Shown here in pieces: positions 1 to 64,000 of a stretch of DNA of 64,000 bases (its first letter is position 1; each line of letters opens with the position of its first letter). The notes beneath the pieces are model-generated. The model was given only the letters and a program-made list of their open reading frames with translations, searched no databases and was not told the origin of the DNA. A program made the position numbers and the translations under genes. The stretch is from Chrysemys picta bellii (lineage: Eukaryota): NCBI RefSeq assembly GCF_011386835.1, contig NC_088807.1, positions 26,288,001 through 26,352,000 of the forward strand, given 5' to 3'.

Positions 1-975
1 GGCCTGGGGGGCAGCAGGGGGGCGGAGCTGTGATGGGGGATAGGATGGGGGGACAGTGGGGGGGCAGAGCTGGGAGGCGGAGCTCTGATGGGGGATAGGA
101 CGGGGGGCAGCAGGGGGCAGAGCTGTGATGGGGGATAGGATGGGGGACAGAGCTGTGATGGGGGGCAGCAGGGGGGCGGAGCTGTGATGGGGGATAGGAC
201 GGGGGGACAGTGGGGGGGCAGAGCTGGGAGGCGGAGCTGTGATGGGGGATAGGACAGGGGCAGTGGGGGGGGCGAAGCTGTGATGGGGGGCAGTAGGGGG
301 CAGAGCTGTGATGGGGGGATAGGACGGGGGAGCAGCACAGGGGCGGAGCTGTGATGGGGGGATAGGACGGGGGCAGTGGGGGGGTGAAGCTGTGATGGGG
401 GGCAGTAGGGGGCAGAGCTGTGATGGGGGTATAGGATGGGGGAGCAGCACGGGGGCGGAGCTGTGATGGGATAGGACGGGGGCAGTGGGGGGGAAGAGCT
501 GGCACGGGGGTCAGCAGGGGGGCAGAACTGGGACAGGGGGATAGGACCTGGGGGGCAGAGCTGTGATAAGGGGATAGGACCTGGGGGGCAGCAGGGGGCG
601 GAGCAGTGATGGGGGATAGGATGGGGGGGCAGCAAGGGAGGCAGAGCTGGGACGGGGGGCAGCAGGGGGGCAGAGCTGGGACAGGGGGATAGGACCTGGG
701 GGGCAGCAGGGGGGCAGAGCTGGCACGGGGGATAAGACCTGGGGGGCAGTGGGGGGGGCAGAGCTGTGATAGGGGGATAGGACCTGGGGGGCAGCAGGAG
801 GCGGAGCAGTGATGGGGGATAGGATGGGGGGCAGAGCTGGGACAGGGGGCAGCAGGGGGGCAGAGCTGGACAGGGGGATAGGACCAGGGGGGCAGCAGGG
901 GGCGGAGCTGTGATGGGGGATAGGATGGGGGGGCAGCATGGGGGGCAGAGCTGGCACGGGGAGCAGAGCTGGCAC
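1..975. repeat. G-rich minisatellite in an SRPK3 intron (degenerate units such as GCTGTGATGGGGGATAGGACGGGGGGCAGCAGGGGGGCAGA)
   Basis: Tandem degenerate units visible from base 1 to about 975; the ORFs across it are low-complexity. Confidence 0.9.
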
Positions 976-982
976 AGGATAG

Positions 983-1984
<1,002 letters not shown>

Positions 1985-1993
1985 TGACACTTG

Positions 1994-1999
1994 ATTAAA
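1994..1999 (+). terminator. Candidate SRPK3 polyadenylation signal (ATTAAA)
   Basis: ATTAAA lies about 260 nt after the stop and is followed by T/GT-rich sequence. Confidence 0.55.
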
Positions 2000-2158
2000 T
2001 GGTTTGACAAAGCCCTGCTGTCTGCGTGATCGTGTGGGGGGATAGGGACCCAGGCGTCCGGGCTCCCAGTGCACGCTCCCCCCGCTCACGGTGGAAGGGA
2101 ACCCAGGTGTCCGGGCAGGGGCCAGGCAGGTGGCAGAGGCAGCTGAGACAGACGGCCA

Positions 2159-2164
2159 TTTATT
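2159..2164 (-). terminator. Candidate IDH3G polyadenylation signal (AATAAA on the minus strand)
   Basis: TTTATT on plus; the first canonical hexamer I see downstream of the IDH3G stop. Confidence 0.55.
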
Positions 2165-2189
2165 ACCCGTGGGGCACTGGCCCCACAGC

Positions 2190-2190
<1 letters not shown>

Positions 2191-2227
<37 letters not shown>
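2191..2227. repeat. (AC)n microsatellite
   Basis: Pure AC run. Confidence 0.98.
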
Positions 2228-2228
<1 letters not shown>

Positions 2229-2479
2229 CAGCAGTGACATGGATGGGGGGGCAGGGGGCTACGGTCCTGCCCCATGGATCACCCGGCTGGGGGCTCCGGC
2301 CTGCGCGACCCCTTCGCCTTGGCTTGAGAGTGGGGTCCTCCCCTGTGGGAGAAAGAGAGGTCAGAGAACCCAGGCGTCCTGGCTCCCAGACCCCCTTTTC
2401 CCCCCCACTCTGCCCCACCAGATCCCACCCAAGACACGGGTGCTCCCAGATTTCCCCATCTCACGACTCCGCCTCCGCA

Positions 2480-2826
2480 CCCCCCCCCCCCCGAGGGCCC
2501 CAGGAGTCCAGCTTCCCCCCACCCCCCCGAGGGCCCCAGGCGTCCGGGCTCCCGGCTCCGCCCCTCCCGAGGGCCCCAGGCGTCCGGGCTCCCGGCTCCG
2601 CCCCTCCCGAGGGCCCCAGGCGTCCGGGCTCCCGGCTCCGCCCCTCCCGAGGGCCCCAGGCGTCCGGGCTCCCGGCTCCGCCCCCCGAGGGCCCCAGGCG
2701 TCCGGGCTCCCGGCTCCGCCCCCCGAGGGCCCCAGGCGTCCGGGCTCCCGGCTCCGCCCCCCCCAAGGGCCCCAGGCGTCCGGGCTCCCGGCTCCGCCCC
2801 CCCCCCGAGGGCCCCAGGCGTCCGGC
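2480..2826. repeat. 38-40 bp minisatellite in the inferred IDH3G 3' UTR (CCGAGGGCCCCAGGCGTCCGGGCTCCCGGCTCCGCCCCTC)
   Basis: About 8-9 tandem units starting immediately after the IDH3G stop codon. Confidence 0.92.
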
Positions 2827-2837
2827 TCACCCTGGCC

Positions 2838-5800
2838 CTAGCTGCACTGGCTCCAGCCGCTGGCCGTGCGGACGTGCCGCAGGATGGACTGGACGGCCCC
2901 TGACGTGGTGCCCTGGCCCCCGATGTCCGGCGTGTGGGTCTGCGGGGAGGGACGGGGCCATGAACTGGGGCTGCCCCCCATTTCCCTGGGGCAGCCTTTC
3001 CCCAGGGGCAATTACCCCTCACAGGATGTCCTTCCCCCAGGCGAGGCGGGATTTCCTGTCCCAGTAGCCTGCGATTGGCCACTGCTGGGGGAAGAGGCGG
3101 GACTTGTGCTCTTGGTTGGAATCTCCCTATTATTAAGCCGGGACTTCCCCACCCAGCTGCCTGCCGTGGGCCAATACTAGCAGAGGAGGGCGGGACTTCC
3201 TCCCTTGCCAGCCAGGGGAAGGGGCGGGGCTTACCGCCTCATCGTCCAGGGAGGCCAGCACTGCCTGGCGGATGGTGGTGGCGAAACTGTGCAGCCTGCA
3301 AGGGGAGGAGCAAAGAGGGGCGGAGTCAGAGCAGCACAGGCCCCGCCCACCCAACAGGTACCGCCCCCAGAGGAGGGAAGAGGATAGAGGGGGAGGCCCT
3401 GAAGATGGGGCTGGGGACACTCACAAGACCGGGGGGCGCACGGGGTGGGGGGGTGAGGGGGAGGGGCTCACCGGAGAGGGAGGGGGCGCACGGGGTGGGG
3501 GGGCGAGGGGGGGCTCACCAGAGAGGGAGGGGGCGCACGGGGTGCGGGGGTGGGGGGGGTGAGCTCACCGGAGAGGGAGGGGGCGCACGGGGTGGGGGGG
3601 GTGAGCTCACCGGAGAGGGAGGGGGCGCACGGGGTGGGGGGGCGAGGGGGGGGCTCACCGGAGAGGGAGGGGGCGCACGGGGTGGGGGAGGAGGGGGGGG
3701 CTCACCGGAGAGGGAGGGGGCGCACGGGGTGGGGGGGCTCACCGGAGATGGTCCAGCATCATGCAGGCGGCGAGCAGGGTGGCCGTGGGGTTGGCGACGT
3801 TCTTGTGGGCGATGCTCTTCCCCGTGTTCCGCGTGGCCTGGGGGGGGGGGGAGGGGAACACAATGAGACCCTGATCCTGCCCCCCGCCAGCGCCCCCATT
3901 CCCGCCCTGCCTGCTGCCCCCCATTCCCACCCTGCGGCCCCCTGGAACCCCCCCGCGCCCCCCCTCGCTCACGGTCTCGAAGACGGCGAAGTCCCTCCCG
4001 TAGTTGGCGCCGGGCACCAGCCCCGGGCCCCCGACCAGCCCCGCGCACACGTTGTTCACGATGTTCCCGTAGAGATTGGGCATCACCATGACGTCGAACT
4101 GCTGGGGGCGGGACACCAGCTGGGGGGAGAGCGGGGGTTAGGACGCCGGGGGTCTCTCCCGGGGGAGGGGGGTTGGGAGGCCCGGACGCCGGGGTTCTCA
4201 CCTGCATGGTGGTGTTGTCCACGATCATGCTGTCGAAGGCGATCTCCGGGTAGCCGCCCGCCACCTCTCGGCAGCACTGCAGGAAGAGCCCGTCACCCAG
4301 CTTCCTGTGGGGGAGGGGAAGCGGGGCTGAGCGACCCCCGGCCCGGCCCCCCGCCCCCCGCAGACCCCGCCCCCGCGGCCCGGCACTCACATGATGTTGG
4401 CCTTGTGCACGGCGGTGACCTTGGCGCGCCCGGTCTCGCGGGCCAGCCGGAAGGCGTAGTCGGCGATGCGCAGGGACCGGGCCTTGGTGATGATCTTCAG
4501 GCACTCCACCACGCCGGAGACGCTCTGCGGGGCAGGGGGCGGAGTCAGGACGCGAGGGGCGGAGACCTGAGCCCCACGGAGGGGAGGGGCACGGCTCAGG
4601 CTTCCCCTCCCAAACGGGGCGGGGCCCAAGGTGGAGCCAAGGCACCAGGTGAGCACAGATCCTAGGGGGGCTGGGGCCCCCAGGGGCTGGGGCCCCCAGG
4701 GGCTGGGCAGGAGCTCCCGGGGGGCAGGGCTCCCAGGCAGTGGGTGGACCTCCCAGGCAGTGGGCGGGGCTCCCAGGGGCAGGACCCCAGGGGGACAGAG
4801 GCGGGGCTCCCAGGGGGTGGGCAGGGAAAGGGGCAGAGCTCCCAGGGGCAGGACCCCAGGGGGTGAGCGGGGCTCCGAGGGAGTGGGCAGGGCTCCCAGG
4901 GCCAGGACCCCAGGGGGACAGCAGGGGAAGGGGTGGGGCTCCCAGGGTGGGCGGGGCTCCCAGGGGCAGGACCCGGGGGGGGGGGCGGGGCTCCCGGGGG
5001 GCGGGGCTCCAGGGCGGCACCTCGTGCTCCAGGCTGCTGTACTCGCCCTCCGTGTTCTCGCGGACGATGAGGATGTCGATGTCCCGGTGCCGCGTCAGCA
5101 CCCGCGGGAGGCTCTGGCAGTGAATCACGTTGGCGTAGAGATCCAGGCTGGTGCTGGGGGGGACAGGGTCAGAGCCCCCCCAGGATGGCTGGCGCCCCTC
5201 ACTCCCAACCCGCAGCCCCCCCCAGCGCCACCCGCGCCCCTCACTCCCGACCCGCAGTCCCCCCCAGCGCCGCCCGCGCTCCTCACTCCCATCCCCCACC
5301 CCCCGGCATGTAGCCCCGCTCACCGCAGGATGTTGTTCCGGGATTTGTGGGACGGGGGCAGGTTGTGGTTGGTCTCAATGTTTCCTGTCGAACAGAAACG
5401 AGTTAATCCCTGAACGCAGGAACCCAGACCAGACGGGGACCCTGCGGCCCCTCAGTGCGGGGCCGGGGACCCAGGGACCCCTCGGGCGGGGCAAGGGAAC
5501 CAGAGTGTGGGGGCACCAGGCCCTGCGCCCCCGGCTTCCTGCGATTCCTCTCCGCCAGCCAGTACAGCAGAAGGTTTATTTAGACGACAGGAACACGGCC
5601 CAGGACAGGTCTTGCAGGCACAGACAACAGGACCCCCCTCAGTTAGGTCCATCTTGGGGTCCCAGGGGCACCACAGTCCCATTGGGGGGGTCAGAGCCCC
5701 GTCTGGGCTCCCTCCATTACCAGCCAGCTCCTGAAACTCCAACTCCCTCCAGCGTCTCTCCCCCAGCCTCCCCCCGGCTCCCCCCCCAGCCTTTGTCCAC

Positions 5801-7801
5801 TTCCTGGGCAGTGGTGTCACCTGGCCCCAGCCCCTGCTCAGGTATCTTCCCTCCAGGCCCGTCTCCCATCCCCCAGTGCAGCCCCCCAGCAACCTTCCCT
5901 GGCCCACTCCCCACTCCGCATTCAACCACCACATTGGGAACAGGCCCAGTTCGCCACAGCAGGGCCGGGGACCCCTCCAGCACCAGGACACACCCTTCAG
6001 GGCGACGCGGTTTCGCCGGATGGCCATGATTGCGTTCTGAATATCGTCCTCCGCCGCGTCCGAGCTCACCCGGACCTCCTCGAAGTCCACCGGGACGCAG
6101 GCCTGCCTGGGGGAGGGGAGAGAAACAGGACGCCTGGGTTCTCTGGGAGGGGAGTTAGACCCTTGGCTGGGTTTCCACGCTCTCTGGGTCAGCACAGGGG
6201 GCAGCTGCCCCGATCCCGCCCCTACCTGAACACCTCCTTCACGTGCAGCATCAGCTCCGGCCCGATGCCGTCACCTGGGATCATGGTCACGGTGTGACGC
6301 CCCCCGTACTTCGCAGGAGGAGGCTGCGGGAAGAGGCGGTGTGAGAGAACCCAGGAGTCCGGGCTCCCAGCCCCCCTGTTCTAACTCCCCAACCCCCACT
6401 CCCCTCCCTGAGCCAGGGAGAAAACCCAGGAGTCCGGGCTCCCAGCCCCCCTGTTCTAACTCCCCAGCCCCCACTCCCCTCCCAGAGCTGGGGAGAGAAC
6501 CCAGGAGTCCGGGCTCCCAGCCCCCCCCTCCCCCCAACGCCTGAACCTGCCTCTTTCCCTCCCACTGGCCCCGCATTGTGCCCCGCAGTCTGGGAACAGT
6601 ACTCACGATGGGGGTGTGCTGTGGGTCGCAGGATGCACCGATGGGGGAGAGAGGGGGGGAGAGAAGGGGGTTAGTACAGCTCAGTGGGAAGGAGGCCGGG
6701 TCATGGGGGACGGGGGCCCCCCCGGGACATCCTCTTTGTTCGGGGGAGGGGTCTGAAGCTAAGCCCACAGGCCACGGTACCCCCAGCTCCCCCCAATCCT
6801 TGACCCATTCCCAGCCAGCCCCCCCCCATCCTGCCCCCCAGGGAGCCATGGGGCCGCCCAGCGTCCTGTGGCAGGGAGTTCCCCAGGCCAGCCGGGCGTG
6901 TCCCTCTGTGGGGACGGGGGGGTCGCGACCCCGCTGCCGGCCCCGCCCCTCTCGCCAAGCCCCGCCCATGGGCAGAGCGGGGGGGCCGGGGGACTCACTG
7001 ACGTCAGGGTCCGGCGCTCGGCTCCTGGCACCTGGGGGAGAACAAGGGGGGCAGGTTAGAGCCGGGAGGGGGGAGGGGAGCCCGGACGCCTGGGTTCTTT
7101 TCCCAACTGGGGGGGGGGGGGCACTCTTGCTCGCCCCAGAGGATGCTGGGAACTGGCCCCAGGGGTTGGCGTCTCTCTAGCGCCCTCTGCAGGGCTGAGC
7201 CAGGTCATACCCCCCCACCGCTGGCTAAGGGGAGCCGCAGCCAATCAGAACCGGCCGCTTCGGTGTGTCCCGCCCACTCGGGGAAGCCGGCCCAATCAGC
7301 AACAGCCGCAGGAGACGAAGACCAATCGAAAGAAACTCACCCGCTTGGCCCCGCCCCACTCTTTGCACGTGCCTCTTTCCCGCCCCCTTCGGGCGTGCCA
7401 ACCAATCAGCTCCGCTCTGATCGATTAAGCCCCACCCATCCCTTACGCGTACTCCAATCAAAAGTAAGCCTCTGACTCGACCCCCGCCCATTTCCATCCT
7501 CGCCCAATCAACTGAAAGCTGGTGGGACCGCCCCCGTTCCAATCGCAGCCAATCATAGCCTCGACTCCTGATTTGTCCCGCCCTCCTCCGGTGTCCTGTC
7601 CAATGAGGAGACCGATGCGGCACCCTGCCCCGCCGTTCCACTCCCTCTCATCCAATCAGGAGCCTCCCCCGCGGCTTGAGCCGAGCCCGCCGGCCAGTCC
7701 TCCCGCCGAAGGCCCCCCCCGCGCGCGCCCCTGCTCACCGGACGGGGCGCGAGCAGGGCCGCTCTCCACAGCTGCCTCGTCGCCATCAGAGCCGCAGCCA
7801 T
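2838..7801 (-). CDS. IDH3G: Isocitrate dehydrogenase [NAD] subunit gamma, 13 coding exons, 384 aa
   Basis: Exons (minus): 7801-7739, 7031-6999, 6618-6607, 6323-6226, 6106-5994, 5384-5324, 5153-5021, 4524-4391, 4304-4202, 4119-3973, 3837-3743, 3295-3235, 2939-2838. All are GT-AG with consistent phases, and the joined ORF is open ([10 protein letters not shown]...[25 protein letters not shown]...[13 protein letters not shown]...*). Confidence 0.97.
3430..3742. repeat. About 45-50 bp minisatellite in IDH3G intron 11 containing copies of the exon 11 splice donor
   Basis: CTCACCGGAG (minus strand CTCCG|GTGAG) recurs near 3467, 3563, 3605, 3654, 3701 and at the true donor 3738; a variant occurs near 3515. 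Confidence 0.88.
4670..5015. repeat. Degenerate minisatellite in IDH3G intron 7 (GGGCTCCCAGGGGCAGGACCCCAGGGGG)
   Basis: Recurrent units fill most of the intron. Confidence 0.8.
5497..5958 (-). mobile_element. Solo LTR related to the Gypsy LTR at 61150-61621, in IDH3G intron 5
   Basis: Shares GGCTTCCTGCGATTC, GCAGAAGGTTTATTT, GACAGGTCTTGCAGGCACAGACAACAG and the terminal CCAGTTCG(C/T)CACA with the full LTR. Confidence 0.85.
6340..6535 (-). repeat. Three tandem units of the SINE-head-like repeat in IDH3G intron 3
   Basis: GAGAACCCAGGAGTCCGGGCTCCCAGCCCCCC x3, the reverse complement of the unit in SSR4 intron 3. Confidence 0.85.
6607..6618 (-). CDS. IDH3G: IDH3G 12-nt micro-exon 3 (HTPI)
   Basis: Minus strand reads ccacag|CACACCCCCATC|gtgagt, phase 0-0, and joins exons 2 and 4 in frame. 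It matches the 4-residue segment (EQTI, from memory) at this position in human IDH3G. Confidence 0.8.
7241..7656 (+). promoter_or_regulatory. Cluster of 10 same-strand CCAAT boxes interleaved with GC boxes in IDH3G intron 1
   Basis: CCAAT at 7241, 7292, 7322, 7402, 7454, 7504, 7539, 7549, 7600 and 7652, with CCCGCCC motifs between them. Confidence 0.7.
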
Positions 7802-8477
7802 GGCAGAGCCGCGCACGAGACACGGGACCAACGCGCGCCCGCTCCCGCGAGAACTAGTCAGCGAAATCCCGCGAGAGCTCCGACCTGGAATTCTCGCGAC
7901 GTCTCGCTGGGGAAAACCGGCGCGCGCAATGAGGCAATGCCGCGCCTATTTTCCGCGAGTCGTCAGCGCCACATACATCCCGGCGGCCATTTTGTATCAT
8001 CAGGTTGGGGGCTGTCTCGAGACGTCCTGAGAGACGCATGCGCATTGACGGCCCTTTGGCTTGTTTCTCGCTCCTTGGGGCAAATAAGTCTCGGCGGCCA
8101 TTTTGTCCCTGGAAGTGTCTGTGATTGGTAGGGAGGCTTCGCGAGAAGGCGGAGCGCACGTGCGCACTGATGGGGCCGCGCCTTTTCTCACTCGCGGGTG
8201 CGCAAAATAAGTCTCGGCGGCCATTTTATTCCTGAGTCTCCGTGGAAATCTCGCGAGCGCTAGCTCGGCGCAGGCCCCGTGGTCACCCAGCGTCCCTTCT
8301 CGCTCCGCCCCGCGCTAGATAAATCCCGGCCGCCATTTTCTCTCCCCGGGAGCGCTAAGGCCACGTCCGCTCTGGGTCACGTGGCGCGTTGGGGGCGCTG
8401 CTGATTGGCTGGCGGCGGAAGGCGCTTTCCCGACACCCTCCGCGGCGGTGGCCCCGGTTCTTCGGCCACGGGCGGCG
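7802..8477. promoter_or_regulatory. Bidirectional CpG-island promoter shared by IDH3G and SSR4
   Basis: Divergent ATGs 676 bp apart and CpG-dense. Contains four YY1-type (C)GGC(C)GCCATTTT motifs, an NRF1-type ACGCATGCGCA at 8034, TCGCGAG motifs and inverted CCAAT boxes. Confidence 0.85.
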
Positions 8478-12535
<4,058 letters not shown>

Positions 12536-12569
12536 GGGGGAACCGGGGCCCCCCCTCTGTGTGTCCCCC

Positions 12570-12575
12570 AATAAA
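12570..12575 (+). terminator. SSR4 polyadenylation signal AATAAA
   Basis: Lies 35 nt after the TGA stop. Confidence 0.8.
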
Positions 12576-12939
12576 CACTGTCCACACCCGCTCGGCTCGC
12601 TGTGCTTCTGGGGCGCGGGGCTCCACTGCCGGCCCCCAGCTCTGGGGAGGGGGAGGGGCTGGTTCTCAGCACCCCCACTATCCGGCCCACGGGGGGACAA
12701 GGCAAGGGGGGGGCCGGTCTCCAGTTAGGCGCTGGCCCAAGGGGTGAATGTTGCGTGGGGGGCCCCCAGCGGCCCGACACTGCCGCCCTGACTTTCACAA
12801 AGGGGGCGACACAGACACGAGGCCGGGAGTGAAACCGGAACGAAAAGGGAAATCACAGCGCAGCTCCGGAGCAGGGAGAGGCGAAGGGCGGCCTTGGACC
12901 CGGGCCGGGAAGGCCTGGGGAGGAGCCGGACTCTGGCAA

Positions 12940-15120
12940 ATGAGGGGCAAATACAGAATTGGGCCAAACTCGACCGTGAAGAGCCGGAGCCTGGGGCCCG
13001 GAGCGGAAGCCGGAAGCTGCTCCGCGACCCGTGGGGCCCCTGGGCGAGCCAGCTGCGAAAGGGTCACTCAAGGACGACAAGGCCATTGCGGAGAAATGAA
13101 TCGAATTCGGTCTTCACGGCCGAGGATGGGAGGGAGATTCCCAAACCGGATCCCGTCTGTTTAGGTGACAGATCTGAGGAAGTGTCCCGGATTGAGGTGT
13201 CGCAGAGGAGGGTTTGGAACAAACGGATAAACGAACCCGCACTAAGTCCCCAGGCCCAGATGGGCTCAGGCAGGAACTCAGACGTGCCGTTGTCGTCTGT
13301 CCCCGCTGACGAGGACGGCTCCTGTGCCGCCGATCGTTACAAAGGGCTCCAGCGGTGCCCCCGGCAATTACAGGCCGGTGAGTCTGACTTCAGTCCCGGG
13401 CAAAGGGCTCGAAAGTGTCGTAGAGAACAGAACGGCCAGACACGGAGCTCACCACAACTTGTGGGGGAAGAGGCAACGTGGATTTTGTAAAGGGAAATCG
13501 TACCTCACCAATCTACTAGACTTCTCTGAGGGGATCCACCAGCCCGTGGCCAAGGGGATCCCGTGGAGATCGTGGACTTCGATTGTCAGAAGGCCTTTGA
13601 CACGGTCCCTCATGAAAGGCTCTTGCGCGGAGTCAGCTGCCAGGGGATCAGAGGGAAGATCCCCTCGTGGATCGGTAACTGGTTAAAAGACGGGACACAA
13701 AGGGGAGGAATACCTGGTCCGTTTTCAGAGTGGAGAGAGGTAAATCGTGGTGTCCCCCAGGGGTCTGTTCGGGGCCCCGTCCTAGTCGACATATTCAGAA
13801 CGGAGCTAGAAAACGGGGTGAACAGGGAGGTGGCAAAATCTGCAGATGCTACAAAACGACTCGAGATCGTTAAGTCCCAGGCAGCCTGCGAAGCACTACA
13901 AGGGGTGAGGGGGCAGCAAACTGGCAGGTGAAATTCAGTGTTGATAAATGCCCGTTGGCAGCCATCCGCCAACTCTACAGCTCAACGGTGAGGAACTGGG
14001 CCTGTTCTCAGTGTGGTGGTTGAATGCCGAGTGGGGAGTGGGCTCGGGAAGGTTGCTGGGGGGGTTGGCTGGGGGGCTGCACTGGGGGATGGGAGACGGG
14101 CCTGGAGGGAAGATACCTGAGCAGGGGCTGGGGCCAGGTGACACCACTGCCCAGGAAGTGGACAAAGGCTGGGGGGGGAGGCTGGGGGAGAGACGCTGGA
14201 GGGAGTTGGAGTTTCAGGAGCTGGCTGGTAATTGGAGGGAGCCCAGACGAGGCTCTGACCCCCCAAGGGGCTGGGGCGCCCTGAGACCCCAAGATGGACC
14301 TAAGTGCGGGGGGTCCTGTTGTCTGTGCCTGCAAGACCTGTCCTGGGCCGTGTTCCTGTCGTCTAAATAAACCTTCTGCTTTACTGGCTGGCGGAGAGGA
14401 ATCGCAGGGCCTGGTGTCCCCCCACACTCGGTGACACCACCACCCGAGAGAGAGACCGCGGCGGCGCTGCGGCCAGTTCTCGGAAATCCTCCGCTCGCTG
14501 GCAGGAAGGCGACCGAGGGCCGGGACTTGTTAGGAAAGGGAGAGACGAGACGTTGCCTTGAACGCTGCGGGCAGACGTGCTCGCCCCATCTCCGAAAGGA
14601 TCCCGTGGAATTGGGAACGGTTCAGACAAGGGCGACAAAACTGATTCGGGGCGTGGAACAGCTTCCGCGGGAGGAGACGTTAATGAGAGCGGGACTCTCC
14701 AGCTCGGAAGAGCCGGCTAAGGGGCTGTGACGGGGCTCAACGATCCCGCTGAGAGAGTAGAGCGGGGAGTGTTATTTACTCCTCCTCCTAACACAAGAAC
14801 CAGGGTCACCCAATGAAATGAACAGCAGCGGGTTTAACACAAACAGGAAGTATTTCTTCACCCAGCTCACCGTTAACCTGTGGAACTCCTCGCCAGGGGA
14901 TGTTGTGAAGGCTGAGACCATAACCGGGTTCAAAAGAACTAGATACGTTCATGGCGGGTCGGTCACCCACTGGCTACGAGCCAGGCTGGGCAGGGCTGGT
15001 GGCCCTGCCTCTGTTTGTCGGGTGCTGGCAATGGGCGACGGGATGGGTCACTTGGGGATTCCCGGGTCTGGTCATTGGCTGCTGGCGGCACACAGGACGC
15101 TGGCCTAGCTGCACCTGACC
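12940..15120 (+). mobile_element. Degenerate CR1 LINE (ORF2 RT region plus 3' end), interrupted by a solo LTR
   Basis: Frameshifted fragments [60 protein letters not shown] and RKYFFTQLTVNLWNSSP are CR1-type RT motifs. Confidence 0.88.
13987..14436 (+). mobile_element. Solo LTR inserted in the fossil CR1; close relative, in opposite orientation, of the IDH3G intron 5 LTR
   Basis: Reverse-complement match to 5497-5958 over most of its length. Contains AATAAACCTTCTGC and ends GGTGACA. Confidence 0.85.
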
Positions 15121-16989
15121 CCCCTGGCCACTTGGGGGTGTCAGGGACCCCCAGCTGTCACAGATCTGCAGGCCCAGCACAGGAACAGCCCTGGGGGGCC
15201 CTGTCAGTGGGGCAGCCCCCTTGGGGGTCACACTATCCCTGGGATCAGCCACTGGCTCCCCCACCCTCTCGGACCCACCTCGAAGCCTGCAGCCCCCCCG
15301 GGACTGGACCCACAAGGGAACCATGCCTCCCGCTGTCCCGAGCCAGAGTGACTCCCCCGGCAGTGTGAACGCAGGAGGGTTTCCCGAAGGTCCTACACCC
15401 CCAGCTGCTCCCACTTCACACATGGGCCAGGCCTTGGCCACCCCTGGTCTCTGCAAAGCAATCCCCCCCACCCTTAACCGGACGGGGGAAACTGAGGCAC
15501 GCGCAGAATTCATCGGATATCGTATGAAAACTTCCCACTCCACCACCTCAGCTGCCCCCCCCCCCAGCGGGGGGAGCTCTCACACCACAGCCCAGCCCCT
15601 GCACCACCAGCAGCCCTCGGCCTGGGGGGCTTCTGCCCCGCCGGCCCTTTGCCCCACCCCAGGGCCGGGGCAAGGCTGGCTGTGCCCTGCAGGGGGTGGG
15701 GCGAGCCTGGGGGCAGGCAGTGCGGGGACGCTGCATTCACTATCAGACACCCCCCCCCCCCAAGCTCGGGCGAGAACCCAGGAGTCCGACTGAAGGGGAG
15801 GGCCCTGGCCTGCAGAGGACCTGCTCTGTCAGCTGGGGGGGCACAAACCTCAGGGAGCCCCTGGCCCAGCCCCCCCGTTGCACTAGGGCAGGTTTCGCGG
15901 GGGGGGGGGGAGGGGGATTCAGGGGCCCGGCTCTGTTCCCCTCCCCCACCCCGGACCTGCCCCAGAGCGTCCCATGGGCAGTTCCCAGCCTGTCACCCCG
16001 GGGGGCAGCGGGGCCCCCCCATTCCGGAGTCTCTCTCTGGAGATGCCTCGGGCACTAGCCGAACCCCCGAACCTCCCTCCCTGCACCCCTAGCGGCCCGG
16101 ACTCCTGGGTTCTCTCCCTGGCTCTGGGAACGGGGGGGGATTGGTGGTGGGGGGGGCAGTTGGACGGTCCCCTCTGTGTTCCCAGAAACTGCTCCTCCCC
16201 CGCAGCAAGTACTGGGAAATACCCCCGCCCCCGCCCCCCCAGCCCTGCCGGTGCCCCTCACTCCCGACCCGCAGCCCCTGCCCCCCAGCCCTGCCGGTGC
16301 CCCTCACTCCCGACCCGCAGCCCCTGCCCCCCAGCCCTGCCGGTGCCCCCCACTCCCGACCCGCAGCCCCCACCAGCCCAGCTCCGTTTCCAGGCATCGC
16401 CCCTTCCCCAGTCCAACTTCTCCGCCCCCCAGGAATTCCCCAGCCGAGAGGGAGGCTGGGGTCGCGGTGAGGGGATCCCGCTCCCGGAGCAGGGAGAACC
16501 CAGGCGTCCTGGCTCCCAGCCCCCGCCCAGGGAGGGGCCGGGCGCTGGGGGAGGGGCGGCGGAGGGAGGGGTCTGACTCCGGATTATGTCACAGGCTCTG
16601 CAGCCGCAGTGGGGAGCGGAGCGGTTCGGGCGCAGGTAGGGGATGGGATGGGGCTGGGGGGGTTCGGTCCGTCCGGCTGCTCCTGCCCCCCCTCCGGCCC
16701 GGCCCGGCCCCCGCTGGGAGGGGCGAGGGGAACCTGCGGGGATGGGGGCTGAGATGGGGGATGGGAGGGGCAGGGGGGCTGTGGAGGGGGGATGGGTGGG
16801 GCAGGGGGGCTGTGGAGGGGGAGGGGCAGGGCTCAGTGGGGAGAAGCGGGATGTCAGGCTGGGGGCTGTTCAGGGGGGTGAGGGGCCCTGGGGGGCCGGC
16901 TGTGGGGGAGGGGCTGGGCGGGGCTGAGCTCCGTGTCCGTGGGGTGCCTGGGGGGTGTGATGGGGGGTTGTATGCTGAGTTGTGAGCCT

Positions 16990-17350
16990 GGGGTTGTGGG
17001 TCTTGCACGTTGGGTGTGGCCGGTGTGTTGGGTGTGGCAGGTGCTGCGTGTTGTGATTTGTGCTGTATGTTCTGTGTCTGTGGGGTGCATCTTGTGTCTG
17101 GCATGTGGGTTGTGTGTTGTGACGTGTGGGTTGTGTGGTGTTGTGGTGGGTTGCGTGTTGTGACATGTGGGTTGTGTGGTGTTGTGGTGGGTTGTGTGTT
17201 GTGACTTGTGGGTTGTGTGGTGTTGCGTGTTGCGGCCTGTGGGTTGTATGTTGCGTGTTGTGATGGGTGGGTTGTGTGGTGTTGTGCGTTGCGTGTAGTG
17301 TGCTGTGTGTTGTATGTTGCGTGTTGTGGCATGTGGGTTGTGTGTTGCGC
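16990..17350. repeat. GT-rich simple repeat (GTTGTGTGGT-like); duplicate at about 31900-32260
   Basis: Low-complexity G/T tract. Confidence 0.85.
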
Positions 17351-18659
17351 TGCATAGGAGACAGGGCTGGGCGCGGCCTTTGTGTGGGTCGGGGGGGGGA
17401 TCTGGGGCGGTTGGTCGTGTCCTAGAGCCCCCAGCCCCCCAAATCCCCTGGAATCCCCCAGCCCCTAACCCCAGCACACAGCGGGGGGGCAAGAGAGACA
17501 GACCCCCCCCCCGGACACCCCAACTTTGTGTGTGTGCCTGGGGGGGTGTCCCAGGGAGCGGAGCTTGGGAACGGGATGGGGGGGACTCCCAGGCACTGGT
17601 AAATGGGGGGTGAATTCGTGTGGGGGAGAGTCTAGACGGGGGGGGAGAGCTCCTGTCTGTGCCCCTCACTCCCGACCTGCAGCCCCCTGCCAGCCCACCC
17701 TGCCGGTGCCCCTCACTCCCGACCCGCAGCCCCTGCCAGCCCTGCCCAGCCCTGTCCCCCCGCAGCCCTGCCGGTGCCCCTCACTCCCGACCCGCAGCCC
17801 CCTGCCCCCCCCAGCCCTGCCGGTGCCCCTCACTCCCGACCCACAGCCCCTGGCCAGCCCCCCTGACCCCCCAGAGAGTCACTGGGCCTGTCTGCGAGGG
17901 GGTGTCTGAAAGTGAAGGGGGATCCCCCCCAGCCCATCCCCCCCCCCCCCGGGAAGGGTGGGGTCATGGCAGGTGCTTGGGGGAGGGGAATTTCCACATG
18001 AGTTGCAGGCAAATTAGCGGGGGGGGGGGAGCACCTGGCTCTGGGTACGTGTGTGGGGGAAGGGGAGTACACAGGGCCGTGGCCACCCGACCCCCCTCCC
18101 CTCCCAGGGCCGGGAGAGAACCCAGGAGTCCAGGCGGGGGAAGGGGCCTGGCTGCGGCGATGGGCAGGGCTTGGCCCCGTCAGCCCGGTGGGGGGGTTGC
18201 TGTGTGGAGACGGCCCCCCCGGAGCCCAGGGGCCAGGGCCCAGCATGACACACCCCCCCCGACCCCCCCTGGCGCCCGGACTGCCCAGGGCAGAGTCACC
18301 TGTCAGAGCCGGTTAGTGGGAGCCCGGACTCCTGGGTTCTCTGCCGGCTCTGGGCAGGAAGGGGAGTCTGGGGGGTTAGAGTGGGGGTCTGGGAGCCAGG
18401 ACTCCTGCGTTCTCTTCCCGGCTCTGGGAGGGGAGCGGAGGCTGGTGGTCAGAGCGGGGGGGGGGGGGGCTGGGAGCCAGGAGTCCATGGAGCTGGATCC
18501 CCACATCCTGGGTGCCCCGTTTCCAGCCCCCCCCCCACGCTGGCATCCGGCCTGTGCCACTGAGACAAGAACTCGTTTGTGTGGAGGCCAAGAGCCACCC
18601 CACCCCCACACTTCCGCTGTCCGCGGTGGGGCCTGACCCTGGGCCCAGCCCCCACAATG

Positions 18660-19410
18660 GGGCCCTGTTGGGGCAGGGCTGGGCTGGCAGGGGCTGCGGG
18701 TCGGGAGTGAGGGGCACCGGCAGGGCTGGGGGGTGGGGGCTGGGCTGGCGGGGGCTGCGGGTCGGGAGTGAGGGGCGCCGGCGGGGCTGGGGGGCTGGGC
18801 TAGCAGGAGGCTGCGGGTCGGGAGTGAGGGGCGCCGGCGGGGCTGGGGGGCTGGGCTGGCAGGGGCTGCGGGTCGGGAGTGAGGGGCACTGGCGGGGCTG
18901 GGGGGCTGGGCTGGGCTAGCAGGGGGCTGCGGGTCGGGAGTGAGGGGCACTGGCAGGGCGGGGGGGGCAGGGCTGGGCTGGCAGGGGCTGCGGGTCGGGA
19001 GTGAGGGGCGCCGGCAGAGCTGGGGGGGGCAGGGCTGGGCTAGCAGGGGCTGCGGGTCGGGAGTGAGGGGCGCCGGCAGGGCTGGCAGGGGGCTGCGGGT
19101 CGGGAGTGAGGGGCGCCGGCAGAGCTGGGGGGGGCAGGGCTGGGCTAGCAGGGGCTGCGGGTCGGGAGTGAGGGGCGCCGGCAGAGCTGGGGGGGGCAGG
19201 GCTGGGCTAGCAGGGGCTGCGGGTCGGGAGTGAGGGGCACCGGCAGGGCTGGGGGGTGGGGGCTGGGCTGGCGGGGGCTGCGGGTCGGGAGTGAGGGGCG
19301 CCGGCGGGGCTGGGGGGCTGGGCTGGCAGGGGCTGTGGGTCGGGAGTGAGGGGCACCGGCGGGGCTGGGGGGCTGGGCTGGGCTGGCAGGGGCTGTGGGT
19401 CGGGAGTGAG
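18660..19410. repeat. Array of the dispersed GGGCTGCGGGTCGGGAGTGAGGGGC minisatellite
   Basis: Tandem units; the copy B counterpart at about 33575-34090 is shorter. Confidence 0.9.
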
Positions 19411-19686
19411 GGGGACCCTCTCCTCCCCTCCCCTCCCCCACCCTGTCATTCTCTCTGTCTGTTTTCCCTGGTGCCGGGTTTGAATCGGGTCCTTCTGTAA
19501 AAGGGCCGGGGCGGGAGGGGTCCTGGGGGGGCTTCAGAGCCCTTAACTCTTTGCTGTCCGGCTCGGGGAGGGGAGCGGGGGCTGGTGGCGAGAGCGGGGG
19601 GAGGGCAGGAGCCCGGACTCCAGGGTTCTCTCCCTTGCCCCTGGTGGGGTCAAGGTGACTGTGGACCATTATCCCACTGCCTCTTG

Positions 19687-19700
19687 GTTGCCATGGAAAC
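19687..19700. promoter_or_regulatory. Palindromic RFX X-box GTTGCCATGGAAAC upstream of L1CAM (copy at 34366-34379)
   Basis: One mismatch to the canonical GTTGCCATGGCAAC. Confidence 0.5.
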
Positions 19701-20444
19701 GCAGGAAATGCAGCAGCGGTGTGGGGGGGGAGATGCCGGCACAACAGACAACACCTGGCGCTCGCCTCGAAACCCCCCGGCTGCCCTGGATACGCACACG
19801 TCCCCCAACAACCCACAGCCTGTGACATACAACACACCAACACCCCCAGCACTCAACACATCCACAACAACCCATAATACCCAACGCCCCCTGCCCCTGC
19901 AGCCCCGTGCAGCCCACCCACCCTCGGTAACACACAACAGGCTGCAGACGCCCCAGTGCCCCTTGCCTCCCCCCTTCGCTTGCTCCATGGCTCAGTGCCC
20001 GGAGTGTGACCCGCCGAACCCCCCAAACCCCCCCAGCAGCAGGATCCCCACGACGTGGGAAATCCCTAAATCGCCGCAAGCCCCCCCCCGAGACACTGGC
20101 CCAGGGGAGCAGGTGCCAGATCCGGGTGATGGGGAGTGCGTTGTGGGGCCCATCCCCTCTGGGGGGCGCCGGCTCCCCCCCCCCGGCCCCAGGGCAGGGC
20201 CTGGCTGGCTCAGGGGGCGGGGGGGTCAGATGTCTGACACCTGGGGTCTCTCTTCATGCCTGAGGAGTTTACAAGTGGCTGGGGGGGGTTCAGAGACCTT
20301 GGGGACAATCCCCACCCCCCAACATGGCCCAACCGCCCCCCCCTTCTCCCTCTGCTCAGGGGGCCTCGGACAGACGCTGTCAGTTGACGCATTAACTCCC
20401 TGGCTGCTGGAATATTTTTTTTTCTGAGAAACCAACCACAGAAC

Positions 20445-20975
20445 TAGCAGGGGCTGCGGGTCGGGAGTGAGGGGCACCGGCAGGGCTGTCGGGGGGAGGG
20501 GCAGGGCTGGGCTAGCAGGGGCTGCGGGTCGGGAGTGAGGGGCGCCGGCGGGGCTGGGGGGCTGGGCTGGGCTAGCAGGGGCTGCGGGTCGGGAGTGAGG
20601 GGCGCCGGCGGGGCTGGGGGGCAGGGCTGGGCTAGCAGGGGCTGTGGGTCGGGAGTGAGGGGCGCCGGCGGGGCTGGGGGGCAGGGCTGGGCTAGCAGGG
20701 GCTGCGGGTCGGGAGTGAGGGGCGCCGGCGGGGCTGGGCTAGCAGGGGGCTGTGGGTCGGGAGTGAGGGGCGCCGGCGGGGCTGGGGGGCAGGGCTGGGC
20801 TAGCAGGGGCTGCGGGTCGGGAGTGAGGGGCGCCGGCGGGGCTGCGGGGGGGCAGGGCTGGGCTAGCAGGGGCTGCAGGTTGGGAGTGAGGGGCACCGGC
20901 AGGACTTGGGCGGGGGGGCAGGGCTGGGCCAGCAGGGGCTGCGGGTTGGGAGTGAGGGGCACCGGCAAGGCTGGG
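20445..20975. repeat. Array of the GGGCTGCGGGTCGGGAGTGAGGGGC minisatellite
   Basis: Tandem units; copy B counterpart at about 35120-35650. Confidence 0.9.
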
Positions 20976-21895
20976 GGCTCCCCCCCTCCAGTTTCTGCTC
21001 CCCCCCGTACTCTGGTTCCATCTGCCTCTGGGACATGGTGGCTCACAGGGGAGGTGCCCGGCGCTGGTGACCACAACGGTGCCAACTCCAAGCAGACAAT
21101 GACGGAAACCCTGCGACCGACTCGTCTGGGCCCAGATCTTTGGGACCAGCTGCCTCCTCCCACTCCCCTCCCAGAGCTGGGGAGAGAACCCAGGCGTCCG
21201 GGCTCCCACCCCGCCCTGCTCTAACCCACCAGCTCTCCTCTCAGATAAGAATCCCTGACTTGATAACAAATTTACTTTGCTATCGTAGGGCTGGATAGGA
21301 GCCAGTGCCCCCTGGAGGGCACAGGCCCCAGCCCCATTCCCTGCCCCCCTCAGCCAGCCAGTCCCCGCCCTGGGGCTGAATGTTTAATAACAGCACAGTT
21401 TGTACAGGTGGCAGGGGCTGCGGGTCGGGAGTGAGGGGCACCGGCAGGGCTGGGGGGGCAGGGGCTGCGGGTCGGGAGTGAGGGGCGCTGGCAGGGCTGG
21501 GGGGGCCAGGGCCAGGCTCGTGGGGGCTGTGGGTCGGGAGTGAGGAGCATCTTTCCTCTCCTCTCTCTCCTCCTCCCTATTAATAATTCATACCCCCTCC
21601 CCCGTCGCCGGCACTTTTCCATCTGTTCCCGTGTCCGTCCGTCCACCCGTCTGTCTCCTGCTGGGGGAGGGGAGGGGCTGGGGGGATCCTGCTGGGTTGA
21701 CAAGATAAGCCCCTTAGCCTGGTAATTGCCCCTGGGGAGGTTGGGGGGGTTCTCACTGTGCAGGAATTTGGGGGAGGGGCGGCGCTCCACCCCAGAGGTG
21801 GTCGCATGGATCTCGCTCAGTGATGGTGCTTCTCCCCCAGCCAGGTGCAGGGAGCGACCCGCGGCGCCCCCCAGCCAGCGCCGCCCGGATTGAGG

Positions 21896-24800
21896 ATGGC
21901 TCCCACGCGGGGCCAGCTGCTCCAGCTCTGGCCCCTGCTGTTCGGCCTGGCCGAGGCCCTCACCATCCCCAAGGAGTGTGAGTAGCTGGGGGGGGTCGGG
22001 TCCGTCCCCCGCTTGAGCCAGAAGTGGGGCAGTCCAGGTGTCCATGGATGGTGGATCCCTCCCATTACCCTGCCATGGTACAGTCCAAGTTTCAACCCAT
22101 AGCTACAATCAGCACCACGGACCGGGCTCTGGGTGTTGCAATGGGCTGTAGCTACAGTCAGCACCAGGGACAGGGCTCCGGGTGTTGCATTGGGCTGTAG
22201 CTACAGTCAGCACCAGGGACAGGGCTCCGGGTGTTGCAATGGGCTGTAGCTACAGTCAGCATCAGGGACAGGGCCCCGGGTATTGCATTGGACTGAAGCT
22301 ACAGTCAGCACCACGGACAGGACTCCGGGTGTTGCAATGGGCTGTAGCTACAGTCAGCACCAGGGACAGGGCCCCGGGTATTGCATTGGGCTGTAGCTAC
22401 AGTCAGCACCAGGGACAGGGCCCCGGGTATTGCATTGGGCTGTAGCTACAGTCAGCACCACGGACCGGGCTCCGGGGGTTGCATTGGGCTGTAGCTACAG
22501 TCAGCACCACGGACCAGGCTCCGGGTGTTGCAATGGGCTGTAGCTACAGTCAGCACCAGGGACAGGGCCCTGGGTGTTGCATTGGGCTGTAGCTAGTCAG
22601 CACCACGGACAGGGCTCTGGGTGTTGCATTGGGCTGTAGCTACAGGCACCACCAGGGACAGGGCTCCAGGTGTTGCAATGGGCTGTAGCTACAGTCAGCA
22701 CCAGGGACAGGGCCCCAGGTGTTGCATTGGGCTGAAGATACAGTCAGCACCACGGACCGGGCTACAGGTGTTGCATTGGGCTGAAGCTACAGTCAGCACC
22801 ATGGACAGGGTTCCGGGTGTTGCATTGGGCTGAAGCTACAGTCAGCACCATGGACAGGGCTCCGGGTGTTGCAAAGGGCTGCAGCTATAGTCAGCACCAC
22901 AGACCGGGCTCAGGGTGTTGCATTGGGCTGTAGGTACAGTTCACCCCACGGACAGGGCTCTGGGTGTTGCATTGGGGTGTAGCTACATTCAGCACCATGG
23001 ACAGGGCTCCGGGTGTTGCATTGGGCTGAAGCTACAGTCAGCACCACGGACAGGGCTCCGGGTGTTGCAATGGGCTGTAGCTACAGTCAGCACCACGGAC
23101 AGGGCTCCGGGTGTTGCATTGGGCTGTAGCTACAGTCAGCACCACGGACAGGGCTCCGGGTGTTGCATTGGGCTGTAGCTACAGTCAGCACCGCGGACTG
23201 GGCTCAGGGTGTTGCACTGGGCTGTATCCGCCCGTGCCAAACCCATGGGTGGGGGGAGTTTCTGCAGGGGAGGAATCCATGGATCTGATCCGGGGGTGGT
23301 TTTGCACATTCACTCTGGCACACTTTGCACGGTTCTTCATGCCGCAGTGCACAATCATTTTCTGTGCCTTGCTTGCTGTAACACCCGCTCATGTACAATC
23401 CCCCCTCGCTCCCCGTGAGCGCCCAGCTCCACCTGCCCTTCGCATGTGCGGTCGCGCACTCACCCTTCCCCACCCCCTCCGCTCACTCTTGTGCATGCTC
23501 ACCCTCACCAAGCACCCTCCAGGCCTTGTGCCAGCTCACCTGGCACACTTGAGCACTCCCAGCTCTCTTGCACACTTTGGCACACCCTCCAGTGCACACT
23601 CATGTCTCCCAGCACATCCCGCCTTGCAACCGTGGACATGCTCTGGCCAGTTTGCCTTGCACACTTCTGCACAAGCGCAGTGCACAACTTGCATGCTCAC
23701 ACCCACACAGCCCTCGGTCCCACTCCCGGGGCCCCCACGTGGGACGCCAGCTAACGTCTCTCTGTGTCTCTCCCCTCTGCTACCCGGCGCCACAGACGAG
23801 ATGCACAACCGTGAGTCCTGGGGTGAAACGGGGTATCCGGGGATTCTGGGCACACTCAGGCTGCGGCTTTGCACACTCACCCCCTTTTCCCAAGAACCCC
23901 CAGGGCCGTTTCGGATCCATCAGGAGAGAGATTGGGGGGGCCGTGGTGGGGAGGGGAAATGGGGGGGGGTCTAGGGGGAAGTTTGGGAGAGTTCAGGGGA
24001 GGGGGAATTGGGGCACTCTGGGGAAGCTTGGGGTGGGACGGGGGGCAGAGCAGGTTGCTGGGTTCTCAGTCTCTGTAACAGCCCCCCCGCGCTCCCCCAG
24101 TGCGGCAGCCCCCTGAGATGATGGAGCAGCCGGCGGAGAAGCTGGTCGTGTTCCCCAGCGATGACATTGTGCTGCGGTGTGAGGCCACCGGGACACCCCC
24201 CCTCGAGTGAGTACGGCCCCTCTCTTCCCCACCGCCGCCTCCCTCCCCTCCCCGCCCCCCAGGGCCCCCAACCCCCCGGTGCCGCCCCGAGCTCCTCCCC
24301 CTCCCCCCACAGGTTCCGCTGGACGAAGGATGGGCGCAGGTTCGACCCGCGCCGGGAGGCCGGGGTGACGGTCGTCGAGGGCTCGGGGACCCTGTACATC
24401 AACAACAGCAATGCGGGGCGGCACCAGGGCATCTATCGGTGCTACGCCAGCAACGACCTGGGCACGGCCATGGGGCCGGAGATCCACGTCATCGCCGAGA
24501 GTAAGTGACCCCCTCCCCGCCGTGGGCAGCGCCCCTAACTCCTGACCCGCAGCCCCCCGAACCCAGCCGTTCCCCCCCCATGCATCCGGCGCCCCTCACT
24601 CCCGACCCGCAGCCCCCCGAACCTAGCCCTTCCCCCCCCCATGCATCCGGCGCCCCTCACTCCTGACCCGCAGCCCCCCGAACCCAGCCCTTCCCCCCCC
24701 CCCTGCATCTGGCGCCCCTCACTCCCGACCCGCAGTCCCCCAAACCCAGCCCTTCCCCCCCCATGCATCTGGCGCCCCTCACTCCCGACCCGCAGCCCCC

Positions 24801-27800
24801 TGAACCCAGCCCTTCCCCCCCCATGAATCTGGCGCCCCTCACTCCCGACCCGCAGCCCCCCGAACCCAGCCTTGGGCCCCCCCCCCACTTTTACCTGCAG
24901 GTCTCCCCAGAGCTCAGCCAATTGCTCCTGTTTCCACAGCAACCATTTCCATGGCAGCGAGGTGTCAGGGTGATGTAATTGCTCCTCTCCATCAGCCCCT
25001 CCCCCACCCCCTCCCCCACCCTTGGCTGTAGCCTGAGACCCCCTCCCCCCCCCCCCCAGCCTCCCCAGGGAGCAAAGGCCGGGGAAGTGGAGACGCCCTG
25101 TGGAGAATCCACCCTGCCCCCCGCAGCCCTGCTGGTGCCCCTCACTCCCGACCCCCAGCCCCCCAGCCTGGCCCTGCCCACCAGCCCCGCCGGTGCCCCT
25201 CACTCCCGACCCGCAGCCCCTGCCAGCCCAGCCCAGCCCCCCAGCCCCGCCCGTGCCCCTCACTCCCGACCCGCAGCCCCCCAGCCTGGCCCTGCCCCCC
25301 CATTGTTGATTGAACCCCCCCTCCCTGCTGCAGGCACCCCCCAGTGGCCCAAGGAGAAGGTTTCCCCATTGGAGGTGGAGGAGGGGGAGTCTGTCGTCCT
25401 GCCCTGCAACCCCCCCGCCAGTGCCATGCCCCCCAAAATCTACTGGCTGAACAGCCGTGAGTATCCGCTGCCAGGAGCGGGGCCCGGGGCCTGTCCCCTC
25501 TGGGGGCACCAGCTCCCATCCAGCCCCACAGCGGGGACTCAGGGGCACGGGGAGTGGGGCTGGGGGGGGCGCCGGCTCCCCCCTGACCCAGGGCGGGGAC
25601 TGGCTGGCTCAGGGGCGCGGGGAGTGGGGCTGGGGGGGGCGCCGGCTCCCCCCTGACCCAGGGCGGGGACTGGCTGGTTCAGGGGCGCGAGGAGTGGGGT
25701 TGGGGGGGGCGCCGGCTCCCCCCTGACCCAGGGCGGGGACTGGCTGGTTCAGGGGCGCGGGGAGTGGGGCTGGGGGGGGCACCGGCTCCCTCCTGACCCA
25801 GGGCGGGGACTGGCTGGTTCAGGGGCGCGGGGAGTGGGGCTGGGGGGGGGCGCCGGCTCCCCCCTGACCCAGGGCGGGGACTGGCTGGCTCAGGGGCGCG
25901 AGTAGTGGGGTTGGGGGGGGCGCCGGCTCCCCCCTGACCCAGGGCGGGGACTGGCTGGCTCAGGGGGGCAGGGAGTGGGGCTGGGGGGGGCGCCGGCTCC
26001 CCCCGACCCAGGGCGGGGACTGGCTGGTTCAGGGGCGCGAGGAGTGGGGTTGGGGGGGGGCGCCGGCTCCCCCCTGACCCAGGGCGGGGACTGGCCGGCG
26101 CAGGGGGGCTCAGGGGGTGGGGAATGGGGCAAGGGCTGCGGGGAGCAGGGGGCGGGTTGAGCTCCGGTTTAACCCCTCGCTGCCCGGCAGGCATCGTACA
26201 CATCGCGCAGGACGAGCGGGTCAGCATGGGGCAGGACGGGTACTTGTACTTTGCCAACGTCCGGCGCTCGGACAGTCACCCCGACTACATCTGCCACGCC
26301 CACTACCTGGGCCCCCGCACCATCATCCAGAAAGAGCCGATCGAGCTGCGGGTCCGACCCAGTGAGTGGTGTGGGGGCCCCTCGGACCTGGGGGAGGGAC
26401 CTGCGGGGGGGGGGGCAGCCCTGAGTGGGGACCCTTGTGCCGGGAGGTATAAAGGCTTGGGGGGGGGTCGATTTTCAGCGCAGCCCCAGGCATTGGAACC
26501 CAGGCATCCGGGTGTATCTCCCAGGTGACCCCCCCCCCCCAATCCATCCCTCGGTGTCGGGGGGCCACTCCTCCCCCCGATCTCTTTGCTATTTCTGCCC
26601 CCCACCTCTCAGCAGGGATCCCCCCCCACCAATTTCTCGGCATCCGTTGGAGCACTCCTAGGGCTGCGCTATCCCTTTGGGGCCCCCCCGTGGCTCCTGC
26701 GCCCTCTGGGGGGTGGACTGGGGTCCTGGGGACCCCCCAGGTTTGGGGGTATCCGGCCAAATTGAGCCTGGTACATTGGGGGCCATTGCCCCCCCTCCCC
26801 ACCCCTCTGATGGACAGAGGGGGGTACACAGGGGCACATGGGGATGGACGGGGCAGTGTCACGGACTCACAGATCGTGCCCATGCTTGGCCCCGTGCGGT
26901 CCCTGGGGCGAACCCCGGTCAGAGGGACAGCCCTTCTCGGGGTCCCCTCTGTCCCAGGGGTCAGGCCCCTCCACCTCCTGGAGCCGCACCTCTCTGAGCC
27001 TTAGCACGTCTGTCTCTGCCATGGGCCCCCCAGGGAGTCCCCTCGCTCTGGGGCCCCCCATCTCCCCGCTCCCAGAGTCAATAATGCCCCCCCCCCGTTC
27101 TCTAGCCCGGAGGGACACTCAGCCAGCGTCGCACAGGAGGGTTATCGAGCGTCTGACCCCAGCACAGGAAACTCTCCGGCCTCAGGCCTGGCCCCCCTCA
27201 GCCCAGCACATCCCAGTCTCCCCTGCATCCAGGGGGGCTCTGCCTGCTCCCCCTCTCCAGCCCCGACCCCCCTGCTCCCCAGCTGGGCATCTGATACCCC
27301 CAGCCCCAAGCCAGGGAAACAGGGTCGCCTGGGCCTCCTCTCCCCTCTTCTGTCCTCTGGCCCCCAGCAACACCCAGGGAAACTGAGTCCCACCCCCTCA
27401 GCATGCAAACCATTGGAAACCTCCCCCCACTGCTTGGTGCTGACCCCCTCCCTGTCTCCCCTGCAGCCAACTCAGTGAAGTTTCGCAAGCCCCGGATGAT
27501 GGTACCGCCCGGGGAGAGCAGCTCCCACGTCGCCCTGCGGGGTTCCAGCCTGGCCCTGGAGTGCATCGCGGAGGGCTTGTGAGTGGGGCGGGCGCTTGGG
27601 GGGCACTGGGGGGCTGCGGGTTGAGGGCTATGGGGGTGGGTGTTACTGGGGCTGTGGGGGGGCCTGTCTGACCCCCCAGCCCCATGCCAGCCCCGCTCTG
27701 CCCCCAGCCCCACGCCCACTGTGGAGTGGATCCGTCTGAACGGCCCCCTGCCCGCGGAGCGCACGGCCCTGGAGAACTCCCAGAAAACTCTGCGGATCCG

Positions 27801-30591
27801 GGACGTGCTGGAGGAGGACGACGGGGAGTATCAGTGTATCGCCCGCAACACGCGGGGCACCGCCCGCCACATCTACACCGTCACCGTGGAAGGTACCGGC
27901 GGGGGCTGCGAGTCGGGAGTGAGGGGCACCCGTAGGGCTGGGGGGCAGGGCTGGGAGGCAGGGGGCTGCGGGTCGGGAGTGAGGGGCACTGGCAGAGCTC
28001 GGGGGCTGCGGGTCAGGAGTGGGGGGCACCAGTAGGGCTGTGGGGGCAGGGCCGAGCCGGCAGGGGCCGCGGGTCAGGAGTGAGGGGCTAGGGGGCAGGG
28101 GCTGTGGGTCAGGAGTGAGGGGTACCAGCAGAGCTGGGGGGCAGGGCCAGGCCAGCAGGGGGCTGTGGGTCAGGAGTGAGGGGCACCAGTAGGGCTGGGG
28201 GGCAGGGCCGAGCCGGCAGGGGCCGCGGGTCAGGAGTGAGGGGCTAGGGGGCAGGGGCTGTGGGTCAGGAGTGAGGGGTACCAGCAGAGCTGGGGGGCAG
28301 GGCCAGGCCAGCAGGGGGCTGTGGGTCAGGAGTGAGGGGCACCAGTAGGGCTGGGGGGCAGGGCCGAGCCGGCAGGGGCCGCGGGTCAGGAGTGAGGGGC
28401 TAGGGGGCAGGGGCTGTGGGTCAGGAGTGAGGGGTACCAGCAGAGCTGGGGGGCAGGGCCGAGCCGGCAGGGGCCGCGGGTCAGGAGTGAGGGGCACCGG
28501 CTCTCACCCCCCTTCCCCCCCCAGCCGCCCCCTACTGGGCACAGCAGCCCCACAGCCGGGTGTACGGCCCCGGGGAGAACGTTCGGCTCGACTGCTCCGT
28601 CTACGGGAAACCCAAACCCCGGGTGTCCTGGAGGGTCAACGGCGTCCCCTGGGGAGGTGAGAACGGGGGGAGGGGCTGGGCGGGACACGGGGTGGGGAGG
28701 GGGCGGGATGTGGGAGCGGGGACAGTGGGTGGGGCTGGGCAGTGGGCGGGGCCGGTCAGTGGGTGGGGGCGGGGTCGGTGGGCGGGGCCAGATAGTGGGT
28801 GGGACAGTGGGCGGGTTGGGGCCGGGGCAGTGGGCGGGGTTGGCAGGGACAGTGGGCGGGGGCCCAGCAGTGGGCGTGGTAATGGGCGGAGCAGTGGGCG
28901 GGGGTGGGGCAGTGGGCGGGGCCAGGTAATGGGCGGAGCAGTGGGCGGGGGTGGGGCAGTGGGCGGGACACGGGGCGTCTCTGCTGCCCCCCCAGCCGCA
29001 TCTCGCCCCCAGAGCTGGCGCCGGACTCGGCGCGGATGCTGCGCTCGGGGGCCCTGATCCTCACTCAGGTGCAGCCCAACGACTCGCTGGTGACGCAGTG
29101 CGAGGCCGTGAACCGCCACGGCCGCTTGCTGGCCAACGCCTACATCTACGTCATCCGTGAGTGCCTGGTGACCGCCGCCCCGGCAACCACCCCTCATCCC
29201 CCCTAGCGACCGCTCCCTAGCAACCATCAATCATCCCCCAGCAACCACCACCCCGGCGACCGCCGCCTTGGCAACCAGCCCTAGCGATCGCCCACTAGCA
29301 ACTGTCAATCATCCCCCTAGCAACCACCACCCCCAGCAACCAACCACTGGCAACTGGGCCTAGGTTACAGCTTCCTCCTCCCCCTACCAGCCACCCCCGA
29401 GCAACCACCACCCCTGGCAACCAGCCCAGCCCTGGCAACCGTCCCCCAGCAACCAGCCCTTGGCAACCATCCCATCTCTGGCACCCTCTCCCCCAAGGGC
29501 AGCTCCCAGGGGCCCATCCTGCCAGGCATCCCCTGGGTGGGTGGGTTTGGGGGTGCAGGGGCGGGGATGGGTCCAGAGCCCCCCTTACCTCCCCCCCCTG
29601 CAGAGCTCCCGGCGAAGATCCTGACCCCGGACGAGCAGCGCTACGCCGTGGTGGAGAACCAGACGGCGTCCCTGGACTGCCAGGCCTTCGGGGCGCCCAT
29701 GCCCAGCGTGGAGTGGTGAGGGGACCCCCCGTGTGCGCGCTCCCTGCCCCCCCCTGCACTGCTGCCCCCAGACACCACCTCCTTCCCTCTCACTCGCCCC
29801 CACTGTGTGCCCCCGGCGCTGCGAGCTTCCCCGCAGCAGTGCCCTGGGCAGGGTGCCAAGTGCCCCTGACACGCCCCCGCTGGCAGGTTCACCGAGCGGA
29901 TGGAGCCGGCCCTGCAGGACGAACGCGCCTTCGTCCACACCAACGGCACCTTGCACCTGAGCCGGGCCCAGCGCCAGGACACCGGCGCCTACGTCTGCCT
30001 CGCCCAGAACGACCAGAACAACGTCACCATCAACGCCTGGCTTGAGGTCAAAGGTGGGGCCCCCGCGCCCCCCAGCATGCCGCGGGGCGGGCCGGGAAGG
30101 GAGGGGCTGAGGGGGGAGCAGGGCATGCTGGGAAGGGAGGGGCTGAGGGGTGGAGTTTGGCGGAAAGGGAGGGGCTGAGGGGGGAGCGGGGCAGAAAGGG
30201 AGGGGCCGAGGGGAGAGCAGAGAGGGCCGAGAAGGGAGGGGCTGGGGGCGCAGCAGGGCATGCTGGGAAGGGAGGGGCCGAGGGGGGGAGCGGGGTGGTC
30301 CAGGAGGGGCTGAGGGGGGAGCGGGCCGGGAAGGGAGGGGCTGGGGGCGCAGCAGGGCATGCTGGGAAGGGAGGCAGCCCGGGCGCTGCCCCCTGTCACC
30401 CCCAGTCCCGTCCCGTCCTGTCCCGTCCCAGGCGCGACGCGGATCGTGCTGGGACCCCAAAGTGCTGTGGTGAAGAAATTCAGCAACGTGACCTTCCAGT
30501 GCCGGGCACGGTTCGACGAGACGCTGCCGGAGCGCGGAGTCGAGTGGCGGCGGGACGGGCGCCTCATCCAGGAGTCGGACGACAGCGACAA
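21896..30591 (+). CDS. L1CAM: L1 cell adhesion molecule, copy A: signal peptide through the first half of Ig6, 13 coding exons, cut by the gap
   Basis: Exons 21896-21977, 23796-23810, 24101-24206, 24313-24500, 25334-25456, 26191-26361, 27467-27578, 27708-27892, 28525-28656, 29013-29156, 29604-29715, 29887-30053, 30432-30591. The joined frame is open. It contains [32 protein letters not shown] and [12 protein letters not shown], and most exon lengths match human L1CAM as I recall them. Confidence 0.93.
22098..23226 (+). promoter_or_regulatory. Tandem array of 23 x 49-bp units carrying RE1/NRSE (REST-binding) motifs, copy A
   Basis: Unit GGGCTGTAGCTACAGTCAGCACCACGGACAGGGCTCCGGGTGTTGCATT. By my count 14 of 23 units have a perfect TCAGCACCnnGGACAG core. 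Confidence 0.85.
23796..23810 (+). CDS. L1CAM: L1CAM 15-nt micro-exon (YEMHN), equivalent to the mammalian neural YEGHH exon
   Basis: cacag|ACGAGATGCACAACC|gtgagt, phase 1-1 and in frame between the signal-peptide exon and the Ig1 exon. Confidence 0.85.
25540..26100. repeat. About 70-bp VNTR in L1CAM intron 5, 8 units in copy A
   Basis: CCCTGACCCAGGGCGGGGACTGGCTGG recurs every 70-71 bp. Confidence 0.92.
27893..28500. repeat. Minisatellite in L1CAM intron 8 (GGGTCAGGAGTGAGGGG variants)
   Basis: Tandem variant units; the copy B array at about 43285-43790 is shorter. Confidence 0.88.
29180..29470. repeat. GCAAC-rich degenerate repeat in L1CAM intron 10 (RFX half-site-like)
   Basis: About 13 copies of (T/C)(A/G)GCAAC(C/T) in about 290 bp; duplicate at about 44460-44750. 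Confidence 0.7.
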
Positions 30592-30594
30592 GTG

Positions 30595-31094
30595 NNNNNN
30601 NNNNNNNNNNNNNNNNNNNNNNNNNNNNNNNNNNNNNNNNNNNNNNNNNNNNNNNNNNNNNNNNNNNNNNNNNNNNNNNNNNNNNNNNNNNNNNNNNNNN
30701 NNNNNNNNNNNNNNNNNNNNNNNNNNNNNNNNNNNNNNNNNNNNNNNNNNNNNNNNNNNNNNNNNNNNNNNNNNNNNNNNNNNNNNNNNNNNNNNNNNNN
30801 NNNNNNNNNNNNNNNNNNNNNNNNNNNNNNNNNNNNNNNNNNNNNNNNNNNNNNNNNNNNNNNNNNNNNNNNNNNNNNNNNNNNNNNNNNNNNNNNNNNN
30901 NNNNNNNNNNNNNNNNNNNNNNNNNNNNNNNNNNNNNNNNNNNNNNNNNNNNNNNNNNNNNNNNNNNNNNNNNNNNNNNNNNNNNNNNNNNNNNNNNNNN
31001 NNNNNNNNNNNNNNNNNNNNNNNNNNNNNNNNNNNNNNNNNNNNNNNNNNNNNNNNNNNNNNNNNNNNNNNNNNNNNNNNNNNNNNNNNNNNNN
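30595..31094. other. Assembly gap (500 N, fixed size so true length unknown)
   Basis: Run of exactly 500 N. Confidence 0.99.
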
Positions 31095-34000
31095 GATTGG
31101 TGGTGGGGGGGGCAGTTGGACGGTCCCCTCTGTGTTCCCAGAAACTGCTCCTCCCCCGCAGCAAGTACTGGGAAATACCCCCGCCCCCGCCCCCCCAGCC
31201 CTGCCGGTGCCCCTCACTCCCGACCCGCAGCCCCTGCCCCCCAGCCCTGCCGGTGCCCCCCACTCCCGACCCGCAGCCCCCACCAGCCCAGCTCCGTTTC
31301 CAGGCATCGCCCCTTCCCCAGTCCAACTTCTCCGCCCCCCAGGAATTCCCCAGCCGAGAGGGAGGCTGGGGTCGCGGTGAGGGGATCCCGCTCCCGGAGC
31401 AGGGAGAACCCAGGCGTCCTGGCTCCCAGCCCCCGCCCAGGGAGGGGCCGGGCGCTGGGGGAGGGGCGGCGGAGGGAGGGGTCTGACTCCGGATTATGTC
31501 ACAGGCTCTGCAGCCGCAGTGGGGAGCGGAGCGGTTCGGGCGCAGGTAGGGGATGGGATGGGGCTGGGGGGGTTCGGTCCGTCCGGCTGCTCCTGCCCCC
31601 CCTCCGGCCCGGCCCGGCCCCCGCTGGGAGGGGCGAGGGGAACCTGCGGGGATGGGGGCTGAGATGGGGGATGGGAGGGGCAGGGGGGCTGTGGAGGGGG
31701 GATGGGTGGGGCAGGGGGGCTGTGGAGGGGGAGGGGCAGGGCTCAGTGGGGAGAAGCGGGATGTCAGGCTGGGGGCTGTTCAGGGGGGTGAGGGGCCCTG
31801 GGGGGCCGGCTGTGGGGGAGGGGCTGGGCGGGGCTGAGCTCCGTGTCCGTGGGGTGCCTGGGGGGTGTGATGGGGGGTTGTATGCTGAGTTGTGAGCCTG
31901 GGGTTGTGGGTCTTGCACGTTGGGTGTGGCCGGTGTGTTGGGTGTGGCAGGTGCTGCGTGTTGTGATTTGTGCTGTATGTTCTGTGTCTGTGGGGTGCAT
32001 CTTGTGTCTGGCATGTGGGTTGTGTGTTGTGACGTGTGGGTTGTGTGGTGTTGTGGTGGGTTGCGTGTTGTGACATGTGGGTTGTGTGGTGTTGTGGTGG
32101 GTTGTGTGTTGTGACTTGTGGGTTGTGTGGTGTTGCGTGTTGCGGCCTGTGGGTTGTATGTTGCGTGTTGTGATGGGTGGGTTGTGTGGTGTTGTGCGTT
32201 GCGTGTAGTGTGCTGTGTGTTGTATGTTGCGTGTTGTGGCATGTGGGTTGTGTGTTGCGCTGCATAGGAGACAGGGCTGGGCGCGGCCTTTGTGTGGGTC
32301 GGGGGGGGGATCTGGGGCGGTTGGTCGTGTCCTAGAGCCCCCAGCCCCCCAAATCCCCTGGAATCCCCCAGCCCCTAACCCCAGCACACAGCGGGGGGGC
32401 AAGAGAGACAGACCCCCCCCCCGGACACCCCAACTTTGTGTGTGTGCCTGGGGGGGTGTCCAGGGAGCGGAGCTTGGGAACGGGATGGGGGGGACTCCCA
32501 GGCACTGGTAAATGGGGGGTGAATTCGTGTGGGGGAGAGTCTAGACGGGGGGGGAGAGCTCCTGTCTGTGCCCCTCACTCCCGACCTGCAGCCCCCTGCC
32601 AGCCCACCCTGCCGGTGCCCCTCACTCCCGACCCGCAGCCCCTGCCAGCCCTGCCCAGCCCTGTCCCCCCGCAGCCCTGCCGGTGCCCCTCACTCCCGAC
32701 CCGCAGCCCCCTGCCCCCCCCAGCCCTGCCGGTGCCCCTCACTCCCGACCCACAGCCCCTGGCCAGCCCCCCTGACCCCCAAGAGAGTCACTGGGCCTGT
32801 CTGCGAGGGGGTGTCTGAAAGTGAAGGGGGATCCCCCCCAGCCCATCCCCCCCCCCCCGGGAAGGGTGGGGTCATGGCAGGTGCTTGGGGGAGGGGAATT
32901 TCCACATGAGTTGCAGGCAAATTAGCGGGGGGGGGGGGAGCACCTGGCTCTGGGTACGTGTGTGGGGGAAGGGGAGTACACAGGGCCGTGGCCACCCGAC
33001 CCCCCTCCCCTCCCAGGGCCGGGAGAGAACCCAGGAGTCCAGGCGGGGGAAGGGGCCTGGCTGCGGCGATGGGCAGGGCTTGGCCCCGTCAGCCCGGTGG
33101 GGGGGTTGCTGTGTGGAGACGGCCCCCCCGGAGCCCAGGGGCCAGGGCCCAGCATGACACACCCCCCCCGACCCCCCCTGGCGCCCGGACTGCCCAGGGC
33201 AGAGTCACCTGTCAGAGCCGGTTAGTGGGAGCCCGGACTCCTGGGTTCTCTGCCGGCTCTGGGCAGGAAGGGGAGTCTGGGGGGTTAGAGTGGGGGTCTG
33301 GGAGCCAGGACTCCTGCGTTCTCTTCCCGGCTCTGGGAGGGGAGCGGAGGCTGGTGGTCAGAGCGGGGGGGGGGGGGCTGGGAGCCAGGAGTCCATGGAG
33401 CTGGATCCCCACATCCTGGGTGCCCCGTTTCCAGCCCCCCCCCCCACGCTGGCATCCGGCCTGTGCCACTGAGACAAGAACTCGTTTGTGTGGAGGCCAA
33501 GAGCCACCCCACCCCCACACTTCCGCTGTCCGCGGTGGGGCCTGACCCTGGGCCCAGCCCCCACAATGGGGCCCTGTTGGGGCAGGGCTGGGCTGGCAGG
33601 GGCTGCGGGTCGGGGAGTGAGGGGCGCCGGCAGGGCTGGGGGGTGGGGGCTGGGCTGGCGGGGGCTGCGGGTCGGGAGTGAGGGGCGCCGGCGGGGCTGG
33701 GGGGCTGGGCTAGCAGGAGGCTGCGGGTCGGGAGTGAGGGGCGCCGGCGGGGCTGGGGGCTGGGCTGGCAGGGGCTGCGGGTCGGGAGTGAGGGGCACTG
33801 GCGGGGCTGGGGGGCTGGGCTGGGCTAGCAGGGGGCTGCGGGTCGGGAGTGAGGGGCACTGGCAGGGCGGGGGGGGCAGGGCTGGGCTGGCAGGGGCTGC
33901 GGGTCGGGAGTGAGGGGCACCGGCAGGGCTGGGGGGTGGGGGCTGGGCTGGCGGGGGCTGCGGGTCGGGAGTGAGGGGCGCCGGCGGGGCTGGGGGGCTG

Positions 34001-36616
34001 GGCTGGCAGGGGCTGTGGGTCGGGAGTGAGGGGCACCGGCGGGGCTGGGGGGCTGGGCTGGGCTGGCAGGGGCTGTGGGTCGGGAGTGAGGGGGACCCTC
34101 TCCTCCCCTCCCCTCCCCCACCCTGTCATTCTCTCTGTCTGTTTTCCCTGGTGCCGGGTTTGAATCGGGTCCTTCTGTAAAAGGGCCGGGGCGGGAGGGG
34201 TCCTGGGGGGGCTTCAGAGCCCTTAACTCTTTGCTGTCCGGCTCGGGAGGGGAGCGGGGGCTGGTGGCGAGAGCGGGGGGAGGGCAGGAGCCCGGACTCC
34301 AGGGTTCTCTCCCTTGCCCCTGGTGGGGTCAAGGTGACTGTGGACCATTATCCCACTGCCTCTTGGTTGCCATGGAAACGCAGGAAATGCAGCAGCGGTG
34401 TGGGGGGGAGATGCCGGCACAACAGACAACACCTGGCGCTCGCCTCGAAACCCCCCGTCTGCCCCGGATACGCACACGTCCCCCAACAACCCACAGCCTG
34501 TGACATACAACACACCAACACCCCCAGCACTCAACACATCCACAACAACCCATAACACCCAACGCCCCCTGCCCCTGCAGCCCCGTGCAGCCCACCCACC
34601 CTCGGTAACACACAACAGGCTGCAGACGCCCCAGTGCCCCTTGCCTCCCCCCTTCGCTTGCTCCATGGCTCAGTGCCCGGAGTGTGACCCGCCGAACCCC
34701 CCAAACGCCCCCAGCAGCAGGATCCCCACGACGTGGGAAATCCCTAAATCGCCGCAAGCCCCCCCCCGAGACACTGGCCCAGGGGAGCAGGTGCCAGATC
34801 CGGGTGATGGGAGTGCGTTGTGGGGCCCATCCCCTCTGGGGGGCGCCGGCTCCCCCCCCCGGCCCCAGGGCAGGGCCTGGCTGGCTCAGGGGGCGGGGGG
34901 GTCAGATGTCTGACACCTGGGGTCTCTCTTCATGCCTGAGGAGTTTACAAGTGGCTGGGGGGGGTTCAGAGACCTTGGGACAATCCCCACCCCCCAACAT
35001 GGCCCAACCGCCCCCCCCTTCTCCCTCTGCTCAGGGGGCCTCGGACAGACGCTGTCAGTTGACGCATTAACTCCCTGGCTGCTGGAATATTTTTTTTTCT
35101 GAGAAACCAACCACAGAACTAGCAGGGGCTGCGGGTCGGGAGTGAGGGGCACCGGCAGGGCTGTCGGGGGGAGGGGCAGGGCTGGGCTAGCAGGGGCTGC
35201 GGGTCGGGAGTGAGGGGCGCCGGCGGGGCTGGGGGGCTGGGCTGGGCTAGCAGGGCTGCGGGTCGGGAGTGAGGGGCGCCGGCGGGGCTGGGGGGCAGGG
35301 CTGGGCTAGCAGGGGCTGTGGGTCGGGAGTGAGGGGCGCCGGCGGGGCTGGGGGGCAGGGCTGGGCTAGCAGGGCTGCGGGTCGGGAGTGAGGGGCGCCG
35401 GCGGGGCTGGGCTAGCAGGGGGCTGTGGGTCGGGAGTGAGGGGCGCCGGCGGGGCTGGGGGGCAGGGCTGGGCTAGCAGGGGCTGCGGGTCGGGAGTGAG
35501 GGGCGCCGGCGGGGCTGCGGGGGGGCAGGGCTGGGCTAGCAGGGGCTGCAGGTTGGGAGTGAGGGGCACCGGCAGGACTTGGGCGGGGGGGCAGGGCTGG
35601 GCCAGCAGGGGCTGCGGGTTGGGAGTGAGGGGCACCGGCAAGGCTGGGGGCTCCCCCCCCTCCAGTTTCTGCTCCCCCCCGTACTCTGGTTCCATCTGCC
35701 TCTGGGACATGGTGGCTCACAGGGGAGGTGCCCGGCGCTGGTGACCACAACGGTGCCAACTCCAAGCAGACAATGACGGAAACCCTGCGACCGACTCGTC
35801 TGGGCCCAGATCTTTGGGACCAGCTGCCTCCTCCCACTCCCCTCCCAGAGCTGGGGAGAGAACCCAGGCGTCCGGGCTCCCACCCCGCCCTGCTCTAACC
35901 CACCAGCTCTCCTCTCAGATAAGAATCCCTGACTTGATAACAAATTTACTTTGCTATCGTAGGGCTGGATAGGAGCCAGCGCCCCCTGGAGGGCACAGGC
36001 CCCAGCCCCATTCCCTGCCCCCCTCAGCCAGCCAGTCCCCGCCCTGGGGCTGAATGTTTAATAACAGCACAGTTTGTACAGGTGGCAGGGGCTGCGGGTC
36101 GGGAGTGAGGGGCACCGGCAGGGCTGGGGGGGCAGGGGCTGCGGGTCGGGAGTGAGGGGCGCTGGCAGGGCTGGGCTAGCAGGGGCTGTGGGTCGGGAGT
36201 GAGGGGCACCGGCAGGGCTGGGGGGGCCAGGGCCGGGCTGGCAGGGGCTGTGGGTCGGGAGTGAGGAGCATCTTTCCTCTCCTCTCTCTCCTCCTCCCTA
36301 TTAATAATTCATACCCCCTCCCCCGTCGCCGGCACTTTTCCATCTGTTCCCGTGTCCGTCCGTCCACCCGTCTGTCTCCTGCTGGGGGAGGGGAGGGGCT
36401 GGGGGGATCCTGCTGGGTTGACAAGATAAGCCCCTTAGCCTGGTAATTGCCCCTGGGGAGGTTGGGGGGGTTCTCACTGTGCAGGAATTTGGGGGAGGGG
36501 CGGCGCTCCACCCCAGAGGTGGTCGCATGGATCTCGCTCAGTGATGGTGCTTCTCCCCCAGCCAGGTGCAGGGAGCGACCCGCGGCGCCCCCCAGCCAGC
36601 GCCGCCCGGATTGAGG

Positions 36617-39600
36617 ATGGCTCCCACGCGGGGCCAGCTGCTCCAGCTCTGGCCCCTGCTGTTCGGCCTGGCCGAGGCCCTCACCATCCCCAAGGAGTGT
36701 GAGTAGCTGGGGGGGTCGGGTCCGTCCCCCGCTTGAGCCAGAAGTGGGGCAGTCCAGGTGTCCATGGATGGTGGATCCCTCCCATTACCCTGCCATGGTA
36801 CAGTCCAAGTTTCAACCCATAGCTACAATCAGCACCACGGACCGGGCTCTGGGTGTTGCAATGGGCTGTAGCTACAGTCAGCACCAGGGACAGGGCTCCG
36901 GGTGTTGCATTGGGCTGTAGCTACAGTCAGCACCACGGACTGGGCTCCGGGTGTTGCAATGGGCTGTAGCTACAGTCAGCACCAGGGACAGGGCCCCGGG
37001 TATTGCATTGGACTGAAGCTACAGTCAGCACCACGGACAGGACTCCGGGTGTTGCAATGGGCTGTAGCTACAGTCAGCACCAGGGACAGGGCCCCGGGTA
37101 TTGCATTGGGCTGTAGCTACAGTCAGCACCAGGGACAGGGCCCCGGGTATTGCATTGGGCTGTAGCTACAGTCAGCACCACGGACAGGACTCTGGGTGTT
37201 GCATTGGGCTGTAGCTACAGTCAGCACCAGGGACAGGGCCCTAGGTGTTGCATTGGGCTGTAGCTACAGTCAGCACCAGGGACAGGGCTCCGGGTGATGC
37301 AATGGGCTGTAGCTACAGGCACCACCAGGGACAGGGCTCCAGGTGTTGCATTGGGCTGTAGCTACAGTCAGCACCACGGACCGGGCTCCGGGTGTTGCAT
37401 TGGGCTGTAGCTAGTCAGCACCAGGGACAGGGCTCCGGGTGTTGCATTGGGCTGTAGCTACAGGCACCACCAGGGACAGGGCTCCAGGTGTTGCAATGGG
37501 CTGTAGCTACAGTCAGCACCAGGGACAGGGCCCCAGGTGTTGCATTGGGCTGAAGATACAGTCAGCACCATGGACAGGGTTCCGGGTGTTGCATTGCGCT
37601 GTAGCTAGTCAGCACCACGGACAGGGCTCTGGGTGTTGCAATGAGCTGTAGCTACAGTCAGCACCATGGTCAGGGCTCCGGGTGTTGCATTGGGCTGAAG
37701 CTACAGTCAGCACCACGGACAGGGCTCAAGGTGTTGCATTGGGCTGTAGGTACAGTTCACCCCACGGACAGGGCTCTGGGTGTTGCATTGGGCTGAAGCT
37801 ACAGTCAGCACCACGGACAGGGCTCCGGGTGTTGCATTGGGCTGAAGCTGCAGTCAGCACCACGGACAGGGCTCCGGGTGTTGCATTGGGCTGTAGCTAC
37901 AGTCAGCACCGCGGACTGGGCTCAGGGTGTTGCATTGGGCTGTATCCGCCCGTGCCAAACCCATGGGTGGGGGGAGTTTCTGCAGGGGAGGAATCCATGG
38001 ATCTGATCCGGGGGTGGTTTTGCACATTCACTCTGGCACACTTTGCACGGTTCTTCATGCCGCAGTGCACAATCATTTTCTGTGCCTTGCTTGCTGTAAC
38101 ACCCGCTCATGTACAATCCCCCCTCGCTCCCCGTGAGCGCCCAGCTCCACCTGCCCTTCGCATGTGCGGTCGCGCACTCACCCTTCCCCACCCCCTCCGC
38201 TCACTCTTGTGCATGCTCACCCTCACCAAGCACCCTCCAGGCCTTGTGCCAGCTCACCTGGCACACTTGAGCACTCCCAGCTCTCTTGCACACTTTGGCA
38301 CACCCTCCAGTGCACACTCATGTCTCCCAGCACATCCCGCCTTGCAACCGTGGACATGCTCTGGCCAGTTTGCCTTGCACACTTCTGCACAAGCGCAGTG
38401 CACAACTTGCATGCTCACACCCACACAGCCCTCGGTCCCACTCCCGGGGCCCCCACGTGGGACGCCAGCTAACGTCTCTCTGTGTCTCTCCCCTCTGCTA
38501 CCCGGCGCCACAGACAAGATGCACAACCGTGAGTCCTGGGGTGAAACGGGGTATCCGGGGATTCTGGGCACACTCAGGCTGCGGCTTTGCACACTCACCC
38601 CCTTTTCCCAAGAACCCCCAGGGCCGTTTCGGATCCATCAGGAGAGAGATTGGGGGGGCCGTGGTGGGGAGGGGAAATGGGGGGGGTCTAGGGGGAAGTT
38701 TGGGAGAGTTCAGGGGAGGGGGAATTGGGGCACTCTGGGGAAGCTTGGGGTGGGACGGGGGGCAGAGCAGGTTGCTGGGTTCTCAGTCTCTGTAACAGCC
38801 CCCCCGCGCTCCCCCAGTGCGGCAGCCCCCTGAGATGATGGAGCAGCCGGCGGAGAAGCTGGTCGTGTTCCCCAGCGATGACATTGTGCTGCGGTGTGAG
38901 GCCACCGGGACACCCCCCCTCGAGTGAGTACGGCCCCTCTCTTCCCCACCGCCGCCTCCCTCCCCTCCCTGCCCCCCAGGGCCCCCAACCCCCCGGTGCC
39001 GCCCCGAGCTCCTCCCCCTCCCCCCACAGGTTCCGCTGGACGAAGGACGGGCGCAGGTTCGACCCGCGCCGGGAGGCCGGGGGTGACGGTCGTCGAGGGC
39101 TCGGGGACCCTGTACATCAACAACAGCAATGCGGGGCGGCACCAGGGCATCTATCGGTGCTACGCCAGCAACGACCTGGGCACGGCCATGGGGCCGGAGA
39201 TCCACGTCATCGCCGAGAGTAAGTGACCCCCTCCCCGCCGTGGGCAGTGCCCCTAACTCCTGACCCGCAGCCCCCCGAACCCAGCTGTTCCCCCCCCCCA
39301 TGCATCCGGCGCCCCGCAGCCCCTCGAACCCAGCCCTTCCCCCCCATGCATCTGGTGCCCCTCACTCCCGACCCGCAGCCCCCCGAACCCAGCCCTTCCC
39401 CCCCCATGCATCTGGCGTCCCTCACTCCCGACCCGCAGCCCCCTGAACCCAGCCCTCCCCCCCCATGCATCTGGTGCCCCTCACTCCTGACCCGCAGCCC
39501 CCCGAACCCAGCCCTTCCCCCCCCATGCATCTGGTGCCCCTCACTCCCGACCCGCAGCCCCCCGAACCCAGCCTTGGGCCCCCCCCCACTTTTACCTGCA

Positions 39601-42600
39601 GGTCTCCCCAGAGCTCAGCCAATTGCTCCTGTTTCCACAGCAACCATTTCCATGGCAGCGAGGTGTCAGGGTGATGTAATTGCTCCTCTCCATCAGCCCC
39701 TCCCCCACCCTTGGCTGTAGCCTGAGACCCCCCCCCCTCCCCCAGCCTCCCCAGGGAGCAAAGGCCGGGGAAGTGGAGACGCCCTGTGGAGAATCCACCC
39801 TGCCCCCCACAGCACTGCCGGTGCCCCTCACTCCCGACCCGCAGCCCCTGCCAGCCCGGCCCAGCCCCCCAGCCCCGCCCGTGCCCCTCACTCCCAACCC
39901 GCAGCCCCCCAGCCTGGCCCTGCCCCCCCATTGTTGATTGAACCCCCCCTCCCTGCTGCAGGCACCCCCCAGTGGCCCAAGGAGAAGGTTTCCCCATTGG
40001 AGGTGGAGGAGGGGGAGTCTGTCGTCCTGCCCTGCAACCCCCCCGCCAGTGCCATGCCCCCCAAAATCTACTGGCTGAACAGCCGTGAGTATCCGCTGCC
40101 AGGAGCGGGGCCCGGGGCCTGTCCCCTCTGGGGGCACCAGCTCCCATCCAGCCCCACAGCGGGGACTCAGGGGCACGGGGAGTGGGGTTGGGGGGGGCGC
40201 CGGCTCCCCCCTGACCCAGGGCGGGGACTGGCTGGTTCAGGGGCGCGAGTAGTGGGGTTGGGGGGGGCGCCGGCTCCCCCCTGACCCAGGGCGGGGACTG
40301 GCTGGCTCAGGGGCGCGGGGAGTGGGGCTGGGGGGGGCGCCGGCTCCCCCCTGACCCAGGGCGGGGACTGGCTGGTTCAGGGGCACGGGGAGTGGGGCTG
40401 GGGGGGGCGCCGGCTCCCCCCTGACCCAGGGCGGGGACTGGCTGGTTCAGGGGCATGGGGAGTGGGGCTGGGGGGGGCGCCGGCTCCCTCCTGACCCAGG
40501 GCGGGGACTGGCTGGTTCAGGGGCACGGGGAGTGGGGCTGGGGGGGGCGCCGGCTCCCTCCTGACCCAGGGCGGGGACTGGCTGGCTCAGGGGCGCGGGG
40601 AGTGGGGCAAGGGGGGGGCACCGGCTCCCTCCTGACCCAGGGCGGGGACTGGCTGGTTCAGGGGCGCGGGGAGTGGGGCTGGGGGGGGCGCCGGCTCCCC
40701 CCTGACCCAGGGCGGGGACTGGCTGGTTCAGGGGCGTGGGGAGTGGGGTTGGGGGGGGGCGCTGGCTCCCCCCTGACCCAGGGCGGGGACTGGCTGGTTC
40801 AGGGGCGCGGGGAGTGGGGCTGGGGGGGGCGCCGGCTCCCCCCTGACCCAGGGCGGGGACTGGCTGGTTCAGGGGCGCGGGGAGTGGGGCTGGGGGGGGG
40901 CGCCGGCTCCCCCCTGACCCAGGGCGGGGACTGGCTGGTTCAGGGGCGTGAAGAGTGGGGTTGGGGGGGGAGCGCTGGCTCCCCCCTGACCCAGGGCGGG
41001 GACTGGCTGGTTCAGGGGCGCGGGGAGTGGGGCTGGGGGGGGCGCCGGCTCCCCCCTGACCCAGGGCGGGGACTGGCTGGTTCAGGGGCGCGGGGAGTGG
41101 GGCTGGGAGGGGCGCCGGCTCCCCCCTGACCCAGGGCGGGGACTGGCTGGCTCAGGGGCGCGAGTAGTGGGGTTGGGGGGGGCGCCGGCTCCCCCCTGAC
41201 CCAGGGCGGGGACTGGCTGGCTCAGGGGGGCAGGGAGTGGGGCTGGGGGGGGCGCCGGCTCCCCCCTGACCCAGGGCGGGGACTGGCTGGTTCAGGGGCG
41301 CGAGGAGTGGGGTTGGGGGGGGCGCCGGCTCCCCCCTGACCCAGGGCGGGGACTGGCTGGCTCAGGGGGGCAGGGAGTGGGGCTGGGGGGGGCGCCGGCT
41401 CCCTCCTGACCCAGGGCGGGGACTGGCTGGTTCAGGGGCGCGAGGAGTGGGGTTGGGGGGGGCGCCGGCTCCCCCCTGACCCAGGGTGGGGACTGGCCGG
41501 CGCAGGGGGGCTCAGGGGGTGGGGAATGGGGCGAGGGCTGCGGGGAGCAGGGGGCGGGTTGAGCTCCGGTTTAACCCCTCGTTGCCCGGCAGGCATCGTA
41601 CACATTGCGCAGGACGAGCGGGTCAGCATGGGGCAGGACGGGTACTTGTACTTTGCCAACGTCCGGAGCTCGGACAGTCACCCCGACTACATCTGCCACG
41701 CCCACTACCTGGGCCCCCGCACCATCATCCAGAAAGAGCCGATCGAGCTGCGGGTCCGACCCAGTGAGTGGGGTGGGGGCCCCTCGGACCTGGGGGAGGG
41801 ACCTGCGGGGGGGGGCAGCCCTGAGTGGGGACCCTTGTGCCGGGAGGTATAAAGGCTTGGGGGGGGTGTCGATTTTCAGCGCAGCCCCAGGCATTGGAAC
41901 CCAGGCATCCGGGTGTATCTCCCAGGTGACCCCCCCCCAATCCATCCCTCGGTGTCGGGGAGGCCACTCCTCCCCCCGATCTCTTTGCTATTTCTGCCCC
42001 CCACCTCTCAGCAGGGATCCCCCCCCACCAATTTCTCGGCATCCGTTGGAGCACTCCTAGGGCTGTGCTATCCCTTTGGGGCCCCCCCGTGGCTCCTGCG
42101 CCCTCTGGGGGGTGGACTGGGGTCCTGGGGACCCCCCAGGTTTGGGGGTATCCGGCCAAATTGAGCCTGGTACATTGGGGGCCATTGCCCCCCCTCCCCA
42201 CCCCTCTGATGGACAGAGGGGGGTACACAGGGGCACATGGGGATGGACGGGGCAGTGTCACGGACTCACAGATCGTGCCCATGCTTGGCCCCGTGCGGTC
42301 CCTGGGGCGAACCCCGGTCAGAGGGACAGCCCTTCTCGGGGTCCCCTCTGTCCCAGGGGTCAGGCCCCTCCACCTCCTGGAGCCGCACCTCTCTGAGCCT
42401 TAGCACATCTGTCTCTGCCATGGGCCCCCCAGGGAGTCCCCTCGCTCTGGGGCCCCCCATCTCCCCGCTCCCAGAGTCAATAATGCCCCCCCCCCCCGTT
42501 CTCTAGCCCGGAGGGACACTCAGCCAGCGTCGCACAGGAGGGTTATCGAGCGTCTGACCCCAGCACAGGAAACTCTCAGGCCTCAGGCCTGGCCCCCCTC

Positions 42601-45600
42601 AGCCCAGCACATCCCAGTCTCCCCTGCATCCAGGGGGGCTCTGCCTGCTCCCCCTCTCCAGCCCCCTGCTCCCCAGCTGGGCATCAGATACCCCCGGCCC
42701 CAAGCCAGGGAAACAGGGTCGCCTGGTCCTCCTCTCCCCTCTTCTGTCCTCTGGCCCCCAGCAACACCCAGGGAAACTGAGTCCCACCCCCTCAGCATGC
42801 AAACCATTGGAAACCTCCCGCCACTGCTTGGTGCTGACCCCCTCCCTGTCTCCCCTGCAGCCAACTCAGTGAAGTTTCGCCAGCCCCGGATGATGGTGCC
42901 GCCCGGGGAGAGCAGCTCCCACGTCGCCCTGCGGGGTTCCAGCCTGGCCCTGGAGTGCATCGCGGAGGGCTTGTGAGTGGGGCGGGCGCTTGGGGGGCTG
43001 CGGGTTGAGGGCTATGAGGGTGGGTGTTACAGGGGCTGTGGGGGGGGGCCTGTTTGACCCCCCCAGCCCCATGCCAGCCCCCCTCTGCCCCCAGCCCCAC
43101 GCCCACTGTGGAGTGGATCCGTCTGAACGGCCCCCTGCCCGCGGAGCGCACGGCCCTGGAGAACTCCCAGAAAACTCTGCGGATCCGGGACGTGCTGGAG
43201 GAGGACGACGGGGAGTATCAGTGTATCGCCCGCAACACGCGGGGCACCGCCCGCCACATCTACACCGTCACCGTGGAAGGTACCGGCGGGGGCTGCGAGT
43301 CGGGAGTGAGGGGCACCCGTAGGGCTGGGGGGCAGGGCTGGGAGGCAGGGGGCTGCGGGTCGGGAGTGAGGGGCACTGGCAGAGCTCGGGGGCTGCGGGT
43401 CAGGAGTGGGGGGCACCAGTAGGGCTGGGGGGGCAGGGCCAAGCCGGCAGGGGCCGCGGGTCAGGAGTGAGGGGCACCAGCAGAGCTGGGGGGCAGGGCC
43501 GGGCCAGCAGGGGGCTGCGGGTCAGGAGTGAGGGGCACCAGTAGGGCTGGGGGGCAGGGCCGAGCCGGCAGGGGCCGCGGGTCAGGAGTGAGGGGCTAGG
43601 GGGCAGGGGCTGTGGGTCAGGAGTGAGGGGTACCAGCAGAGCTGGGGGGCAGGGCCAGGCCAGCAGGGGGCTGTGGGTCAGGAGTGAGGGGCACCAGCAG
43701 AGCTGGGGGGCAGGGCCGAGCCGGCAGGGGCCGCGGGTCAGGAGTGAGGGGCTAGGGGGCAGGGGCTGTGGGTCAGGAGTGAGGGGCACCGGCTCTCACC
43801 CCCCTTCCCCCCCCAGCCGCCCCCTACTGGGCACAGCAGCCCCACAGCCGGGTGTACGGCCCCGGGGAGAACGTTCGGCTCGACTGCTCCGTCTACGGGA
43901 AACCCAAACCCCGGGTGTCCTGGAGGGTCAACGGTGTCCCCTGGGGAGGTGAGAACGGGGGGAGGGGCTGGGTGGGGAGGGGGCGGGATGTGGGAGCGGG
44001 GACAGTGGGTGGGGCTGGGCAGTGGGCGGGGCGGGTCAGTGGGTGGGGGCGGGGTCGGTGGGCGGGGCCAGATAGTGGGTGGGACAGTGGGCGGGTTGGG
44101 GCCGGGGCAGTGGGCGGGGTTGGCAGGGACAGTGGGTGGGGGCCATGCAGTGGGCGTGGTAATGGGCGGAGCAGTGGGCGGGGGTGGGGCAGTGGGCGGG
44201 GCCAGGTAATGGATGGGGCAGTGGGCGGGGGCGGGGCAGTGGGCGGGACACGGGGCGTCTCTGCTGCCCCCCCAGCCGCATCTCGCCCCCAGAGCTGGCG
44301 CCGGACTCGGCGCGGACGCTGCGCTCGGGGGCCCTGATCCTCACTCAGGTGCAGCCCAACGACTCGCTGGTGACGCAGTGCGAGGCCGTGAACCGCCACG
44401 GCCGCTTGCTGGCCAACGCCTACATCTACGTCATCCGTGAGTGCCTGGTGACCGCCGCCCCGGCAACCACCCCTCATCCCCCCTAGCGACCGCTCCCTAG
44501 CAACCATCAATCATCCCCCAGCAACCACCACCCCGGCGACCGCCGCCTTGGCAACCAGCCCTAGCGACCGCCCACTAGCAACTGTCAATCATCCCCCTAG
44601 CAACCACCACCCCCAGCAACCAACCACTGGCAACTGGGCCTAGGTTACAGCTTCCTCATCCCCCTACCAGCCACCCCCGAGCAACCACCACCCCTGGCAA
44701 CCAGCCCAGCCCTGGCAACCGTCCCCCAGCAACCAGCCCTTGGCAACCGTCCCATCTCTGGCACCCTCTCCCCCAAGGGCAGCTCCCAGGGGCCCATCCT
44801 GCCAGGCATCCCCTGGGTGGGTGGGTTTGGGGGTGCAGGGGCGGGGATGGGTCCAGAGCCCCCCTTACCTCCCCCCCCTGCAGAGCTCCCGGCGAAGATC
44901 CTGACCCCGGACGAGCAGCGCTACGCCGTGGTGGAGAACCAGACGGCGTCCCTGGACTGCCAGGCCTTCGGGGCGCCCATGCCCAGCGTGGAGTGGTGAG
45001 GGGACCCCCCCGTGTGCGCGCTCCCTGCCCCCCCTGCACTGCTGCCCCCAGACACCACCTCCTTCCCTCTCACTTGCCCCCACTGTGTGCCCCCGGCGCT
45101 GCGAGCTTCCCCGCAGCAGTGCCCTGGGCAGGGTGCCAAGTGCCCCTGACACGCCCCCGCTGGCAGGTTCACCGAGCGGATGGAGCCGGCCCTGCAGGAC
45201 GAACGCGCCTTCGTCCACACCAACGGCACCTTGCACCTGAGCCGGGCCCAGCGCCAGGACACCGGCGCCTACGTCTGCCTCGCCCAGAACGACCAGAACA
45301 ACGTCACCATCAACGCCTGGCTTGAGGTCAAAGGTGGGGCCCCCGCGCCCCCCAGCATGCCGCGGGGCGGGCCGGGAAGGGAGGGGCTGAGGGGGGAGCA
45401 GGGCATGCTGGGAAGGGAGGGTCTGAGGGGTGGAGTTTGGCGGAAAGGGAGGGGCTGAGGGGGGAGCGGGGCAGAAAGGGAGGGGCCGAGGGGAGAGCAG
45501 AGAGGGCCGAGAAGGGAGGGGCTGGGGGCGCAGCAGGGCATGCTGGGAAGGGAGGGGCCGAGGGGGGGAGCGGGGTGGTCCAGGAGGGGCTGAGGGGGGA

Positions 45601-48600
45601 GCGGGCCGGGAAGGGAGGGGCTGGGGGCGCAGCAGGGCATGCTGGGAAGGGAGGCAGCCCGGGCGCTGCCCCCTGTCACCCCCAGTCCCGTCCCGTCCTG
45701 TCCCATCCCAGGCGCGACGCGGATCGTGCTGGGACCCCAAAGTGCTGTGGTGAAGAAATTCAGCAACGTGACCTTCCAGTGCCGGGCACGGTTCGACGAG
45801 ACGCTGCCGGAGCGCGGAGTCGAGTGGCGGCGGGACGGGCGCCTCATCCAGGAGTCGGACGACAGCGACAAGTGAGCGGGGAGCAGGCCCTGCTGGGGGA
45901 AGCTCACAGCGCTGGGACAGACCCCGGCTGGGGCACTGCTGGGGGAAGCTTGCAGCTCTGGGGGTGACTCCGCCTGGGGGCACTGCTGGGGGAAGGTCGC
46001 AGCGCTGGGGGGGACCCGGATGGGGCACTGCTGGGGGAAGGTCGCAGTGCTGTGGGGGACCCGGCTGGGGCACTGCTTGGAGGAAGTTTGCAGCACTGGG
46101 GGGGACCCGGCTGGGGCACTGCTGGGGGAAGCTTGCAGTGCTGCGGGGGACCCAGCTGGGGCATTGCTTGGGGGAAGCTCGCAGCACTGGGGGGGACCCG
46201 GCTGGGGCACTGCTGGGGAAGCTCGCAGCGCCAGGCTCACCTGCCCCCTCCCTTCAGGTACACCATCACACCCGGCTGGCTGCGGATCGCCGACGTGGAC
46301 TACACGGACCAGGGCGTGTACAGCTGCCGGGCGCACACGGCGCTGGACGCGGCAGAGGAGAGCGCCGAGCTGCGGGTGGTGGGTACGTCCCCGGGCGGGT
46401 GGCGCGGGGGGGGGCTGCCCGGGTCGGTTCTGACCCGTCTCTGCCCCCAGGCCGCCCCGGGCCGGTACTGGAGCTGCAGGTGTCGGAGCAGCAGGAGCGC
46501 CGCGTGAAGCTGAGTTGGACCCCGGGGGATGATCACAACAGCCCCATTGAAAGTAAGAAGGGGACCCCCCCGGTCCCCCAGATCCCGGGGCATCTCCCCC
46601 TCCCCCCCAGCCCCATTGCCTTTGCTGCAGCTCGGGACACTCCCTTCCCCAGGCCAGGCAGCGCTGGGGGGCGGGCAGTTCTGGGGGTTCCCAGTGGGAA
46701 TTGGGGGACTGGGCAGTTCTGGGGGGACTCGGGGCAGTTCCCGGTGGGAATTGGGGGACTGGGCTGTTCTGGGGGGACTCGGGGCAGTTCCCGGTGGGAA
46801 TTGGGGGACTGGGCTGTTCTGGGAGGACTCGGGGGACAGGCGGTTTGGGGGGTGTCAGAGGAGGGTCCGGGGGGTTCCGGGGGACTCAAGGGGGGCAGGC
46901 GCTTTGGGGGGTGTCGGGGGCCGTTCTGAGGGGCGGGCCGGGGGACTCCGGGCATCTCTCATCCCGTCTCCCCCCAGAGTTCGTGGTGGAGGCGGAGGAT
47001 GGGCTCCGGGACCCCGGCACCTGGCGGGACGTCAGCACCGTCCCCGGCCAGCAGCCCTGGGCCCGGCTGCACCTGGCGCCCTACGGCCACGTCCGCTTCC
47101 GAGTCCGCGCGGCCAATCAGTTCGGGCACGGCGAGCCCAGCGCCGCCTCCACCCCCATCCACACCAGCCCAGCGGGTATGGCTTGGGGGGCCCTGGGGCA
47201 GGGGCGTGTTGGGGGGCGGGGGAGGGGAGGGGGGAGATGTGTTGGGGGTGGGATGTTGGGGGGGAGGGGTGTTGGGGGCCAGGTGGGAGGGAGGAGTGGG
47301 GGTGGGGGAAAGGGGTGTTGGGGGGCAGGATGGGGGGAGGGGAGGGAGGGGAGGGTTGGGGGCAGGGTGGGGAGGGGGGAGCGGGGGTGGAGGGGAAGGG
47401 GTGTTGGGGGCAGGGAAGGGAGGGGGTGGTGTGTTGTGGGGTGGGATGTTGGGGGCGGGTCAGGGAGGGAGGGAGGGGGGGTCGGGGGCAGGGTGGGGAG
47501 GGGGGATTCCCCCACTCACTCTGTCCCTTTCCCCTCCAGCCCCCGAGCGTTACCCCGAGGGGGTGGCCGGCGAGGGGAACGAGACCGACAACATGCTCAT
47601 CACCTGGAAGGTAACATGTGGGGGGGTCCGGCACCCCACAGCCCCCCGATCCCCCCCCCACATCTGTCGGGGGGCCCGTGTTCCACGCGGCAGGGGGCTG
47701 TTGTCTCAGTGCGGGGGTGTTGTCCTGTGTTGTGTGGGGGTCGGTACAGGGAGGGGGAGGCGGGTGTTGCGGGGCAGAGACGCTGCTGGTTGCCGGGTGC
47801 TGGTGGCTCGCGCTGTAGCCAGGTTCAAGGGGTAGTTTCGGGAGGTTGTGTTACAGGGTGTGACAATGCGGTTCTGGCGGAACCCAACTGAGAGTGCCAA
47901 CTCAGGACAAATTGCACAAACAGGGCAGTTACAGCCCAAGGCTGGGGTTTTTTCCACCTCTAAGGCAAACCAAACCAGCCAGACTAAGAGGACTTCGGTC
48001 TCACCCCCTGGCTAACCGCAAGTCTCACAAGCAATCTCCTTAGACACTCCAGTTTCCCAGTATCACCACCAGTGCCACTCGTTATGGGGACAAATGGTTA
48101 TGAAAACCAATACCCCAGTAAAAGAAAAAGGTTCTCCTGATCCCAAAGGACCAAGCCCCAGACCCAGGTCAATATACAAATCAGATCTTACCCACAAATC
48201 ACGCTGGTGCCAATCCTTTAGAATCTAAAGGTTTATTCATAAAAGGAAAAAGATAGAGATGAGAGCTAGAATTGGTTACATGGAATCAATTCCATACAGT
48301 GATGGCAAAGTTCTTGGTTCAGGCTTGCAGCAGCGATGGAATAAACTGCAGGTTCAAATCAAGTCTCTGGAACATCCCCAGCTGGGATGGGTCATTCAGT
48401 CCTTTGTTCAGAGCTTCAGTTTGTAGCAAAGTTCCTCCAGAGGTATGAAGCAGGATTGAAGTCAAGATGGAGATGAGGCATCAGCCTTATATAGTCTTTT
48501 CCAGGTGTAAGAACACCTCTTTGTTCTTACTGTGGAAAATTACAGCAAAATGGAGTCTGGAGTCACATGGGCCAGTCCCTGCATACTTTGCTGAGGTACA

Positions 48601-50352
48601 AGGCGTATCTGCCTTCTCTCAATGGGTCCATTGTATAGCTGATGGTCCTTAATGGGCCATCAAGCAGGCTAGGCAGAGCTAATCTCAGCTTGTCTGGGAT
48701 GTCACCCAGCAGCATAGCCTAAGTGTGAAATACAGACAGTACAGAGCCAATATTCATAACTTCAACTACAAAACTGATACACACATATAGACAGAATAAT
48801 CATAACCAGTAAACCATAACCTTGTCCTAGACACCCCATTTGACCCCCTTTATACAAGATTTGGTGCCACTACAGGACCTTGGTTGCAACAATGATCTAT
48901 ATGGTCCCAGATTATATCAATAACGTCACACAGGGTCACTGGGGTGTTGTGCCCAGCGTGTCATGGTGACAGGGTTGTCGCTGCCCTTGGCGTGTGTGTG
49001 CCGTGTACCGTGGTAGTTACGTTGTAGCTCCTGCCAGGGGCGGGGGTGAGACGCCGAGTATCCCCCTGCCGTGTCGGCTGGTGGGGGGATCCCGGGTGCA
49101 CCCCACGTTGACCGCAGCCTTCTCGGCTCGCGCTCCCCTTCGGCCTTGGCCTTGCCCCACGACTTTGGCTGGTCCTGGGCTTTCTCTGGGGCCCCCCTGA
49201 GCCCCCAGCAGCCTGGCTCTGCCGTGGGCCCCTCGGGGCGTCCCCTCCTCTGGTCTCCAGGGCCCCGACCCCCAGAGGGAGCAAATCCCCTCCCTCCCCC
49301 CGATCTCCAGCCAGCAGGACTCGGCCAGCGTCAGTTGGGGGGTCATTGGACGTCTGACCCCCCGCCCAGGCCTGGCCTGGCCTGGTCCCCAGGGGCTCCG
49401 GCCACGTCTTGTCCCCGCCAGCCCCCCCCTTCCAGCCCCAGGTAAACAGGCCACCTACCCGCCCCCCCCCCGGCTGGAACCGGGCCCCTCAGCCCCTTTC
49501 CCCCACTGGCCAGAACCGGCTGCACCCGAGCTGGGGGGGCCTCCTGGGCACCAGTCGCTGGGTCCCCCGTCTGCAGGCCTCAGCGAGCGACCCGGCTCCA
49601 CCCCGCCCCACTTCTTCCCGCTCCATCCCCACCCCCATTCCAGCCCCTCCCTCAAGCCCCCGCCCCGCCTCTCTCCGGCTTCTGCCCCCTGGCCCGAGCG
49701 GCACCGGGAGCTGGCAGAGTGGGGCAGGCTGGGGCCGGGCCCCCCGCTAACCTCCCCGGCCGCCCTGGGCCCCACGGCCCCCCGAAGCACAGGGTCTGGG
49801 GCAGCTCTGCTTGGACCCGTTCTGGGCACCACCAAAACCGGTACAAACCTGGCCCCCCTGGGTGGGACCCACGTCGCCAAGCTGGCGTCAGGTGCTGGAC
49901 GCACTGCCACGGCAAAGGGAAGAAGCCGGCTACCGCCGGGGTGTGGCAGGCGGCCGTGGTCTCGTGCCCCCCGATGACACTGGAGACCCACGCAACAGCC
50001 ACCCGCCTACGGACGTCTGATGGAGCCTCCCCCAGGGCCGGTTGTTGGTCGACAGGGCCGGCTGTTGAGTTGTCCACCCAGCAATCGACGGTGGCTCTTC
50101 TTGGCTGGGGGTTGTCGACCCCCAGGGAGTGACGCCATGGAGCTGTGTGGTACCTCCCATGGGGTGGGGGGTCACAGGATTGTCACACCGTGTGTGTGTT
50201 ACAGACACTCACACTGCTTCCTCACACGGTGTTGGTTATGCTGGGGGGGGGTGAGTGTGAGAGACAATGTAGTTGTGTTGTCGCTCATATGTTTTACAGA
50301 GTAGTAATGTTGTAGCTGACACTGTATTTTACAAGGTAGTTTGTAGTTCATG

Positions 50353-50401
<49 letters not shown>

Positions 50402-53400
50402 GGGGTAGCTGCGTTGTAGTTCATGGTGGGTGTTACAGGGTATTTGCATTGTAGTTCACAGTGGGTGGGTGGGTGGCTGTTACCGGATAGTTGCATTGTA
50501 GTTCATGGTGGGTGGGTGTTACGGGGTAGTTGCGTTGTATTTCATGGTGGGTGTTACAGGGTAGTTGCATTGTAGTTCATGGTGGGTGGGTGGGTGTTAC
50601 GGGGTGGTTGCGTTGTAGTTCATGGTGGGTGTTACGGGGTAGTTGCATTGTAGTTTATGCCCTGTGTGTGTGCGCCCGTTATGGGGTAGTTGCAGGCTCT
50701 GTATCTGTGTGTGACGGGGTAGTTACAGTCACTTGCTCCTGTTGTGTGCTGGAAGGGGCGGGGGTGCATTGTACCCAGGAGGGAGAATGGGGGGGGGCCC
50801 TGGGGCTTTGCCCCTCCCATGCACTGACACCCCCGTTTCCTCCCCAGCCCCTGAACAAGTCGGACTGGAACGCCCCCGAGCTCAGCTACCGGGTGCAGTG
50901 GCGGCGTCTGGGCGAGGGGGGGAGCTGGAGCGAGGAGACAGTCAGTGGCCCCCCCTTGCTGGTAACGAAGACCCCCACCTTTGTCCCCTACGAGATCAAG
51001 GTGCAGGCCGTGAACCCCGTCGGCAAAGGGCCCGAGCCCCCCACCGTGGTGGGGTACTCTGGAGAGGATGGTGAGTGGGGGAGGAAGGGTGAAGGAGCAG
51101 GGGGCAGAGAGCCCCTGGGTGGGGTTGGGGAATGGGGGGGAGGAAATGGGAGAACTGTGACCCCCAGCTTAGGGGGGGCCGTGGTGGGAAGGGACTGGGG
51201 GGAAGCTCTGAGCCCCCCCCACATTACACATGTGTTTGTTCCTCCCCCAGTGCCCAGGTGAACCCGAGAATGTGGGGGTGGAAATATTCAACAGCACCAG
51301 CGTCCTCGTCAGCTGGACCCTGCCCAACAGAGACCAGCTGCGGGGTCACCTCCGGGGGTTCAGGGTAATTGGGGGAGGGGCTGCGGGTCGGGAGTTGTGG
51401 GGTGCTCGGGGGGGCTGCAGGGTCGGGAGGGGGGGCACGGGGCACTTGGGGGTGCGGGTCGGGGGCGCTGCAGGTTGGGAGTGGGGGATGCTCGGGGGGC
51501 ATGGGGCAGTCAGGGGCACAGGATGGGAGGCGGTAGGGGGCTGTGGGTCAGGAGTGGGGGGCACGGGGCACGCGGGTGGAGTGGGTCAGGGTGCTGGCGG
51601 CCTGCGGGTTGGGAGTGGTGCGCATGGGACACTCGGGGGGTGCGGGTCGGGGGTGCTGGGGGGCTGCGGATTAGGAGTGGGGGGGCATGAGGAACTCGGG
51701 GGAGCAAGGGACACTCGGGGGTGTGGGTCGGGGGTGCTGGGGGGCTGCGGATTAGGAGTGGGGGGCGTGGGGAACTCGGGGGCGCATGGGACACTCGGGG
51801 GGTGCGGGTCGGGGGTGCTGGGGGGCTGCGGATTAGGAGTGGGGGGGCATGGGGAACTCGGGGGGCAAGGGACACTCGGGGGTGCGGGTCGGGGGTGTTG
51901 GGGGGCTGCGGATTAGGAGTGGGGGCGTGGGGAACTCGGGGGTGCATGGGACACTCGGGGGGTGCGGGTCGGGGGTGCTGGGGGGCTGTGGATTAGGAGT
52001 GGGGGGGTGTGGGGGAACTCGGGGGCGCGGGTCGGGGGTGCTGGGGGGCTGTGGATTAGGAGTGGGGGGGCGTGGGGAACTCGGGGGGCAAGGGGCACTT
52101 GGGGGGTGCAGGTCGGGGGTGCTGGGGGGCTGTGGATTAGGAGTGGGGGGCGTGGGGAACTCGGGGGCGCATGGACACTCGGGGTGCGGGTCGGGGGTGC
52201 TGGGGGGCTGCGGATTAGGAGTGGGGGGGCATGGGGAACTCGGGGAGGCAAGGGACACTCGGGGTGCGGGTCGGGGGTGCTGGGGGGCTGCGGATTAGGA
52301 GTGGGGGGCGTGGGAACTCGGGGGGGCAAGGGGCACTCGGGGGTGTGGGTCGGGGGTGCTGGGGGGCTGTGGATTAGGAGTGGGGGGCGTGGGGAACTCG
52401 GGGGGGCAAGGGGCACTCGGGGGTGTGGGTCGGGGGTGCTGGGGGGCTGTGGATTAGGAGTGGGGGGCGTGGGGAACTCGGGGGGGCAAGGGGCACTCGG
52501 GGGTGTGGGTCGGGGTGCTGGGGGGCTGTGGATTAGGAGTGGGGGGGCATGGGGAACTCGGGGAGGCAAGGGGACACTCGGGGTGTGGGTCGGGGGTGCT
52601 GGGGGGCTGTGGATTAGGAGTGGGGGGCGTGGGGAACTCGGGGGGTGTGGGTCAGGGGTGCTGGGGGGCTGTGGATTAGGAGTGGGGGGCGTGGGGAACT
52701 CGGGGGGGGCAAGGGGCACTCGGGGGTGTGGGTCGGGGGTGCTGGGGGGCTGCGGATTAGGAGTGGGGGGCGTGGGGAACTCAGGGGCGCATGGGACACT
52801 CGGGGTGCAGGTCGGGGGTGCTGGGGGGCTGTGGATTAGGAGTGGGGGGCGTGGGGAACTCGGGGGGGCAAGGGGCACTCGGGGGTGTGGGTCGGGGGTG
52901 CTGGGGGGCTGTGGATTAGGAGTGGGGGGGCGTGGGGAACTCGGGGGGGCAAGGGACACTCGGGGGTGTGGGTCGGGGTGCTGGGGGGCTGTGGATTAGG
53001 AGTGGGGGGCGTGGGGAACTCGGGGGGGCAAGGGGCACTCAGGGGTGCGGGTCAGGGGTGCTGGGGGGCTGTGGATTAGGAGTGGGGGGGCGTGGGGCAC
53101 TCGGGGGGGCAAGGGGAACTCGGGGTGCGGGTCGGGGGTGCTGGGGGGCTGTGGATTAGGAGTGGGGAGGCAAGGGGCACTCGGGGGTGTGGGTCGGGGG
53201 TGCTGGGGGGCTGTGGATTAGGAGTGGGGGCGTGGGGCACTCGGGGGGGCAAGGGGCACTCGGGGGGGCCTGCTGTCTGACCCTGTCCCCCCAGGTGTTT
53301 TACTGGCGGTTGGGCAGTGTGGGGGAGCGGAGCCGGCGGCAGGCCTGGGCCCAGACGCCCCCGCTGGTGCTGACTGGTGCTGACGGTGGCGGGGGAGGCG

Positions 53401-53521
53401 TCGCGGGCCAGGCTGGGGGGGCTACGCCCCTGGAGCTGGTACCGCCTCTACGTGGTTGTGTTTAACGGGCGCAGCGACGGGCCCCACAGCGAGGACATCG
53501 ACTTCAGCACCCCCGAGGGAG
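36617..53521 (+). CDS. L1CAM: L1 cell adhesion molecule, copy B: signal peptide, six Ig domains and FN3 repeats 1-3, 20 coding exons; frameshifted as assembled; 3' part missing
   Basis: Exons 36617-36698, 38514-38528, 38818-38923, 39030-39218, 39962-40084, 41593-41763, 42861-42972, 43095-43279, 43817-43948, 44293-44436, 44884-44995, 45167-45333, 45712-45871, 46258-46382, 46451-46552, 46978-47175, 47540-47610, 50848-51070, 51251(or 51258)-51364, 53295-53521. FN3 motifs [36 protein letters not shown] and [11 protein letters not shown] are present. Confidence 0.92.
36818..37946 (+). promoter_or_regulatory. RE1/NRSE tandem array, copy B (23 x 49 bp)
   Basis: By my count 15 of 23 units have a perfect TCAGCACCnnGGACAG core. 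The order of unit variants differs from copy A. Confidence 0.85.
40170..41500. repeat. About 70-bp VNTR in L1CAM intron 5, about 19 units in copy B
   Basis: Same unit as 25540-26100 but about 1.33 kb long. Confidence 0.92.
45885..46230. repeat. About 40-bp minisatellite in L1CAM intron 13 (GGGGGGACCCGGCTGGGGCACTGCTGGGGGAAGCTCGCAGCACT)
   Basis: About 8 tandem units. Confidence 0.85.
46660..46840. repeat. Short tandem repeat in L1CAM intron 15 (GTGGGAATTGGGGGACTGGGC...GGGGCAGTTCCCG)
   Basis: Three copies of about 52 bp. Confidence 0.8.
47859..48930. mobile_element. 1072-bp solo LTR (TGTGAC...GTCACA) with 5-bp target-site duplication CAGGG, in L1CAM intron 17
   Basis: CAGGG at 47854-47858 and 48931-48935, with perfect 6-bp terminal inverted repeats. 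It is AT-richer than the host and has a minus-strand AATAAA near 48232. It is not similar to the Gypsy LTR family elsewhere in the window. Confidence 0.88.
50354..50398. repeat. (TG)n microsatellite within a degenerate GTAGTTGCATTGTAGTTCATGGTGGG repeat (about 50330-50700)
   Basis: Pure TG run with flanking tandem units. Confidence 0.95.
51380..53270. repeat. About 1.9-kb G-rich minisatellite filling L1CAM intron 19 (about 75-80 bp unit containing GGATTAGGAGTGGGGGG)
   Basis: More than 20 tandem units. Confidence 0.95.
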
Positions 53522-53646
53522 GTGAGACCCCCTGAACCCCCAAAACCCACTGTGACCCCCAGCCCCCATTCCCCACTGAACCCCCAGCTCCCCTGACCCT
53601 CCAGAGCCCCACACACCCCTCAACAGCTCCCAGCCCCCAAGGACGG

Positions 53647-53954
53647 TGTCACGGGATGTGGGGGGGGGCCGGGCCCCTGTCGGGGGGGGGAGTCGGGGCC
53701 TGCACCCCACTTCCTGCGAGTCCCTGCAAAGGGTTATTCGCCGCCAGGGACACGGGGGAGCCAGAGCTTGTAGGGACAGAGACCAGGACCCCTCAGCTGG
53801 GTCCATCCTGGGGGTGGGGAGCCAGACCCTGGTTCTGGGCCTCCCCCCCCCCCCCCCCGTCTCCCCAGCCAGCTCCAATCTGACCCCCACCACCCCCCAG
53901 CCCCTCCTCCGGCCCCCCCAGCCCCTCCTCCGGCCTTTGTCCAGTGTCCTGGCC
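53647..53954 (-). mobile_element. Partial, GC-drifted LTR of the Gypsy LTR family, followed by the start of another element and the gap
   Basis: Starts TGTCACGGGA and shares GGCCTGCACCCCACTTCCTGCGAGTCCC and the following ~250 bp with 58468-58778. Confidence 0.7.
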
Positions 53955-54047
53955 TGACGGTGCTGCCCGTGGGAGCCGGGTGAGGTCACTGACTCAGGGT
54001 GAACTGCAAACAGACCGGGGCAGACAAACCCCAAACGCTGGTGGATC

Positions 54048-54547
54048 NNNNNNNNNNNNNNNNNNNNNNNNNNNNNNNNNNNNNNNNNNNNNNNNNNNNN
54101 NNNNNNNNNNNNNNNNNNNNNNNNNNNNNNNNNNNNNNNNNNNNNNNNNNNNNNNNNNNNNNNNNNNNNNNNNNNNNNNNNNNNNNNNNNNNNNNNNNNN
54201 NNNNNNNNNNNNNNNNNNNNNNNNNNNNNNNNNNNNNNNNNNNNNNNNNNNNNNNNNNNNNNNNNNNNNNNNNNNNNNNNNNNNNNNNNNNNNNNNNNNN
54301 NNNNNNNNNNNNNNNNNNNNNNNNNNNNNNNNNNNNNNNNNNNNNNNNNNNNNNNNNNNNNNNNNNNNNNNNNNNNNNNNNNNNNNNNNNNNNNNNNNNN
54401 NNNNNNNNNNNNNNNNNNNNNNNNNNNNNNNNNNNNNNNNNNNNNNNNNNNNNNNNNNNNNNNNNNNNNNNNNNNNNNNNNNNNNNNNNNNNNNNNNNNN
54501 NNNNNNNNNNNNNNNNNNNNNNNNNNNNNNNNNNNNNNNNNNNNNNN
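54048..54547. other. Assembly gap (500 N); expected to hide the L1CAM 3' exons and the first PDZD4 exon
   Basis: Run of exactly 500 N. L1CAM FN4-5, TM and cytoplasmic exons and the PDZD4 start are not seen in the window. Confidence 0.95.
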
Positions 54548-56832
54548 GAGGGGGGAGCTGGGGGCTGCGGGGGGGGGCTGCAGGGAGGGGGGAGCTGGGG
54601 GCTCCTGGGGGGGGGGAGCGGGGAGCTGGGGTCTGCGGGGAGGGGGGAGCTGGGGGCTGCGGGGGGGCTGCAGGGAGGGGGCGGGGCTGGGGGCTGCGGG
54701 GGGGGGCTGCAGGGAGGGGGGATCTGGGGGCTGCGGGGGGGCTGCAGGGAGGGGGGATCTGGGGGCTCCTGGGGGGGGTTGCGGGGAGCGGGGAGCTGGG
54801 GTCTGCGGGGAGGGGGGAGCTGGGGGGTGCAGGAAGGGGGCGGGGCAGGGGCTGCGGGCCGGGCTGGGGGGGGTCGCTGGGGGCTGCAGAGGGGCTGGGG
54901 GCAGGAAGTGGGGGCTGGGGGGGGCGCTAGGGCTGGGGAAGGGGCTGCAGGATGGGAGGGGGAGGGGCTGGGGGATGCCGCAGGGGGGAGGGGAGGGGAG
55001 GGGAGGGGAAGGGAGCAGGTACCAGTCTCAGGAAGGTTGCCTAGCAACCAACCTCCCCCCCATCACTGCTGGTTTTTGGGTCTGGGGGAATTAATAAATG
55101 ATGGGGGAGGGGCTGCGACTGCCCAGACTGGGACCCCCCCCATCCAGTCACCCTCCCCCAGCTCCATCTCATGCACCCCCATCACCCCCCCACCCCATCC
55201 CCCACCTCCCCATCTTCCCTCACCCCATCCCCCATCTCCCCCGTCCCCCATCTCCCCCACCCCCATCCCCCCGCCTCATCCATTCCCCCAGCCCCGCCGG
55301 CGCCCCTCACTCCCGACCCGCAGCCCCTGCCCACCGCTCAGGGCGGCCGGACTGGGTAGGGCCAATGGTCCGTCCAGCCCAGTGTCCTGTCGTCCGGTAC
55401 CAGAGCGAGCGACCAGACCAGGGCAAATATCGCCCGCCCCCCCGGCTGTCACCCCAGGGAGCCGTGGGGTCCGTCCAGTATCCTGTGGCAGGGAGTTCCC
55501 CAGGCCGGCCGGGCACTGTCCCTCTGCGGGGATGGGGGGTCGCGACCCCAAGTGGGGATTTCACAGCCCTGCAGCCGCCCCCCGCGCAAGCGTCACCCCA
55601 CCAGGCTGAACCTCCCCAGCCCCTGGGGTCCCCCACCCCCGGTGCCCCTGTTCCCGGCTCACCCCCTTTCCAAACCCCATAGCTTAGCCTGGGGCTGCTG
55701 CACCCCCTGCATTGAGCCAGGCCTGGGCACCCCTCGCTCCTGACCCGCAGCCCCCCCAGCCCCGCCGGCGCCCCTCCCTCCTGACCCGCAGCCCCCCCAG
55801 CCCCACCGGCGCCCCTCGCTCCCGACCCGCAGCCCCCCCAGCCCCACCGGCGCCCCTCGCTCCTGACCCGCAGCCCCCCCAGCCCCACCGGCGCCCCTCG
55901 CTCCCGACCCGCAGCCCCGCCGGCGCCCCTCGCTCCCGACCCGCAGCCCCCCCAGCCCCGCCGGCGCCCCTCGCTCCCGATCCGCAGCCCCCCCAGCCCC
56001 GCCGGCGCCCCTCGCTCCCGACCCGCAGCCCCCCCAGCCCCGCCGGCGCCCCTCGCTCCCGACCCGCAGCCCCCTGCCAGCCCAGCTCTGCTGGTGCCCC
56101 TCACTCCCGACCCGCAGCCCCCATAGCCCAGCCCCTGTGCCAAGTCGGGGGGTCGTTCCTGGGGGCTGAAGGGGGAAGATCCCGGGTGCGTATGGTGCAG
56201 GATTAGCTTAGAATTCAAAGCCCCATCTCACTGCAGCAGGCCAGGGAAAGGGGGACGGGCGGTGTGAGAGGGATATCTGGGTGCAGTTAATTGTGGGTGG
56301 ACTGGCAGGGGGGCTGCGGGTCGGGAGTGAGGGCGCCGGTGGGGCTGGGGGGCAGGGCTGGGCTAGCAGGGGGCTGCAGGTCGGGAGTGAGGGGCACCGG
56401 CAGAGCTGGGGGGGGCTGGGCTGGGCTAGCAGGGGCTGCGGGTCAGGAGTGAGGGGCACTGGTAGAGCTGGTGGGGGCAGGGCTGGGCTAGCAGGGGCTG
56501 TGGGTCAGGAGTGAGGGGCACTGGTAGAGCTGGGGGGGGCAGGGCTGGGCTAGCAGGGGCTGTGGGTCTGGAGTGAGGGGCACCGGCGGGGCTGGGGGCC
56601 TCAGGGGGGGGATGGTTCCCCACACACACTCCCTGCTCCTGTATCAATCCTCCTAGTTTCCATGGGAACGGTTGCTGCAGAAACGAAAGGATGGAGAGGA
56701 TCCGATGGGGGGAGTCGGGGGACACCCCAGGGCGGGGGAAGGGGAAGGGGGTGTCCGCGCTGAGGGGCGGGGGAGGGGGAGCGGTGTCCATCCGGGGGGC
56801 TCTGGGGGGCTCTCACGCCTGCCCCCCCCCAG

Positions 56833-58440
56833 GTGAACGGGAAGCAGCTCTCCAGGCTGTCCCAGGAGCAGACGCTGGAAGCCCTTCGCTGCTCCAAGGA
56901 GCCGCTGGTCATCCAGGTTCTGCGGCGCAGCCCCCGGGCGCGGGGCGGGGGGGAGGGGGCCGCCCCCCCCGGGGACCCCGCCACCCTGGTGGACAGCGGG
57001 ACGCAGACGGACATCACCTTCGAGCACCTGCTGGCGCTGGGCCGGCGGCGCCCCCCCAGCCCCCCCGCCGGGACCCTGGAGACCTTCGGGATCCCCGAGC
57101 TGTGAGTGACCCCAGCAACGCCCCTCACTCCCGACCCGCAGCCCCTGCCCTCCCCAAGCCCTGCCCCCCCCAGCCCTGCCGGTGCCCCTCACTCCCGACC
57201 CGCAGCCCCTGCCATCCCGGCCCTGCCCCACAGCCCTGCCGGTGCCCCTCACTCCCGACCCGCAGCCCCTGCCCTCCCCAAGCCCTGCCGGCGCCCCTCA
57301 CTCCCGACCCGCAGCCCCTGCCCTCCCCAAGCCCTGCCGGCGCCCCTCACTCCCGACCCGCAGCCCCTGCCCTCCCCAAGCCCTGCCGGCGCCCCTCACT
57401 CCCGACTCGCAGCCCCTGCCATCCCCAAGCCCTGCCGGTGCCCCTCACTCCCGACCCGCAGCCCCTGCCATCCCGGCCCTGCCCCACAGCCCTGCCGGTG
57501 CCCCTCACTCCCGACCCGCAGCCCCTGCCCCCCCCAGCCCTCCCGGTGCTCCTCACTCCCAACTCGCAGCCCCTGCCCTCCCCAAGCCCTGCCCCCCCCC
57601 AGCCCTGCCGGCGCCCCTCACTCCCGACCCGCAGCCCCTGCCAGCCCGGCCCTGCCCCCCGCCCCCAGCTCTGCTGGTGCCCCTCACTCCCCACCCACAG
57701 CCCCTGCTAGCCCAACCCCCCTAATCTGTATTCTCTTCCACCAAAGCCCCCCCTTTGGGCATGAATACTATGACCCTGTGGAGTTCATGGAAGGGGGCCC
57801 CCCAGAGACAGAGCGGGCAGAGGAACTCGAGTATGAGGTGAGCAGGGGGGGCTGGGAGCCCGAACTCCTGGGGTCTCTCCCGGCTCTGGGAGGGGAGTGG
57901 GGGCTGGAGGTTAGAGCAGGGGGGCTGGGAGCCAGGACTCCTGGGTTCTCTCCCCGGTTCTGGAAGGGGAGTGGGGGCTGGTGGTTAGAGCAGGGGGGCT
58001 GGGAGCCAGGACTCCTGGGTTCTCTCCCTGGCTCTGGGAGGGGAGTGGGGGCTGGTGGTTAGAGCAGGGGGGCTGGGAGCCAGGACTCCTGGGTTCTCTC
58101 CTGGCTCTGGGAGTGGAGTGGGGCTGGTGGGTTAGAGTAGGGGGGGCTGGGTGCCAGGACTCCTGGGTTCTCTCCCGGCTCTGGGAGGGGAGTGGGGGCT
58201 GGTGGGTTAGAGCGGGGGGGGGCTGGGTGCCAGGACTCCTGGGTTCTCTCCCCAGCTCTGGGAGGGGGCAGGGGCTGGGGGGGTACAACGGGGGGGAACT
58301 GGGGGTTCCATTTGGGATCTGACCCCCCCGTGTCCCCCCAGGAGGTGGAATTGTACAAATCGAGCCACCGGGACAAGCTGGGGCTGACGGTTTGTTACCG
58401 GACGGACGACGAGGACGACGTGGGAATCTATGTTGGAGAG
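56833..58440 (+). CDS. PDZD4: PDZ domain-containing protein 4, three internal exons (56833-57101, 57747-57837, 58342-58440)
   Basis: [34 protein letters not shown]...[31 protein letters not shown]...ELEYE and [33 protein letters not shown] are PDZRN-family sequence. GT-AG phases are consistent and the gene is syntenic with L1CAM. Confidence 0.9.
57110..57715. repeat. CCCCTCACTCCCGACCCGCAGCCCC minisatellite array in a PDZD4 intron
   Basis: Reverse-orientation array of the dispersed family. Confidence 0.9.
57840..58265 (+). repeat. SINE-head-like minisatellite, 6 units of about 74 bp, in a PDZD4 intron
   Basis: Same unit as SSR4 intron 3. Confidence 0.9.
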
Positions 58441-58467
58441 GTGGGGGGGGCTGTGGGGGGAGGGGTG

Positions 58468-58778
58468 TGTCATGGGGTATGGGGGGGCCAGGCCTGCACC
58501 CCACTTCCTGCGAGTCCCAGCAAAGGGTTATTCGCTGCCGGGAACACGGGGGAGCCAGAGCTCGTAGGGACAGAGACCAGGACCCCTCAGCCGGGTCCAT
58601 CCTGGGGGTGGGGAGCCCAGACCCCGGTTCTGCCCCCCCCGTCTCCCCAGCCAGCTCCAATCTGACCCCCACCACCCCCCAGCCCCTCCTCCAGCCCCCC
58701 CAGCCCTTCCTCCGGCCTTTTTCCAGTGTCCTGGGCAGAAGGGGTCACCTGGCCCCAGTCCCCTCCCCGCTCAGGTTT
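58468..58778 (-). mobile_element. Partial solo LTR interrupted by the young CR1
   Basis: Starts TGTCATGGGG and is closely similar to 53647-53954. Homology to the LTR family stops where the CR1 3' end begins. Confidence 0.72.
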
Positions 58779-58779
58779 T

Positions 58780-61149
58780 CATAGATTCTAGGACTGGAAG
58801 GGACCTCGAGAGGTCATCGAGTCCAGTCCCCTGCCCGCATGGCAGGACCAAATACTGTCTAGACCATCCCTGATAGACATTTATCTAACCTACTCTTAAA
58901 TATCTCCAGAGATGGAGATTCCACAACCTCCCTAGGCAATTTATTCCAGTGTTTAACCACCCTGACAGTTAGGAACTTTTTCCTAATGTCCAACCTAGAC
59001 CTCCCTTGCTGCAGTTTAAACCCATTGCTTCTGGTTCTATCCTTAGAGGCTAAGGTGAACAAGTTTTCTCCCTCCTCCTTATGACACCCTTTTAGATACC
59101 TGAAAACTGCTATCATGTCCCCTCTCAGTCTTCTCTTTTCCAAACTAAACAAACCCAGTTCTTTCAGCCTTCCTTCATAGGTCATGTTCTCAAGACCTTT
59201 AATCATTCTTGTTGCTCTTCTCTGGACCCTTTCCAATTTCTCCACATCTTTTTTAAAATGCGGCGCCCAGAACTGGACACAATACTCCAGCTGAGGCCTA
59301 ACCAGAGCAGAGTAGAGCGGAAGAATGACTTCTCGTGTCTTGCTCACAACACACCTGTTAATGCATCCCAGAATCATGTTTGCTTTTTTTGCAACAGCAT
59401 CACACTGTTGACTCATATTTAGCTTGTGGTCCACTATAACCCCTAGATCCCTTTCTGCCGTACTCCTTCCTAGACAGTCTCTTCCCATTCTGTATGTGTG
59501 AAACTGATTTTTCCTTCCTAAGTGGAGCACTTTGCATTTATCTTTGTTAAACTTCATCCTGTTTACCTCAGACCATTTCTCCAATTTGTCCAGATCATTT
59601 TGAATTATGACCCTGTCCTCCAAAGTAGTTGCAATCCCTCCCAGTTTGGTATCATCCGCAAACTTAATAAGCGTACTTTCTATGCCAATATCTAAGTCGT
59701 TGATGAAGATATTGAACAGCGCCAGTCCCAAAACAGACCCCCGCGGTACCCCACTCGTTATGGCTTTCCAGCAGGATTGGGAACCATTAATAACAACTCT
59801 CTGAGTACGGTTATCCAGCCAGTTATGCACCCACCTTATAGTAGCCCCATCTAAATTGTATTTGCCTAGTTTATCGATAAGAATATCATGCGAGACTGTA
59901 TCAAATGCCTTACTAAAGTCTAGGAATACCACATCCACCGCTTCACCCTTATCCACAAGGCTCGTTATCCTATCAAAGAAAGCTATCAGATTGGTTTGAC
60001 ACGATTTGTTCTTCACAAATCCATGCTGGCTGTTCCCTATCACCTTACCACTTTCCAAGTGTTTGCAGATGATTTCCTTAATTACTTGCTCCATTATCTT
60101 CCCTGGCACAGAAGTTAAACTAACTGGTCTGTAGTTTCCTGGGTTGTTTTTATTTCCCTTTTTATAGATGGGCACTATATTTGCCCTTTTCCAGTCTTCT
60201 GGAATCTCTCCCGTCTCCCATGACTTTCCAAAGATAATAGCTAGAGGCTCAGATACCTCCTCTATTAGCTCCTTGAGTATTCTAGGATGCATTTCATCAG
60301 GCCCGGGTGACTTGCAGGCATCTAACTTTTCTAAGTGATTTTTAACTTGTTCTTTTTTTATTTTATCTGCTAAACCTACCCCCTTCCCATTAGCATTCAC
60401 TATGTTAGGCATTGCTTCAGACTTCTCGGTGAAGACCGAAACAAAGAAGTCATTAAGCATCTCCGCCATTTCCAAGTTTCCTGTTACTGTTTCTCCCTCT
60501 TCACTAAGCAGTGGGCCTACCCTGTCTTTGGTCTTCCTCTTGCTTCTAATGTATTGATAAAAAGTCTTCTTGTTTCCCTTTATTCCCGTAGCTAGTTTGA
60601 GCTCATTTTGTGCCTTTGCCTTTCTAATCTTGCCCCTGCATTCCTGTGTTGTTTGCCTATATTCCTCCTTTGTAATCTGTCCCAGTTTCCATTTTTTATA
60701 TGACTCCTTTTTATTTTTTAGATCATGCAAGATCTCGTGGTTAAGCCAAGGTGGTCTTTTGCCACATTTTCTATCTTTCCTAACCAGCGGAATAGCTTGC
60801 TTTTGGGCCCTTAATAGTGTCCCTTTGAAAAACTGCCAACTCTCCTCCGTTGTTTTTCCCCTCAGGCTTGATTCCCATGGGACCTTACCTATCAGCTCTC
60901 TGAGCTTCCCAAAATCTGCCTTCCTGAAATCCATTGTCTCTATTTTGCTGTTCTCCCTTCTACCCTTCGTTAGAATTGCAAACTCTATGATTTCATGATC
61001 ACTTTCACCCAGGCTGCCTTCTACTTTCACATTCTCAACGAGTTCCTCCCTATTTGTTAAAATCAAGTCTAGAACAGCTTCCCCCCTAGTAGCTTTTTCA
61101 ACCTCCTGAAATAAGAAGTTGTCTCCAATGCAGTCCAGGAATTTGTTGG
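58780..61149 (-). mobile_element. Young CR1 LINE: end of the endonuclease, complete RT domain and 3' UTR; 5' part cut off by the Gypsy insertion
   Basis: Uninterrupted ORF 61066-58859 (735 aa, open further up to 61149) with [29 protein letters not shown] and KFADDTKL. The 3' end reads CTTCCAGTCCTAGAATCTATGA. Confidence 0.97.
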
Positions 61150-61621
61150 TGTCACGGAGTATTGGGGAACTCAGGGCCCTGCACCCCCGGCTTCCTGCGA
61201 TTCACCATGACTCTCAGCCAGCCAGTAAAGCAGAAGGTTTATTTGGATGACAGGAATACAGTCCAAGACAGGTCTTGCAGGCACAGACAACAGGGCCCCC
61301 CTCAGTTAGGTCCAGCTTGGGGTCCCAGGGCATGCCAGCCCACCCCCTTGGGGGGTCAGAGCCATCTCTGCCTCCCAGCCATCTCTCCAGCCTCCTTCCA
61401 GCCTGCTTCCAGCACTCTGCCCTCAGCGACCCCTCCCACAGCCTTTGTTCAGTTTCCCGGGCCCCGGAGTCATCTGACCTCCAACCCCCTCCTGGGTTCT
61501 CATGTTACAAGCTCAGGTATGTTCCCTTGGGCCGGCTCCCATCCCCCGATGCAGACCATCCTAGTCACACTCCCCTGTCAGCATTCACACACCCCAGCAA
61601 GAACAGTCCCAGTTCGTCACA
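61150..61621 (-). mobile_element. 3' LTR (472 bp, TG...CA) of the Gypsy element
   Basis: Minus strand starts TGTGACGAAC directly after the polypurine tract AAGGGGGGAGAGA (61634-61622), contains AATAAA and ends CTCCGTGACA. Confidence 0.92.
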
Positions 61622-64000
61622 TCTCTCCCCCCTTCGAGACCGAACTGAGCAGGGTCACTTTAGCCAGTGACCCGGGGAAGTTCGAACCTACCCCCGTTCC
61701 CATGGATGCCCCCGCATCCCTCCAGTTCCTTGGTGAGAATTACACCAGGCCCCTTCCGTTCCACGCCCCCCCTTAGGTCGGGGGTGCTTGATGGCACTCG
61801 CAGTTTGCATGTGGGAAGGTTTATGCGGCCTGTGCCCTTTTCCCACCCCCATACCTCTGGGGTTCCAACTGGGCTGTGGTCTTCTCCCAGCGCTCCAGTC
61901 TGGAGGTCTGTGCTTTGGGCTCTCTTGGTTTAGAGCCGCCCTTTTAACCTTGGCCACCCTCTGGAAAGGATCCTTTATGCTGGGCAAGGGTCCTAAAGCT
62001 CTTTTCCCCTTGTCCCAGGCCTTCCTCCCCCTCTGACAGGGGTCACAGGATCCGCAGTACTGTCGGACAGTAACAAAGACCCCAGGCCAGTAAAAGCTCC
62101 GTAGCAGCCTCTGCTGGGTACGCCAGGTTCCCTGGTGCCCTGAGAGGGGAATGTCATGGGCCCGGCACAGCAGCTGGCGGCGATACTTCTGGGGTACCAC
62201 CAGCTGCCTCCTGATCCCCCCTGACTCCATTTTCCCTGGGGGAGCCCATTCTCGGTACAGGAACCCCTTCTCCCACAGGAACCTTTTCCGGCCACCTCGT
62301 TCCATGGTCTGTACCGCATTGAGGTCGGCCAGGTCCCTTATCTTCCGCAAGGAGGGGTCTCTCTGTAACTCGGCCTGGAACTCAGCAGCTGGGACAGGGA
62401 TGGCCACCTGCTCTTTCTCGCCCGCTGGGTCCGAAGCTGCAGCCTCCCTGAGCCGCGTCCCTGGGCGTTCCCTCCCCACCAGGTTAGGGTCCTGCGCCTC
62501 AGGCAAGGCACCCCCCCCAAGGCCAGGGCGCAGGGCCCCTCGCCGGCTCTGACTGCGGGTCACAACCAGTGCCTTTTGGGGGTTGCTTGGCCAGTTCTCC
62601 AGGTCCCCCCCCATCAATACCTCAGTGGGCAGATACGGGTGTACCCCCACATCCTTGGGGCCCTCCTTGGCCCCCCACTTCAGGTGTACCCTTGCCACGG
62701 GCACTTTGACTGGTGTTCCGCCCACCCCCGTCAGGGTCAGGTAGGAGTTGGGCACCACCTGATCTGGGGCCACCACCTCGGGCCGGGCCAGCGTCACCTC
62801 TGCGCCCGTATCTCAGTATCCATTGACCTTCCTCCCATCCACCTCCAGGGGAACAAGGTACTCTCTCCGGAGGGACAGCCCCGCGCCCACCGTATAAACC
62901 AAAAACCCTGAGTCTGGGGCATCCAGCCCCCTAGAGGAGCTGGCCTGGGGCCCTTCTCTCTCTTGAGCAGTTGATAAGCTGCCAGCCCCTCTTGCGTGAG
63001 AAGCCTGCCCCTCGTCCGTCTGGGCCTCTACCAAGTTAACCCTATGCGGGTTCGGTCTGCTCAGTCTGTCCTTGAGCTTGGGGCACTGGGCCCGAACGTG
63101 GCCTCTTCGGCCGCAGTAATAGCAGCTCATGTCCTGTGGGTCCCCTCGAGCCGGTCGGTTGTCCCTGATGCTGGGCATTTCCCGGGGGAGGGGATTCCCA
63201 ATATTCCCCCTTTGGGAGGTCCCAGGGTGACTCTCTCTCTGCATCGCGGCGGGCCTGTTCCTTTGGGGCTCCTCCCTGCCACCCCCTGACCGGCTCTTTA
63301 CAAACTCATCAGCCAGCTGCCCGGCGTGTCGCGGGTTCTCTGGCTTTCTGTCCACCAACCACAGCCTCAGGTCGGATGGGCACCGCTCATACAGTTGCTC
63401 CAGTACCAGCAGTTTAATCAGGTCCTCCTTCGTCTGGGCCCCACCAGCCCACTTGCTGGCGTATCTTTCCATGCGGACGGCTAGTTGCAGATATGAGATC
63501 TCAGGGGTTTTATCTTGACTCCGGAACCTTCCCCGGTACATCTCAGGAGTCAGCCCAAACTCACGTAGCAGGGCCTTTTTGAATAGTTCGTAGTCCCCTT
63601 TCTCTGCCTCTCCCAGTTGGCGGTACAAGGCCACGGCTTTGGGGTCCAGTAAGGGGGTAAGGACCCGGAGTCTGTCCGCGGGATCCACCCGGTGCAGCTC
63701 GCAGGCCGTCTCAAAGGCCTCCAGGAAGTCATCCATGTCCTCCCCCTCCTTGTATGGGGCCATGATGCACTTATCAAAGCTCCGTGCAGTCCTGGGTCCC
63801 CCCTCACTCACCGCAGCCGGGGGTTCGCTGCCCCTCAGTCTCGCCAGTTCCAGTTCATGCTGACGCTGTCTCTCATTCTCCTCCCGTTCACGCTGATGCT
63901 GTCTCTCTTTCTCCTCCCGTTCACGCTGATGCTGTCTCTCATTCTCCTCCCGTTCATGCTGTCTCTGTCTCTCTTCACGCTGATGCTGTCTCTCTTCATG
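61622..64000 (-). mobile_element. Internal region of a Gmr1-like Gypsy retrotransposon: coiled-coil/SCAN-like gag, CCHC knuckle, aspartic protease, integrase zinc-binding domain; integrase core, RT and RNase H absent
   Basis: The frame is open from 64000 to TGA at 62815-62813 (LEQLYERCPSDLRLWLVDRKP, CYYCGRRGHVRAQC). It continues in frame as DTGAEVTLAR and then H-x6-H...C-x2-C (AHDIPLSGHQG...CGSCDPCQR), followed by PFQRVA and the PPT. Confidence 0.9.

Follow-up and report, generated by a model that had tools for sequence, protein, structure and literature searches.

Background

L1CAM is a textbook target of REST, and the closest described counterparts of the locus presented here are the RE1/NRSE sites of L1-family genes. 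The NRSE of mouse L1 has been described as lying "immediately downstream of exon 2", the exon that carries the ATG, and its removal in transgenic mice results in ectopic expression outside neural tissue (PMC2132545). In human, two RE1s stand in tandem at L1CAM (Bruce et al. 2004, cited by PMC1557810 and PMC1794552); the two sites are 42 bp apart from start to start by machine-read coordinates and both are on the minus strand (PMC1794552). Five contiguous NRSEs occupy a 5' intron of the gene for chicken Ng-CAM, the sauropsid L1 orthologue (Kallunki et al. 1995, as related in PMC2132545). By the same secondary account these NRSEs silence a reporter in fibroblasts, where the run also silences the promoter, an effect on the promoter that neuroblastoma cells do not show.

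Multiplied REST sites have also been described at other genes. Tandem RE1 pairs occur at SNAP25, L1CAM and KCNN4 in the human genome (Johnson et al. 2006, PMC1557810); it was proposed that they originated by local tandem duplication and enable recruitment when REST is low, and REST is recruited more effectively to the pairs at L1CAM and SNAP25 than to single sites. RE1-like sequences have been spread by transposable elements as well (PMC1557810). The VNTR at the internal promoter of MIR137 is a variable repeat that overlaps a REST-bound region and shows allele-dependent reporter activity (PMC4393679), and synthetic 2xNRSE cassettes have served as portable REST-dependent silencers that restrict transgenes to neurons in a non-mammalian vertebrate (PMC3529185). 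The NRSE consensus was used unchanged in Xenopus (PMC4430910), and the canonical 21-mer is functional in zebrafish (PMC3529185).

The locus analyzed here is a tandem array of RE1-like units in a putative L1CAM gene of the turtle Chrysemys picta bellii, and "the window" refers to the whole 64-kb stretch of DNA that was analyzed. As a preliminary description had proposed, the array lies in the intron known for the L1CAM NRSE: like the validated mouse L1 NRSE, it is found in the intron after the ATG exon, equally near that exon and in sense orientation (PMC2132545), and like the mouse and human sites it precedes the micro-exon. The mammalian element is known to bind REST and is present as one or two sites, whereas the turtle array has 23 units. 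Chicken Ng-CAM is likewise multi-copy, with five copies against 23, but its adjacent NRSEs are reported, in the account of PMC2132545, in the first intron, which precedes the ATG exon; the turtle array lies one intron later. The human RE1 pairs are also arranged head to tail, although they fall within 100 bp of each other at variable spacing, while the turtle array is a regular 49-bp minisatellite. Dispersed RE1 copies were likewise multiplied by repeat-generating processes, but many of them are without REST binding, and the turtle array is local, located at a putative copy of a classic target gene and flanked by sequence with no sign of a transposable element. The units of the MIR137 VNTR are 15 bp long and stand next to a predicted REST site, and we found no statement that they contain a 21-bp RE1; the synthetic cassettes, unlike the turtle array, are engineered, have two copies and match the consensus perfectly. 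The preliminary description had assumed a single NRSE in mammalian L1CAM and a single ancestral silencer. The first assumption is superseded by the human tandem pair, as cited in PMC1557810 and PMC1794552, and since this pair is joined by five NRSEs in the secondary account of the chicken gene, a single ancestral site is not established.

Results

The host gene and the intron

The coordinates of the features are given in Table 1. The ATG exon has a likely acceptor AG at 21839-21840 and a GTGAGT donor at 21978, and it ends in phase 1 with a T; joined to the micro-exon this base would complete a Tyr codon, and joined to the next exon a Leu codon. The micro-exon is preceded by a polypyrimidine tract and a CAG acceptor, is followed by a GTGAGT donor and connects the frames of the ATG exon and the Ig1 exon. 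From the known structure of the L1CAM gene, it is probably the counterpart of the neural L1CAM micro-exon. Its second copy in the window (38514-38528) differs by one base and would encode YKMHN.

Table 1. Positions of the exons, arrays and duplicated blocks within the 64-kb window
Feature	Position	Strand	Description and basis
L1CAM ATG exon, coding part (putative)	21896..21977	+	Signal peptide (27 protein letters) and first base of next codon; sequence, translation
Intron, ATG exon to micro-exon	21978..23795	+	1818 bp, 62% filled by array A; splice sites read from sequence
Array A	22100..23226	+	23 head-to-tail 49-bp units; Tandem Repeats Finder (TRF), unit table
Micro-exon ACGAGATGCACAACC	23796..23810	+	15 bp; YEMHN, then start of Leu codon
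First Ig1 exon	24101..24206	+	90% identity to Mauremys mutica P0151 (tblastn); weak Pfam Ig_3 match
Second Ig1 exon (FRWTKDG…)	24313..24500	+	89% identity to turtle protein P0151
Duplicated block, copy 1	16185..30594	.	L1CAM 5' region through Ig5 exons; self-BLAST, MAFFT
Assembly gap	30595..31094	.	500 N, separates the two copies
Duplicated block, copy 2	31095..45874	.	From first base after gap; self-BLAST, MAFFT
Array B	36820..37944	+	23 units, 15 with exact core; TRF score 1751

The sequence evidence supports a host gene that is an L1-family CAM with an L1CAM-type micro-exon, which would be compatible with the preliminary assignment to L1CAM. The best database match of the Ig1 exon is an unnamed Ig protein of Mauremys mutica (P0151). 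The Ig and FN3 exons are collinear with neurofascin, which is the sole L1-family member with Ig structures in the PDB; among the L1-family entries, the second Ig1 exon matched neurofascin over collinear residues 47-105 (E 6e-11), while in the PDB overall titin and DSCAM ranked slightly above it. The upstream neighbor of the host gene is IDH3G, which is linked to L1CAM in human Xq28. The minus strand, on which both human RE1s are located, is the strand of the human L1CAM gene, and the human sites share the sense orientation of the array.

Several searches returned no match. The 3' exons of L1CAM were looked for and not found in the 64-kb window. An exhaustive search of representative proteins with the Ig3 exon recovered only giant multi-Ig proteins and no L1CAM, and ten candidates of ~1,200-1,300 aa that were fetched from this search did not belong to the L1 family. 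Neither the intronic ORF adjoining the array nor the FN3-1 exon, which lies inside a 444-aa ORF, had a match in a word-indexed protein search; the Ig1 exon recovered one protein in such a search, the turtle P0151. PDZD4 had been considered as the downstream neighbor and was dropped because the ORF at 56764-57102 gave no Pfam match.

Structure of the array

Tandem Repeats Finder describes array A as 23.0 copies of period 49, with 90% matches, 0% indels and a score of 1755. It makes up 1.1 kb of the intron, beginning 122 bp into it and ending 569 bp ahead of the micro-exon. Each unit is composed of a sense-strand 21-mer resembling an RE1/NRSE (consensus GTCAGCACCACGGACAGGGCT) followed by a 28-bp spacer. 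The exact core TCAGCACCNNGGACAG is present in 14 of the 23 units, and allowing up to one mismatch it has 40 matches in the window, where 0.06 would be expected from shuffled sequence. The base after GGACAG is G in all units. The preliminary description had thus been accurate on the unit number, on which TRF and the splitting into units agree, and on the number of exact cores, the distance of ~120 bp from the ATG exon and the G in place of C. It had also placed the perfect palindrome TGTAGCTACA in each unit, which holds for only 14/23, and CATTGG in many units; the latter motif is indeed found in 15, but six others have CAATGG instead. The unit also contains CAGCACC together with its near reverse complement, GGTGTTG.

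A near-twin of array A, overlooked in the preliminary description, is located downstream of the assembly gap (array B). In both arrays the head-to-tail units fall within the 10-100 bp range of minisatellites and variant units are interspersed, with 37 distinct unit types among the 46 units. The two arrays lie in a duplicated segment of ~14.4 kb whose first copy ends directly at the N gap, and beyond the second copy the gene continues to ~53.5 kb with the Ig6 and FN3 exons. Most likely the duplicate is the other haplotype, left unmerged in the assembly, in which case the two versions would be alleles and not paralogues. The first seven and last three units of the arrays are nearly identical, and three units are gained or lost each way in the middle, changes that cancel to give 23 units in both; a further 83 base differences are in register. 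According to self-BLAST and MAFFT, the array interior diverges by 6-9% between the versions while the unique DNA of the block has 0-0.4% substitutions; the interior turns over quickly and the flanks are almost identical. The preliminary view of a copy-number-tunable platform is not borne out by the two versions, which count 23 and 23.

Apart from the duplicate copy, the sequences that flank the array (21981-22099 and 23227-23795) occur only once in the window; they resemble no other repeat in it and have no sign of a transposable element. The 49-bp unit was not found elsewhere in the window beyond the two syntenic arrays, and a 31-bp piece of it had no exact match in a metagenome collection. 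The window also holds a CR1-like element and an LTR-type element.

Match of the units to the RE1 consensus

The units were compared with NTYAGMRCCNNRGMSAG, a 17-bp degenerate NRSE consensus built on 32 bona fide sites (PMC4430910). It is matched perfectly by 14/23 units of array A and 15/23 of array B, with 11 further units at one mismatch. These 29 are all of the perfect matches in the 64-kb window, and none was found outside the two arrays. The half-sites retain the canonical 2-bp linker in all units, and the preliminary description of the units as RE1 elements is supported in this respect. Over the RE1 core (positions 2-9 and 12-17, as defined from 38 validated sites; PMC1794552), array A has no mismatch in 14 units, one in 5, two in 3 and four in 1; for both arrays together the core is intact in 29/46 units (about 63%) and has at most one mismatch in 39/46. 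A core base is lost in the other 17 (37%), in ten of them at the A of GGACAG.

The units depart from the canonical 21-mer TTCAGCACCACGGACAGCGCC at positions 1, 18 and 21, all of which are non-core, and GGACAGGGCC and GGCCAGGGCC each occur in conserved mammalian NRSEs (PMC1794552, Table 1). Among sites that fit the 17-bp consensus, those scoring under a PSSM cut-off often do not compete for REST in EMSA (PMC1557810). The 21-bp PSSM of Johnson et al. 2006, with a cut-off of 0.91, may count against the units, as it gives weight to position 1 and the 3' end, where they deviate (PMC1557810). A line labeled as human L1CAM in the supplement of PMC1794552 is nearly identical to the unit, but it was left unused; the sequence column of the 38-site table is corrupted by machine reading and lists the same 21-mer under different genes and scores.

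The most variable position of the unit is the second base of the RE1 linker, which departs from the unit consensus in 23/46 units, and the changes at the 14 specified RE1 positions (2-9, 12-17) are fewer than in 44 of 48 other registers of the same mask. When distinct variants are counted, there are 10 over the 14 RE1 positions and 27 over the 33 others, with no clear constraint on the motif. Many of the variants are CpG transitions (CCGGG to CTGGG or CCAGG, and CACGG to CATGG).

Discussion

Origin and possible function of the array

In our judgment the array is probably (at a probability of roughly 0.6) a minisatellite grown from a 49-bp piece of the L1CAM intron that contained the RE1/NRSE of the gene. 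The ancestral element would be the one by which REST represses L1CAM in non-neural tissue, and its amplification would most likely have proceeded by replication slippage or unequal exchange in a minisatellite-rich region, which need not reflect selection for more sites. In non-neural cells, many of the predicted sites may be occupied by REST simultaneously, which is feasible because the 21-bp site recurs every 49 bp and leaves room. Occupancy of multiple sites would create a high-avidity silencer, recruiting co-repressors beside the promoter and the first coding exons, and such an array would tolerate the loss of individual units.

The amplified segment may instead be a passenger, in which a repeat-prone region happened to multiply the RE1 and the extra copies are inert, drifting and decaying, either because one or two sites saturate silencing or because most copies are covered by nucleosomes or methylated. 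We regard this as possible but rather unlikely. Minisatellites account for 35% of the window, and several equal array A in size, including arrays of 1.1-1.6 kb at 40167-41508 and 51622-53187; amplification may therefore be a by-product of the repeat-prone region, and it is no surprise that a given element has been made into an array. The loss of a core base in more than a third of the units, the absence of constraint in the distinct-variant count and the many CpG transitions, expected of methylated, unconstrained DNA, agree with inert copies, as does the observation that in human T cells REST occupies 30% of canonical RE1s embedded in repeats as opposed to 71% of those that are not (PMC2687797). 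Against this, the 29 intact cores have persisted despite the divergence of the array interior, the most variable single position is the free linker base of the RE1, and five NRSEs act together as a silencer in the chicken gene as related in PMC2132545. Array length also speaks against drift, with 23 units in both versions compared to 8.1 and 19.1 copies of a neighboring 70-bp array, a contrast that consists of one comparison only. Because of this same contrast (23 in both haplotypes, 8 against 19 in the neighbor), length could be regarded as held constant, and the array as a selected, lineage-specific "super-silencer" in which units are continually reshuffled and L1CAM is switched on at a REST level determined by site density; we consider this quite improbable.

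Amplification of the L1CAM silencer was also weighed against two explanations that do without it, both of which we find very hard to credit. The repeat could work by a route other than REST, either through the intronic RNA, which by its structure or by binding a protein might influence whether the micro-exon is included, or through a factor that reads TGTAGCTACA or CATTGG. Three units as RNA fold at -79 kcal/mol, with z = -7.1 relative to plain shuffles; relative to a null in which the repeat is preserved, z is -2.8 and 3/300 shuffles were equally good. CAGCACC is present in the unit along with a near reverse complement, and an alternatively spliced micro-exon follows the intron, 569 bp downstream of the array. 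Single units as DNA, by contrast, are no more stably folded than shuffles, just 14/23 units have an intact palindrome, the array sequence matches no Rfam family, no known splicing-factor motif was recognized in the unit and the RE1 is its only long, specific known motif. The structured-RNA reading was set aside on the single-unit result and the lack of an Rfam match. The inverted CCAAT (NF-Y) proposed in the preliminary description is likewise weak because the T/A position inside the motif is among the most variable in the unit. As for the unit being a dispersed satellite, or an internal repeat of a transposable element, with no relation to an ancestral NRSE, transposable elements are known to spread RE1-like sequences (PMC1557810) and CR1-like and LTR-type elements occur in the window. 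Yet the unit is confined within 64 kb to two syntenic arrays, it and its flanks are unlike the other repeats, the metagenome collection holds no exact match, and the array is oriented as the gene and occupies the place where the validated NRSE of mammalian L1 is found.

Significance

The RE1-derived minisatellite is real, and multiple copies as such have precedent: REST sites at L1CAM number one or two in mammals and five in chicken, and the 23 units would be the extreme of this known series. As a natural multimerized silencer, the array raises the question of whether the number of REST sites alters the strength of silencing or the REST level at which the gene is turned on. It also poses the questions of how a long zinc-finger motif survives inside fast-evolving repeat DNA and whether minisatellite processes can build regulatory elements. 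If the copies are inert, the locus would instead illustrate cleanly how a functional site can be multiplied as a passenger in a GC-rich, repeat-prone region of a reptile genome. If the "super-silencer" reading is true, it would provide a natural system for studying the dosage of transcription-factor sites.

Extent of the array and its host gene

The 49-bp tandem repeat in the intron that follows the ATG exon of a probable L1CAM gene (array A) comprises 23.0 copies with 90% matches and no indels (score 1755, Tandem Repeats Finder). A preliminary description had reported 23 tandem units starting about 120 bp after the ATG exon, 14 of them with the exact core, and a G after GGACAG. Tandem Repeats Finder and in-register cutting of the units bear out the array, TCAGCACCNNGGACAG was counted exactly in 14/23 units, the G was seen in all units and, from the end of the ATG exon, the array starts 122 bp into the intron. 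Two further elements proved less regular than claimed: the palindrome TGTAGCTACA, said to lie in each unit, is present but intact in only 14/23, and the inverted CCAAT box CATTGG is found in 15 units, 6 others having CAATGG in its place. The observation on array A is confirmed. With at most one mismatch, TCAGCACCNNGGACAG occurs 40 times in the window, compared with 0.06 expected from dinucleotide shuffles. Each unit carries CAGCACC, the left half of RE1 (also called NRSE, the 21-bp binding motif of the repressor REST), with its near reverse complement, GGTGTTG, 17 bp downstream, alongside the TGTAGCTACA palindrome; slippage may have been promoted by the potential to form such hairpins.

The array ends 569 bp before a micro-exon, ACGAGATGCACAACC, that connects the ATG exon, which ends in phase 1, with the Ig1 exon (…IPKE-YEMHN-LRQPPE…) and whose skipping leaves a Leu codon at the junction, as in the arrangement of the L1CAM neural micro-exon. 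Plus-strand exons encode the L1-family domains Ig1, Ig3, Ig4 and Ig5, and Ig6 and FN3 exons continue to ~53.5 kb, past the second copy of a duplicated block described below. The best solved-structure match of the Ig3 exon is neurofascin, at collinear residues; for the Ig1 exon, titin and DSCAM rank a little above neurofascin, which matches at collinear residues 47-105. The PDB matches included no L1CAM entry. Database searches reached a single relative, an unnamed Ig protein from the turtle Mauremys mutica; its identity is 89% across the Ig1 exon, and it aligns collinearly with four window exons at 60-95% identity. The CR1-type reverse-transcriptase ORF of the window likewise agrees with a reptile. 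The upstream neighbour is IDH3G (E 2e-24 for the gamma subunit versus 4e-17 for beta), which is linked to L1CAM in human Xq28. Six-frame translations compared with a few L1CAM tail motifs gave no transmembrane or cytoplasmic exons in the window; since the last recognisable FN3 exon lies at ~53.4-53.5 kb and a second gap follows (region 53533-56700), the 3' part of L1CAM may be absent from this assembly.

Features of the window (window positions)
Feature	Position	Strand	Remarks
IDH3G exons	~3742-6380	-	isocitrate dehydrogenase [NAD] gamma subunit; ~15 kb upstream of the L1CAM ATG exon, in head-to-head orientation
Dispersed 74-bp minisatellite unit	10786-11517, 16112-16128, 57948-58038	-	contains …CCCAGAGCCNGGGAGAG…
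Duplicated block, copy 1	16185-30594		L1CAM 5' region through Ig5 exons
ATG exon	21896 (ATG) to 21977	+	GTGAGT donor
Intron, ATG exon to micro-exon	21978-23795		1818 bp; array A = 62%
Array A	22100-23226		49-bp unit
Micro-exon, copy 1	23796-23810	+	15 bp; CAG acceptor, GTGAGT donor
70-bp minisatellite, copy 1	25538-26106		8.1 copies; downstream L1CAM intron
Gap	30595-31094		500 N; copy 1 ends at last base before, copy 2 begins at first base after
Duplicated block, copy 2	31095-45874		L1CAM 5' region through Ig5 exons
Array B	36820-37944		23 units
Micro-exon, copy 2	38514-38528		
70-bp minisatellite, copy 2	40167-41508		19.1 copies
Second gap	54048-54547		500 N
CR1-like LINE	58862-61201	-	near-intact, stop-free reverse-transcriptase ORF of 780 aa
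LTR-type element	61691-64000	-	integrase zinc-binding domain, gag-like SCAN domain and zinc knuckle; runs off window end

Match of the unit to RE1

The 21-mer of the consensus unit is GTCAGCACCACGGACAGGGCT and the canonical NRSE is TTCAGCACCACGGACAGCGCC (PMC3529185); a 17-bp degenerate consensus, NTYAGMRCCNNRGMSAG, was derived from 32 bona fide sites and omits the 'lesser-conserved' last four bases (PMC4430910). Perfect matches to NTYAGMRCCNNRGMSAG number 14 among the units of array A and 15 among those of its near-twin, array B; the 64 kb has no others. At positions 2-9 and 12-17, the constrained core that Wu and Xie defined from 38 validated sites (PMC1794552), 29/46 units have no mismatch and 39/46 at most one. 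The fixed deviations from the canonical NRSE (positions 1, 18 and 21) are all non-core, and because Table 1 of Wu and Xie contains conserved NRSEs with the ends GGACAGGGCC and GGCCAGGGCC (PMC1794552), G18 is compatible with conserved sites. Two published findings call for caution. In the PSSM of Johnson et al. position 1 and the 3' end carry weight, and consensus-matching sites under its cut-off were mostly unable to compete for REST (PMC1557810). Among canonical RE1s in human T cells, 30% of the repeat-embedded ones were REST-bound versus 71% of those outside repeats (PMC2687797). The CCCAGAGCCNGGGAGAG repeat, distinct from the 49-bp unit, has one mismatch to the 17-bp consensus, the T of position 2; it probably resembles RE1 by chance or as a transposon-type sequence, a class of look-alikes against which PMC1557810 warns.

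Minisatellites of period at least 10 cover 35% of the window (68% G+C; 277 Tandem Repeats Finder rows), other arrays reaching 1.3-1.6 kb; members of one motif family, …GCCCCTCACTCCCGACCCGCAGCCCC…, occur on both strands in many of the arrays. Minisatellites form readily in this region, so it would not be unlikely for one to cover any particular element. Neither the 49-bp unit nor its flanks resemble other repeats of the window, and a 31-bp piece of the unit had no exact match in a metagenome collection.

A second array in a duplicated block

A motif search of the window located array B, which the preliminary description had missed and which has 15 exact cores. Self-comparison of the window placed it in a repeated 14.4-kb block, whose two copies differ by 0-0.4% in unique DNA and are 100% identical over the 569 bp 3' of the array; the minisatellites are unlike in length and sequence between the copies. 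The RE1 array, unlike the 70-bp minisatellite, has 23.0 copies in each. Within the second Ig1 exon, a G-run is one G longer in copy 2 (~39079) than in copy 1 (24361-24364); the added base would shift the frame and resembles either an error of homopolymer sequencing or a duplicate-copy defect; one synonymous GAT/GAC difference lies near this site. The micro-exons differ by one CpG transition (ACGAG… versus ACAAG…), which changes YEMHN in copy 1 to YKMHN in copy 2.

Judging from these comparisons, the copies quite probably reflect a failure to merge either two haplotypes or the overlapping ends of contigs around the gap; a very recent real tandem duplication with its junction within the gap would be expected to have the same appearance, and sequence alone does not separate it. 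Under either reading the arrays are two independent versions. Seven units at the start and three at the end are shared near-exactly; in the middle, three units have been gained or lost in each direction, and in-register base differences number 83; the 46 units fall into 37 distinct types, 6 of them common to both. This is typical minisatellite turnover. With 23 units each, the two versions lend no support to the copy-number-tunable platform proposed earlier.

Constraint on the copies

The 14 specified RE1 positions (2-9, 12-17) have 24 changes over the 46 units, compared with a mean of 40 across all 49 rotations of the RE1 mask, of which only four have fewer changes than the RE1 register, a low count that is suggestive of constraint in units that are not independent. 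The most variable position of the unit is the second RE1 linker base, which differs from the unit consensus in 23/46. Counts of distinct variants (10 over the 14 RE1 positions versus 27 over the 33 others) show no difference, the A of GGACAG is lost in ten of the 46 units and many variants are CpG transitions. On these grounds, together with the non-independence of units, the case for selection acting on the RE1 copies is weak.

Interpretation

Mouse L1 has its NRSE in intron 2, 'immediately downstream of exon 2', which is the ATG exon; the element is REST-responsive, and transgenic embryos from which it has been deleted show expression that is precocious and, outside neural tissue, ectopic (PMC2132545). 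According to the same paper, 'five contiguous' NRSEs lie in the first intron of chicken Ng-CAM, the avian L1 orthologue, and silence a reporter in fibroblasts and not in neuroblastoma cells (PMC2132545). In later work human L1CAM and SNAP25 are taken to have tandem RE1 pairs, with better REST recruitment than at single sites; RE1 pairs <100 bp apart are head to tail, with local tandem duplication as the proposed origin (PMC1557810). The supplement of Wu and Xie, from which the coordinates alone were used and the sequence column left out, places two human L1CAM sites on one strand at a distance of 42 bp (PMC1794552). That this gene can carry RE1s in several copies is thus established.

The array, from its sequence and position, is best read as a minisatellite that derives from RE1 and occupies the orthologous position of the silencer. 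The earlier interpretation is thus partly supported; its tunability by copy number finds no support in the two versions, both of 23 units. Such an array would probably offer many predicted REST sites at once, one 21-bp site per 49 bp, and would thereby silence L1CAM robustly and with high avidity in non-neural cells; the expansion probably arose incidentally, from the instability of repeats in this region. In the main rival reading, the additional RE1 copies are passengers that do no functional work. Action through another factor or RNA structure has little support: three units fold at -79 kcal/mol as RNA, with z = -2.8 against a repeat-preserving null, single-unit folds are not significant and Rfam gave no family match. 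For the RE1-derived minisatellite, the literature searched contained no description of a regular 23-unit form, and the array adds this form to the known multi-copy RE1 arrangement at L1CAM.
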